A program made the translations under genes and the position numbers. From Stegostoma tigrinum (taxonomy: Eukaryota): a stretch of 64,000 nucleotides of DNA. Below the pieces are notes generated by a model. The model ran no database searches, was not told where the DNA came from, and saw only the letters and a list, made by a program, of their open reading frames with translations. Shown piece by piece: positions 1 to 64,000 of this stretch. The stretch covers positions 6,056,497 to 6,120,496 of the forward strand of contig NC_081387.1 in assembly GCF_030684315.1 (NCBI RefSeq), written 5' to 3'. How positions within the stretch are numbered: the stretch's first letter is position 1; each line of letters opens with the position of its first letter.

Positions 1-423
1 AAACTCCATCAGATACAAACATAGCATGCCCAATCGATCCTCATTAGACAACCTCAACATTCCAGGTTTAATCCAGTAAACCTGCTCTGAACCGCTTCCA
101 ATGTGTTTGCATCCTTCATTAAAGCCCAATACTGGACACAGAACTGCAAGTGTGGTTACTCCTTTCCATTAATAACTAAATCAGAACTTACCTACTTCTT
201 TATTACATTTTGAGCATACACACAACTACTGTATCATGCTTTTTCAGTCATAAGCATTTCTGAAATATCATCCCACACAAATGTGATACATTCACACGCA
301 CCATAATTAGGACACACTCATGGAGCTACTGTTACACTAACACAAACGTTGTCACACTCAGATGCATTCTTGCTGTCTCACAGTAATACACCTCACACTC
401 AGACACACAAACAGGAAAGAGTT

Positions 424-890
424 AGCAAGAACTGCAGATGCTGGAGTCAGAGACAGTACAGTGTGGAGCTGGAGGAACACAGCAGACCAGGCAGCATCAG
501 AGGAACAGGACCAGAGACAGCAAGGAACTGCAGATGCTGGAGACACACAGATTTTTCAGTGCCCTTACCCCTCCCCATTTCTGAAGAAGGGTACCGACCT
601 AAAACGCCACTACAGTCTCCACAGACCCGGCCTTATCCCACCTCCTTGACCTGACACTACCCGTCCACCTTCTCTCTCACCGATCCCACTGACTAATCCG
701 CATCACTCTCTAAATGCACTCACCTATCACCATCCCAACTGCCTGCCCCAGCCCCACCCTCCACTCTATTTTCTGCCAAGCTCCGTTTCCCCTCCACATT
801 TCTGAAGAAAGTTCCTGACCTGAAACATCCACAATCCGGCTCCTCAAATGCTGCCTGGCCTGCCGTCCTCATCCAGCTCTACACTGCATC
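424..890. mobile_element. Degenerate Penelope-type terminal repeat (pLTR) remnant
   Basis: Contains the 'gaactgcagatgctggag' motif shared with the Penelope copies at 15003 and 17263, pyrimidine-rich tracts, and two decayed CTGAAGA hammerhead-like cores near 581 and 802. Confidence 0.5.
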
Positions 891-1999
891 TTCACAAACA
901 GGGAAACTCACTTTCAACAGGTTCCCTTGTCATTACATTATTTCACAGAACTGTACATGAGGTTTCTGCTTTTGCACTTGTGAGGGGATTGTTGCAGTGA
1001 CTGACACAGCAGTGGTGTCACTGGGTCTCTCAGTCAAATTCATCAGGGAAGGGCAGTGGACTGTTCCAGCATAATTTGTGTTTCGCGACACATTAACCAC
1101 CCCAAGGCAGAAGTGGATGCTGCTGTATAACCAGAGTGACTCAGACAGGGAAAGTACCAAAGGAAAAGATATCCTATTTGGAACTGAGCTTGTTGGACCA
1201 GGCCTCCATGTGCGAGTATAAGAGAGGAGTCAGACCAGTATATTCATTCATCAGCTTGCTAGGTTTTCCTTTGGGTTGTGTCGTACACATATGTACATGA
1301 ACACAGTATATGCTTCACACTCACACTCACTTCACACTCACACACACCCAAATGGGATCTCACATTGATACAGCCCCTGTTACAATGACATAACATTAAT
1401 GCCATTTAGCCATACTGTCACTGTCTCACAGGAATATAGAAGACCACCCTCACACGAATGGACATAAACAGCTAAACTCACACACACAGGTTACCTCCCA
1501 CATGAAAGTATCTCACTGACCTGTACATGAAATGTCTGTGATCCAGCTGTGGGGGAATCACTATCGGGACAGGATGGACCAGGGTTTTCACTGAGATCTC
1601 AGCTCCTGGAACAACTGCACTTGTTCGAAAACATTTACACTGGCTCAGACTCTTTTCATTTTTGGGTGCTGAAGTCAGTCTCTGATTGTTTCAGTGACTC
1701 GATATATTTTGTTGATAGGTATTTGGATTCAGAGGAAAGCTGCAATCAGCTTCACCAACTTCTGTTTTATTGTGGGCACTCGCACTTCCATTGTCAGTTC
1801 ATCATATTCTGAACTTATGTAGGAAAGGCTTCTGGTTGGCTGTGGTTTTTCAAAATATTAGCATTTGCTCCTGACAATGAAGCAGTTTCTTAGAAATCCT
1901 GGAAGTTTCAATTTTACTGACATTGACCAGGGAATTGGAAACAGCAACTGACGTACTGGGCCCTCTCATCATTCAGGATAAGGATACTTGTGGTGTCCC

Positions 2000-2430
2000 A
2001 TCTTCGAATGAGTTGTTGAATTTTCCATCTCCATTCACGATTGGATATGACAGGGCTGCAGAGCTTAGATCTGATCTAATGTTTGTGGAATTGCTCAGCA
2101 TGTTCTCTTAAATGCTGCAGCAATGCTTGCCATTTACTAGTCCCGTTTTGTAGTTTCACCAACCTCATGCTGTGCTGTGCTGTGCTACCAAAATGCTGTG
2201 GAGAATACTTTTTGGACAGATCTACAAACTCAAATCTGGGCATCCACAAAGTGCTAGAGGTCATTAGCAGCAGCAAAATTAGAATCTAATACAATCTGCA
2301 ATCTTGTGGCTGACATATCCCCCACTCTACCATGGCCATCAAGACAGAGCATCGATCCTCTTCAATGTTTGCGGAAGACATACCAGGAGCAGCACCTGAC
2401 ACACCTTAAAATTAAGTATCCACCTGGTGA
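2000..2430. mobile_element. Old LINE fragments (same family as 24190-24760)
   Basis: Minus-strand translation IRSKLCSPVISNREWRWKIQQL; 'gctgcagagcttagatctgatct' recurs near 24730. Several stops. Confidence 0.45.
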
Positions 2431-2995
2431 AGCAGATCCTGATTTGATTCTTGCCATGCACGAGGGAGAAATGTTATTATGGTAAGCAGGAATATAGTTT
2501 TGAGGTCACATTCTGATCAGCCACAATCATATTAAATGGTGGAACAGGCTCAAGGGGCCAAATGACCTTCTCCTGCTCTTTGCTTGGACAAGGCTTTTGC
2601 AGCCAACTGGAGTTCCAGACTGGCAGCTCTGCACTAACAAACATGCAATGGTCACACCCTGCTCCTGATAGTGTCAATGAGAGATGGACATCATATGCCA
2701 GTGGCAAAAAGCTCATTAACTTTATGAATAATCTCATTGAATGATCATGTCAACAGTGATGTGTACTTAAGATGTGCTCAGTTGTGATTTTAGCGAAGTG
2801 ATATGAAGTAAAAGCACAGTGAATCCTTTACTACATTCAGACAGATAGTGCCCTGCAACTGTCAAAGTTCCGATGAAATTGCATCTACTCCCCAAAATGT
2901 GCCTTCAAGGCAGGTTGCTCACCTCTCATGCTTTTTTGTTTGATTCATTTTTGCAGAAGGCCATTCAGCCCATAGCAACCCTCCAAAGAGCATCT

Positions 2996-4065
2996 AAAAC
3001 ATAGAACGTAGAACATTACAGCACAGAACAGGCCCTTCAGCCCTCGATGTTGTGCCAACCTGTCATACCGATCTCAAGCCCATCTAACCTTCACTATTCC
3101 ATGTACGTCCATACGCTTGTCCAATGACGACTTAAATGTACCTAAAGTTGGCGAATCTACTACCGTTGCAGACAAAGCGTTCCATTCCCTTCCTACTCTC
3201 TGAGTAAAGAAACTACCTCTGACATCTGTCCTATATCTTTCACCCCTCAATTTAAAGCTATGCCCCCGCGTGCTCGCCGTCACCATCCTAGGAAAAAGGA
3301 TCTCCCTATCCACCCCTCTGATTATCTTATATGTTTCTATTAAGTCACCTCTCAACCTTCTTCTCTCTAATGAAAACAGCCTCAAGTCCCTCAGCCTTTC
3401 CTTGTAAGACCTTCCCTCCATACCAGGCAACATCCTAGTAAATCTCCTCTGCACCCTTTCCAAAGCTTCCACATCCTTCTTATAATGCAGTGACCAGAAC
3501 TGTACGCAATACTCCAAGCTTCACCATAACCTCTTGGTTCCGGAACTCGATCCCTCTGTTAATAAAAGCTAAAACACTGTACGCCTTCTTAACAGCCCTG
3601 TCAACCTGGGGGGCAACTTTCAACGATCTGTGTACATGGACACCGAGATCTCTCTGCTCATCTGCAATACTAAGAATCTTACCATTAGCCCTGTACTTTG
3701 CCTTCCGGTTACTCCTACCAAAGTGCATCACCTAACATTTGTCTGCATTAAACTCCATTTGCCACCTCTCAGCCCAGCTCTGCAGCTTATCTATGTCTCT
3801 CTGCAACCTACAGCATCCTTCGTCATTATCCACAACTCCACCGACCTTAGTGTCATCTGCAAATTTACTAACCCATCTTTCTACGCCCTCATCCAGATCA
3901 TTTATAAAAATGACAAACAGCAGTGGACCCAACACTGACCTTTGCGGTACACCACTCGTAACTGGTCTCCAGGATGAACATTTCCCATCAACTACCACCC
4001 TCTGTCTTCTTTCAGCAAGCCAATTTCTGATCCAAACTGCTATATCTCCCACAATTCCATTCCTC
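2996..4065 (-). mobile_element. CR1 LINE, 5'-truncated (RT C-terminus and 3' tail)
   Basis: Minus ORFs give [27 protein letters not shown] and ERRRLRGDLIETYK. Short tandem tail (atagaac)n at about 2996-3016. Confidence 0.93.
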
Positions 4066-4069
4066 CAGG

Positions 4070-4320
4070 ATCCAGGCCCAGCCCATCCCTCTAACCCTGC
4101 ATTCCTGTGGCTAATCCACTCACCCTGCACATCGCAGGAAATTATCAGCAATTTAGCATGGCCAATTCAGGTAACCTGCATGTCTTTGGACAGTGGGAAG
4201 AAACCAGAGGCACCCTTAGGAAACCCACACAGACATGGAGAGAACATGCAAACTCTACACAGAGATGGAGTTGAACCCAAGTCACCGGTGCTGTGAGGCG
4301 GCAATTCTAACCACCGAGCT
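4070..4320 (-). mobile_element. tRNA-derived HE1-like SINE fragment
   Basis: 'gcaatttagcatggccaat...acagacatggagagaacatgcaaact' matches the fuller copies at 9740 and 43476. Confidence 0.75.
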
Positions 4321-4324
4321 TGCA

Positions 4325-5760
4325 TTCTATACATGCAGATCATATCATAGAAAACGCAGCAAGGTAGCATATCAGAGTGCAGAGAGTTACAGTAGTACAG
4401 CAGGTGCAGAGAGAGAGAGAGAGATCAGAATTAACATTTGAGAGATCTATTCAAAAGTCTGATAACAGTGGGGAAGAAGCTGCTCTTGAATCTATTTGTA
4501 CTTGGATTCAAACTTTTATATCTTCTGTCCAATGCAAGAGGGTGGAAGAGACTATAACTGGGGTGAGAGAGGCTTTGCTTAAGTTGGTTGCTTTCCTGAG
4601 GTAGCGGCAAGTTTAGATGGAGCCAATGGATGCAAGGCTGGTTTCTGTGATGGACTGGGCAGTGTTCCCAACTCACTGCAGTTTCTTGTGGTCTTGGGAA
4701 GAGCAGTTGCTCTAAAACCCTGTGATGCATCCAGATACAATGCTTTCTGTGGTGAATCTGTAGAGATTGTTAAGAGTCCTCATGGACGTGCCACATTTTC
4801 TCAACCCTGAGAAGAAGTAGAGATGTTATTGTACTTTCTCGACAACTGCATCGATAGGGGTGGACCAGGATGGATTTTTGGTGATGATCACTCCCAGAAA
4901 CATGACGCTCTCGACCATCTCTACCTCAGCACCATTGATGCTGAGAGGGGGTGTGCCCTCCACTCTGCTTCCTGGAGTTAATGACCAGCTCCTTCATTTT
5001 GCTGAGGTTGATGAAGACTTTATTGTCTTTATATCTTACACCAATGTTAAGGAGTAAGGTGGAGGAGGTGTTGTTGCCTGATGGCATATGGGTCAGGAAG
5101 TTGAGTATCCTGATGCAGAGGGGGAATCTAAGACCTAGGTGACAGAGTTTAGAGATGGGTTTTTCTGGACTTATCAGGTTGAAGGCGGAACTGTCGTAAA
5201 TAAATAAGAGCCTGACATAGATTTCATTGTTTTCCAGAAGATCCAGGGGTGAGTGTATGGCCAGGGAGATGGTATCTGCTGTGGACCTGTTGTGCTGGTA
5301 GGCAAATTGAAAATGTTCCAGGCAGTTTGGGAGGTTGGAATTGTTGAAAGCTATGACAAGCTCTCAAAGCACGTCTAAATTATAGAACGCAGAGGCACCA
5401 TGTGCTAGTCATTGAGGCACACTGCATGATTTTTCTTTAGCAACGGGATGATGTCGGTCTTCTTAAAACATGGGGGCTTCAGATCATAGTAAAGACAAGT
5501 TAAAGGTGCTTGAAAATGCTCCTGCCAGCTGGACCGCTAAGGATCTGAGTGGAGGGCCAGGGATGCAGTCTGGACCAACTGCTTTCCATGGATTCACTCT
5601 CACAAAGGACAATGGAATGTCTGTGGCAGTGACCATGGGTACAGATGTATCCGAGGCTGTGGAGATAGATGACATATTTACACTGACCTCTTGTTCAAAG
5701 CCAGCAATGTCCTGTTGCCTGTGAATCTGTTCAGCTTTGCCTTGTAGCCCATTATGTCAT
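4325..5760 (-). mobile_element. Rex1/Babar-like LINE remnant
   Basis: Minus translations VNPWKAVGPDCIPG...LAVQLAGAFSSTFNLSL (RT N-terminal motif) and TNRFKSSFFPTVIRLLN (typical Rex1 C-terminus). Frameshifted. Confidence 0.7.
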
Positions 5761-6044
5761 GTAAACATTGTCACAAATGATGGGTGTCTGTGTAGTTTGT
5801 CTGTATCTCAAGCTTAGTCTGGTATTGCCTCTTGGCATCTCTGACTGTGTTAGAAATGTCATTTCTGGATTTCCTATATGGGTCAGAATTGCCAAACCTG
5901 TATGCCTTGGACCTGGACTTCAGTCGGGATTGCAAATGCTCCTGCCAGCTGGACCGCTAAGGATCTGAGTGGAGGGCCAGGGACGCAGTCTGGACCAATT
6001 GCTTTCCATGGATTCACTCTCACAAAGGACGATGGAATGTCTGT
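5514..6044 (+). repeat. 111-bp direct repeat (5514-5624 and 5934-6044)
   Basis: Two copies 420 bp apart with 3 mismatches by eye. Confidence 0.9.
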
Positions 6045-6149
6045 TTGAACTGACTTCAGGCCAATCAAGAAATAAAACAATGGATTCCAATAGAAGAAAA
6101 ACAAATTCGAATTTAGAAATAGAGCTCTCCTTAAATTAGACACTTCTTC

Positions 6150-7500
6150 AAAATGAAACATTAAAATCTCACCCTCTCAGCGTCTGAGGGATACTGCCAC
6201 AAGGCGGGGAGTGGGGGGAGGCAGAGAAAGACATCCACCCTGCAACAACTGCCACCCTCATGTCTCCTGCGTCTCACCCCCATGCCCATTCCCTGCCCCC
6301 TCTTGTACCAGAGGCATGCCCAGCAGCTGAGCACTTGTCGGTAGAGAGTTACAGACCAGGCACTGCATCCATGAAAGGTCCAGTTGCTGTCTCCCTGTTT
6401 CTGTACTTGGACCTTTCAGCAGATCTTCTATTGGGCTTCTTTGTATTACTCCCAGAGCAGCTGTCTGAGCTCTTGTATTTGTACTGGCCTCTGGTTACGG
6501 GAGCTTTGCAGCATCCTCCATGTGACAGAAGGATTGAGATGGCTACTGCATCAGGAATGCTTTTCCTCCAAAGGCCCAGCTGTTGCGAAGTCTTTGTCTG
6601 AATCGCCCTCATCTCCTGTCCGCTCACATGCAGAGTCAAGGTGATTGTCACATTGAGCCACCAGTCCATTCCACAGATCAGTAGTGAACACATCTTCCAG
6701 CAGAGTCTCAACATGGGCCAGATGTGGCAGTGACAGTGAAGACCATGGAGCAAGTCCTTCAACTGCTGGAGGTCCCTCAGACCCCATAGACCAGCTTGGC
6801 TCATCACACACGCCCCCAGTAACCCCACACCATTTTCTTCATGGCTGCCGTAATGCCTCCCTCGGATCGATCGGCACAGAGACGGAGAGCTGGTCACCTG
6901 ATTATTATCCCAGACCCAAGTCACTCCCCACGTTAACACCTTGAAGATGCAACACGGGGACAGGAGTAACAGCGCCACTTCACCTGCCCTCCCACCCCAG
7001 GTGCTCAAGCTCCTGTTCATCTGGATGTCACTCCCCTTCCCCCTCCAGCTCAGTTATCGTCTCTCGGCCCTCTATGACCTGGGGCTCAGTGACTTCTCCA
7101 GGGCCCCTTTCAATCCCCTCGGCTGCTGACACTAACTCCCCACCCTCAACCCGTGTATCTAGAGACAACAACATTTGTCAGAAGAAAACACTGATAATAA
7201 TGATTCTTCCTCATCGGTCACATCCCAGAAACCCATGCGCTCAACCCTGGTTGAAACATTCAGCTGGTGGCCCTGCCTTTCCTCACTCCAATAGCTGCTT
7301 GGTCACCAGTCAGTGACATTGTTCTGATTCCCAGCAAGTGCCAGGCCCTCTTCCCACACTCATTCAGATCCTTCAGGAAGGACACTCCACCTGCAGGGAA
7401 TGAACACTCCTCGGCTTATCGCCCATCAAACTCTGAATACACATTAAATAAACATCACTTTGTACTTCCTGGTTGGTTTGGGGAAAGGTGTTGGGGAGTT
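6150..7500. repeat. Block paralogous to 52245-53030, possibly Harbinger-derived
   Basis: Shared start 'caaaatgaaaca.taaaa..cacc', shared 'ttgggcttctttgtattact' and shared end 'ttaaataaacatcactttgt.cttcct'. Same orientation in both copies. Confidence 0.65.
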
Positions 7501-8364
7501 GAATGGTCTTAACTCCCCCAGTTCACATTGAATTGAAGCTCCACAAAAGTTGTTTTCAAAAGTCACAAGCTACTAAGTGAATGATTTAAATCTTTCTTGT
7601 GAAATCATTGAAGAAGAATTTGGAAAATCTGTAAAAATTATTTATTCATTATAAATGAAAATTATGAGCATTTACAATTAAACATTGATAATAAATTGTT
7701 AAAGATATTTGTCTCTTTATCACAGTTATAAAAATCATACCTATATAAAAATAAGAGTTCAGATTTGTTGCACAAAGTACAAAATCAATCAGTTTCCTAC
7801 AATAAAAAAATTGCTTCTGAGTTGTCTCAGGACATTGCTTCATTTCAGCTAAATCATGGAGCCACTGAATACAGTGAAGATGAAAAAGTGTGAGGCAGAA
7901 GCCATCTGTGCAGATCCCTCTGACGGTGACTCTGCTTGCATTTCTGAGGCAGGTAGGAAGCGTGACTTGAGAAGATCACACGTGAACAATTAGGTTCCAT
8001 ACTGGCAGGTCTGGGAAACACTGTTCAATCTACGGAAATACATTCCCAGGAAAAATAGGTCTCAATCCTGAAAGAACTGAGTATGAACAATGAGCTGTAA
8101 TTCTGTGTGTCTGCTGTGATATTTAAGGATGGACGGTGATGTCAGTGTTCACACTAGAACAGGAGAATCCCGGTATTCCTCTATAAGGCTCTAAGAAACC
8201 CACAAGGTTAGGAATAGACTGAAACAAGACAATCATTTCAGGGTAGGGAGCGGAGTGAAATTAGTCTGACAAGTTTTAACAGTGTCTGGGAGGGCGAGAC
8301 AGGGTCAGGAGGGGAGTGAAAATGCCACAAAAAGTCTGCAGACAGAAGTTGACTTGTCACTTAC

Positions 8365-9389
8365 TGGATCATGAAGAAGCTGGAACAGACACAACAGAAG
8401 CTGAGAAAATAAAACCAGAATGTGAGAAGTGGAATAAAATATAAAATTAGACAGTATGAGATATTTTCCATTACTCACTGGTCTCAGGAATCAATTACCC
8501 TCAGCATTAACTAACCAGACTCACACAGCACAGAGCAGGGGGAGTCAAAGTGTGAAGGAGATGAGGGAAAGGAATGGGGGATGAGGGAGTGGAGAGTGAG
8601 GTTTGGAAGGAGAGATACTGGGAGAGTGGAGTTCGGGACGTGGAGAATAAAATAGTGGTGACTGAGGCACTGTATTACAAGAAAACTGATGTGCGTCACT
8701 CTGAGTCACACGCAGGAGAATGTAGCTCTACAGCTTCCAATCGTTTCTCCATCATTCCAAATGTTCTGTCCTTCAGGCAGAATCTGCAGAAACAAAATAA
8801 ATGTTCATTAGAATGACGAATAATCCATTCTTGAAGAGTGAAAACACAACAAGAGTTGCGTGCTGAGGGGCTAACCAAAGTAATGTCATCCAAAACTGTA
8901 TAAATTAATTACAGTAGAGAGATCTTAACAATTTATCAAGGTGATGGTGTCAAAACAGGACAGTAAGGAAGATTTTACCGAGATTGCGCACGAAATCCTC
9001 ATTCCCACACTCCCCTTCATTCTTCCACTTCATGGAGATTTTGGTGATCTCTCCCATTCCATTGATAGGCAGTCAGTGAGGATGTCAGTGTATGCGATGA
9101 CCTGGTCTGAGCCGATCACACAGAGGAAGATATGACAGGAAACGATACATGTTTATATGTGTGTATCTGTGTGTGGGGATTCAATCAGTTCCACTAAACA
9201 CAATGCTCTACACTCTCAGGACTGGAGTTTCTCCCACAGTCACTTTGTCCCTCAGTTCGTCATTCCCCTTTCTCCATGGCCTTTTCCTGATGATTATTCA
9301 GATTATCCCAACAGTAACAGCCAATGGAATGATCATGAATGCAATGACACTTCAAAGATGAAAGCGTCTCCAAATACTTCCTGGAATTT
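8365..9389 (-). pseudogene. MHC class I-like gene C, 3' remnant (TM and cytoplasmic exons)
   Basis: TM exon 9389-9270 reads EIPGSIWRRFHL*SVIAFMIIPLAVTVGII*IIIRKRPWR, with two GGA>TGA stops and both splice sites lost. The exon-6 acceptor at 8783 is kept but the exon body is replaced. The 15-nt stop exon 8379-8365 (ASS*) has AG/GT. Intron homology with gene A extends to about 10320. Confidence 0.85.
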
Positions 9390-9739
9390 ACGGAAGACAT
9401 TGAAAATATGCTCGGGCTGCCTCTGTCCCAGGATCCATTCCCAGTTCTGTGTTGATTGGGAACAATTTCAACAGATCTTGCCAGTTGAGAATTAATGGCA
9501 TTGGTTGAAATGCTGGCTTGACCTTCGCTCGAATTCCCTCTCCAGTGAAGTCACTAAAGATCCCAACGATGAGGGTTTAAACACTGTATGGTCCCAATCC
9601 CGAGAGTTATCTTTCTGGACAGTTCAGCTCCTATCCTCCCTGATGTCTCAGTGTCCTGTCCTGTGCTGGTGGTGGTGATAGGGTAGGTGGGTCCAAGTTG
9701 AGCGGGGGGAAGCTAATTAGATGTTGGAAGGGTGGAGTC

Positions 9740-10065
9740 ATAGAATCCCTCCAGTGCAAAAGCAGACCATTCGGCCTGTCGAGCCCACATCGATCCTCCA
9801 AACAGCATCCCAACGCAGACCCACTCTCTTATCCTATCCCTGTAATTCCCATGGCTAACCCACATCCCTGGACACTGTGTGCAATTTAGCATGGCCAATC
9901 CACACGTACAACTTTGGACTGTGGGAGAAAACCTGGAACGTCTGGAGGAAACCCACAGAAACATGGGGACAATGTGCAAACTCCACAAACTCCACCTGAG
10001 GTTGAAATCGAAACTAGGTTCCTGGGGCTGTGAGGCAGCAGTGCTAACCACTGAGCCACCGTGAC
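9740..10065 (-). mobile_element. HE1-like SINE
   Basis: Minus strand starts cacggtggctcagtggttagcactgctgcctcacagc (A box) and ends in a CR1-like tail. Confidence 0.85.
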
Positions 10066-11080
10066 CCCTCAGAAAGGCAGAGTTTATGTGGCTGGGCAAG
10101 ACTCACTTCAAATTTGCAGGTGGGTGTTAGGGATGTTGAGAGTCCAACGGCATGGTGTTTGGGTGCCATGTTGGGGTAATGGGGTCCAACGGTGGGAGTT
10201 GTGTGTTGTTCTCAGACGCCTGCCCATGTCGATGTGTTAAGAGTCAGACAGACGTCTGGAGGTGGTGAACTGGTGCTGGTACTGGGGAGAGATCAAGCGT
10301 TGGTTGTCTCATGGAGGTGATACTGAGATGGCAATTCCTCCGGCTGGAGGCCACGGTCTGAGACGCTGCACCTCGCCAGTAACCAAATCAGCCGCAGCAT
10401 ATAAAAGATGGGGAATTTTATCCCTTTCATGCTGTGCTTCACGGGTGAGATTCGAGGTTGTGTCCTATGTTCAACTACAAGGTAAGCCACTAACGGTGAT
10501 GTTAACAGGAGGTGGGGGGGGGGGGGGGCGCACTTTGAAGTAATGACTGAGAAAAGAGAAGGAACTCAAGGAAGTGAAGTGAGGTCTCCAGAGACAGTTC
10601 AGGGAAAAGAGGACTCAGTTTAAAAGCTTTACTTCTGCAATAGGAAATGAATCCCTCCTCGGTGAAGTTATGTAAGAAGTTACCTCCATAAAGGTGAGAG
10701 AGAGAAGGTCCTCCCTGGGAGGTAAAGGCCAGTTTGCCCCTGCAAGAGGGTCACAGCCCCCTCGGTGAGGTGATGCAAGGCCCAGGGACTGTTAGGGTTC
10801 AAAATTTCCAAAAATCTGATTGGATATGAATTTAATTTTACTTTGCGAAATGGTCACAGTGGGGAACAACGTCTCCAACGAGATGTTAACACAAAAGGAG
10901 AAACCACTGGCATATATGTATATTCATTATGGGCCCGATTCAGTCAGGTATTGCGACAAATGGGTCAATTAGATGCAGGAAACAGAAAAGCAGTTTCCCC
11001 CCGACGGCACTTTTAATTGTGATCACAAAACAATTCGGTGTGATTTTAAGTCGAAGAGAAAAATACAAAAGAAGAAAGAA

Positions 11081-11781
11081 ATTGGGGAAACCAAGCGGAG
11101 GCTTGGGGACCGCTTTGCAGAACACCTCCGCTCAGTTCGCAACAAACAACTGCACCTCCCAGTCGCAAACCATTTCCACTCCCCCTCCCATTCTCTTGAT
11201 GACATGTCCATCATGGGCCTCCTGCACTGCCACAATGATGCCACCCGAAGGTTGCAGGAACAGCAACTCATATTCCGCCTGGGAACCCTGCAGCCATATG
11301 GTATCAATGTGGACTTCACCAGTTTCAAAATCTCCCCTTCCCCCACTGCATCCCTCAACCAGCCCAGTTCATCCCCTCCCCCCACTGCACCACACAACCA
11401 GCCCAGCTCTTCCCCCCCACCCACTGCATCCCAAAACCAGTCCAACCTGTCTCTGCCTCCCTAACCGGTTCTTCCTCTCACCCATCCCTTCCTCCCACCC
11501 CAAGCCGCACCCCCAGCTACCTACTAACCTCATCCCACCTCCTTGACCTGTCCGTCTTCCCTGGACTGACCTATCCCCTCCCTACCTCCCCACCTACACC
11601 CTCTCCACCTATCTTCTTTACTCTCCATCTTCGGTCCGCCTCCCCCTCTCTCCCCATTTATTCCAGTTCCCTCCCCCCATCCCCCTCTCTGATGAAGGGT
11701 CTAGGCCCGAAACGTCAGCTTTTGTGCTCCTGAGATGCTGCTTGGCCTGCTGTGTTCATCCAGCCTCACATTTTATTATCA
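11081..11781 (+). mobile_element. Penelope-like element 3' part (GIY-YIG endonuclease C-terminus and pLTR)
   Basis: IGETKRRLGDRFAEHL...VANHF...EQQLIFRLGTLQPYGINVDF, followed by a C-rich UTR and a hammerhead core. Confidence 0.92.
11685..11720 (+). ncRNA. Minimal type I hammerhead ribozyme motif
   Basis: CTGATGA-a-gggtctaggccc-GAAA-c-GTC: both conserved core boxes, stem II, a palindromic ACGT in place of stem III, and a GUC cleavage triplet. Confidence 0.7.
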
Positions 11782-12319
11782 AGAAATTGGGTGGTCAGCT
11801 TTTCAAAGTTGGCAGACAGAATCTAATAAAAGGAGGGAAGAGTCAATTCAGAAAATAAACAAATTGAGGAAAGGAAGAAAAAGAGCGTAAATAATAATGG
11901 ACTGGGTCAAAGAAGAACTGTGGTAAACTGATGATTTCTACTAAGTCTGAACTGAGGCCTGACAGTGACGGCGAAGTTCAGGCCCATGGCTGGGATGGTT
12001 GTACTAGGCATGACAATCGAAGACAACAAGACAGACAAGCCCATGATCCATCTGCCCCTGTCGCAGATTCAAGTACTCATTCCTAACCCTCCTCCACCAT
12101 GTTACCATCTCCAAACTATGGCAATCCCTGTACCAAGTAATCAACCCACTTCTACCACCAGTTCCAGGGGGCAACACCAATCCCCGTTATATTGGTAGTG
12201 AAAATTTTTCTAGTTCCTATTTCAAAACTTACCCGTTCCCGAACTGGAAGCGCGGGTGCACCGAAGTATTGGTCACAGGCAATTGGACATCATTTACCAG
12301 CAGGGATTTCAAGTATTTC

Positions 12320-13332
12320 CTAGATTTGAATGACATTCGGCACTTTGGGGCAATTCCATACCATCCATTGTCCAATGATCTGAGCAATCCAAACCCTGAA
12401 GGCAGGCTTAAAGAAACAGCCGACAGCTTCTGTCGATACTAAATTATCCCGGTTCCTGTTCAACTTTAGGACCACCCCTCATACAACGTACAGGGATAGA
12501 TTGAGCAGAGTTGCTGATGAGGAGATGACTCTGCACCAGGTTAAACCTGAAATTCCTGGACCTGGAGGGGGAGGGAGGGTAATACAGCAGCAGGAGAACC
12601 AATGCAGCCACATGTCTCCTCAACGTGAGACAGACTCTTTCATTCAGGGGAGGAAGTTTGGTGGTGCAACCATGGAAATGGCCTGGCATGGATACAGGAT
12701 GAGATCTACATGAGGTCAGGTCCCATGACACACAAAGTTTGTGTAGATGAGGCAGTTCTGAACAAACACGTGGATTACCTGAAAGCTGTCACATGTAGAT
12801 GAGGCAGGCGCAATGCATACCCAGCCCCTCAGAAAGGCCGGTCAGAAACTGTGGGTTCTCCCCCTCCATCTTGAGTCAGGGAAATCTCAGAGTCCAAGAA
12901 TGGATGTAGCCTCAATCCCACTGCTGCTGGAACGAGAAGAGGATGCTCTCCTGAGATGCTCAGGCGCAAGAGATGGGCTACAATCCAGCACACACTGCCC
13001 CTGTCAGAGTCCAAGACGGGGAACTGGATCTGGGGGGATGACGTTGCAGGAGAAGCTACAAGAGAAAGACAAGGTGTACATCCCCGGACTTAGAAGGGAC
13101 GGGATGTAGTGAAGCAGGGTAGGTGGAGCTCATTGATCATGAGATCCTTGATTGGCCCAGATTAAAAACACCAATCGGGGAGCCCTGGCTGATGGATGTA
13201 CACAGGAGATTCATAAGGTCTCCTCAGTCTAGTGGCTGGCTTTGGTTGGTCAGAGCCCACGTACACTGCACATGTAAATAAGGGATGGCTTTGTGACAGG
13301 ATACTCGGTGACACTTCTGTGCAGTTATTTCA
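12320..13332 (+). mobile_element. Gypsy remnant: integrase core, PPT and 3' LTR
   Basis: Decayed PYHPxSN and TLKAGLKKQ...LSRFLFNFRTTPH motifs. Purine tract agaagggacggga precedes a TG...CA segment at 13105-13332. Confidence 0.7.
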
Positions 13333-14002
13333 GCTTAATCTAACATCCCTATTTAAGATGGCAGAGAGGCAGAAGACGGGAAATTAGAGGGCAATTAGCC
13401 TGACCTCAGTCATTGGTAAGATTTTAGAGTCCATTATTTAGGACAAGAGTGTGGAGTGCTTGGTAGCATATGGGGAAATAGGGTCAGTGTCAGTTAAGCA
13501 TCGTCAAGGAGATGTCATGCCTGAAAAATGTATTAGCAATCTTTGAGGACACATTGAGCAAGTTAAACGAAGAAGAGCCAGTAGATGTAATCTATTTGGA
13601 TTTCCAGAGGCACTTGTTGAGGTGTAAAACCCGAACATATTCCTTTTGTTTGCAGAGAACGGGTTGCTGCAGATGGATGAATTTCACTTCTATCAATTGT
13701 AAATAATGAGCATTTTGTGGTCAACTGGTTTGAGCCATTCTGTCCAATTTCTGGATCAGATTCGAGAGTAGATGTTTTATTTAGATTTTTACAGCCGTGG
13801 GGCCAGTTTGAGTACAGTCAAGCACTTGCCTCATTCTCAATAACTACAGAGACATACTGCTTGACTCAATCAGTCAAATATTGGGACATATGATCTATAC
13901 GCTTAGTATCACATCAGCATGGAATTTCATATCAGTGCTTAACCAAGTGGGAGGCAGAGCATCTCTCTGGACTGAAAGCAGCATTCTGTTGTTGGGAAGT
14001 AA

Positions 14003-15002
14003 CACTCTTATTGAGTTCTTTGTGAAGGTGACCAAACAGGTGGAGCGTTGGATGCGGTGCACATGGATTTCAGTAAAGCGTTTGAGAAGGTTCCCCATGG
14101 TAGGCTATTGCAGAAAACACTGAGTATGGGATTGAAGCTAATTTAGCAGTTTTGATCAGAAATTGGCTATCTGTAAGAAGACAGAGGGTGGTGGTTGATG
14201 GGAAATGTTCATACTGGAGTTTAGTTACTAGTGGTGTACGACAAGTATCTGTTTTGGGGCCGCTGCTGTTTGTCATTTTTATAAGTGACCGGGATGCGGA
14301 TGTAGAAGGATGGGTTAGTAAATTTGCGGATGACACGAAAGTCGATGGAGTTGTGGATAGTGTGGAAGGACATTGCAGGTTACAGGGGGACACAGATAAG
14401 CTGCAGAGCTGGATTCAGAGGTGGAAAATGGAGTTTACTGCGGAAAAGTGTGAGGTGATTCACTTTGGAAGGAATAAACAGGAATACAGAGTACTGGGCT
14501 AATGGCAAGATTCTTGGTAGTGTGGATAAGCAGAGAGATCTCGGTGTCCATGTGCATAGATTCCTAAAAGTTGCCACCCAGGTTGATAGGGTTGTTAAGA
14601 AGGCAGATGGTGTGTTAGGTTTTACTGGTAGAGGGATTGAGTTTCGGATCCATGAGGTCATGTTGCAGCTGTACAAAACTCTGGTGCGGCCGCACTTGGC
14701 GTATTGTGTACAGTTCTGGTCACCGCATTATAAGAAGGATGTCGAAGCTTTGGAAAGGATGTAGAGGAGATTTTCCAGGATGTTGCCTGGTATGGAGGGA
14801 AGATCTTACAAGGAAAGGCTGAGGGACTCGAGGCTGTTTTCGTTACAGAGAAGAAGGTTAAGAGGTGACTTAATAGAGACATACAAGATATCAGAGGATT
14901 AGATAGGGTGGATAGGGAGAACCTTTTTCCTCGGATGGTGATGGCTAGCACAAGGGGACGTAGCTTTAAATTGAGGGGTGATAGATATAGGACAGATATC
15001 AG
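14003..15002 (+). mobile_element. CR1 LINE RT fragment (an older CR1 piece lies at 13340-13620)
   Basis: [30 protein letters not shown]. Frameshifted; cut at 15003 by a Penelope element. Confidence 0.9.
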
Positions 15003-17100
15003 GTAACAAATTGTGGGGCTGGATGAACACAGCAGGCCAAGTAGCATCTTAAGAGCACAAAAGTTGACATTTCGGGCCTCGATCCATCATCAGAAAAGGG
15101 GGATGGGGAAAGGATTCTGAAATAAATAGAGAGAGAGGGGCAGGCAGACTGAAGATAGATAGAGGAGAAGATAGGTGCAGAGGAGAGTATGGGTGGGGAG
15201 GTAGGGAGGGGATAGGTCAGTCAAGGGAGGACAGGTCAAGGGGGTGAGATGAGTTTAGTAGGTAGGAAATGGGGGTGTGACTTGAGGTGGGAGGAGGGGA
15301 TAGGTGAGAGGAAGAACAGGTTAGGAGGGCAGGGAGGAGCTGGCCTGGTTTTGGGATGCATTTGCGGAGGGAAGGGGAGATTTTGAAGCTGGTGAAATCC
15401 ACATTGATACCATTAGGCTGCAGGGTTCCCAAGCGGAATATGAGTTGCTGTTCCTGCAACCTTCGGGTGGCATCATTGTGGCACTGCAGGAGGCCCATGA
15501 TGGACATGTCATCTAAAGAATGGGAGGGGGAGTGGAAATGGTTTGCGACTGGGAGGTGCAGTTTATTGCGAACCGAGCGGAGGTGTTCTGCAAAGCTGTC
15601 CCCAAGCCTCCGCTTGGTTTCCCCAATGTAGAGGAAGCCACACCGGGTACAGTGGATGCAGTATACCACATTGGCAGATGTGCAGGTGAACCTCTGCTTA
15701 ATATGGAAAGTCATCTTGGGGCCTGGGATAGGGGTGAGGGAGGAGGTGTGGGGGCAAGTGTAGCATTTCCTGCGGTTGCAGGGGAAGGTGCCGGGTGTGG
15801 TGGGGTTGGAGGGCAGTGTGTAGCGAACAAGGGAGTCACGGAGAGAGTGGTCTCTCCGGAAAGCAGACAGGGGTGGGGATGGAAAAATGTCTTGGGTGGT
15901 GGGGTCGGATTGTAGATGGCGGAAGTGTCGGAGGATGATGCGTATCCAGAGGTTGGTGGGGTGGTGTGTGAGAATGAAGGGGATCCTCTTTGGGCGGTTG
16001 TGCCAGGGGCGGGGTGTGAGGGATGTGTTGCGGGAAATGCGGGAGACGCGGTCAAGGGCGTTCTCAACCACTGTGAGGGGAAAGTTGCGGTCCTTGAAGA
16101 ACTTGGACATCTGCGATGTGCGGGAGTGGAATGCCTCATCGTGGGAGCAGATGTGGCGGAGGCGGAGGAATTGGGAATAGGGGATGGAATTTTTGCAGGA
16201 CGGTGGGTGGGAGGAGGTGTATTCTAGGTAGCTGTGGGAGTCGGTGGGCTTGAAATGGACATCAGTTACAAGCTGGTTGCCTGAGATGGAGACTGAGAGA
16301 TCCAGGAAGATTAGGGATGTGCTGGAGATGGCCCAGTGAACTGAAGGTTGGGGTGGAAGGTCTTGGTGAAGTGGATGAACTGTTCGAGTTTCTCTGGGGA
16401 GCAAGAGGCGGCGCTGATACAGTCATCAATGTCACTGAGGAAGAGGTGGGAGGAAGGGATGGGTGAGAGGAAGAACAGGTTAGGGAGGCAGAGACAGGTT
16501 GGACTGGTTTTGGGATGCAGTGGGTGGAGGGGAACAGCTGGGCTGGTTGTGTGGTGCAGTGGGGGGAGGGGATGAACTGCGCTGGTTTTGGGATGCGGTG
16601 GGGGAAGGGGAGATTTTGAAGCTGGTGAAGTCCACATTGATACGGTGCGGAAGAAGGACTGTTCCACGTAACCTACAAAGAGGCAGGCATAGCTGGGGCC
16701 CATGCGGGTGCCCATGGCCACCACCTTAGTCTGTAGGAAGTGGGACGAATCAAAAGAGAAGTTGTTGAGGGTGAGGACGAGTTCGTCTAGGCGGATGAGG
16801 GTGTCAGTGGAGGGGGACTGGTCGGGCCTGCGCGACAGGAAGAAGCGGAGGGCCTTGAGGCCATCTGCATGCGGAATGCAGGTGTATAGGGACTGGACGT
16901 CCATGGTGAAAATGAGGTGTTGGGGGCCAGGGAATTGGAAGTCCTGGAGGAGGTGGAGGGCATGGGTGGTGTCACGGACGTAGGTGGGGAGTTTTGGGAC
17001 CAAAGGGGTGAAAATGGAGTCCAGATAGGTGGAGCTGAGTTCGGTGGGGCAGGAGCAGGCTGAGACGATGGGTCGACCAGGGCAGGCAGGTTTGTGGATT
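15003..17100 (-). mobile_element. Penelope-like retroelement (RT and GIY-YIG), disrupted
   Basis: ORFs 16311-17003 (TMDVQSLYT, AMGTRMGPSYACLF, DIDD in place of YIDD) and 15217-16404 (CNRRKCYTC, NVVYCIHCTRCGFLYIGETKR). pLTR with hammerhead core at about 15065-15093. Confidence 0.95.
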
Positions 17101-17262
17101 ATTACAGCGTGTTATTTGCAGATAAACATTACAGGCTGTCACTGCCGTGAGGACAGTGAATCAGACCAGTGAAGGCCTTCAGTGAATGAATGGTAGTTTG
17201 GGAAGATCGAGAATAGCAGGAAGGGGTAAATACCTCTCCATGCCAAACGGCCCAGTTACATT

Positions 17263-17485
17263 AGTATCAGAGATAATGGGAACTGCAGATGCTGGAGAAT
17301 CCAAGATAATAAAATGTGAGGCTGGATGAACACAGCAGGCCAAGCAGCATCTCAGGAGCACAAAAGCTGACGTTTCGGGCCAAGACCCTTCATCAGAAGG
17401 GTCTAGGCCCGAAACGTCAGCTTTTGTGCTCCTGAGATGCTGCTTGGCCTGCTGTGTTCATCCAGCCTCACATTTTATTATCTTA
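17263..17485. mobile_element. Palindromic Penelope pLTR mini-insertion
   Basis: 89-bp inverted arms (17303-17391 and 17396-17484, 1 mismatch, 4-nt loop). 13-bp TSD gcccagttacatt at 17250-17262 and 17486-17498. Confidence 0.92.
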
Positions 17486-17620
17486 GCCCAGTTACATTGC
17501 TTTTCGAGACCCTCCGGGGAGAGGACGGCTCATTGTTGAGTTCCTGTTTTGCAGCCTGGTCTCGGAGTGATTCTCCCGGAAACTGGTGACGGTGCCCTTT
17601 AATTGGATGTTCTCACTGAG

Positions 17621-17640
17621 ACCAACCAATCATTCGCCTT
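17621..17640 (+). promoter_or_regulatory. CCAAT box upstream of the class I leader exon
   Basis: aaCCAATca about 150 nt before the ATG at 17776, conserved in the duplicate promoter at 23245-23249. Confidence 0.4.
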
Positions 17641-17775
17641 CTGCGGTCTGAAGACGGCCCAAGTTCGCGCTGAAGCTGAAAATGAAGCCTGGTTAGATGT
17701 GGATTATTTTGATTCAGGTCCAACCTGTGAATGGATCTCAGACCCTAACTGAAATAAGGACAGTGGATTCCCAGA

Positions 17776-17827
17776 ATGTTGCTGATCCTTTTCTCCATCT
17801 CGCTATGTTTTTCCTGGGTCTCTTCCG
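17776..17827 (+). pseudogene. MHC class I-like leader exon, copy 1 (splice donor mutated)
   Basis: MLLILFSISLCFSWVSS plus a phase-1 G, 52 nt. Donor reads ataagt where the gene B paralogue has gtaagt. Confidence 0.8.
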
Positions 17828-18895
17828 ATAAGTACAGAATCCGGCTTTCCCTTCTCTCTCTCCCTCCCCGAGGGGGAGTCTGTGAATCTCTTGGCGAGTG
17901 AATGAAATGAGGGATGTTGCATCAGCCGCCTGTGATACAGCCAGACTGATATTTTCCCCACTGAAGGCAGTGCAGTCTGAAAGGTTCTGATGGGATTCTT
18001 TAAAATTCCTTTGTCATGGGATATTTGCCCCACTGCTTGGTCAGCATTTATTAACCATCAGAAATTGCTTTGGAGTGTATGGAGAGCCACATTGCTGTTA
18101 GGAGGTGGTTTCACCATTTTCATTCAAGGATAGTGAAGGAATGGTAATATGTTTCCAAGTCAAGATGTTAAGTGGCTTGGAAGGGACTTGGAGTGATGGT
18201 GTTCCCATGGTTTTCTTTCCAAATCGCTTGTGAGATGAGTGTTTCCCTGGGAGGGCCGGCATTTATTGTCCGTCCCTGGTTGTCCTTGTGAGGCGGTGGT
18301 AGCCGCCTTGTTGAACCACAGCAGACCACGGGCGGGGCTGGGACAGCAATCTGGGATTTTGACTTAGCGACAAAGAAGGAACCACAAATGTATTTCGAAG
18401 TTAGGTTGGTGACTGGCGTGGAGGGGAACTTTCAGGTCGTGGTGTTCCCATGTATCTGCTGACCTTTGTCCTTCGAGATGGAAGTGAGGGTGAATTTGAA
18501 AAAGTGCTTTCTAAGGATCAGTGGTGAATTTCTGCTGTGCATCTTGTAGCTAGTGCACGCAGCTGCTACTGAGCTTCGGTGGTGAAGGGAATGGATATGA
18601 TGTGAACACCCTGTTGTCCTGATGTTACAGAAGCGAACAATAATTATTACAGGATGATATTTGCAGATTAACATTACATCCCGTCACTGCCGTGAACGCA
18701 GCTAATTGGACCAGTGGCAGTTTGAAGGCTTTGTGAATTCATGGTCGTTTGGGAAGATCGATTGTGGATATCTCCTGAAGATAGCAGAAAGTGTCGAATA
18801 CCTCTCCATGCCAAACGGCCCAACTATGTTCCCTTTTGTCTCATCTAGACAAAAGAAGGCTTCGTTCTTTTAGTATTTTTTTTTGCAGCCTGACG

Positions 18896-21800
18896 TAAGA
18901 ACATAAGAACTAGGAGCAGGAGTAGGCCATCTGGCCCCTCGAGCCTGCCCTGCCATTTAATAAGATCATGGCTGATCTTTTTGAGACCGAGCTCCACTTA
19001 CCTACCCACTCACCATAACCCTGAATTCCTTTACTGTTCAAACACTTATCTAGTCTTGCCTTAAAAACATTTCGCGAGGTAATTTCAACTGCTTCACTGG
19101 GCAGGGAATTCCACAGATTCACAACCCTTTGGGTGAAGAAGTTCCTCCTGACCTCAGTCCTACATCTGCTTCCCTTTATTTTGAGGCTATGCCCTCTAGT
19201 CCTAGTTTCACCTGCTAGCGGAAACAACCTCCCTGCCTCCACCTTATCTATTCTCTTCATAATCCTATATGTTTCTATAAGATCTCCCCTCATTCTTCTG
19301 AATTCCCGTGAGTATAATCCCAGTCTACTCAGATCGAAGATGGCAGTTCCCATTGTCTCTGAAACAACTCTGGAATCAACCGAGGGAATCTCCTCTGCAC
19401 CCCCTCCAGTGCTAGTATATCTCTTCTCAAGTAAGGAGACCAAAATTGCACACAGTACTCCAGGTGTGGCCTCGCCAGGACCCTATACAGCTGCAGCATA
19501 GCCTGCCAAGCTGCATCTTCGGAGCAGAAAAGCTGTCGTTTGAGACCTAGACCCTTCATCAGAAATGAGGGAGGGGGAGAGGGTTCTGAAATAAATAGGG
19601 AGAGAGGGGGGAGGCAGATTGAAGATGGATAGGGGAGAATATAGATGGAGAGGAGACAGACGAGTTAGAGGCAGTTATGGAGCCAGTAGAGGTGAGTGGA
19701 GGTAGGGAGGGGTTAGGGCAGTCTGGGGAGGGCAAGAGAGTTGCAGTGGGAGAGAGATCCCCTGAGGTTTGTCCAGAGGGAGGAGGGTAACTTCAGGTTA
19801 GGCATCCCTAGAAGAGGCTTCGCAGTGAGGTTAAAATTGTATCAGAGATAATAGGAACTGCCATCTTCTATCTGCCTCCCCCTCTCTCCCTATTTATTCC
19901 AGAACCCTCTCCCTCATCCCCCATTTCTGATGAAGGGTCTAGGCCCGAAACGTCAGCTTTTCTGCCCCTAAGATGCTGCTTGGCCTGCTGTGTTTATCCA
20001 ACTGTACACTTTGTTATCTCGGATTCTCCAGCATCTGCAGTTCCTATTATCCCTGTAGCATATCCTCCCTGTTTTTAAAACCCATTCTTCGAGCAATGGC
20101 AGACAAAATTCCATGTGCCTTTTGAATTACCTGCTGCATCTGCAATCCTACTTTTAGTGATTCATACAGAAGGACACTCAAGTCCCCCTGTACAGCAGTG
20201 TGCTGCAATTGTTTATCATTTAAAGCATAGTCCATTTTGCTGTTATTCCTACCAAAATGCATGACCTCACACTTCTCAACATTGTACTCCATCTGCCAGA
20301 CCTTTGCCCACTCACTTAGACTATCTATATCCCTCTGCAGACTTTGTGTCTTCTGCAGACTTTGCTCTACCACTCATCTTAGTGTCATTTGTGAATTTTG
20401 ACACACCACACTTAGGCCCCAACTCCAAGTCATCAATGTAACTTATGAACATTGCGGTCCCAACGCTGATCTGTGAGGCACACCACTAGCCACTGACCGT
20501 CAACCAGAAAAACACCCATTTACCCCTGCTGTTTGCTTTCTACTGGTCAACCAATCTTCTATCCATGCCAATATATTACCTGTAATACCGTGGAACTTTA
20601 TCTTATGTAACAGCCTTTGGTGTGGCACCTTGTCAAATGCCTTCTGGAAATCCAGTTACACCAAATCCACAGGATCCCCAATGTCCACCGTGCAAGTAAT
20701 GTCTTCAAAGAATTCCACCAAATTAAACATTTAAACATGACCTACTCTTCATGAACCCATGCTGGGTGTTCCCAATGGGACAATTTATATCCAGATGTCT
20801 TGCTATTTCTTCCTTAATGATAGATTCAAGCATTTTCCCCACGACCGAAGTGAGGCTAACTGGCCTATCGTTACCTGCTTTTGGTCTACTTCCTTTTTTT
20901 AAACAGTGGCGTCACATTGGCTGCTTTCCAACCTGCAGGAACCACCCCAGAGTCCAGTGAATTTTAGCAAATAAACTAGTAATTATTTACCATTTTCCCC
21001 GTCACCTCTTTTAGTCCCCTGGGATGCACTTCGTCAGGGCCAGGAGACTTGTCTACCTTTAGCCCCATTAGCTTGCCCAGCATTGCCTGCTCAGTGATAA
21101 TGATAGTTTCTAGGTCCTTGCCGGCTATAACCACATTGCTATTAGTTTTCGGTGTGTTATTTGTGTCTTCCATAGTGAAGACCAACACGAAATAACTGTT
21201 GATGCTTCGGCTATTTCCTCATTCCCGGTTATGAAATTGGCCTTCTCACCCTCGAAAGGACCAATGTTTACCTTCGCCACTCTTCTACAATTCACATATT
21301 TATAGAAACTTTTGCTGCCTGTTTTTATATTCTGAGCTTCTTTGCTCTCATAATCTATCTTTTCTTTCTAACCTTTTTTGTGGCTTTCTGTTGGCCTCTA
21401 AAGATTTCCCAGCCTACCAGTTTCCCACTATTCTTTTGTAAGTTTTTTTTTCAATCTGATACTTTCCTTTATTTCCTTCGGCATCCTTGGCTGGCTGTCT
21501 CTTTCCTACAGTTCTGACTTATCACTGGAATATACTTCTGCTGAGCACAGTGAAAAATCATTTTGAAAGTCCTCCACTGTCCCTCAATTGACCCACCAGA
21601 AAGATTTTGCTCTACCTGAGCTAACTCCTCCCTCATTCCTGCATTGTCTCCTTTGTCTAAGCACAGGGCATAGGTACTGGATTTAACCTTCTCACGCCCC
21701 ATCTGTATTTTAAATTCGATCATATTGTGATCACTCCTTCCGAGAGAATCCCTAGCTGTGAGATCATTAATCCCTGTCTCATTACACAGGACTAGATCTC

Positions 21801-23150
21801 GGATAGCTTGCTCCCTCATAGGTTCAATTATGTATTGTTCAAGGAAATTATCACGGATGCATTCTATGAGCCCCTCCTCAAGGCTGCCATGACCGACCCG
21901 GTTTGACCAATCAATATATAGATTAAAATCCCCCATGATAATTGCTGTACCATTTTTACATGCATTATCTATTTCTCTGTTTATTGCCTGCCCCACCACG
22001 ATGTCATTATTTGGTGGCCTATAGACCACACCTATCAGTGATTTCTTCTCCCTGCTATTCCTAATTTCCAACCAAATGGATTCAACGTTTTGTTCAGTAG
22101 AACCTACATCATCTCTCACTCCTGCCCTGATATCATCCCTAAACACCAGAGCAACACCACCTCCCTTACCTTCATGTCTGTTTTTCTGAGCAGTTTGATA
22201 GCCCTGGATATTTAACTCCCAGTTATGACCATCTGTAACCATGTCTCTGTAATGGCCACTAAATTATACCCATTTGCCATGATTTGCGCCGTCAACTCAT
22301 CCACCTTGTTTCGAAAGCTCCGAGTGTTCAGATAAAGTACCCTTATGCCAGTTTTTGCACCTTCTTTTTGGGTCCTATTACCTCCATTACTAACAGCTCT
22401 GGAGTTCTCCTTCCCTTTAACATATTTTTCCTAATTTTCAATGGAGTTGAAACTTCCTCGTCATCTGCTAACCTGCTGCTTTGCTTTCCATTAATTTTTC
22501 TTCTCCCTCTACGCTCACTTCTCCCTTCCCCGCTACTTACTAGTTTAAAGTCCCATTAACCACCTTATTTACCATTTTTGCCAGAACACTGGTCCTGGCC
22601 CTGTTCAGGTGGAGCCCATCCCAGTGGTATAGCTCCCTCCTGTCCCAGAACTGATGCCATTTCCGCATGAAAAGGAAACCCTCTTTCCCACACCACTCTT
22701 TCAGCCACGTGTTTATTTCCCTGATCCTTGCCTCCCTATGCCAATTTGCGCGTAGCTCGGGCTGCAATCCAGAGATTATGACCCTTGAAGACCCGTCTTT
22801 CAAATTTGCTCCTAGCTTCTTGTAATCCCAGAAGAGGTCTTTTTTCCTAGTCCTGCCTATGTTGCTGGTACCTACGTGGACCACAACAACTGGATTCTCC
22901 CCCTCCCTCTCTCGTATCCTCTCAAGCCGGTCAGAGGTGTCTCGCACCCTGGCACTGGGCAGGCAACACACCATGCAGGATTCTCCATCCTGCTCGCAAA
23001 GGATACTGTCTATCCCCCTGATGATGGAACCCCTTACAGCTACAATCTGTCTTTTTCCTCCCCGCTCTTGAATGGCCTCCTGGACTATGGTGCTATGGTC
23101 AGTTGACTCATCCTTCCTGCAGCCCTGTTCCTCATCCAGGCAGTGAGCAA
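18896..23150 (-). mobile_element. Near full-length CR1 LINE, decayed
   Basis: ORF1 SGNH esterase (VVHVGTSNI...DGLHLN, 22540-22974), APE endonuclease (GVVYRPP, MGDFN, SDHN, 21469-22242), RT, and a (taagaaca)n tail at the left end. Confidence 0.93.
19501..20052. mobile_element. Penelope pLTR inverted-pair insertion nested in CR1
   Basis: Inverted pLTR arms, an intact + strand hammerhead core at about 19927-19954, and TSD ctg(c/t)agcata at 19491-19500 and 20053-20062. Confidence 0.85.
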
Positions 23151-23317
23151 GCCTCTGACTCTCTCTGAATGCGATGGCCCTGGTAACTGGTGACAGTGAG
23201 CCATCTGGTCCTATAAATTAGGTTTTTTTTTAAACTGAGACTAACCAATCAGTTGCCTTCTGCAGTCTGGAGAGGTTTGATCTGAAACGAAAAAGATTAT
23301 GTGGATTATTTTGATTG

Positions 23318-23635
23318 AGATCACAGAATCATCAAAGAATCCCGACAGTGTGGGAGCAGGCCCTTCTGCCCAACAAGTCCACACTGACCCTCAGAGCATC
23401 CCACCTCGGCCCATATAACCCACCTAATCTACACATCCCTGAACACTACGGGCAATTTAGCACGGCCAATCCATCTAACCTGCACATCTTTGGACTGTGG
23501 GAAGAAATCAGAGCACCCAGGGGAAACTCTCACAGACACGGGTAGAACGTGCAAACTGCACACAGACTGTCAGTGAAATCGCACCCAGGTTCCTGATGCT
23601 GCGAGGCAGCAGTGTGAACACTGAGCCACTGTGAT
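23318..23635 (-). mobile_element. HE1-like SINE in the gene A promoter
   Basis: Minus strand begins cacagtggctcagtg. Body matches the other copies. Confidence 0.85.
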
Positions 23636-23686
23636 CGATGAGCATATTTCACTCTTTGATTCAAATAGGCACAGAGGATTCCCAGA

Positions 23687-23734
23687 ATGTTGCTAGACCT
23701 TTTCTCCATCTTCCTGAGGTTTTTTTCCTGGGTC
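23687..23734 (+). pseudogene. MHC class I-like leader exon, copy 2 (truncated by a SINE)
   Basis: MLLDLFSIFLRFFSWV, then SINE sequence replaces the last codons and the donor. Intron-1 homology with the other leader copies resumes at about 24000. Confidence 0.75.
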
Positions 23735-23983
23735 ATAGAATCTTAAACTAAAATCCTTATGGTGTCAAAAGAGGCCATTCGGCCCACTGATATTGCAGCG
23801 ATCCTCCAGAGAGCGCCCCACTATTCCCACATTTCTTATTTATTCTGGCCAATCCACCTAACCTGGACATCATTGGACTTCGGGAGGAAACTGGAGTACC
23901 CAGCGGAAATCCATGAGGACACAGGAGAACGTACAAACTCCACAAACAGACAGTCACCCATGGCTGAAATCAGACCTGGGTCA
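23735..23983 (-). mobile_element. HE1-like SINE inside leader exon copy 2
   Basis: 'tggccaatccacctaacct...ggaggaaactggagtacccagcggaaatcca' body. Confidence 0.8.
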
Positions 23984-24189
23984 CCTTGTCACGTGAGACA
24001 TTGCTCTCTCCCTCTCTCTCTCGCTGGGGTGAATGTGAATCTTGGTGAGAGTTTGAAATGGGGGCTGTTTGGCCATCCACCCGTTATACAGCCAGCCTGA
24101 TATTTTACACACTGAAGGCAGCGCAGTCTGGGAGACGCTGATGGGATTTGTATCCAGGTGTCCTGACAGCAGGATGTAGAAACCCACAG

Positions 24190-24760
24190 ATCAGGAAGTG
24201 AGTGGCCCAGGCGGATTGCCCGTTGGGTGGCATTGAGCAGGTTGATGACACCTTCCATCACTTTCCTGATGATCAAGAGTAGGCTGATGGGTTGGTGGTT
24301 AGTTGGGTCGGATTTGTCCTGCTTTCTGTACGCTGTGTACGTGGGCAGTTGCTGAGTAGTCACTAAAATTGTTGTTGAACTGGAATGGTTTGGCTCAGGG
24401 TTGGCAGGTTCTGTCTTGAGTACTGGATTGTTGTCAGGGCCCATATTCTTTGCAGTGTCCTGTGCCTCCAGCTGTCTTATGATATCACATGGAGTGAATC
24501 AAATTGGTTGAAGACTGGCATCAGGTGGTAATGTTCACTCATGCTTGGACTGTTGATGCAAGGGTCCTTGGAGGAGGCTGGGATGGAATATCCATTCAGT
24601 ACTTCTGTCTGAAGATTGCAAATATTTCAAAATATCTTGAACTCTGATGTGCTTGGGATTTTTCTGGAGCCGACTGCTCCAGTGAGCTGTTTATTTGTAC
24701 ACTGTTATTAATGACTACATGTGGCAGGACTGCAGAGTTTAGATCTGATCTGCCTGTACC
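24190..24760 (-). mobile_element. LINE RT fragment
   Basis: KQDKSDPTNHQPISLLLIIRKVMEGVIN is a decayed NYRPISLL motif. Confidence 0.7.
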
Positions 24761-25712
24761 TGATTTTTCATTATTCTTCTCTGTATGTGCCTGACTCTCT
24801 ACATTACCTTCTGTTCCCAAATCTCACTCTCTGTATCATTATCTCTCTCCATATCATTCTCTGTGTATATTTACTGCACGCTCTACCGCCCACTTTCTCT
24901 ATTTTGCCCTCTGTCTCACTGGTTCTTGATGCCATTCTGTCTGTGTTTCATTATTTTTTCATAGTGCATTTTCTCAGTGTAAATGGTTCTCTCTTTTTCT
25001 CTTCCTTTGCCTGACTGCACTCACTCTCCGTATCACGCTTTCTCATGCCATTGTCTTTGACCACTGTCAAGAATGCCGTTCCCTCACACCCACCTCCCTG
25101 TACATCATCTCAGGCTGAATTTGAATTGGGCTGTGCTGTTTGACCTGAAGCTGAACTTCCAATCCCATAAGTTATCGGCTGTATTTTAGTCGGTGGCACT
25201 GCTGCATTTAATGAGAAAAACATATGGGTTCTCATTCTACTCCCAAGTCCCAAGCATAATATTTAACTCATGAACTAAATCTGGTCATTTTGGCACCGCT
25301 GATGTGAGAGCTAGCTGTTTACAAATGGACACTTGTATTTCTTCTAAAATTTTCATTACATCCTCTTCATCGTTATGAAGATTAGCAACTTCCCATTCAA
25401 GTCTCTCTTCCGCCTCCATCTGTTCCTCATCTCCTGCTGAAACTCTCGCCCATGTTTTTGGTACCACTACTTTCAACTATCTCATGGCCACTTTCTCATC
25501 TTGCTTCCTCCAGAATCTTAGGATCCTTAAGACCTTTGCCCATGCCTGTTTACTGCCTTGATGTTTAGTTTAAAATCTCAGATTCGGATTCTGATGTTGA
25601 AATGAAAAGGAGGTTATCATTGTCTAGTCATAATTCAATTAGATCAGTTGGCACTCTTTGGAAATATTATTAATCATAAATTAATCAATGATTTCATTGT
25701 CTTATTTGACAG

Positions 25713-25978
25713 ACCCGAGTTCCTTCACTGTGCTGTACACGGGAACCACTGGGATGACCGATGGCCCTGAGCTTGTTGGTGTGGCAATGCTCAATGGGGC
25801 TACCCTATCCTATTATGACAGTGAAATCTTGAAGATGGTTCCCACACAGCAGTTCATATCAAACTATCTCACTGTGGACGACTGGGATTATCTCACCCTC
25901 CTGGGTGATGATTATCTCACCCTCCTGTGATGAAGGAGACTTTGAATACGATCATGATATCGATGAACCTGACAGCTG
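25713..25978 (+). pseudogene. Gene A alpha1 exon (frameshifted)
   Basis: DPSSFTVLYTGTTGMTDGPELVGVAMLNG...YYDSE...DDWDYLT, then a shifted frame MKETLNTIMISMNLTA carrying the N86-type sequon NLT. 266 nt. Confidence 0.88.
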
Positions 25979-27049
25979 GTACGATGAGTCAAACTGTTAC
26001 CTGCCACTGAGAGCCAAGTTACTGTGGCTCTCTGGGGAGTTGGCTGCTACTCCTTGAGGATGAAGCAATTATTTTTCATATTGTTCTGCTCTGTCTCCAA
26101 CTCCAGACGTCTCCACTGTCCACAGCCAGCCCCATCTGAAATTTTGCATCATTCATGATTTTTTTTCCACAGATGGGGCCCTCACCCTTCAACACAATCT
26201 GAACCTTGACTTCTGTAGAGTTCCATTCTCTCCACTTAAACCTCATGGATATCAGTGGAAAAAGGTGAGGGAGAGCTGCTTGGCAAGTTGATATAAGGAG
26301 AAACATTCCGAGAGAGTAACAGAGAAGTGACCAATGGGCAGGAAAAGAGAGCTGGAAAACTAGAGAAACATAAACGAGGAGGTAGCAGCAGACATGATGG
26401 AGAAAGGGCGAGGAAGCATGAGGTGACAGTGGAGTGATGTAGGGGAAAGCCTGGCAAAAGAAAGCAGGACAGACAGTGACAGCATTCAGGAAACCATTCA
26501 GCCCATGATACATCTTCCATCCATTTGCGCTAGAAGTCTGACTTATTTCCATTTGGGAGCAATGATGACAAGGCAGCCTCAGAGCTTTGGTGAGGTCAGC
26601 TGAGATCATTCACTGCATCTTCTTCGGTGGCTGAACAAGCTGCTCCTGGAAAGGCAAAGTCTGCAACAAGCTGGGGCTGTCCTCAAGGTAGTGGGTGAAG
26701 GCCTCTGCTGGCACCTTGTTTGTAAGGTTAGTAACTGCTTTGGAGTTTCTGAAACAAAACGTCATGGTGGTGGTGAAATGTTGCCATGAAGCTGATGTTG
26801 CCATTTGCACAGTTCCACATGTTGCAGTTGATGCTGAAGGTGGCCATGTGTGTGTGTGTTTTTTCTTGACAGCATCTTTGATGAGTGGGAACTTTGGGTG
26901 CCTTGTTGGTCTCTTGACACTGGCTGCCATCCTGTATAGCATATCCTTGGGAATGTGGCTAGCCCTTCCAGCCTGGATGTAAGCCCGAGCCATGGTGAAC
27001 ATGAGCATGCTTGGCATGTTTTCCTGAGAAAGAGCTACCTCTTTTGGTT

Positions 27050-29000
27050 ACTTTGTCTTTCCATGATGTGCCATAGACGTATGATAGACACCAGAGATGG
27101 AACTTATTTTCTGTAGCCTTTCATCCTAATGGATGTAATTTGTCCATGTTCATTGTCATGGAGAAATATGCAAAGGATACAGGCCCTGTCAGTCAGGTTC
27201 CTGGTCCTGCGGATCAATGTTTTGTTGCTCCATGCCTGGCTGATGATACTGGCTTTCCTTCCAATGTGTGTGTTAAGCTCTTTGCCAAGAAATAGGGTGT
27301 CTGTCATCAGAGAATTTACTGACTGCTTCCAGTGATGTGTTTTTGAACACGGACAGAGACACATAGCCTTTCCTTTAGCTACAGTTTTTCAATACCAATA
27401 GTGAGGTACAACATGACACAGGCATATGGGGTATAAGATTCCTGAACATTGGAGCCGTTCTTCCATGTAGATAACTATTGCAGCATCATTCATCAGTCTA
27501 TCAAAGTGCTGCGATCAAGACTTGCTGCATTTTTGGACTTGACTTTCAGGCTTGTTCATTTGAGGAGTTTCTCATCAGGTTGGAAGGAAATACAACTCTT
27601 TCATGTCAGCAGTATGACAGAAAGAGGATACAAAACAAAATATGGATTAGGACTCAGACCAGTCTCCACCCATTCTTAATCAATGAACTGTAAGAGATGG
27701 AATCATTGAACTGATTGGTGCTGTGCATGTTTCCATGGAAGGACTGAACAAGAAAATGAAGATCAGGAGGTCAGCACATTCTCTCTAACATCCAATAGCT
27801 CCTGGTCTCATCGTGGTGTCAGATGCTTTCGTGAAATCCCCAAAAGCAAGGTAGAATTTCTTCTTTTTTCACTGCTTTCCACCTTCGCTTGAAGCTGAGA
27901 TTGGGATAACATCGTGCTTTCCAGATCTGTCTGATGTGAAGCTCCATTTTGCTGCTAGTTATATTCTGTTGGCTGGTTGATGAAGCCTTATTTGACTAGC
28001 TCTGGAAAAGCCTTCCAGAACCCTCTGCAGAGTGAAATGCCACAGTAGTTGCTTCAGTTTCCTCGAGTGCCTTTGTTCTTGTATAATTGGTTGAAATTAT
28101 GTCACACACATCGTGTGGAACAGAACTTTCTCCCTAATGGAATTGAACGACATAGAGGCGTCAAAACAAAGTAGGGTTTTCCGTACATGTATAGCCTTGA
28201 CTGGTATTCCATTCCTCCAGCGGCTTTCAGGGCTACAATGCGAGTCAATGGCCTTTTCAAGAAACATGACAGATAGCTGCAGATGATCATTAAGCACAGG
28301 CAGAGGGAGATATCTGGATCACATGGGTATAGTTAGAGTAGCCAATCTGTCCAGTGAGTCATTTGCGTCTTCAAATCAGTGACTACTCTCCCATTTGTGG
28401 ATCTCAAGAAGCAAGTTTTCTCGTGCTGCGCTTGAGTGTTCTCCTGATGATAATCAGCATGAAGGTTATCATTGTCACTAGCATCTATATTTCTTTATAT
28501 GGATTGGTGCAGTACCTGTAGGGACAGTACCTTTCTGCATCCTGCACAACTGTCTTCTCCAGTATTGGACTGGCATATGCCTTAGTGTAAAGACACAGTT
28601 TACACGCCAGGAGAGCTGTTCTGTTTGTTTTGATGACAGGACTCATTTCTGTAAAGTTGGATCTCAGTCCTGTTCATGATGCTTTCTTTGCGAGATCTGG
28701 TCACTGCAGTTTTGTTGTTAACTGTATCTCTGTGTGCAGGCATTTCAGTTCTTCATCATTGCTACTGACTGAGCCTTCAGATGGAAGAGACTGCACAAAG
28801 TTTCAGCATTTTTGCTATTCTCCATCAGTTCCTTGTGTCTGGCATGCTAATGGGTAGTATGCCACTATATGTGGACATGTTTGTTTATCATGTTTATGCT
28901 TTCATCTGACATGTGCTGGTGTGCACCTTGAAAAGATGATGTTAGCAACACAGTGTCAAATCTCTGTACCACGTCCAAGAAGCTGTCCATTTAGCCAATG
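27050..29000 (-). mobile_element. RTE-clade LINE remnant in gene A intron 2
   Basis: Decayed NYCGISL and FYLAFGDFTKASDT motifs on the minus strand at about 27810-28080. Confidence 0.6.
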
Positions 29001-30117
29001 CCAGAAAATGAGTCTGATCCAGATTCGCCAGGGAAATGACTTGTCTCGGGGTGGCAAATGCCTCAGAATATCACCTGGAGTATTGAGGAAGTGATCTTCC
29101 TTTTCAGCATTGACGCAGAAGATTGGTCAGCAAGCAGTCAGCGTTGACAAAACTTCCCGCTGCTGGAGCAAAGTGAAATGATGCATTTAAAGGATATGAT
29201 AGGCAATTTGATTACCTGTCATTCTGTTAGTGACAACAAAACATGGCTTACAGTGGACATCTGAATTTTGGTCATGCCAGTTAAAAGCATAATTTGCCTC
29301 ATTTATTGATTCAGTGTCAACCAATCATAGTGAATTTGAGAGCACCAAAGTCAATATTGTGTAGCCTGTAAGAACATGAGAGCTGGGAACAGGGAGTAGG
29401 CCATTCAGCCCAATGAATCTGCTCTGCCATTTGATACGACCATGGCTGAACTTATCTCAGCCTCAACTCTCCAGTCCTATCATTATCCATAACCCTTCAA
29501 CACATCACTAATTAAAAATCTTCTATCTCCTCCTTAAATTTACTCCATGTCCCTGCAATAATGAATTCCACAGATTATTTCCCCATTTAGAGAAGTGATT
29601 TCTCCTCATCTATGTTTTAAAATCTGCTACCCTTTATCCTAAAGCTATGCTTTCTCGTTTTAAGTTGCCCCACTGGAGAAAACGTACTCTCTACGTTGAC
29701 TTGCGAACCCCTTTTCTTATCTTTCATGCCTCTCCATCAGCCTGAATCATTCCTCACTCATTCCCACTGAATCACTGTGAAGCCAATTCCATGTCCTAAT
29801 CTCACCCTGAACCAATTCCATATTAATCACATTGCCATAACTGCTTCCATAGCTGGATTAAAATCTCAACATATTCAGAAATTCACGCTTCCTCATCATG
29901 GCCCAGAATGAATCCAAGAGTAATCTGATCCTCTCTGATCAGACTGCTTCCCTAAATCCCCTAATTCTATCTGATACAAAACACTCTTTCACCTCTAATC
30001 AGAATGTGACTCGCAATTTCCATTTCTATCGGATAATGGATTCCCTTGCCCTCTAATCGGATAGTTTGTGGTTATCCATTCATTATTACTGATTGACGCC
30101 TGCTTGGTCACTGACAG

Positions 30118-30393
30118 GAATTCACACTCTCCAATGGCTACGTTCCGTTGAGGTCAGTGATGACGGCTCTGTGAAGAGATCAATGCGATTTGGATTTGAC
30201 GGGAAGGACTTCATTAGTTTAGAGCCAGACAGAATGAGATGGGTCGCAGCCAATCACTTTGCAGTGAAGACTAAATATAAATGGGATTCAGATGAATCTT
30301 GGAACAAGTATTGGAGATGGCAATTGGAAACAGAACTATTTGACCTTTCAAATAATTACTTGCGAGTTGGAAAGGAATATTTCAAAAGGAAAG
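30118..30393 (+). CDS. Gene A alpha2 exon (open, 276 nt)
   Basis: GIHTLQWLRSVEV...FGFDGKDFISL...AVKTKYKWD...YFKRK. Canonical class I exon-3 length; AG/GT intact. Confidence 0.93.
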
Positions 30394-30510
30394 GTATGTA
30401 TTTCAGTTTTGATCCCATGTTCTGCTCTAACCTCACTGATCTATGTAACTGCTGTCCCATTCCATTCAGTGTCTGTCTATTGTTTCTGTTCTCACCCTTT
30501 CCCATCACAG

Positions 30511-30791
30511 TTCAGCCTGAAGTGTTCATCTCCAGGAGTGAGCCCAAATCTTCAGGACAAGCCGTCCACTCGCTCCTGTCTGGACACTGGATTTTATCCT
30601 GTAGACATCGAGGTGACCTGGCTAAGGAATGGGGAGGTCATGTCCGAGACACAATCCTCGGGGATTCGACCGAACCACGATGGGACTCATCAGATCCAGA
30701 AAGAGATATTGAATCATTGCTGGGGATGAGGATCAATATTCCTGCCAAACTGAACACAGCAGCCTGGCAGAGGCCAAGCTGTATCAGTGGG
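30511..30791 (+). pseudogene. Gene A alpha3 (C1-set Ig) exon with two +1 frameshifts
   Basis: SCLDTGFYPVDIEVTWLRNG...PNHDGTHQ...YSCQTEHSSL. 281 nt versus 279 in gene B, with extra bases near 30547 and 30708. Confidence 0.92.
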
Positions 30792-31952
30792 GTAAGAATA
30801 TGATGTATTTATGTGTTTATGACAGATTGTAGGTCAGAGGACACTGGTTCACTACCTCGCCTGCACATATACACCTTTCTCCCTATACTTTCTTGTTGTG
30901 TTGGTCTCACCTGAGTTGAGTATTCCAATTTTAAGTTTGTCAAGGTCTCTTGTTCCTGAGTTTTCAAGTCTTTTGATGGAGATTTTCACATTCCCACTGC
31001 CCTGTTGTTGGTGAATTATTCACCAGTTTCACTCTGAAATGACCCCACCGTAATTACATGAAGACTTTCTTGCATTCCAGGCTTCAGCACTGGACATGGG
31101 CCCTGACTGTTCAACACCCAGTCAGTTAGAGACTGGTCAGACCCTAAAAGAGGAAGGTCTGGACCCCTCAGAATTCCTGACTCATTAAATGGGATTTTTT
31201 TCGGGAAGTTTCAACTTCCAATTGACAATTACTTAGCATCTGGAACCCTCTGAAAAGGTCTCCAGTTCTGAGTTAGAGTCGGAGACTTTGCAGAGCTCTG
31301 ACTCACCTCAATACTAATACGGGAAGCGTGAAAGAGATTAAAAGCTTCTTTAATTCCTAATATGATGATGCTGCCACTTTCAAAGGTTATTTTATCCTTT
31401 TGTTTTGAAGAGCGGTTATAAGGCATATGTGCTGCTAAAGACAACTTCAGCAAACAACTTGGCTTTTCTCAGGGTGTTAGAACATTGACAGAGCTGACGA
31501 GCTGCTTTCAGATCCAGATTTCCCAGTTTCGGTATTAACAGTAGCATCAGAAGCCAATGGGCCTTAAGAGTTCGGAGCTTCAGTGAATGCCTCCCGGCTA
31601 TTACTGTCTCTGATTATTTTCTTAATGTTGTTCCCTCCTAGATTGGAGGACTGAGTGTAAGAATCTGTGTCTGAATTTGCCTTTTTGCCAAAGCGTGTAT
31701 TTATGGGATGTTAATATATTGGAACAATTAATTAGCAATAGGTACTGTACTCTGTTATTCGGTTACAGTTTTCAATAGTTAAATTATTCTAAATTCCTTT
31801 TCCTTTTGTTTGTATTTTAAATGCAGTGTTCAAATCAAGTGTGTTTTGCTTAACATAGTGTAGTTTGACCAATTGCATCGCATCTGGAACAGGCCACTTC
31901 ATATCTACTTTTAAAATAAGAAATAGTTTAAACCCAGGCTATCTTCTTAAAA

Positions 31953-32410
31953 GATAATAAAATGTGAGGCTGAATGAACACAGCAGGCCAAGCAGCATCT
32001 CAGGAACACAAAAGCTGACGTTTCGGGCCTAGACCCTTCATCAGAGAATGGGGAGGTCATGTCCGAGACACAATCCTCGGGGATTCGACCGAACCACGAC
32101 GGGACCCATCAGATCCAGAAAGAGATTTGAATCAGTGCTGGGGATGAGGATCAATACTCCTGTCAAATTCAACACAGCAGCCTGGCAGAGGCCAAGCTGT
32201 ATCAGTGGGGTAAGAATATGATGTATTTATGTGTTTATGACAGATTGTAGGTCAGAGGACACTGGTTCACTACCTCTCTGATGAAGGGCCTAGGCCCGAA
32301 ACGTCAGCTTTTGTGCTCCTGAGATGCTGCTTGGCCTGCTGTGTTCATCCAGCCTCACATTTTATTATCTTGGAATTCTCCAGCATCTGCAGTTCCCATT
32401 AGCTCTGATA
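31953..32410. mobile_element. Palindromic Penelope pLTR insertion carrying a copy of the alpha3 exon 3' part
   Basis: Inverted arms 31951-32047 and 32275-32371. TSD ctatcttcttaaaa at 31939-31952 and 32411-32424. Centre 32046-32276 copies 30627-30858. Confidence 0.9.
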
Positions 32411-33234
32411 CTATCTTCTTAAAAAACCATTTTGCGGGGGTCTAGTCTGGTCCATAACACGAGGGAACTATAAAACTGACCATCTCCAAACCTACTGCTC
32501 AACACCCACTTCACGCACTGTCGAGGATATCTGGTTAGCATGGGCAAGTTGGATTGAAGGATCTGTTTCCATGCTGTGTGGCTGTATGACGCCATTCCCT
32601 CAAACACATGTCCTGACAATCCGCAAGCAATGCTTGATCTTGCCCCAGCACCAGCACCAGTTCACCAGCTCCAGATGCCTGTCTGACTTGCAACGCATCA
32701 CCCCAGCCAGCCGATTGAAACGCAACACACAATACCGCCCCCGCTGCGTCCATCCCCGCTTGCCCGCTGGACCTCTAACATGATCCCTTCACTGCCCCAC
32801 TACGGCACCCAAACAACATTCCATTGTCACTCAATATCCCTGACACTCACCAGTGAGACCCCCAACTGACCCTTGCCCAGCAACCCAAGAACTGAATCTT
32901 TGGGATAACTCAGTACACCCCTTCAACCATTCACTCACTGCTCCAGCTCAACCCTGGTCCACCTACCCCTCCACCACCAGCAAGGACCGGACACAGATGT
33001 CAGGGAGAATGTGAACTGAGAAGGTAACCCCTAGGATGGGCACCACAAGATGTTTGCACCCCCATCAGTGGGATCTTTAATGACTTCAGTGGAGAATGCC
33101 ATTGGGAGAGGGTCAAACCAGCATTTCAATGAATCCCGTCAATTCCCAAAGGGCAGGAGCAGGTAAAATCAGCGCAAAGCTGGAAATAAATCCAGGAACA
33201 GCAAGAATCCTGACCTATTTCCAATGTGTTTCAG

Positions 33235-33354
33235 AAATTCCCAAAAGCAGTTGGCGACTCTCCTACCTCGGAGGTTTCATTGCATCGATGATCTTTCTAT
33301 TGGCTGTTATTGTTGGGATAATCGGAATAATCATCTGGAAAAGGCCATGGAGAG
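33235..33354 (+). CDS. Gene A connecting peptide/transmembrane exon
   Basis: EIPKSSWRLSYLGGFIASMIFLLAVIVGIIGIIIWKRPWR, 120 nt, AG/GT intact. Confidence 0.9.
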
Positions 33355-34246
33355 GTAAGAATCGGTGAGCGAGAGGGGGATGTGAAACTGAGGGTACAGA
33401 GAGAGTCAGGGGGTATCTTCAGGACTGGAGCACACGACACTGAATGGAACTGATTAAACTCCCACACACAGATACACATGTATAAACATAGCTTAGCCTC
33501 TGTTTGATCTTCCTTTGTGTGAGCAGCCCAGACCAGGTCTAATATTGATCATTAAACCCAGCACACACATTAACATCCCCACTGACTGAACATGGATGCA
33601 ATGGGAGAAATCACCAGAATCTCCATGAAGTGTAAGGGTGGAGGGGATTGTGGGAATGAGAATTTATTCCACAATCACTGTAAAATTGTATTTTGGCACT
33701 CTCACCTAGATAAATTAAGATCTCTACCTTAATTAGTTTGTACAGTTTGGATTACTTAATACTTTGGCCAGACCCTCAGCATGCGGATCCTCTACCCATG
33801 ATGTATTCATTTGGTTTGACTCCAGCATCACGCTACTTTTAATTTTTTGGAATTATCTCTCTGCCAAATTTAATCGGATTATAGGTCATTCCTTCACTTG
33901 TTATTCAGCTGTTCACACTTTACTCACACCATCTGACACTTCTGGTCACCTGCAGAGACGTATTACTCGACGCTCCACTCGCACCATTTGTGTGATCTTT
34001 TGACCTCTCTTATAAATTCAGTGCCTGTGTGCTTCTTACTTCACCTGACAAAGGGGCTATGCTCCAAAACCTTGTGATTTCAAATGAACCTGTTTTACTA
34101 TGACATGGTGTTGTGTGAATCCTGACTTTGTCCACCCCAGTCCAACACCGGCACTTCCACATCAATCTCCATTCCCTCACACTTGTTGTGTTCTCACTGA
34201 GAATGGATTAGTTCCCTTTCTAATGGACATTTATTTTGTTCTGCAG

Positions 34247-34279
34247 ATTCACTAAGTGGGACCTACGCCACAGCTCGTG
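34247..34279 (+). CDS. Gene A 33-nt cytoplasmic exon
   Basis: DSLSGTYATAR between ctgcag and gtaagt. Paralogue at 55234-55266. Confidence 0.82.
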
Positions 34280-34652
34280 GTAAGTATTTGAAGGGACAGG
34301 GTATTGGGAATGATGGGTAGGGCATTGGAAGGTGTGCAGTTATATTTGCCTGGTGTTGTTGAGGGTGGCATGTCAGTCTCCTCTCAGTGCTGTTCCTCAA
34401 CCACCACTCTTTTATCATCCTCTTCAATTCCATGTCCCCAGTGCCTCTCCTTACAATTGTCACCCTCCATGTCCGCCTCTCCCTCCAATCCTTCACCCTT
34501 GACTCCCATTTGGCTGTGCTGCAAGATTGTGGTTAGTTAATTGTTGAGGGTGATTGAATGATAGGAGATATCTCACACTGCTTAATTTTATATTTTATTC
34601 CATTTCTGACATTCTGTTTTTATTTTCTCACCTTTTGATGCCTCTGTTGCAG

Positions 34653-34667
34653 CTTCTTCATGATTCA
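34653..34667 (+). CDS. Gene A 15-nt stop-codon exon (ASS*)
   Basis: ttgcag|CTTCTTCATGATTCA|gtaagt. Equivalent exons in genes B and C. Confidence 0.75.
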
Positions 34668-34719
34668 GTAAGTGGCATGTCAACTCCTCCCAACAGACTT
34701 ATTTCTAACTGATACAGTA

Positions 34720-36025
34720 AGGAATATGGACACTGGATGCTTGAGTCAATAAAGGTGGAGCTGGAAAAGCACAGCAGGTCAGACAGCATCCAGGGAGCAA
34801 GAATGTCAACTTTTCGGGTCAAAGCCCTTCCTCAGGATCGGGGAGTGGCAGGGGAACCCAGAAATAAATAAAGGGAGGATGTTGAGGCTAGGGGGAGGGT
34901 AGATGGATGCAGGTAAGGAGATATTGAGATTGGTCAGTGGGAAGGGTGGAAGGGATAGGTGAGTAGGAAGACGGATAGTTTGTGTTGTAGAGAGATTTTG
35001 AAGCTGGTGTCCTAGGTATGGGGTTATAGTGATTGGTTAGTGAGAACAGTGGAGCGGATAGGTGATTCAGAAGATGGACAAATTGGGGACGGGGTCAGTT
35101 GGAGAGATTTTGAAACCTGTGAAGTTGATATTCAGGCCATTGGGCTCTAAGATCCCAAGGCAAATTATGAGATGCTGTTCCTCCAGTTTACATTTGACCT
35201 CACCCTGAGAGTGGAGGAAGCCACGGATGGTCAAGGGACTCGGTGAGGGGTGGGTAGTGGGGGGGTGGAATTAAAATGGATGGCAACTACAAGGTCGGGT
35301 TGGTTGGTGAGTGCAGAGCACAGATACTCTGCAAACCAGTCCTCAAGTCTGCGATTTGTCTCCCTGATGCAAAGGAGGCCGCGTCGGGAGCAACGGATTC
35401 AGTGGATGAGATGAGATGAAAAGCAGGTGAACTTGTGCCAGATTTGGAAGGATTGTTTGGGGCCTTGGACAGAGGTGAGATGGGAGGTGACAGGCTGTTG
35501 CAGTGAAGGGTACCAGGTGTGGTGGAGGGGTTGGTGGGGAGTGAGAGAGCTTACGAGGCAGTCATGGAGCTGAACGGTCCCTGTGGAAAGCAGACAGGGG
35601 TGGGGAGGGAAATATCTTTTTGGTGTTGGGGTCTGACTTTAGGTGGTGGGAATGTCAGAGGACGATGTGTTGTATATAGAGGTTGGAGGCTATGTGCGGA
35701 CTAATGGGACTGTCTCATTATTGTCGGGGGAGAGGGTTCGAGGGCAGAAGTGCAGGAAATGGAGGAAATGTGGTTGAGGTCATCCTTCATAACGGAGATA
35801 GGGAAACTACAGTCTCTAAAGCAGGATACCTGGGAAGTCCTAGAGTAGAACGCCTCACCCTGGGAGCAGATGTAGCAGAGGAGTTGAGTATGGGACAGAA
35901 TTCTAGCAGGAGGGCGGGTAAGAGGAGGTGTAGTTGAGGTAATTGTGGGAGTCAGTGGATTTGAAATGGATACCAGTCATGAGTCAGTTCCCAGAGATGG
36001 AGATGGAGAGGTCCAGGAAGGTGAT
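34720..36025 (-). mobile_element. Old Penelope-like element
   Basis: Collinear with 15003-16320 (pLTR, GIY-YIG region, RT thumb). Decayed CTGAGGA..GAAA core at about 34805-34835. Confidence 0.8.
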
Positions 36026-36039
36026 AAGCTAGTGTCGAA

Positions 36040-38260
36040 GTGGTAAAGGAAGGCACAGTGGAAGCTAAAAATGTGTAAAAAAATGTTCAACCTGAGCAGG
36101 AGTTGATTGAGAATGTATAGATATCAGGAGGAGCAGGGAGAGAAATTAAGATTGAAAGAGATAAAGGAACAGGCCAATCTTTGGTAAGAGATGAGGAGCT
36201 ATGTAATTCAGTCAGACTATCGCCAGAAAAGATAGTAAGGTGTGGAATTCAAGTGGGAAGAACAGTGTTCCTTTATATAAAGTGAGATTGGAGAGTCTGG
36301 TGAAAAATGGAGAAGTTGTGGTCGGAGTAACACAGAAATTGTCAGTTCTGAAAATACAGTTTATCCTTTGTAATGATATAGTGGGATCATAGGTAGGAGT
36401 GATGCCGACTATGGCTGAAAAGCCAGTGGAAAATCAGACAACTGAGGTATTACAAGAAGTGTATCCTGGTATTTTTCCTGACTGAATGGTAATAAGGTCA
36501 CAAAGCCATCGGCTGAAACAGGAGGAGAAATTAAGGAGTAAAGATGAGGAAGTTGAAGTTCAGTTGTCAGAAACTACGCTCAGTCAAATGGCTGAGAAAA
36601 ACACAAGGACAGGTTGAGGAATAAGTTCATGTGTTTAGCCCAGAGAACTGAGCTGGATTACAATGGAAAGATGAAAAACAAAAACAGTTGAATCAAAAAG
36701 CGTACACAGAAGAAGAATCTGAGTGTAGCTGGAATGTTACTATCTTAAAAATGATGTCTTAAAGAGGAAACATAGACTATCACATATTCAAGCAGATGAA
36801 AAATGGGCAGAAGTACATCAAAGATAATAGGAACTGCTGATGCTGGTGAATCCGCGATACCAAGGTGTGGAGTTGGATGAACACAGCAGGCCAAGCAGCA
36901 TCTTAGGAGCAGGAACGCTGACGTTTTGGGCCCAAAATGTCAGCTTTCCTTCTAAGATGCTGCTCAACCTGCTGTGTTTATCCAACTCCACACTTGTTAT
37001 CTCAGAAGTTCATCAAGTTGTGTTACTAGTGGGTTACAGAAAGGAAGTATTGCGGGTAGCACATAGATTATCATAGGAGGCCGTTTCGGAGCTAGAAAAC
37101 CCCAAGCCAAAATACAAAGGCTTTTTATTTTGGCCTGCACTGCATAAGGATGTGATTGAATTTTGCTGGACATGTCATGCCTGCCAGGTAACAGGAAAAC
37201 CTCATGCAGTGATTAAGCCAGCCCTTAATACCCATACCTGCATTTGAATACCTGTTACAAGGGCCTTACTTGATTGTGTCGGACCCCGAACTAAAACAAA
37301 AAAGTGTTTGTTGACCATAATGAATGAGCCTGCTGGATTTCCAGAGCCACTCCATAATGCAGGATCACAGCTTGTAAGAAAATGTTGCGTAACCCTTCTC
37401 CTAGATATGGACTACGATAGCAATACAGTCAGATCAAGAAGCAAATTTTACTTCAGAGTTATTCAAGGAAGTTATGGATAGCTTATTAATAAAAATAATC
37501 AAATCCATTGCAAACAATCCAGAAGTACATGGAGCATTATGACGGTGGCATGAAACTTTAAAGACCATGTTGAGAACATATCATCCTGACTCTCCAGGGA
37601 ATTAGGATAAAGGAATTTCATTTGTACTTTTTGCAATTAGAGATGCACCGAGAGAATCAACTAAAGTCAGCCCATTTGAATTTGTTTTTTGGCATGAGGT
37701 GAGACGGCCATTGAAATTAATTAAGGGGAAATTGGTATGTCAGAGTTCAGAGACCACATATTTGGATAGTGTCAAATTTCCGAGAGATATTAAATAGAGT
37801 GGGTGAGTTGGCGAGGCAAATTTAAATGTGGTGCAGCATGTGATAAAACAGAAAGCAGACAAGATCAAAAATTTGTAATTTTGCTCATGGAGATAATGCG
37901 CTCGTGTAACTCCCAGTGGCAGGTGAACGTTTGAAAGCAAGGTTTTAGTGGCACAGGGTCAAAAGAAATTGAAAGCACTCTTCGAGATGGCATGGTCAAA
38001 GTGATTTGCAGTGAATGGAGCAGCATTGCGACGGTGCCAGGCCTGTGTAGTAGTAAATTATTGTGCTTGGACTCTCGCAAAGTCATCTGATTCAAATCCT
38101 AGTCCATGCCTGGAAGGTTTTGTTGGGAAAGTGCGACAAGCAACATATATTACTCAGTTGGATTTACTCAGAGGACACTGACAGGTACCTTTATCTAAAA
38201 GAGTGAGGGAAATTATAGTTTTTCTGTCACTGAAATGGACTTTACCCATTTACACTCATG
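36040..38260 (+). mobile_element. Gypsy pol remnant
   Basis: EVHQVVLLVGYRKEVLRVAH...WPALHKDVIEFCWTCHACQ (integrase zinc finger), IQSDQ and SPFEFVFGHEVR motifs. Many stops. Confidence 0.8.
36822..37002. mobile_element. Older palindromic Penelope mini-insertion inside Gypsy pol
   Basis: Inverted arms centred near 36930. TSD cagaagt(a/t)catcaa at 36808-36821 and 37003-37016. Confidence 0.85.
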
Positions 38261-39416
38261 CTGTTGCAAGGAAAATTATCAAAGAGAAGTCTTGAGCTCT
38301 GTGTTCAGCAGTACAAGTGTTTTTTGTTCAGAGTCTTTTACCACACATGTGGGAGAGGCCAGAGACCAATCCGAATCTGGCTGCCATGTGGATGCAGTTG
38401 CCCTTTTAAACACAGCCCACATCAGAAGAGAGGTGAATGACACGATAACTTTCTCCAGCTGAGTACCACATTTTTATAACTTATGCTACCATGGCTCATG
38501 ATGGAATTCTTCAGTTCCTATCTTCTGCATGACATTCCTCCTCAATAGATCGTTTGTTCTTACATAGTAACACTTGAACACAATCAAAACAACAATTGTA
38601 TTTCTACTAGTGCATGAGATACGACCCAGATCCATTGGTCTATTTGGGTATCGAGTCTCCATCGCAAATCTGATTTACCCCGCTTGGTTGTTGTAACTCC
38701 CTGTTAGTTTGAACTGCATGAATGTTTGAACTTCATTGAATGTTGAGACTAATTACTGTTTGTCTTCAGCAAGGTCTATCCATTAATAGTGATGCTTTGG
38801 GTCAGCCCACTGAAAACAACATGATTTAAGTGGCACCTCTTTGATCCGTTCTGGCAATAGCTGCCTGCCATGGATAGATCTGACCAGAGCTTACTGCAAG
38901 AAGGACCAACAAAATAATTCGTGCATTGGTGCGATACATTGTAACAACACAATCTGGACAGACTTTGGCTGGCCATTTCATCTCAGCATGACCAGTGATC
39001 CCCTCCTTGGTGTCATCTGGTCACGTTAATTCCCTTTTCGGCAGTTTTCATGATAATCCCATCAGTTGGAGTGGCTTTTAGTGATATCCATTTCCCTTCA
39101 TGGTACCTCCAATATTGTGAACATTTTTAGGGTATGTGCAATTTGTCTCCATGTTTGGAGATGTGTGACACGACCCCTACATAACGTTCCTCCTCAACAG
39201 TGTCCTCAGTACCCAATAATCTGCTAACGGAAGTTAAACTGCTAAGATATCCCAAGGGGCATCTTTTCTCCTGCCCATTCTCTCAATTGCTTATCTGTCA
39301 CCCAGCCGGGAACTTGGCATGTATCCAATTTCAGCTGATCATTGTCAATAGCCAGATGGCACAGGATGTACATGTTTTTTGCCGTATGTTCTTCCTTAGA
39401 TGTATTAGCCAATCTG

Positions 39417-39775
39417 TCAAGAAGTGAAATGGCCATATTTTACAGAGGCTTCAAAAAATTCCATGGTGTTTAACGTAACCTGTTCCTGCCATTTCTCATC
39501 ATCCCTTCTCAGTTCATACAGCTGTGTTGCCAGACCTTTCAGAAATGGCTTAATCCCATCCTTGTCATTGCACATCTCTGCTTCTCCTACATTGTCTGGG
39601 AGTTGCATAGCCCATTCAATCACTGATTCAAAGGGTGGCAACCCCATTCCCCTTGCAGGGGTTGACCTCAATTTCATTAGGCTAGGGGAAAATATTCTGA
39701 TCCATCCTTGTCCAGTCTCTATCAGGGCCTTAGTCAAAATAGCTTTAAGTGTCCAGTTCATTTATTCTACCATAT
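39417..39775 (-). mobile_element. Retroviral/Gypsy-type integrase remnant
   Basis: MNWTLKAILTKALIETGQGW...LMKLRSTPARGMGLPPFE matches the integrase core C-terminal pattern (ERxNxTLK...W...R.TP...G.SPFE). Confidence 0.72.
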
Positions 39776-42700
39776 TGATCCTTCAAGTGGTCCAAGACAC
39801 GGAATTTCTATGTAATACCGAGCAGGGCACAAGCCTGCTTAATCACGTTCCCTGGCCTTGGGGTAGAGATCCTGTAAAATCTATCTGCAATTGCTCCCAT
39901 GGGCCCCAGGTCTCGGTTTGTAGCTCAATTTTACTTTGATCGCTTTCACTGGCTAATTTCAGTGCTTCCAATTAGGGCTTTTAATTCTGCTACTTGGGCT
40001 GAATATCTCCCAGAAATCTGCTTGCCTGCCAGCTTCGTTTCCATTTCCTTCTACCCAGGCCAAAGCAGTGCAGGATGTTCCCTTATATCATTTTCTAAAT
40101 TCACCTACAAATATCTCCAAAACTCTTCAATTCTTCACGTGCAGATCACCTCACTCAGTAAAATAATATCATACATCGGCTCAGAACTCTCCAGCTCTCT
40201 TTCATCTTTACCCAGCTTCAGGATATCCAACCCCAAAGCCCTTGCTTATTTAAATCTAAATTATCCTTACTCCTTACAATTATCCTCACCAAATTATTTT
40301 ACTGTCAGTTCCTCAAAGGAGTAGGTGTCATTGCGTTGTGAATTAACATGCTTTCTCAATTTACTGGCCACTATAACCATTTCATGCCATACTGTTTGTC
40401 AAATTGATGCACATGATTGAAACCTGTTCTTCAGTGCACTATTTCCTCTCTTTTTCTGTATCCGTCTAATTTGGAGTAGACACAGAATTCTTGCACAGTT
40501 GCACAGTATCCCTATGCCGAGCCCCACGTTCTTAATTCTTGTTTGACCTTATCAAAAGGATCTGAGATTTTACTTACCTTTCCACAGATGGTCCTGATGC
40601 TTTGGGTGGTGGCTTAATCATCACATTCGATTCTCTTAATAAAAAAGACAAGGACACGAGTATCACCAAGAGAAAGCTATCCATTTTGTGCTCTCTTTCC
40701 TTTTAACTAGAATGCGTGTAAACCTCAATTGCTGTTGCAGTCTAATAAAAAATATCCCTGTACTATCTTAGAAGAGGCAAAAACATAATTTGATCGTACT
40801 TACTCTGAGATGACTGGTTTTTATCAATTACTTGATAACCTACTCCAGATATTTGATGTGTCTGTATAGAAATTTGTCCATGTTCAATATTTCATTCCAT
40901 TTTAAGAACCACTCTCAATCTTCTGTTCATGCATTTTATGACTTTCCAGAATCCCTTTAATTCAGAGAACTGTTCCCCATGCTAACGTTTTAGAATGCCA
41001 GATCATGTGAATCGTAATATAATTTATTTTGATATGCTTTAATGTGTTTAGGCTTAGTGGTTTTGAAATGTCCAGTACTCAGTATATTTGATGTTTTCGT
41101 AATACTTCTCCAGTACTGAGATGCAATGTTAAGAGTGGCCTGATGGATTCGGGGTGACTCATCCATCACTGTACTGCAATGTTGAAAGTCTGCAGCCAAG
41201 TTTAAAAATTTGAAGCTGTTGGCAAAAGTCTTCTGTCTCTTCAGTTGTCTAAAAACAAAATAGTATCCATCCATTGCACTTCAAGCGCAATGGATTGATT
41301 AGTGATAGTTTACTGCTAATCTAAAAGGGTGACTTTTGATATAATTAGTTCAACAGCTCCTCTTTCTCCATTATAGAAAAAAGCCATGTGTTACAGTCCA
41401 TTTCCAACCAGTGGGACAGTTTATGTCTCTCAGTAAATTTTGCAATTCTTTCAAACACTTTGATTTCAGTTTTCTCACATTTCACTTCAATAATTTTGTT
41501 CAAAACAAATTTCTTTTCCAAAATTCCAATTTCCCTATTTCTTCAAGCACATTTTTCTCCAATGGCCATTTAAAATGAGCAAATCTCATCATCCAGAATT
41601 AAAGACTAACCCATAATCAAAATAATATTTGGAAGTTAACTCTGACCAGGAAATGAAATTCCAAATATCATTATTCAATCATAAATGTTTTGAAATTAAA
41701 CATTTCCCAGGATTTCTCCTCCTTCAGTTAGATATATTCCAATCCCAAAAGGTAAATTTTTACCAAGGTTTTGGGAAACAAATTCTAGGTCAGCATTTCA
41801 AAGCAGATTTTCATTTGACATGTCCATTACTGATTCCTTCACGTGACACCATCTTAACTGTATACATTCCAAACTGATACAGCCACACACCACACTTTCA
41901 AGTCATCGTAGACATTTTGCAAGTGTACCTCAAAGGCCCAGGGAGCAAAATACACAAAGTAAACAAGACAGCGTTTAGCAACCAATGAACAAAGATATAA
42001 ACAGACCAGACCAGAAAGAGTTAAAACTTTGTTGAGGGAGCATAGCACAAAAAGTTGTTCCCTGTCTCTCTCCACAACTTGAAAACACTTCCTTCCAATC
42101 TCAGTTTTAATATTGTGCTTGATATACTGATATTAAGGCAATGTTTTCTTTATTACTGTCCTCTTTTGTAGTCACCCTCTTCGCAAAAAAGACAGCTTTG
42201 TGGGGTTCCAATCAGCTTCAACCATCTGGCCAGTCCCCTCAATAACACTCACCTGTCTACTGGGGTTAAAAGGTTCTAAGTTAACTTCCTTCCTCTCCTG
42301 GACTGAGGAAGGGTCACTCAACCCAAAACATTAACTCTGACTTCTGTCCACAGTTGCTGAACTTTTCCACCAATTTCAGTTTTGGCCTCTGATTTACAGG
42401 GTCTGCTATTCTTTCGGTTTTCCTTTTTTCCCAATTTTTTCTACAGTCCCCAGCAGAGCCATACACATGGGTCTTTCATTCATAGGGTCATCCTACCCAT
42501 TGTTATCCCTATGTCTATACATGTACACTTCGCCATTGAACAGGTTCCAGTCAATGCCATTGTCCTTACCGCCCCCTGGGTCACTGGGTGCCTCCTCTGC
42601 GGCCACCATCCAGACTTCCAGCTTCAAACTCTTGCCGTCTGAGAACCGCCTCCCTCACTGCTCCTCCCTCTCACTGGCCATATTACTGATGCGGGCTGTC

Positions 42701-43475
42701 AAAAATGCAACCGTCCTGTCATATTTATCTCTTTCTTGTCCCTTCCACCATGCTGTTTTGGCAATTACCCAACCTGCACCAGGAAGGTGTGAGCCCCTCA
42801 GCAGCATACCTCATCCTGATCAGCTTCATGATCAGCTTCTGTTATAATCCAGTACTCTTTTATATTAATGCCCCCTTTGAGCCCCATAATATTTTTCCTC
42901 TGTTCTTAGACATGATCCCTTCTCGATCCTTTCTGTATACCATGGTCTCATGCATCCTGTTTCCACTGAAGTGTCCTGCAGTGGGACTCAAAACACCTCC
43001 CTGGTGCAAACTAGGTCGATCAATTGTCTACTGATCACAGCTCAACTCCTTTTATCCTCTTAGTTCTTTGTGGATGGCAATTTTACAGCCGGGATCGACT
43101 ACAAGGTTTGCCCTCAATCTAAAAGGGTGGTAGTATTAAACATATCTCCCCAATTCGAACCCACATAGTCAATAGTGGGCCAGTGCAGCACTCTGATTGA
43201 ACTACCAGTTGCTGTCGGGTGAAATACCAAAGAGGAGTCTTGTTCAGCAGCGTAAGTGATCTTTATTCCGAGCTCTTTTACCACCCGTGTGAGAGCAGCC
43301 GGAGAGAGCTCCAAATCTGGCTTTCACACGGGACCCAGTTGTGCTTTTAATGACAGCTCAGATCTGAGATCAGCTGAATACATTTTTATACCTTTCGTGT
43401 TACAATAATTACATACAGCATTGATGTCGTTGTCAGCTGCATTTCTCCCTAATCTGTGCATCCAATCCCATTTGA

Positions 43476-43778
43476 GGCAGCACGGTGGCTCAGTGGCTAG
43501 CTCTGCAGCCTCACAGCGCCAGCGACCCGGGTTCGATTCCAGCCTCGGGCAACTGTTTTTGCGGAGTTTGGACATTCTCCCTGTGTCTGTGTGGGTTTTC
43601 TCCGGTTTCCTCCCACAGTCCAAAGATGTGCAGGCTAGGTGGATCGGCCATGCTAAATTGCCCGTAGTGTTCAGGGATTTGTGGGTTGGGGGGATGGGTC
43701 TGGGTGGGATGCTCCAAGGGGCGGTGTGGACTTGTTGGGCCAAAGGGCCTGTTTCCACACTGTAGGGAATCTAATCTT
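43476..43778 (+). mobile_element. HE1-like SINE, well preserved
   Basis: A box tggctcagtgg, B box ggttcgattcc, CR1-like tail ending in (aatct)n. Confidence 0.9.
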
Positions 43779-44738
43779 AACACTTGATCAGTGATGGACA
43801 GGGCTAGACCTTCCCGTAATTGCATGATGTCTACCAGATACCTCCATCATCTGTCTTTGGGAATTAAGACTCTTAATGGTGTTCTGGGAAATTAGGGATG
43901 AGGAATAAGGAATTTAACAGAAAATAACTGAGAAGTTTATGCCACAAGATCTCACAATTGCAAAAAAAACAAAGCCTTAGTCAACGAAAAGCAATAGAGT
44001 AATCAGTTCAAACAATTCTTCAAGTACAGTTTGTGACTCCCTCTTTATGAAGCCAGTTCTACTTTCTACATCATAAATGAGCTCCTTTATACATTATATG
44101 ACTCACCTTTCCTAGTAGTAACCCTAAGGTATTTTACAGCTCTCTGGCGTTCATTCAGTTTTGCACAGCATTCAAACTTTTTGTTCTGAAGTTGTCATAC
44201 TGGCCTGGAATTAGTAACCTTTGTTTCTGTCTCTTCAGATGTTGCCTGGCCGGCTGAAAGCATTAAACCTTTTTTGTGGAATCAACCACTGAAAATTATT
44301 TACTGACTACTAGCCACAATTATCAGCAACTGATATAAATAACGAGATATTTTTTCTCTTATGTACTGTACCTATAAAATATATAAATGTATAATCCAGT
44401 TGAAATCTGACTTTACAGTGCACTGTTCATATTATTTTCTTTCTGCTTATTCAGTGGCATTCTGAGGTTCCTCACTGCAGGTACAATCACAGTTTATACT
44501 GGAGATACTTACTTCACGTCAATCGTTTGATGTGGGGAATTTCACACAGTTAGCAGCCCTTCAGTGAACTGTGGAGGAGGGTCTTAGTCTGTGGCCTTTA
44601 CAGTGACTAGCCCCAGCTTTAGTGTGGCCCTCAGACTGTGGTTCAGGACATTGGCCTGTGTCAATTGGCAACGCACAGTCTCTGATAACTCTCTACTCTG
44701 GAGGATCAGCACGTTTGCGGCAGAAACTTCCACCCACC

Positions 44739-46734
44739 TGTTCGGTTTGTTTTCGGAGACCCTCACGGACCTGCTGCAACAACAAGACACTGACCTGTTT
44801 AGTGAAACACAAACCCTTTATTACAAAGCAGATACAAGCTGTGGAGAATCACTGTACTCAACCCGGCACAGAGTGCAGAGCCTCGTAAGTGATTCTCCCC
44901 GAGCAGCGGAGACTCCCTGCTTTTTATACTTTACCAAGTGCATAATACATAAAGCAATTTTACATCTCGCATTGACATGATACATGAAACATTCACTGCA
45001 ACAGACAATGACATGATACAAAACAATGACTACATCGAAAACATAAAGAGACCGGGATATAGTATCGATCGTTCGCGAAGTGGCTTAATGACGGGAGGCG
45101 ATTCCAAGTTGCCAAAGTAATTTCAAGAAAGTAATTTCAAGCTGCCAAAGTGTCTGGCTTGAACAAAAGCCAATGCCCTGGCTCCTTTGTTTTGAACAGG
45201 AGTTACATAATTCAGAAGTCTCACACCTTTACAAACGCTCCTCACTTGACCTTATTTGGTTAACACTTTCCCTTTTATTATCTCATGATCCTCACACTGC
45301 AGTTTTAAAACTTCCCAAGTTTTAGGTTTCCCCTCATTATCACAGGCACTGACCCCTTTCCTATGGGCATTATCCACCCAACTGGCCGGTTTTGACTTTT
45401 CAGTCAGCTTCTCAGCTCTCTTTCCCCAGAATGACATTAACCCTTTCCAGTGCCTCTTCTGCTTTAGTACATTGATCTATATCCCACGTTCCGCACAATG
45501 GCTAATTCTCATTTCCCAATGTTTTGTTTAGGCATGCGGACAGACGTCTGTACTGTACTTCATTTTTGGGGTCATCCCGGCATAACCGATGTAAAGGGGC
45601 TCCAACACCCGACTTATCCAGCGTTTGTCCCTTTTTTTTAGCGTTCTCATTTTTTACTTGTTTCTATATACTACAGCAGTGTCCCTAGCCTCAACACCCA
45701 CTTCAGGGTCCTGACCTTCGTGTGGGGCAGTTCCCCTCTTAACAACCGGTCTGAGGCAGGGTGGTTGAGACAGACAGACACTGTAACTACTCTATACTTA
45801 TGTCTGAACACATTATACCTTCCCAATCTTATGCTAAACCCCTCCCTTTTCCCATTTACCTGGCCCAGGGACTCTTACCCCGGCCACCGGGGGATTCTAA
45901 CCTCCCGGATTCTTTACTCAGTTCCGCTGGAGGACTTGAACCTCCCGGATTTCTTTACTAACTTGGGGACTCGAACCTCCAGGCGTCCGGATTTAGCAGT
46001 GTTCAAGGCCGTGAGCTGTCTCGGGGTTCCGTCAGTACAGACCCAATGCAGGGACGAGGGGTCGAATGGGTGGCAGGCTGGTGAGAGAGACCAAGGTGAA
46101 TCGTACCTTGCGGGCCCGTCCGTCTCACTCCACCGATACTCGAACGATCACTTATTCAGCCCTCCACGTGAGACTGCTGTACATGTTGGAGCCCTGCTCG
46201 CAACACCAAATGTCAGGTTCGTTTTCGGAGACCCTCACGGACTTGCTGCAACAACAAGACACTGACCTGTTTAGAAAAACACAAATCCTTTTATTACCAA
46301 GCAAGTACAAGCTGTGGAGAATTACTGTACTCAAAGCAGCACAGAGTGCAGAGTCTCGCAAGTAATTCTCCCCGAGCAGCGGACAGTCCCTGCCTTTCAT
46401 ACTTTACCAAGTGCATAATACATAAAGCAATTTTACATCTCGCATTGACATGATACATGAAACATTCACTGCAACAGACAATGACATGATACAAAACAAT
46501 GACTACATCGAAAACATAAAGAGAGCAGGATACAGTATCGATCATTCGCGAAGTGACTGCTAACGGCAGGAGGAGATTCCAAGTTGCCGAAGCGACAGAG
46601 TGTAATTTCAAGCTGCCAAAGTGTCTGGCTTGAACAAAAGTCAGTGCCCTGGCCCCTTTGTCAGGAACAGAAGTTACATACTTCAGAAATCTCACACCTT
46701 TACAAATGCTCCTCACTTGACCTTATTTGAGACA
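44739..46734 (-). mobile_element. Internally deleted endogenous retrovirus-like element
   Basis: Direct repeats 44739-45265 and 46211-46734, each TG...CA. PBS-like TGGTGTTGCGAGCAGGG next to the 5' LTR, purine tract at about 45266-45281, and a gag-like frame from 45633. No TSD found. Confidence 0.85.
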
Positions 46735-48229
46735 GTTTCCACATACCCCCGTGCAGGAAGGTAAAGATTTGCACAGTTTAACTCTAATTCTATTCAGGCA
46801 GGAAGCTGAAGGCAGTATCTGCAGACCTATGGGTAGGAAGATAAGGAGTTACAAAGTTTTATACCTAATTTCTAGTTGGGCAGCAAGTTTTAAGGCAGTG
46901 TCTGCACACTTCTGTGTAAGCAGATAGAAGACATTAATTTATGGAAATACAGAAATCAATGGGACGTTATCCCAATAACATCTCAAAGGGACCCAGCAGT
47001 TTTGTTGGGAAGTCACTGAAAGTTTCCAATCAGGTACAGAAAACTATTCAGAAGTTAGTAGAATGCTTATCCTTATTGCAAGAAAACTTGAGGACAGGAG
47101 CAAACATGGACAAGCATATGGACGATCATGGAATAGACGGGCTTCAGATTGGTAGGACAGGTCGGCACAACATCGACAAGGGCCTGTACTGTGCTGTATT
47201 GTTCTATGTTCTATGAGCAGTGTAGCTTTGCTTTAAATGTGTAGAGGTTTTACATCACACCTGGAGAAGTGTGTGATGTAGCTGTCATGAGACAGACATT
47301 ACGGTGACAGAGGGAGTGCAATGAAGCTTCCTTAGTCTTGTTCCCAGGGTGTAATTGTGTCATATGAAAAGCGATTGGACAAGCTCAGCCTGTATTCTGT
47401 ACAGTTTTGTGGAGTGAGAAGTGATTTATTTGGAGCATATGCTATACTTAGAGGGACCAACAGGGTGGATGCAGGTCAGATGTTTCCCTGGTTTTGGAGC
47501 CTGAAACACGGGGCCACAATTGAAAACAATAAGTTAGATGCTACTCAGGTCCAAAAACGAATACAATTTAAATGTATTTTTGACTGAAGGGTTGTGAATT
47601 TTTCCATTCCTTTAATAAGGATGCTCAGCTTAGAAATTGATCGATTTCTAAAGGCATACATCGTCATGTGGATGATAGTGAGTGAAAAGTCTTTAAGTGT
47701 TTGATCAGGCACTTTAAATGGTGGGGGAGACTCAGCAGGCTGAATGGCCTACTTCTGTTTCTCTGTTTGTAAGAATACTTAAATGGAGAGAAGTCAACTT
47801 CAATGGGGGAAATATTGGTACTATGGAAACAAACTGGAGTCAAACACAGGTAGGGAAAATGATAGGTGAACAAAGATGGGGTAGTTCGGCACAGTCAAAT
47901 CTATTTTCTCAATAGCAAACGTAAGACAAACAAAAACAGGCCTTCTTTGGAAGACAAAAGACATTGAAATGCTGACAGCTGAAACTTTCAGTTCCTGAAA
48001 GTTGAAGGATGCAAATACCATTCCATTACTCAAGAATTGAGTGAGAGAGAAAACTGGAAACTACAGATATCCTAATAACATTTGCAGCGAAAGTTGTAGA
48101 ACTTATTATGAAGGATGGGATAAATAAACATCTAGCTGTTAATGATTGGATTGGAATAGTCAGCATGGATTTGCAAATGAGAATTGTTAAGAGAGTCAAT
48201 GGACATCACATACTGAGTTTTCAGAATAT

Positions 48230-48423
48230 TAGCGAGTTTTGAGAAGATTTGTAGCTCAGGTTGAGGTTCTGGATGTGAGTTTGCTCGCTGAGCTGGAAGG
48301 TTAGTTTTCAGACGTTTCGTCACCATTCTAGGTAACATCATCAGTGAGCCTCCGACGAAGGCTTCGTCGGAGGCTCACTGATGATGTTACCTACAATGGT
48401 GACGAAACGTCTGAAAAGTAACC
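48230..48423. mobile_element. Palindromic insertion with two hammerhead cores (second Penelope-type family)
   Basis: 64-bp arms 48297-48360 and 48362-48425 with 2 mismatches. TSD ttttcagaatat at 48218-48229 and 48424-48435. Lies inside a CR1 remnant. Confidence 0.85.
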
Positions 48424-51400
48424 TTTTCAGAATATGTTTGAGAAATCCCCTTAAGAGGCTGGTTAGAAAGACGAAAGCTCACGTGATAGAAGATAATGTA
48501 CTGGCATGGGTTAATGTATGGTGAACACAGGGAAGGCAATGGCCTTGTGGTATCAGTTCCTGAAAATTTTCAATAAAGTTCTTAGCAAGAGTCATCTAGG
48601 CTCAAAACATTAGCTTGATCTCTTTCCATTGATGCTGCCTAACTGTTGTGAGTTCCAGCATTTTTTTTGCTTTTGTTATTAAATCAATATGTTGCATTTA
48701 TCTTTACCGAAGTTTCTGTCCAGGCTGTGCTGAAAGAAGAGGTACTTCAGACACTTGAAAGGTTTTAAATTGATAAGGAGGATGTATTTGATAGTCTGTC
48801 TTTACTTAAAGTGGATTAGGCATCAGAACTGATGAGATACATCTGAGGATACTGAGAGAAGTAAGAATGGAAACTGAGAAGCACTGGCCAGAATTGTCAA
48901 TCTTTCTTTTGATAGGAAATAAGATGCAATGATTAATGAGTAGTTCTAAAGATTAATTGATGTTTTTCAGGCTGGCCCAAGGTTTAGAGTGGAGTGTTTG
49001 GACCATTGTTTTTCCTGATATATGTAATGACCTGGATCTTGGAGGAGAGGAGATTATTTCAAAGTTTGTGGATGAAATTTGATGTTCTTGCTGATTGGAA
49101 TTTTACTTCTTAACCTCGCTTCTTCAGATGCTTCTACTGGATTGCAAGAGGCACAGGGCATCTAATTCATTTAGAAATGGACTCTGACTTTTTAATTAAA
49201 AGTCATTAGCTTACAGAAACGGTTAAAGGGAAAAAATAAACCGGCTCTCTGCAGGCATGAAGTGGGTTTTGACTGTAGAGATCAGAGAGCAAGCCTCTGA
49301 GCTGCGGAGATCTGATTCCTTCTTTGAATCTTCTTCCAGACCCAAGCTGTCCAGTTACTTGAGATCCAGTTATATAGTTTTTGGCAAACAAAAGGCCTTT
49401 TTCATCAATAACTTATCACACATATATAGACCAATCAACTTGTAGCTATCCAGAGCTCCATTCGAATACAGAATTCCTGGGGTCTAGCAGATTATAAGCT
49501 AAACTTTAATTACTGCTCATTCAAACAGCTGTATAAGCGCTCCTTATGATGAGTGTCAGGTTAGCTGTTTTCCATAATATCGTTATAGAAAGCTAGTTTA
49601 AAAACAGCTTTCTCATTTCAGTCCACGATTCAAAACTTAACAAAAATGAAATGATATGGTCCACTCAGTTGGAAGTGGAGAGCCTGAACAGGGTTAGTAT
49701 TGTAGGGAATTGGGTGGATGAGAGTGAGTGACGCAAGATGATGCACACACTTTTGAGAGGGGTAGAGCATCATCCAGGCAGCTCCAGGCTTTCAGTGCTC
49801 ATTTGAATGCCAGGCGGTGCGATAGTGTCAAACACACAGTGAAACAGTGTCAGGTACACAGATACAGAGTCAGGCAAGCTACCGTTCACGTATAATTGAG
49901 AACATGTGATGAAAGTTTACCTCCAGCAGAGCATTTAGCCTGATACAGAAACACATATATTTTCTTTTGTAACACAGGAAACAAAGTGTGGATATTGTGG
50001 TGCTGAAAAATTTAACAAACATTCATAACAGCTAACTATTATGTACAAAGAACAGATTAAATCAGTAAGCATTGAGCAGCATGCTTCCAATAACGTGTCA
50101 TTTTTTAAGTGGTCTGAGATAAGAGGAGTCTGAAATCTTTATAGCATCAGTTCACATTCTAGGGGACAGTGATACTGTCTGACCACAGGGTAGAACATTA
50201 ATACCATTTCAGCAATACCACAGCATGACCACCTGTTCCAGTGACCACCACCTTCGCCAAGTGAAGTGAAGAAATCCATTCAGGCACAGAAATTATAGGC
50301 AGAGCGATCAATGTGCAGAGAGGGACACTGCTCTAAAAGTTTGTAACTTCAAATAAACCTGTTGCACTAGAACCTGCTGTTGTGACTTCTGACCATGCCC
50401 AGGCCAGTCTAACACCGACACTTCCACATCATTCCACCAAAGTTCAACTTCACATTTTTGTACATTACGTCCATTTTCAATGCTCTTGACCAAGGACAAA
50501 CCTTGTCAAACTCTTCATGGATCCAATTAAAAGCTTCCTTACAGCAAATAGTCCTGCCTGGGCGACTCAAACCAGCAAGTTTGGAAATACCACATTTCGA
50601 CAGGGCGTAATAATTGGAACATCAAAACTGATCTTTGTAGTAACTGCATAGTCAAAGCCCACCCAATGTGAGAATGACTCGCTCATTTGTTCCCACTTTC
50701 TGCTTTCTGTCTGCAGTCCAATCATTAATCCATGCCAATACCATACCTCCTATCTGATGTGATTTAATCTTTCTGACCAGCCTCCTCAAGAAGGGAGGAA
50801 TATTGACTCTTAGTTTTCAGGACACTTTTGCAAGTTACGTATTCTATGTGCATTGGTTCTCTTTTTCACAATTCTGTTTTAACGAAACTCCAAGATTATA
50901 CAGCATGATTTCCCATTTACAGATCTGATCATTAGCAACCAGATGTTTGTCCCATCCTTCACAGTAGATTTTAATATTCCCCTAATGCTGATGTAAAGTT
51001 AATAGGTCTGTAATTCCCTGTTTTTTGCTCTCTCACTCCCTTCTTAAATCATGAGGTCACACTTGCTACCTTCCAATCAGCAGGAATAGATAATAAGATA
51101 ATAAGAATTATCATTTATCTTCATAGCTGACTCCTTCATAAAGACTCAGGTCCTGGGGATAAGTTGACTTTCAGCAACATGTGTAAGGAGGTTGTACTGG
51201 AGAAATTAATGTGTATTCCCTTCTTTTTAAGCTCTTCGTTCTCCCTAGTAATTTGGATCTCTACTTCCACAAGACCACTGGTATCTTCCTCATTGGAAAC
51301 AGACACAAAGCCATCACTCCATTTCTTTGCCAATTCTATATTTCCCCATTATAAATTCTGACACTTATTTCCATGTATGTCTGAATCTAACCTTGTGTAC

Positions 51401-51675
51401 ATGCATGTGTCTCACAGGTACCATGGACTGTAATGAGCCATCTCTTTACTAACAATGAAAGAATATTTACAGTAACTTGAAATGTATTTTCTCAGGATTC
51501 ATCTAACACAGCGTTACAGACTCGGACATGCTTGGTCAGACTTGCAGAAGATAATTGCAGACATTTGTTTTTTTAAACCATTATCTATCTTTTAATATTT
51601 TAATGTGTAAGACACCGTAACGTGTAATCTGGTGAAAAGTATGACTGAGTTGATAAAATCCCATCACCGGAGTGT

Positions 51676-51900
51676 CAACAGGTCAGGGACACTTTACAAT
51701 TCTGTCCTGTTAACCTTTCGAGGATTGTATTGCTATGGTGCACATTGCACAATGTTCCCCTGCAGGAAGCACTGACCCTTCAGCCCACAGACCAGATGGT
51801 GCCAGAAATTGTTGAAAAGGAGGATGTGACTGGATCCCATCCTCACGGGGCACCTGAGGAAACCCAAACTGCGGTTGCCAGGGTGGTTCGAGAGCAGCAG
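51676..51900 (+). mobile_element. Harbinger (HARBI1-like) transposase C-terminal remnant
   Basis: NRSG/DTLQFCPVNLSRIVLLWCTLHNV resembles the Harbinger DDE C-terminal motif (LQYxPxxxxxIxxxCxxLHN). Confidence 0.6.
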
Positions 51901-52244
51901 AGGGGTGATGGACTTCCCCAGGAAGTCAGAGAGAAGAGACGTGGAAATGGAGAGGGAAGCAATGGACATTTTTTAGTTCAGGACCAAAAGGACTTTGCAG
52001 AACATTTGTGGCAGATATTGCTGAACAGTGTCAACTTCATCTGCTCAGGTCAAAACCTTTCAGATCATTTGTATTAACGAGCAGCTTTTCTACTTTAGAA
52101 ACTGTAATATCTGAATGTTTCATGTCAATAAAAATTACATTATATGATTTGAAATGACTCCAGGCCAATCTGTAAATTAAAAATGGGCTGCAATACAACT
52201 GAAACAATTTATAATAGAACTCTCTCCTTGAATGAGGCATTTCC

Positions 52245-53030
52245 TCAAAATGAAACAGTAAAAACCCACCCTCTTATCTGTGTCTGAGGGTCAATCTCAC
52301 AGGACAGGATGGAGGCAGATAAAGGTATCTGCCCTGCCACAGCTGCCACCCTCATGCCTCCTGCATCACCCCCATGCCCATGTCCTGCCCTTCTTGTGCC
52401 AGATCCATGCCCAGCAGCTGAGAACTCATCACTGAGGAGCTTCTGGCCAGAAGATACATCCATGAGATGTCCTGTGCTGTCTCTGTTTCTGTACTCAGAG
52501 CTGTCAGGAGAGCTTCTGTTGGGCTTCTTTGTATTACTGCTGGAGCAGCTGTATCAATCTCCTGTGTTAGCACTGGCCCCTGGTTATGGGGGCTTGCAGT
52601 ATCCTCCATGTGGACATAAGGATTGAGATTGGTGTGATTTGTACCAGGCAATGACTCAGGAATGCCTTTTCTCCAAAGGCTCAGCTGCTGAGAAGCCCTT
52701 GTCTGAATCTCCCTCATCGCCTGTCTGTTCAAGCGCAGAGAGTCAAGATGCTTGTCATGTTGAGACACCAGTGCATTCCTTAGGTCAGGAGGGAACATCT
52801 CTTACAGCAAGTGTCCACATGTGGTCCCTGTGTCATTGAAGATCATGGAGAAAGTCTTTGAACTGTTGGATGTTCCTCCACCCTCGACAGATCAAACCAG
52901 TTTATCTCTCACAACCTCCCAGTAACCGCACACCATCATCTTCATGGTGCCCTACTTATCAATCATTGAACTGTGAACATATGTTAAATAAACATCACTT
53001 TGTGCTTCCTCATTGTTTAAGGGAAGCTTG
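52245..53030. repeat. Block paralogous to 6150-7500
   Basis: Direct similarity as described for 6150, with an internal deletion relative to that copy. Confidence 0.65.
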
Positions 53031-54385
53031 GTCGTATCCTCAACAGTCTTCAAGATCTCCACTTCAGGAATCTGTAATCTGCAATGCAAATTTGAATGAA
53101 AGTTGATTCTAAGAGTGTTAAATTACTTAATTCCTTCCGCACTAACTCTGCTAGCCACAGACAGTTCTATTGGCCATCCCAGTCTCTGTGATCTCCTTCA
53201 CCAACAGTATAATATTACAATGTAAAAGCAACATACTGTGGATGCTGGAAATCTGAAACAAAATGAGACAGTGTTGGAGAAACTCAGCAGATATGGCAGC
53301 AACGATGTAGAGAGAAACATTAAATATTTCACATTGAATGACACTGCTTCATTTCAAAGTAGTCATTGAATGTGAAACTTTAACTCTGTTTCTCTATCCA
53401 TAAATGCTGCTAGACTGGCCGAATTTATCCAGCACTTTGTGCTTCTATAATTTTTCAAGGTGCTCTACATTGATCAATACTGAGAAACTGGTGACACTTC
53501 ACCTCCTCTTTGGGATATGTGTTGAAGTTTCGCTTATCAAACTATAGCAATGTGTTTGTCACAGCTGATGTAATCTTCTACTCTGTAAACAGGTGATTGA
53601 ATAAATGCTGATAGAGCGCAGGGAATGGCACTAATGCATGACATTAAACTTCCCGCAGTTCATCCAAACTGAAGGCCAGTGGTTGCTGATTGCAACAGCC
53701 ACAAGCTGCTGTGTGAGTGAAGTAGCCCTTTCTGTGAAAACATTCCTAAACAATTCATAGGAAGCCAATCACTGAAAATTATTTAGTGATTATAAACCAT
53801 AACTATCAGCATTTGTAATGAAACATTGATGAATAGCAAAATTATATATTTTTCTGTCAAACTACCTTAGTTGTAAAATTGGTGCAGATATTTGCAGCAA
53901 AGTTCAAGTTCAAAGTAAATTGCAAAATTGAGAAGTTTCCCACAATACAAAAGGATGCTCTCAGTTGCCTCAGGACATTCTTTCATTTCAGGTCAATCAT
54001 TCAGCCACTGAATGCAGTGAAGCTGAGAAAGTGTCAGGGGGAAGCCATCAGGAAAGACCCTCCGGTGACACTGCTCACATTTGAAGCAGGATGAAAGCAA
54101 GACAGGCGAAGGTTTCACTTGAGGAATCGAGATCCAACACTGCAGTTCTGGGATGAACTGAACAATCTGTGGAAACACATTTCCAGGAAGATTGATCACA
54201 ATCCTGAATGAACTGGGATTGATATGGAAAGGTGGACAATGATGTCCTTAAACTCACTGGAATATGATTGTTGCTCCTCGCTGAGGGCCTGGGAATGTCC
54301 AGCAGTGGAGCCCAGGAAACCTACGAGGTAATGAATGGACTGACACAACGCAATTACATCAGGGTTGGGGTGGGGAGGGGTGGCA

Positions 54386-54880
54386 GTGAAATTAGTCTGA
54401 TAGGCTTTAATAGTGTCTGGGAGGGTGAGGCAGGATCAGGAAGGGAGTGAGTTTAATCTGGTGGGTTTTAACAGTGTCTGGGAGGGTGAGGCAGTATCAG
54501 GAAGGGAGTGAATTTAGTCTGTTGGGTTTTAACAGTGTCTGGGGGGGCAAGGTAGGGTCAGGAAGGGAGTGAATTTAGTCTGGTGAGTTTTAACAGTGTC
54601 TGGGGGTGGTGAGGCAGGATCAGGAAGGGAGTGAATTTAGTCTGGTGGGTTTAAACAGTGTCCGGGAGGGTGAGACAGGATCAGGAAGGGAGTGAATTTA
54701 GTCTGGTGGGTTTAAACAGTGTCCGGGAGGGTGAGGCAGGATCAGGAAGGGAGTGAATTTAGTCTGGTGGGTTTTAACAGTGTCTGGGAGGGTGAGACTG
54801 GGTCAGGAAGGGGGTGAGTTTAGTCTGGTGGGTTTTAACAGTGTCTGGGAGGGTGAGACTGGGTCTGGAGGGGAGTGAAA
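54386..54880. repeat. Minisatellite, 8 copies of a 61-bp unit
   Basis: Unit starts at 54386, 54447, 54508, 54569, 54631, 54692, 54753 and 54814. Confidence 0.95.
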
Positions 54881-55233
54881 AATAACTTACCTCCAATGAT
54901 GGATTTGTAAAAGTGTCACTTACTGAATCATCAAAGAGCTGAAACAGGGATATCAGAAAATGAAAAAATGAATGTTATATTAGAAATGAAATAATATATC
55001 AAATTACTGTAAAATTGCGAGTGGATGATGGCAAATTTAAAATGTAAGGGATTTAAATGAAATGGAATAGAAGGGGTGAAGATGAGGAAGATGAGAATAG
55101 AAGACTGGGGTGTGATGGACTGGTCCATGAGGGAGGTGGACTGTGCCACTCTGAGTAGCCTATATCTCAATGTAAATTTACAACTTCCACTCCCTTCTCC
55201 ATCATTCGCAACACTGTCCACTCAGTCACTTAC

Positions 55234-55266
55234 TGTGAGCTGCTGTGTAGGCCCCACTTGGTGACT
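55234..55266 (-). CDS. Gene B 33-nt cytoplasmic exon
   Basis: ESPSGAYTAAH with AG and GTAAGT. Confidence 0.8.
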
Positions 55267-55636
55267 CTGCAAGAGCAAAATAAATGTTTGTCAGAGTGTG
55301 GAATAATCCATTCTCAGAAAATAAGAACACAAGTGTGAGGGAATGGAGATTGTGGAAAAAATTCTCATTCCCACCCACCCTTCCATTCTTCCACCTTATG
55401 GAAATTCTGGAGATCACCTCCATTAAATCGATATTCACTCAGTGAGGATGTCAGTGTGTAGGATGTGTTTAATGATCAATATTAGACTTGGCCTGGGCCA
55501 GTCACACAAAGGAGGATAAGAGAATTAGACATGTTTGTGCATGTGTGGGAACTCAATCAGTTCCATTCAACACAGTGCCCTGTACTGTCAGTACTCTGTT
55601 CCCTCAGTTCTACATTCCCCTCTCTCTGATTCTTAC

Positions 55637-55745
55637 CTTTTCCAGATGATTATTCTCATTATCTGAACAGCAACAACCAGTGGAATGATTATTGATGCAA
55701 TGAGACTTCCAAGATGAGTGAGTTTCCAATTGCTTTCTGGGATTT
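55637..55745 (-). pseudogene. Gene B TM exon (11-nt deletion at the 3' end)
   Basis: EIPESNWKLTHLGSLIASIIIPLVVAVQIMRIIIWK; 109 nt versus 120 in gene A. Confidence 0.85.
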
Positions 55746-57497
55746 CTGAAATATATTTGCACAATATCAGGATTGTCTCTCTTCCTGGATCCATTCCTAG
55801 TTCTGTGATGATTGGGGACAATTTTAACTGATCCCACATATTGGGAATTGATGGGATCAGCTGAAATGCCAATTTGACTCCCTCCCTCTCCAGTGATGTC
55901 CCTAAAGATCCCATTGATGGGGGTGTAAACATCATGATGTCCCAATCCCATGGTTAGCTTCCCGGACAGTTCGGTTCCCATTCTCCCCAAAGTGGCTGTA
56001 CCCTGTCCTTGTTCAATCCCCAGGGTTAAATTGGACAGCCCAGGACTCAGCATCACTGATGGTTTTCACATCAAACTTCAGAGGCTTGAGGAATGGCCTG
56101 ACTGTGGGAAACTGGGCTGAGCTGATAGTGTGGAAAACGACTGAGTAACAAAACAAACACTTTGAAAGATGTACTTGGTCCGACGCAACCCCAGGATTTA
56201 GTCTGAACTACTGCAGTGAACCCACTGTCATCAAGTCATGAAAAAAGTGAGAGAATCCAGCTCTAAGAAAAGCTTCCACAAATATCCAGAGATTGAGGTA
56301 CAGGCATTTGGACAAGGATCAGCTGATCAAACAGAGTGTGGATGTGTTTGTGAAGGGCAGCTCACGTCTGACTCATCTCAGTGAATTTGATGAAGAATCC
56401 ACAAACATGGTGGATAAGGAGTGTCTCTGGATTGTTCTTATGGATTACCAAATGGTCCATGACAAAGTTCCACACTACAGATTACTGACGATAATATGAG
56501 TGCATGGAATTCATAGGAGGAGAAAGATACAAATTAGGATTAGGAGTCAATCTTTCAGCCGCTGAGGTCTTTGCTGCCATTTGATAATAGTATGACTGAT
56601 CAGATTTTCACTTTGACTTGCTTTCATCAAGAATCTTTCTCCCTTGGCCTTAAAAATATTAATGACCGTACTTCCACTGTTATCTGGAGAAGAGCATTCA
56701 AATGTCTCATGGACAGACAAGGTGGAGGGAAATTTTTTTCCTCATATTTTTAATCTTTGTCTCACTCCAGTTTTAGTCTCCATATAAGGAGAGACATCAG
56801 TTCAGCATCCCCCATGACCTTGGGATATTACATTTTGCAATACCATCACCTTGATTTTTCTAAACTCTATGTTGCCTGATAACATTCCTGTGTAGGGTTT
56901 TGAGACAACCTAATGACATTAAAACTGCTAGATAAATTGAATTTGCTGTTGATTTTCTGGCTTTCCTCCTTATGCTCATACTCATATACCATGAACAGAA
57001 CACTCCCCACTGTCCCTCCTTTATTTAACATATTTCCAGTAATTCATTAAGGTTTCTTAAACAGTAGCTTCCAAACATCTTCCATTGATTGTTGGGTTCA
57101 AGTTCAGGAACTCCCTCCCTAGCCCTACTGTGGGTGCACCGATCTCACGTAGACTGCAGTTGTTTAAGAAGGCAGATCACCAGCACCACCTTCTGAAGGG
57201 CAACTGTGGATAGAGAATAAATGTCAACCTCATTAGCAATGCTCACATCACAGATACCAAAAAAACCCCTTCGATCCTGGATGTCCAGCACCCAATCTTC
57301 GTCATCTTTCAATCAAATTGTCTCTGTCTCTGTGACAGGCACAACATTGAATTGCCACACAACAATTCATCTGTATCTGACTAATTCTAATTACCAAACC
57401 CTGTTTATTCATCTTCCTGCAGAGCAACTCTGATTTAGACTCTAAGGAGTCAAAAGGCCTTATCCTCTTACGACACACTCACAATCCAGTTCCTTAC

Positions 57498-57776
57498 CCC
57501 ACTGATAGAACTTGGCCTCTGCCAGGCTGCTGTGTTCAATTCGACTGGAATATCGATCCTCATTCCCCGCACTGATTTCAATCTCTTTCTGGATCTGATG
57601 GGTCCCATCATGGTTCGGTCGAATCCCCGAGGATTGTGTCTCGGACATGACCTCTCCGTTCCTTAGTCAGGTCACCTTGATGTCTACAGGATAAAATCCA
57701 GTGACCAGGCAGGAGAGGGTGAGTGGTTTGTCCTGACAATTGGGCTCACTCCTGGAGATGAACACTTCAGGCTGAA
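57498..57776 (-). pseudogene. Gene B alpha3 exon
   Basis: LTLSCLVTGFYPVDIKVT*LRNG...YSSRIEHSSL. The core Trp is TGA (57667-57669) and the second Cys is Ser. Confidence 0.92.
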
Positions 57777-57895
57777 CTGTGATGGGAAAGGGTGAAAAAA
57801 ATCAAACAATAGACAGTCACTGAATGGAATGGGAAAATGGTTTCATAGATCAGCATAATTAGATCAAAGCATTCAATCAAAATTGAAATATACAC

Positions 57896-58171
57896 CTTTT
57901 CTTTTGAAATAGTCGTTTCCAGATTGCAGACATGAATGTAAAGTCAGGACAAATTCTTCTTCTAAACTTATTTTCCAGAACTTGTTCCAGGATGCATCAG
58001 AATTCCACTTTTCTTTCAGTTTCACTGCGATGCGATTTGATGCAATCCATCCCATTCTGTCTGGCTCTAAACTAATGAAATCCTTTCCATCCAATCCAAA
58101 TCTCATCGATCTCTTCATGGAGCCGTCATCACTGACCTCAACAGAAGGTATCCATTGGAGAGTATGAATTC
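57896..58171 (-). CDS. Gene B alpha2 exon (open, 276 nt)
   Basis: GIHTLQWIPSVEV...DGKDFISL...KEKWN...YFKRK with intact AG/GT. Confidence 0.92.
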
Positions 58172-58369
58172 CTGTCAGTGACCAAACGGGCATCAATCAG
58201 CAATAATTAATAGAAAATCACAAACTGGTTGATCAGAGGTGAAAGCTGACCTAGGATCAGCTAGAAATGGGGGATTAGAGTCACAGTCTGAACAGTGACA
58301 AATGAGATCTGGTATTAAATGGAAATGGAACAGCAAATCCAATAGTGAATGATGTCAGGGGATGATTTG

Positions 58370-58759
58370 AATGGAGTGACCCAGGGGTCAGTGCTGGGGG
58401 ATGGACAGTGTGGAGTGACCCAGGGGTCAGTGCTGGGGGATGGACTGTGTGGAGTGACCCAGGGGTCAGTGCTGGGGGATGGACTGATTGGAGTGACCCA
58501 GGGGTCAGTGCTGGGGGATGGGCTGTGTGAAGTGACCCAGGGGTCAGTGCTGGGGGATGGACAGTGTGGAGTGACCCAGGGGTCAGTGCTGGGGGATGGG
58601 CTGTGTGAAGTGACCCAGGGGTCAGTGCTGGGGGATGGACAGTGTGGAGTGACCCAGGGGTCAGTGCTGGGGGATGGACAGTGTGGAGTGACCCAGGGGT
58701 CAGTGCTGGGGGATGGACAGTGTGGAGTGACCCAGGTGTCAGTACTGGGAGATGAACAG
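58370..58759. repeat. Minisatellite, about 10 copies of a 39-bp unit, in gene B intron 2
   Basis: Unit tgtggagtgacccaggggtcagtgctgggggatggacag. Confidence 0.95.
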
Positions 58760-58882
58760 ATTCATGGTGTCCCACACACCACATCCCACCCTTTCACAGT
58801 CTGCCATATAATGATAGCTGTGTAGCTGTCTGGCACCATTAAACAGGACAGTCAGTGGGGGATTGTGTGTCACTGATCTTTC

Positions 58883-59144
58883 AAATTGACCGATTTGCAA
58901 TCTCCATTATCATATTCAGATTCTCCATCACTGTTTCTGAGCATCTGATTGCTATACTTGTGAGATGTTCCCAGTATTCCACATTGAATGAATTGGATTA
59001 AAAACTGTTGCCTGGGAATGCACTGATGGATATCACTGGCTGATTAGCTGACTTGGATGCCATGAATAATCCCAACACTTGTAACCTTGGTAAAGTCAGT
59101 GATTCCATGCACAGCCATGTGGAAGACTTCAAATTTGCTAATAT
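58883..59144 (-). pseudogene. Gene B alpha1 exon (not in the ORF track)
   Basis: DISKFEVFHMAVHGITDFTKVTSVGIIHGIQVS*SASDIHQCIPRQQF / SFNVEYWEHLT...NLNMIMEIANRS. TAA at 59044-59046, +1 frameshift near 58990, donor lost. Confidence 0.82.
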
Positions 59145-60192
59145 CTGAAAACAAATTGAAGAGACATGTTAGTGAACATTGATGAGCCTGATGAAAGTGA
59201 GGATCTATTTACATAGTGAGAATCTTCAAATATCCACCACTTTATCACATTGTCAGAATCCTGTCTGATATTATGAACAGAAACAGATTGAACTGGGTCA
59301 AAATGCTGCAGCCTCTCAGAACAGAATAAACACAGAATCAGATACTCAGATAATCAACTGAGCAAATGTAGACACAGGCACAATCCAGGGATCGATGTGT
59401 TAAACAGAAGATCACTAACCTGGAGCAGGAGCCTGGAACACACCCAGTCTATCACTAACCAGGAACAGCTGTCTGGAATACACTCAGTCTATCACCAAAC
59501 TAAAACCGTAGTTAGGGAACATAGAGAGAAAGATATCGAGGAGACCCTCCTCACCGGACAACATCTCGAGTGAGAAACTCAGGAAAACGCAAGGACAAGT
59601 CTACAGTTTATCGCCATAATCAGGAAAGATGTGGAGTGAGTTCTGACTGAAATGAAGAGAAACTAGAATATTTGGGAGGATGAAGTGTGAGACCATGGGG
59701 GACAGTCACTGTGTTAACAGTCTCTCTGTCAAACAGGGGGGATGGACAATGCAGAGCAGGATCCCCACTGTGTTTCACTGAGCTATTTAACCACCCCTTT
59801 ATACACAGCCAGTAGCATGCTGGTGTCTGAGATAACCTGACCTATTCAATTATGTAGGCATCACAGCTGAGTATGGGGTGGGTTAAACATGGAGTATCCT
59901 TCTCCTCCCTGTAGTGTTTACAAGATTCAGGCCACGAGCGATGAAGCTGTTGGGCATTTCCCAATCAATGTGAAAATTAAAATTGTCCATGCGAATCATT
60001 TTCTATTTGCTCTGAGCTTCTCTGATGTTAGAGTTTCCACATCCTGGTGTGAGGAGACCTGGATACAAATCCCATCAGAGTCTCCCAGACTGCGCTTCCT
60101 TCAGTGTGTAAAATATCAGGCTGGCTGTATTACAGGCGGCTGGTCAAACAGCCCCGATTTCAAACTCTCACCAAGAGATTCACATTCACCCC

Positions 60193-60198
<6 letters not shown>

Positions 60199-60241
<43 letters not shown>

Positions 60242-60246
60242 GAGAG
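60199..60246. repeat. (GA)n microsatellite in gene B intron 1
   Basis: Directly visible; short ctctct tracts sit at the same position in both gene A leader copies. Confidence 0.9.
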
Positions 60247-60272
60247 GATGGAAAGCTGAATTCTGTACTTAC

Positions 60273-60324
60273 CGGGAGAGACCCAGGAAAAACATAGGGA
60301 GATGAAGACAATGATCAGCAACAT
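60273..60324 (-). CDS. Gene B leader exon (intact)
   Basis: MLLIIVFISLCFSWVSP plus a phase-1 G and a gtaagt donor, 52 nt. Confidence 0.85.
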
Positions 60325-61552
60325 TCTGGGAATCCACTGTCCCTATTCCAATCAGGGACTGGGAATAAAACACCTCGAGGGGAGAATATCTACTGTTAAG
60401 GACTGCAAAAAAAAAGAAAAAAATAACATTTGTCAATACTCTCTTTTAAACCTTGTCAAAGTTTCTGAATGTCATGCATTTAGACTGTTGCAACAGACAA
60501 TCAATGATCACTGTGTATCAGAAAAGTACCCACAAAAGGGAGAAAGATTCACCTGCAACCAATGAGGAGGAAGCTCAAACTCAGGGTAAGATTAACACAG
60601 TGAAATAGGAACTAAGGCATGAATTTCAGAGCCCTTACCCACACCACACCCTTGTTAAGTATTGAGAAACATTCACAGAGAAAGACACACAGGCCCTAAA
60701 ATGTGGGCAGCTCACATACTTAATGATATCAAGTCACATATTAACAAATTCTATTCACTGCCCATTTTGAAAACAATTATTTTCGATAATCTTTTTTTTT
60801 AAAACCTACAATATCAATAATGAAGAAACAAACATGCAATTGGTCTGATTACAACTGACTGTAAATAAAGTCCAGTAGCTATTTTAGAATGCCCTCTGAA
60901 TCATCTTCTTGGCTCTGTTTGGTATACGGTTTCAGACAGTTTCATTTTGACTCAGGACTTAAAGTAGATTCTGGAACAAAAACAGAAGTAGGTGAAAGCT
61001 CAGCAGAAATTTGGGAAATTAACGATTTACGGAGTCGACGTTTCCTCACAACTCAGGATTCCGGAGTCCCGGATCTGAAACATTAACTCTGATTTTTTCT
61101 TCCCAGATGCTCCCAGACCTGCTGAGCTTCCAGTAACTTTTGTTTTTGTTCCTGATTTACAGCATTTGCAGTTCTTTCAGTTTCCGTTTAAAGTAGATGT
61201 TTTTTATACTTAGAATTGGAAACTTCACATACAGAATTGTGATCATCGCACACTTTGTGATCTGTTCATGTGATCATGTGGAATGTGCTTGTGCTTTGGT
61301 TTATCCATTACTGGAATCCTGTGATCTGCAGGACACTTTTTGCTTTTCTGTCAATGTGTATGATAGATCTTTCGGTTCCGAGTACTTCAACTAAATTGCC
61401 ACATGCCACTTGCAAAACACCATCAAGCTGATTTTGTCTGAAACTACATTGCCTCTCATTTGCATGGTACAGCTCCTTTTGATGGCTTATTGCATTCAAC
61501 TTGAACAGTTAAGTTTGGTAAAACCAAACATGAACGTTTTCTTACAGACAAG

Positions 61553-63830
61553 AAAAAACTGCAGATGCTGGAATCCAAGGTAGACAAACAAGAGGCTGGA
61601 AGAACACAAGACGGGCAACAATTGGAAGAAAGGAGCAGTCAACATTTTGGGTATTGCCCTTCTTCAGGAGTGGATGTGGGGTTAGGGGGATCTGCGATAA
61701 ATTGGGTTGGAGGGGTGGGTGGTTATGGTGGTGGAATGGTGTTGCTAGGTTAACACTGGTGGTAGGTCCAGCCTGCTTGGTCAATGAGAGAGATGAATCC
61801 GGTTGGTGGCTGGAAGGGAGACTCACAAGGTGGAATGGAAGGGAGGAGGTGGGGCTGGAAACGGAGGCAGGGATGGGTGGGAAGGTTATTTGAAACTGGA
61901 GAACTCAATGTTGAGTCCTCCGGGCTGCAGGGGCCCCAGACAGAAGATAAGGTGTTGTTCTTCAAAATTGCATTCCGAGTCACTGTGACACAGAAGGAGG
62001 CTGAGGATGGACACGTTGGAGAGGGAGTGGGACGGGGAGTTGAAATAGGCGGTGACTAGGAGGTTAGGCTGGCCTGGCAAAGATGCTTGGTAAAACGGAC
62101 ACCTAGTCTACGTTTGGTCTTAACAATGTAGAGAAGACCACAACGGGAACACTGGATTCAATAGATTAGATTGGAGGAGATGCAGATGAAGTTCTGTCTC
62201 ACTTGGAAGGGCTTTTTAAGGCCCTGAAGAGAGGTGATGTGTGGGTAGGTGCTGCATCTTTTATGGTACCCGGTGGTTTGGAGTAATTGGGGTGGGGAGA
62301 GTGGTGTGAACTAGGGAATGGTAAAGGAAATGGTTCTTGCAAAAGGCAGACAGGGGTGGTGTCTAATTAGAGTTGGCAGAAGTGTTTGAGAATGAAACGT
62401 TCGATGCGGATGGGATAGAAAGTGAGGATAAGGGGGACCCTGCTTTAATTATGTTTGGGTGGGGTGGTTAAGAGCTGTGGTGTGGGTAATGGAGGAGGTG
62501 TGGTGGAGGGCTATCTGGAAGAGAGAGCAGGGAATAAGAGCTGCAGACATCTGGGATGCTTGGGATGGGACATGTCCATGTCAGACCGATATAGATGGAG
62601 GAACTGGGAAAACAGGATGGAGATTTTACAGGATACAGGGTGGGAGGAGGTGTAGCCTTGGTAGCTATGAGTGTCTGTGGGTTTATAGTAAATGTCAGTC
62701 CGTAAATTGTCACCAGAAATGGAAACGGAGAGGTCAGGAAAGGAGAGAGCGGACTGTGAGTTATTGGCGAAGTCGATGAACTGCTCCAGTTCAGCCTGGG
62801 TGGAGGATGCTGCACTGTTGCGATCGTCAATGTCACGGGGGAAGAGTTGGGGAACAGCGCCGGTGCACGTACTGAAGAGGGACAGCTCAACATAGCCAAC
62901 AAACAGGCAGCCTCAGCTGGGGCGCATGCAAGTGCCATGGCAACACCCTGGATTGGGGAAAGTGGGAAGGTTTGACGGAAAAGTTAGTGAGAGTGAAGAA
63001 TTAGTTCAGTGAGGTGGTGGGGGTGGGGGTGTTTCTGGCTGGATCCGTTGGGGAGGGAAAACTGAGGGCCTGTAGGTCATCTTTGTGGGGTATAGACACG
63101 TGTAGCGATTGAACATTCATAGTAAAGATGAAGCTCTGGGGGCCAGGGAACTGAGAGTTATCTCTGAGAGGTGGACGGCGTGGTTTGTGTCCCAGATGAA
63201 GGTGGGGAGTGCCTGGACCAAGGGGGAGAGAATGGAGTCGAGGTGGGAAGAGGTGGTTTTGGTGGGGAAGGGGTATGCGGAGACAATGGATTGGCCAGGG
63301 CAGTTGGGCTTGTGGATCTTGAGGAGAAGGTTGAAGCAGGCAGAGAGGGGCTGTGGGACTATGGAGCTGGGGGCAGCTGAGGGGAGATCATCGGTCATCG
63401 GCAGTGTGGGAGACGGTGGCTGGAAAGGGAAGCGAGGATGGGTGGGAAGGTTATTTGAAACTGGAGAACTCAATGTTGAGTCCTCCGGGCCATAGTAGGG
63501 TCATGGTCAAGGCAAAGATAGGACATGGTGTCTGACAATTGACCTCTGTGATATAGAGGTCCGTCCTCCAGACTGCCCCACCTTTCATGGCAGGTTTGAC
63601 AGTGAAATAGGGATTGGTGTCGAGAGAGTGGAGCGCTGCATGGTTGGAGGGGAAAAGTTTGAAGGGTGCAAGGGGGTTGGGTGGAGAAATTGAGGCGATG
63701 AGTGTCACTTTGGCAATTAGCAATGAGGAGGTCCAGGGAGTACAAGAGGATGGCAGTGGGTGTCCAAGAGGAGGCGAGAGATTGGAGGTGGGAGAAAGGG
63801 TCCTGGAGGGTGAATGTTTTCTTGATGATC
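61553..63830 (-). mobile_element. Old Penelope-like element
   Basis: EEQHLIFCLGPLQPGGLNIEF (endonuclease C-terminus), LLKIHKPNCPGQSIVS (decayed PKxHK RT motif), and a pLTR at the left end. Confidence 0.85.
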
Positions 63831-64000
63831 CCTTCATTGAAAGCTCATCTGGTACATACCTTACAGTGGAGTGTGAAGCTGTTCAATTACTTCAGCAGGA
63901 AATTAGCCAGCTCTGTTTCATACTGAACTTTGAACTGTTCTGACAATGCCATCTTTGGCAGGGCAGCCTCAAAAATGTCCATCTTTTTCATCCACCAAGG

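Follow-up and report, generated by a model that had tools for sequence, protein, structure and literature searches.

The window, a stretch of 64,000 nucleotides from contig NC_081387.1 of Stegostoma tigrinum, contains two genes of the MHC class I type, gene A on the forward strand (17776-33354, +) and gene B on the reverse strand (60324-55637, -). The exon sets of both genes were located by tblastn with relatives as queries, and the following features were obtained.

17776-17827, +, leader exon of gene A, from the ATG; splice donor AT, not GT (the leader of gene B has GT there)
25713-25978, +, alpha1 exon of gene A; 266 nt against 261 expected, a net +5 frameshift
30118-30393, +, alpha2 exon of gene A; open, V101 and L164
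30511-30791, +, alpha3 exon of gene A; 281 nt against 279 expected, one +1 insertion near 30546 and another near 30708
31939-32424, no strand assigned, repeat insertion in an intron of gene A; 97-nt inverted arms at 31951-32047 and 32275-32371
33235-33354, +, transmembrane exon of gene A; open, 120 nt
60273-60324, -, leader exon of gene B; donor intact
58884-59144, -, decayed alpha1 exon of gene B; in-frame TAA near 59045 and frameshift near 59003, 3' end approximate
57896-58171, -, alpha2 exon of gene B; open, V101 and F164
57498-57776, -, alpha3 exon of gene B; 279 nt, in-frame TGA near 57668, second Ig cysteine changed to Ser
55637-55745, -, transmembrane exon of gene B; 109 nt, 11 nt shorter than that of gene A and out of phase
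9271-9389, -, remnant of an orphan transmembrane exon, containing stops and derived from a third family member (tblastn)

Gene A possessed a dead leader donor and three frameshifts, and gene B had two stops, one frameshift and a lost donor, the GT being absent at the expected end of its alpha1 exon, in addition to the out-of-phase transmembrane exon. Every domain exon other than alpha2 was broken in both genes, and neither gene offered an open leader-alpha1-alpha2-alpha3-transmembrane frame with intact splice sites. The alpha1 frameshift of gene A sits at an 18-nt direct repeat (25886-25903 and 25910-25927). Contigs from the DNA runs X1 (sample S1) and X3 (sample S2), which bear the same species label and one of which may be the source sample, crossed this lesion without a gap, and one of these contigs showed 14 other differences; therefore, an assembly slip was ruled out as the cause of the frameshift. 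Contigs over the alpha3 exon of gene A mixed paralogues, and its two insertions are known from the assembly only. Furthermore, a contig from run X18, which has a different species label and was classed as RNA by the tool's guess, joined 25776-25977 to 30117-30240, that is, at the predicted splice sites, and did not contain the five extra alpha1 bases of gene A. Accordingly, A and B are very likely pseudogenes that belong to a multicopy family of non-classical MHC class I genes in sharks, likely UEA; the window copies most likely give no protein. The orphan remnant at 9271-9389 (-) and a second decayed leader exon at 23687-23734 (+), inside the first intron of gene A, are traces of additional family members. 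Tandem repeats were present at 58358-58759, in the alpha1-alpha2 intron of gene B, and at 54382-54879, 3' of its transmembrane exon; a similar repeat is translated in the public gene model P0045, which is likely an annotation artefact.

The insertion at 31939-32424 is a high-copy repeat situated 1.2 kb downstream of the alpha3 exon of gene A and flanked by a 14-nt direct repeat. Between its arms lies a 227-nt copy of the alpha3 end and intron of gene A itself, 96.5% identical to 30629-30856, which is without one of the insertions of gene A and shows an in-frame stop in its place. The arms matched the tails of larger elements at 11686-11788 and 15001-15094. A Pfam search of three open reading frames of the repeat elements gave no match, and the element contained a GIY-YIG-like motif, which we take to be a sign of a Penelope-like element; the insertion is likely a templated capture by an element of this type. 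This repeat tail also occurred as inverted pairs at 17265-17484, 19497-20055 and 36817-37002, and one of these pairs lies about 300 bp upstream of the leader exon of gene A.

Both alpha2 exons were 276 nt long and free of stops (A, 30118-30393, +, with AG and GT ends; B, 58171-57896, -), and they matched the Pfam family MHC_I (PF00129) above the cut-off with E values of 8e-15 and 2e-12, respectively. Codon 101 was GTT (Val) in A, at 30147, and also in B, while codon 164 was CTA (Leu) in A, at 30336, and TTT (Phe) in B. An earlier note on this DNA had reported these same residues, and its reading held at the codon level. The numbering was confirmed independently, as a gap-free HMMER comparison of the closest database relative of A with solved class I chains put both cysteines on columns 101 and 164, and the supplementary alignment of PMC10751288, which includes HLA-A2, gave the same columns. 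Misalignment was thus ruled out as the source of the cysteine-less call. The alpha2 cysteines are described in PMC4364491 as a hallmark that is kept in the teleost S and P lineages. The near-invariance of the disulfide, also assumed in the note, was borne out: in a 50%-cluster search, both cysteines were present in 148 of the 155 outgroup alpha2 domains in which columns 101 and 164 were occupied, while four were without Cys164 and three without Cys101. Therefore, the absence of both cysteines is an unusual state among class I proteins. Three class I domains of the outgroup, not belonging to the family (P0209, P0218 and P0222), had Val101 with Cys164 by automatic alignment, and the loss of Cys101 may have occurred outside the shark family too. 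The remaining residues were likewise as the note had stated: Q96 and D119-G-K-D122 were retained in both genes, T143, K146 and W147 were retained in A (B has L143), and Y7, Y159 and W167 were replaced in both. Of eight peptide-anchor residues listed in PMC4364491, A kept four and B three.

The two open alpha2 exons had been taken as an argument against decay, which did not hold for genes that are both pseudogenes. In a simulation with 4 and 5 lesions placed randomly by exon length, 5.3% of the trials left alpha2 clean in both genes, and 16% left any one domain exon clean in both. Because chance alone gives these values, the open exons were not significant and are weak evidence of selection (P of 0.05 with alpha2 named and 0.16 for any domain exon). 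It is very unlikely that the alpha2 exons of the broken genes are still selected, as gene-conversion donors or as part of an unusual transcript. No coding lesion was found within alpha2 in either gene, with P of about 0.05, but this value rises to 0.16 when the clean exon may be any domain exon; moreover, the alpha2 exon of B carries rare changes at conserved columns, including G132, R138 and C171, and A has no working leader donor. The dN/dS between the two alpha2 exons was 0.31, which counts against the pseudogene reading but mostly reflects a long earlier life as genes.

A database search with the alpha2 of A retrieved 67 proteins from 11 shark species with identities of 60-81%, and a profile search added family members from Heptranchias and Pristiophorus. 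The named in-group matches of these non-exhaustive searches came from 13 shark species, and the sole ray match keeps both cysteines. Most of the relatives are RefSeq gene models, and only some of them are proven transcripts. Column 101 was filled in 93 of the 104 in-group alpha2 domains and was Cys in none of the 93. After 13 domains with a gap at 101 or 164 and one truncated model had been dropped and identical rows collapsed, 85 distinct domains were left. In these, residue 101 was V in 79, A in 3, I in 2 and L in 1, with no Cys, while residue 164 was L in 26, F in 24, C and Y in 8 each, S in 7, G in 5, D in 3, and V, H, T and W in 1 each. Column 164, with 11 residue types and 2.69 bits, was among the most variable (hydrophobic in 60/85, Cys in 8/85, other in 17/85), as were columns 158, 159, 163, 167 and 170 (2.5-2.8 bits for the whole set). 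The cysteine loss is thus a family trait and not peculiar to A and B. The earlier claim of a lineage feature as opposed to random decay is supported by the 0/93 count for Cys101. The accompanying claim of a coordinated, paired hydrophobic replacement is not, because Val101 is near-fixed (79/85) and shared with dogfish UCA while position 164 is hypervariable.

A lone Cys164 without Cys101 was seen in eight distinct domains (P0082, P0007, P0035, P0064, P0072, P0093, P0054 and P0001). Five of the carriers were included in the alpha1-3 tree, where a single clade of them was rejected (p-AU 9e-6), and gene conversion could contribute to this scattered distribution. In addition, a lone Cys at alpha1 position 45 was observed in 30/76 members. 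The free cysteines at 164 and 45 might permit dimers. A compensating disulfide was not supported, with 0 or 1 Cys in the alpha1-alpha2 region of 61/76 members.

The intact cysteine-less alpha2 relatives that the note had proposed to look for in shark sequences were found, including a nurse shark reference with V101/L164. Random decay of the cysteines in two separate pseudogenes would fit the broken state of A and B and the long end branch of B (0.39), but its probability is practically nil: Cys101 is absent from all intact relatives, the GTT codon is identical in both copies, and the intact nurse shark orthologue has the V/L pair of A. Decay was thus refuted by the intact relatives, and A and B, which belong to different sublineages, appear to have inherited the cysteine-less state.

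The phylogeny was based on alpha1-3 (42 rows, 272 columns; quick search with SH-aLRT support only and no bootstrap). A and B fell within a 32-row clade (98) that was sister to UCA (91). A paired with the bamboo shark sequence XP_072406403.1 (98) within a subclade of 7 rows (99) containing both galeomorph and squalomorph sharks, and B was placed in a separate subclade (95). The sisterhood of A and B was weakly rejected (p-AU 0.038), and a recent duplication giving A and B was rejected as a reading. The squalomorph members from Heptranchias and Pristiophorus (P0076, P0077, P0078, P0081 and P0082) mixed with galeomorph genes in the subclades, and because both groups mix in this way, the sublineages of the family would predate the galeomorph/squalomorph split. 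In an alpha2-only tree, with few columns and an unresolved root, UCA fell inside the family; this tree was superseded by the alpha1-3 tree, in which the UCA branch is long (1.69). A and B were not orthologous to the dogfish sequence AAN78091, which is identical to A at 35/92 residues and lies outside the 98 clade, subject to the long-branch caveat. UDA-like and UGA-like rows also lay outside the clade of A and B, and UFA, absent from the tree, keeps both cysteines in its alpha2 as given in the PMC10751288 supplement. Nor did A and B have the classical UAA features C101-C164, Y7, Y159 and W167.

The alpha2 of A shared, by eye, 86/92 residues with the nurse shark sequence in supplementary file 10 of PMC10751288, whose alpha1-3 are intact and whose alpha1 and alpha3 also match those of A. 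This reference is labelled UCA in that supplement, in which the name UEA had no match, while the text of the same paper gives "UEA (multicopy)" for the family in this cluster. Its contig-style name and its length of 1453 nt point to a spliced transcript, since the alpha1-alpha2 intron of A alone measures 4.1 kb. A carpet shark closely allied to the nurse shark is thus the likely source of the window. UEA is described as a multicopy, MHC-linked, ancient lineage (PMC10751288, PMC12562908) and as an expanded, ancient family (PMC12562908). The clade of A and B is thus likely the described UEA lineage, the name being only likely because it rests on the "UEA (multicopy)" wording, with UEA-labelled sequences absent from the comparison. 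The note had suggested UEA and UCA as candidates, and this was the right neighbourhood: A and B belong to a multicopy clade that is related to but distinct from dogfish UCA. UCA, narrowly defined, is known only from dogfish, and UEA occurs in sharks and is not known from rays or chimaeras. UEA shares the class Ib cluster of the MHC with UDA, in the interval from brd2/beta2m to rxrb/col11a2; none of these four genes was seen as a neighbour within the 64-kb window.

The cysteine loss had been offered as possibly new, but it was already visible in a published alignment, as the 2023 supplement of PMC10751288 contains cysteine-less sequences labelled UCA from two sharks. A full-text literature search, covering papers other than the original lineage papers, found no statement in words of the cysteine loss in UEA or UCA. 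The original UEA/UCA lineage literature probably states it already. Almeida and co-workers are said to have found, in 2021, that UEA and UCA have lost anchor residues and possess the most hydrophobic grooves.

Among 76 intact alpha1-alpha2 domains of the family, Q96 was present in 75 and G120, D122, N86 and T88 in all 76, and W60 was invariant in a 40-row alignment. Residues of the Q96, W60, G120 and D122 type are beta2m contacts, and N86/T88 is a glycan site. Because these are kept, intact members are likely normal heterodimers, and they would be beta2m-bound, N86-glycosylated membrane proteins. W133, W147, W156 and M114 (76 each) and W152 and D150 (75 each) were also near-invariant; outgroups were variable at 114, 152 and 156, and W152/W156 were common to the family and UCA. 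Position 7 was mostly V instead of Y, Y159 was found in 15/76 and W167 was replaced. The mean groove hydropathy, over one list of groove positions, was 0.21 ± 0.30 in the family (n = 75) compared with 0.01 ± 0.40 in other class I proteins (n = 114), with overlap between the two, and for the same list it was -0.08 in UAA-like (n = 3) and -0.56 in UDA-like sequences (n = 6), again with overlapping ranges. No solved structure of the family was found, and the best PDB matches were about 35% identical or less. An AlphaFold model of the member P0004 (pLDDT 76, pTM 0.63) had the class I fold, with both helices and the eight-strand floor; the rmsd to solved chains was 7-8 Å, likely owing to alpha3 placement without beta2m. 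Because MR1, YF1 and classical chains tied in the fold searches with this model (Z about 21), it tells nothing about the ligand.

The events suggested by these sequences would be as follows. Cys101 would have changed to Val once, before the UCA/UEA split, freeing position 164, and duplication would then have yielded many paralogues, some of which, like A and B, died. The lack of the disulfide in A and B likely goes back to an ancestor that they have in common with dogfish UCA. In intact members, the A-pocket network for the peptide N-terminus (Y7, Y159, W167) would be gone and the alpha2 helix would no longer be pinned to the groove floor, while W133, W147, W152, W156 and M114 would close or line the middle and the F end of the groove. 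Such a groove might hold a hydrophobic non-peptide ligand, lipid-like or a small molecule, in the manner of chicken YF1 or MR1, and the variable 158-170 helix might set paralogue-specific contacts with the ligand or a receptor. We put the probability of this explanation as a whole at about 0.8, its parts on identity and pseudogene status being very likely and its part on the ligand about even.

The non-peptide groove, which the note had raised, is plausible in the intact relatives, and a hydrophobic non-peptide ligand is favoured at roughly even odds over C-terminally anchored peptides or an empty groove. The hydropathy, only modestly raised and overlapping that of other class I proteins, and the largely kept F-pocket residues count against it. 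T143 (57/76), K146 (69/76), W147 and Y171 (55/76), retained in most members, fit the binding of a peptide C-terminus, so that intact members may still bind peptides anchored at this terminus only, the N-terminal end being open or extended and the A end loosened by the disulfide loss. The complete helices and floor of the predicted model and the tie of classical chains with MR1 and YF1 agree with this possibility, but it is unlikely, as R/Y84 is not conserved (R in 18/76) and the invariant W152, W156 and M114, at positions where outgroups vary, add bulk to the mid-groove. The many invariant bulky residues facing the groove might also mean that it is closed and empty. MICA, FcRn and HFE are class I-like examples of receptor ligands and transport proteins, and a similar role of intact members would agree with the most variable stretch being the alpha2 helix 158-170, including its outward-facing positions. 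This is doubtful, however, since the floor and alpha1 groove positions 5, 22, 24, 34, 45, 67, 73 and 99 vary between paralogues, as for a used cavity. Beyond the favoured non-peptide ligand, a wider proposal seems improbable: the disulfide loss would be a defining character of UCA plus UEA not yet stated as such, and would mark, with the invariant W152/W156/M114/D150 and the hypervariable 158-170 stretch, an ancient, shark-wide, diversified MR1/YF1-like sensor array, in which the proteins would fold without the canonical disulfide and every paralogue would form a separate pocket for a hydrophobic ligand other than a peptide.

A and B themselves matter little, as dead copies in a family turning over by duplication and loss. 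The feature is real; it is a lineage trait of a described family with no paired event, seen here in two pseudogenes. At the level of the family there is some value: at least 13 shark species retain a class I lineage that does without the disulfide found in 148/155 other domains, and an intact member offers a natural test of the purpose of the C101-C164 bond and of how far back non-peptide presentation goes. Specialists in the shark MHC are unlikely to be surprised, the sequences having been aligned for years.

Compared with known systems, the family of A and B resembled UEA in being multicopy, found only in sharks here, related to UCA and without several peptide anchors, but the window copies are pseudogenes. 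Spiny dogfish UCA (AF515705 / AAN78091.1) shares V101, the absence of Cys164 (it has V164), V7, W97, W152 and W156; it differs in its low alpha2 identity to A, in F147 and in the lack of N86. The classical shark UAA (PDB 6LUP) and UDA agreed with the family in exon plan, in beta2m contacts and in the N86 site, but keep C101-C164 and were only about 31-36% identical to A in alpha2; the UDA-like, UAA-like and ray sequences of the comparison likewise keep both cysteines. Chicken YF1 and mammalian MR1 have the class I fold, accommodate non-peptide ligands in a small pocket of hydrophobic or aromatic character, and were among the top, tied structural matches; they are not orthologues, and since classical chains tie too, the match shows the fold only. 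Both YF1 and MR1 keep the alpha2 disulfide. Shark class Ib lineages are described as biochemically distinct in the binding region, which suggests that their antigens differ (PMC10751288). Among them, UFA and UGA were reported to be lipid-binding and CD1-like (PMC12562908, citing a personal communication). They are separate lineages, and both cysteines are present in all five UFA/UGA alpha2 sequences of the PMC10751288 supplement; like the family of A and B, they are non-classical shark class I in the MHC, and their lipid binding is a precedent for the proposed ligand.

Follow-up and report, generated by a model that had tools for sequence, protein, structure and literature searches.

The host gene and its relatives in the window

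Using homologous proteins mapped onto the window, by which we mean the whole stretch of 64,000 nucleotides that was analysed, we located a shark MHC class I pseudogene on the + strand at 17776..34670. Protein mapping placed its leader at 17776 and its TM exon at 33235-33355, and between these lie alpha1 (~25712-25977), alpha2 (30118-30393) and alpha3 (30511-30791), all on the + strand. The gene has the alpha1/alpha2, C1-set alpha3 and TM exons of a shark MHC class I gene, with Pfam matches to MHC_I (E 1.4e-15) and C1-set (E 1.2e-7), and 63 of its 102 candidate homologues are shark class I-like proteins, the best at 82%. The alpha2 exon is open. As alpha1 contains a short duplication with a stop and alpha3 contains two +1 insertions, the host gene is a pseudogene.

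The alpha2 exon (30118-30393) lacks both canonical cysteines, as do 29 of the 36 parsable homologues; judged from these letters, the gene may belong to a nonclassical class I lineage, and a cysteine-less alpha2 is a trait of the UEA lineage. The parts of two papers that supplied the lineage context (PMC10751288, PMC12562908) include a description of shark nonclassical class I UEA as a multicopy cluster (PMC10751288), and an assignment of the host gene to UEA would be only a lead. Two further MHC class I copies or remnants lie on the - strand at 54900-60350 and 7880-9700. The alpha3 at 57.5 kb is interrupted by an in-frame stop and has Ser in place of a Cys; in the 54900-60350 copy, the alpha1 and alpha2 matches are separated by a 39-bp tandem array. 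The third MHC copy also has a 61-bp tandem array close to its 3' end (54321-54910), and a single related unit lies at 8241.

An insertion with inverted arms around host sequence

The intron 3' of the alpha3 exon contains an insertion of 458 nt between two exact 14-nt TSD copies (31939-31952 and 32411-32424) that frame the whole unit, in agreement with a preliminary description of this DNA, which gave 458 bp and a TSD of 12-14 bp. Upon comparing 3000 random window pairs at equal spacing, we obtained no repeat as long as this TSD (0/3000). Within the frame, two pLTR arms of 97 nt each (31951-32047 and 32275-32371) stand head-to-head and are 97% complementary. The short arm (31951..32047, RNA sense -) starts on the last 2 nt of the left TSD copy, is tail-less and, of the two fixed 3' sites, stops at the inner one. 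The body of the long arm (32273..32371, RNA sense +), whose inverted-repeat part is 32275-32371, is continued by a ~40-nt PLE 'tail' (32372..32411, +; the term is that of portions of PMC11167929, PMC3846280 and PMC8557442), and the arms are unequal in that only the right one has this extension. Both arms carry a minimal hammerhead-type core pointing outward, at 32044-32017 on the - strand of the short arm and at 32278-32305 on the + strand of the long arm, just where such cores had been proposed.

Between the arms lies a fill of 231 nt (32046..32276, +), a direct copy of host sequence that comprises the 3' part of the alpha3 exon (32046-32209), the GT donor at 32210 and 67 nt of intron. Both inner junctions show microhomology. 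At the left one (32046..32047) it amounts to 2 nt, within the 2-3 nt reported earlier, while the right one (32273..32276) exceeds that range with 4 nt, as measured against the copy at 11689.

The arms are pLTRs of a Penelope-like element

We identified the arms as pLTRs of an EN+ Penelope-like element through a decayed coding copy at 15001..17110 (-), in which RT motifs are followed by a C-terminal GIY-YIG-type stretch and whose pLTR is 84-86% identical to the arms; the Penelope identity suggested beforehand thus found support. The RVT_1 match of this copy is weak (Pfam, E 0.017). The endonuclease part gave no Pfam match, and its motifs were recognised by eye as being of the GIY-YIG type. A Penelope/Poseidon-type assignment rests on domain order and structure, by which it appears supported. 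In the same copy, the RT region is interrupted by ~200 nt duplicated from the copy's own 3' UTR (16445-16643, 96% to 11301-11499).

According to portions of PMC3846280 and PMC8557442, a canonical EN+ PLE insertion consists of an inverted 5'-truncated copy, a one-sided 30-40-bp tail and a TSD. The unit described here likewise has an inverted 5'-truncated copy adjoining a pLTR, a one-sided tail of ~40 nt and a TSD, and a tail on one arm alone also occurs in the sister hairpin at 17263 and in the pair at 36817. Across the window, the 3' ends of arms fall at two fixed sites ~40 nt apart, with five of the nine tabulated ends at or near the inner site and four at the outer one.

The hammerhead cores conform to CUGANGA, with C, T, G, A, G and A invariant and position 7 variable in all 10 aligned window copies. 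In excerpts of PMC4209133, metazoan PLE minimal type I hammerheads carry an extra nucleotide before helix II, and the arm cores have this extra base as well. They share with the hammerheads of those excerpts the overall layout, the CUGANGA core, the position of the extra nucleotide before G10.1-C11.1, the GAAA, the palindromic two-base helix III and the cleavage triplet. Against the helix I of 4-5 bp expected of such ribozymes, the shark motifs have one of ~2 bp, and their predicted minimum-energy folds are alternative, non-catalytic hairpins (z from -1.2 to 0.4 for three of four segments, the fourth being the palindrome of the sister). A search of Rfam with E up to 1 returned five matches, all under the gathering score and none of them a hammerhead. 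As the two motifs lie on opposite strands, one transcript would hold no tandem dimer. Both arms run through the predicted ribozyme cleavage site to ~30 nt beyond the predicted cut, and we rejected ribozyme cleavage as the process that set the position of the tip, since the arms extend past the cut by this length.

Unfilled and older hairpins nearby

A sister hairpin of the same subfamily, at 17250..17498, has a long arm with tail, a short arm, a direct tip join and no fill. The 4-nt loop that had been ascribed to it was indeed seen (17263-17485), together with a 13-nt TSD, and its tip ends are joined through 2 nt of homology. At the tip, neither arm of the filled insertion is shorter than the long arm of this sister. 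Upon inspecting five inverted pairs in the window (17263, 19497, 31939, 36817 and 48311; a decayed nest at 429-877 could not be resolved and was left out of the count), we found host fill in one of them.

The remaining copies vary in age and form. At 11076-11791 lies a single 5'-truncated copy of the same young subfamily, which ends at the inner, tail-less site and has an 11-nt TSD. The pair at 19497-20057 is older and has longer arms around element-derived sequence, and another older pair, at 36808-37016, is joined inside hammerhead helix II. Furthermore, a second, unrelated PLE-type family contributes a hairpin at 48218-48435, a near-perfect palindrome between outward hammerhead cores with unequal arms and a 12-nt TSD; the hairpin layout arose in another PLE-type family too.

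The fill probably derives from the nearby alpha3 exon and intron

The donor of the fill, at 30627..30858 (+), spans the 3' part of the alpha3 exon and the start of the following intron, 1.4 kb upstream of the insertion and within the same gene. Fill and donor match in 224 of 232 columns, in direct orientation, with seven substitutions and one indel, which upholds the earlier proposal that 231 nt had been copied from this interval. The fill contains the last 165 of the 281 exon bases, the donor site and 67 intron bases; the first 116 nt of the exon and the native acceptor are absent. As the fill crosses the exon-intron boundary, its template was unspliced, and a spliced mRNA was rejected as the source on the same ground. 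In the window, the intron part finds no match other than its source and itself, and the DNA or pre-mRNA template suggested in the preliminary description fits this local, unspliced character.

All eight differences between fill and donor lie inside a 72-nt span of the exon part (p ~0.0013 against uniform placement), much as the ~70-nt cluster noted previously. The last 39 exon bases and the 67-nt intron part are identical to the donor, and the intron identity by itself is not significant (p ~0.065). Neutral ageing alone does not explain this clustering, which needs later gene conversion or another donor allele. The likely causes are a different allele of the donor or conversion between alpha3 paralogues, of which there are several; conversion of this kind would act on the exon part of the fill only. 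We also considered ADAR editing, which has been reported for L1 (PMC11702581), and rejected it: the types of change are mixed, and the fill equals the 57.5-kb paralogue at five of the eight differing sites. At the other three, it is the donor that equals the paralogue.

The same five sites raise the question of whether the fill came from elsewhere than the donor in cis, either from the other allele, from a near-identical copy of the pseudogene (on the homologue or as a tandem duplicate) or from a host transcript carried along with the element. Short-read contigs add to this reading. A contig of a related organism (X1, which holds 0.05 of the sampled words, leaves the insertion site uncovered and was used solely for its alpha3 letters) has the letter of the fill at 30687, 30739, 30745, 30750 and 30752, and the summed alpha3 depth implies several more family members than the window holds. 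Against it stand the 67 intron bases and last 39 exon bases that are identical to the cis donor, as well as 12 sites that unite fill and donor against the 57.5-kb paralogue, from which the fill differs at 15 sites. Later change in the donor accounts for the agreement with the outgroup just as well: among the 54 parsable of the 63 shark homologues, the Ile and the Thr of the donor occur in none (0/54 each), which places these changes on the donor side, while the Gln of the fill occurs in two of 54. Overall, we regard a source other than the cis donor as quite unlikely. With the cis donor as source, the fill mostly preserves an earlier state of the donor pseudogene.

The fill has an in-frame TGA at 32128-32130. 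Its letters are common to fill and donor, whereas the homologues have Glu at this place in 52 of 54 cases and Gly in two, which are the two closest hits. The simplest history is that the stop predates the copying and that a +1 insertion in the donor followed, and the copy was probably dead on arrival, non-coding from the start.

Short-read contigs at the insertion

A run search returned four runs of one organism with 0.65-0.69 of the sampled words. We compared the contigs of three conspecific runs (X2, X3 and X5) and of the related organism (X1), leaving out X4 (sample S3) and the bisulfite runs X6-X8. The conspecific runs may stem from the same individual as the assembly.

In all three conspecific runs the contig of the left flank stops exactly at 31952, the last base of the left TSD copy, and a record of 159 nt aligns from its base 17 at 32411, the first base of the right copy. 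The 16 unaligned bases and the 14-nt TSD add up to the 30-base overlap expected for 31-mers, which is the geometry of an empty site with the TSD sequence present once. The depth of this record is about half that of the flank in each of the three runs (20.2 versus 32.1, 9.7 versus 23.3 and 8.7 versus 20.0). From alignment geometry and depth we infer that the record represents an empty-site allele beside the filled one, the alternative being that it comes from a recent paralogue; the insertion is likely polymorphic. Between 30961 and 33015, the conspecific contigs and the window disagree through substitutions at scattered places, and the contigs have 9 nt inserted at 33015, which suggests a second haplotype with ~1% divergence over this interval.

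At the fill itself the contigs say less. Among the contigs listed for X2, X3 and X5, none bridges an inner junction on either side, and in all three runs the donor contig continues through 30858 without a break. At 32128-32129, again among the contigs listed, the paralogue letters account for 123.6/123.6 of the depth in X2 and 77/77 in X5, and 5.9/97.3 of the depth in X3 is without them; as contigs drop variants, missing fill letters are not proof of absence. Taken together, the reads support the outer insertion and, weakly, the fill.

Such data bear on the possibility that the assembly mis-resolved a palindrome and filled it with reads of the neighbouring exon. Inverted PLE structures trouble assemblies, according to portions of PMC8557442, and the unspanned inner junctions as well as the paralogue letters in X2 and X5, which take the place of fill-type ones, would be expected of such an artefact. 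It would leave unexplained, however, why the fill differs from the donor at eight sites and from the paralogue at 15 in an evolutionarily sensible pattern, why its junctions fall on microhomologies at the usual tip position of the family, and why the graph forks precisely where the TSD ends in three of three runs. The donor contig of X3, which starts at 30753, just past the last difference between fill and donor, speaks weakly in the same direction. Hence, we consider an assembly artefact very unlikely.

Joints between arms are abundant in the contigs (15 among those listed and 1321 more), and short in-between letters of 1-10 nt occur at arm joints in 12 listed cases and 589 more. This suggests that direct or short-patched tips are common, with the proviso that joints scored at 85% likeness within a repeat are unreliable and blind to long fills. 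Loose contig ends pile up at 32045-32047 and at 32277, where the arms of the reference end too, so that the pile-up is not proof of a stop hotspot.

How the filled hairpin may have formed

We interpret the locus as a short Penelope-like insertion whose inverted arms enclose a 231-nt copy of the host gene, laid down while the element was inserting as a repair patch guided by microhomology, a reading to which we assign a probability of roughly two in three. It takes its steps from work on a lizard element and on human L1, and by analogy with these, priming from both ends of the target would be expected to yield arms in head-to-head arrangement, a tail on one side and a single TSD. In the portions of the work on Anolis Poseidon that we drew on, the protein cleaves and extends both strands in vitro (Frangieh et al., PMC11167929), and reverse transcription starts at two sites that bracket the tail, with uncleaved RNA as the template (PMC11167929). 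The two arm-end sites of the window match the two in vitro start sites of Poseidon, and arms that read through the predicted cleavage site fit an uncleaved RNA template.

The sequence itself shows the anatomy, the TSD, the junctions, the unspliced and locus-specific nature of the fill and the broken state of the host gene; the sequence of steps, the direction in which the copy was made, the enzyme that made it and the choice of DNA or RNA as template are inferred, as follows. The endonuclease of the element would cut both strands 14 nt apart, and each 3' end of the target would prime cDNA synthesis with the element RNA as template, one cDNA beginning at the outer start site and the other at the inner, to yield an arm of ~140 nt with a tail and one of 97 nt without. 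Both cDNAs would stop once they were 3-5 nt beyond the hammerhead core, a point that may be the 5' end of the element RNA. In the ordinary outcome, for which the sister at 17263 may serve as the example, the ends would then be joined directly through 2 nt of homology. At the filled locus, 4 nt at the end of the long-arm cDNA probably paired with the host sense strand at 30855-30858, ~1.1 kb upstream, on a template that may have been resection-exposed DNA or unspliced pre-mRNA. Left of the break, 5' resection would expose the sense strand, and the pre-mRNA is of this same strand. After 231 nt had been copied, the new end would be joined to the short-arm cDNA by 2 nt with the TSD intact; annealing, copying and a 2-nt join would thus produce the observed order and orientation. 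The stop would already have been present in the donor exon at the time of copying, making the copy non-coding. One case is equally compatible with DNA and with RNA as the template.

Alternatively, a hairpin with longer arms may have been inserted first, its centre later breaking as a cruciform and being patched from the nearby exon-intron junction. Such later repair would leave the same junction features, longer-armed pairs do exist in the window (for example at 19497-20055), and long perfect inverted repeats are fragile. Yet the arms stop within 2 nt of each other, at the place where the long arm of the sister stops, an agreement that a break at random in the centre would produce only by chance. 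The divergence between fill and donor (8/232) is close to what the age of the arms predicts (2/89 and 1/89 from the majority of five arms), and the empty site is the only other allele seen. Later repair is therefore unlikely in our view. The preliminary description had left open whether copying took place at integration or in repair of the tip; with the arms ending at the usual tip of the family, we favour patching during integration over repair at a later time.

Comparison with known systems

The elements of this event are known separately: inverted pLTRs with a tail, capture of host sequence between pLTRs, and local patches at retrotransposon junctions have each been published. With canonical Penelope/Poseidon units the insertion shares head-to-head pLTR arms, a tail on one arm, a discrete TSD and a minimal hammerhead core in the pLTR; unlike in those units, the shark arms consist of the pLTR end alone, with no ORF, and the tip holds host DNA. 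In Adineta vaga, an NRPS insertion as described in part of PMC3846280 consists of host DNA that is enclosed by pLTRs and flanked by a TSD, and an allele lacking the insertion exists. The shark insertion resembles it in its unspliced host sequence within pLTRs, its one TSD and its empty allele, and departs from it in that the A. vaga pLTRs are direct and their cargo moved in trans, whereas the shark arms are inverted and enclose a short piece with a donor 1.4 kb away. As a short piece, inverted arms and a donor in the same gene indicate junction repair rather than transduction, we rejected PLE-mediated host gene transduction of the A. vaga NRPS type.

In the sections of PMC11702581 consulted, three L1 insertions carry patches templated from DNA near the integration site. 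As in L1 twin-priming according to the same sections, both target ends appear primed, the TSD is kept, the inner join shows microhomology and the patch is local and genomic; the fill has the marks of a locally templated patch, namely a nearby match, an unspliced state, microhomology at the joins and a retained TSD. In contrast to L1 twin-priming, where the two halves are adjacent, non-overlapping parts of the RNA, the shark arms cover the same 97 nt and lack a poly(A). In the literature searched, which lay mostly outside subscription journals and supplements, we found no Penelope hairpin with a local host patch in sharks. A preprint on retrozymes (10.64898/2026.07.22.740005) and one on L1 (10.1101/2024.08.27.596794) contained nothing that applied directly. 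We view the filled hairpin as a neat variant of known events and not as a new exon.

How Penelope elements finish their insertion and form inverted structures is a question that is still open. The filled locus and its unfilled sister provide a matched pair that fits two-end priming from two start sites followed by microhomology joining. Across a genome, repair from a DNA template would be distinguishable from a switch onto nascent RNA by the side, strand and length of whatever fills the space between inverted arms. Should long fills prove frequent, elements as abundant as these would give rise to local duplications, exon pieces included. For the present, the insertion is of use mainly as a marker, being probably polymorphic, and as a record of how the pseudogene read at an earlier time.

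The copied exon piece

The preliminary description had proposed the insertion as a possible route for exon duplication. For this copy the proposal went unsupported: the native acceptor is missing, the exon lacks its first 116 bases out of 281, a TGA stands in frame and the donor gene is broken, a point that the preliminary description did not mention. The copy, which also lacks the N-terminal part of the Ig domain, gives no sign of function in its letters and is a defunct piece in a gene that is itself defunct. How much such insertions matter for exon duplication turns on how often they occur across the genome. We consider unlikely a broader version, in which double-primed Penelope hairpins, of extreme abundance in shark genomes, would regularly span the gap between their two cDNA ends with hundreds of bases from the gene at the landing site, the antisense arm providing a branch point and an in-phase acceptor and turning every filled hairpin into a cassette for local exon duplication. 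Such hairpins could then drive domain duplication repeatedly in shark immune gene clusters, and would allow the two-start-site Penelope mechanism to be read out in vivo.

Next to the GT donor, cryptic AGs are present in phase. The antisense arm contains a branch-point-like motif and two AGs (32031-32032 and 32043-32044) within 32016..32044 (+), in phase with the copied exon, and either AG together with the copied donor gives a predicted exon of 165 or 177 nt in the correct phase. These candidate acceptors would keep the idea of exon duplication alive in principle; the 97-bp stem would pair over the candidate acceptor.
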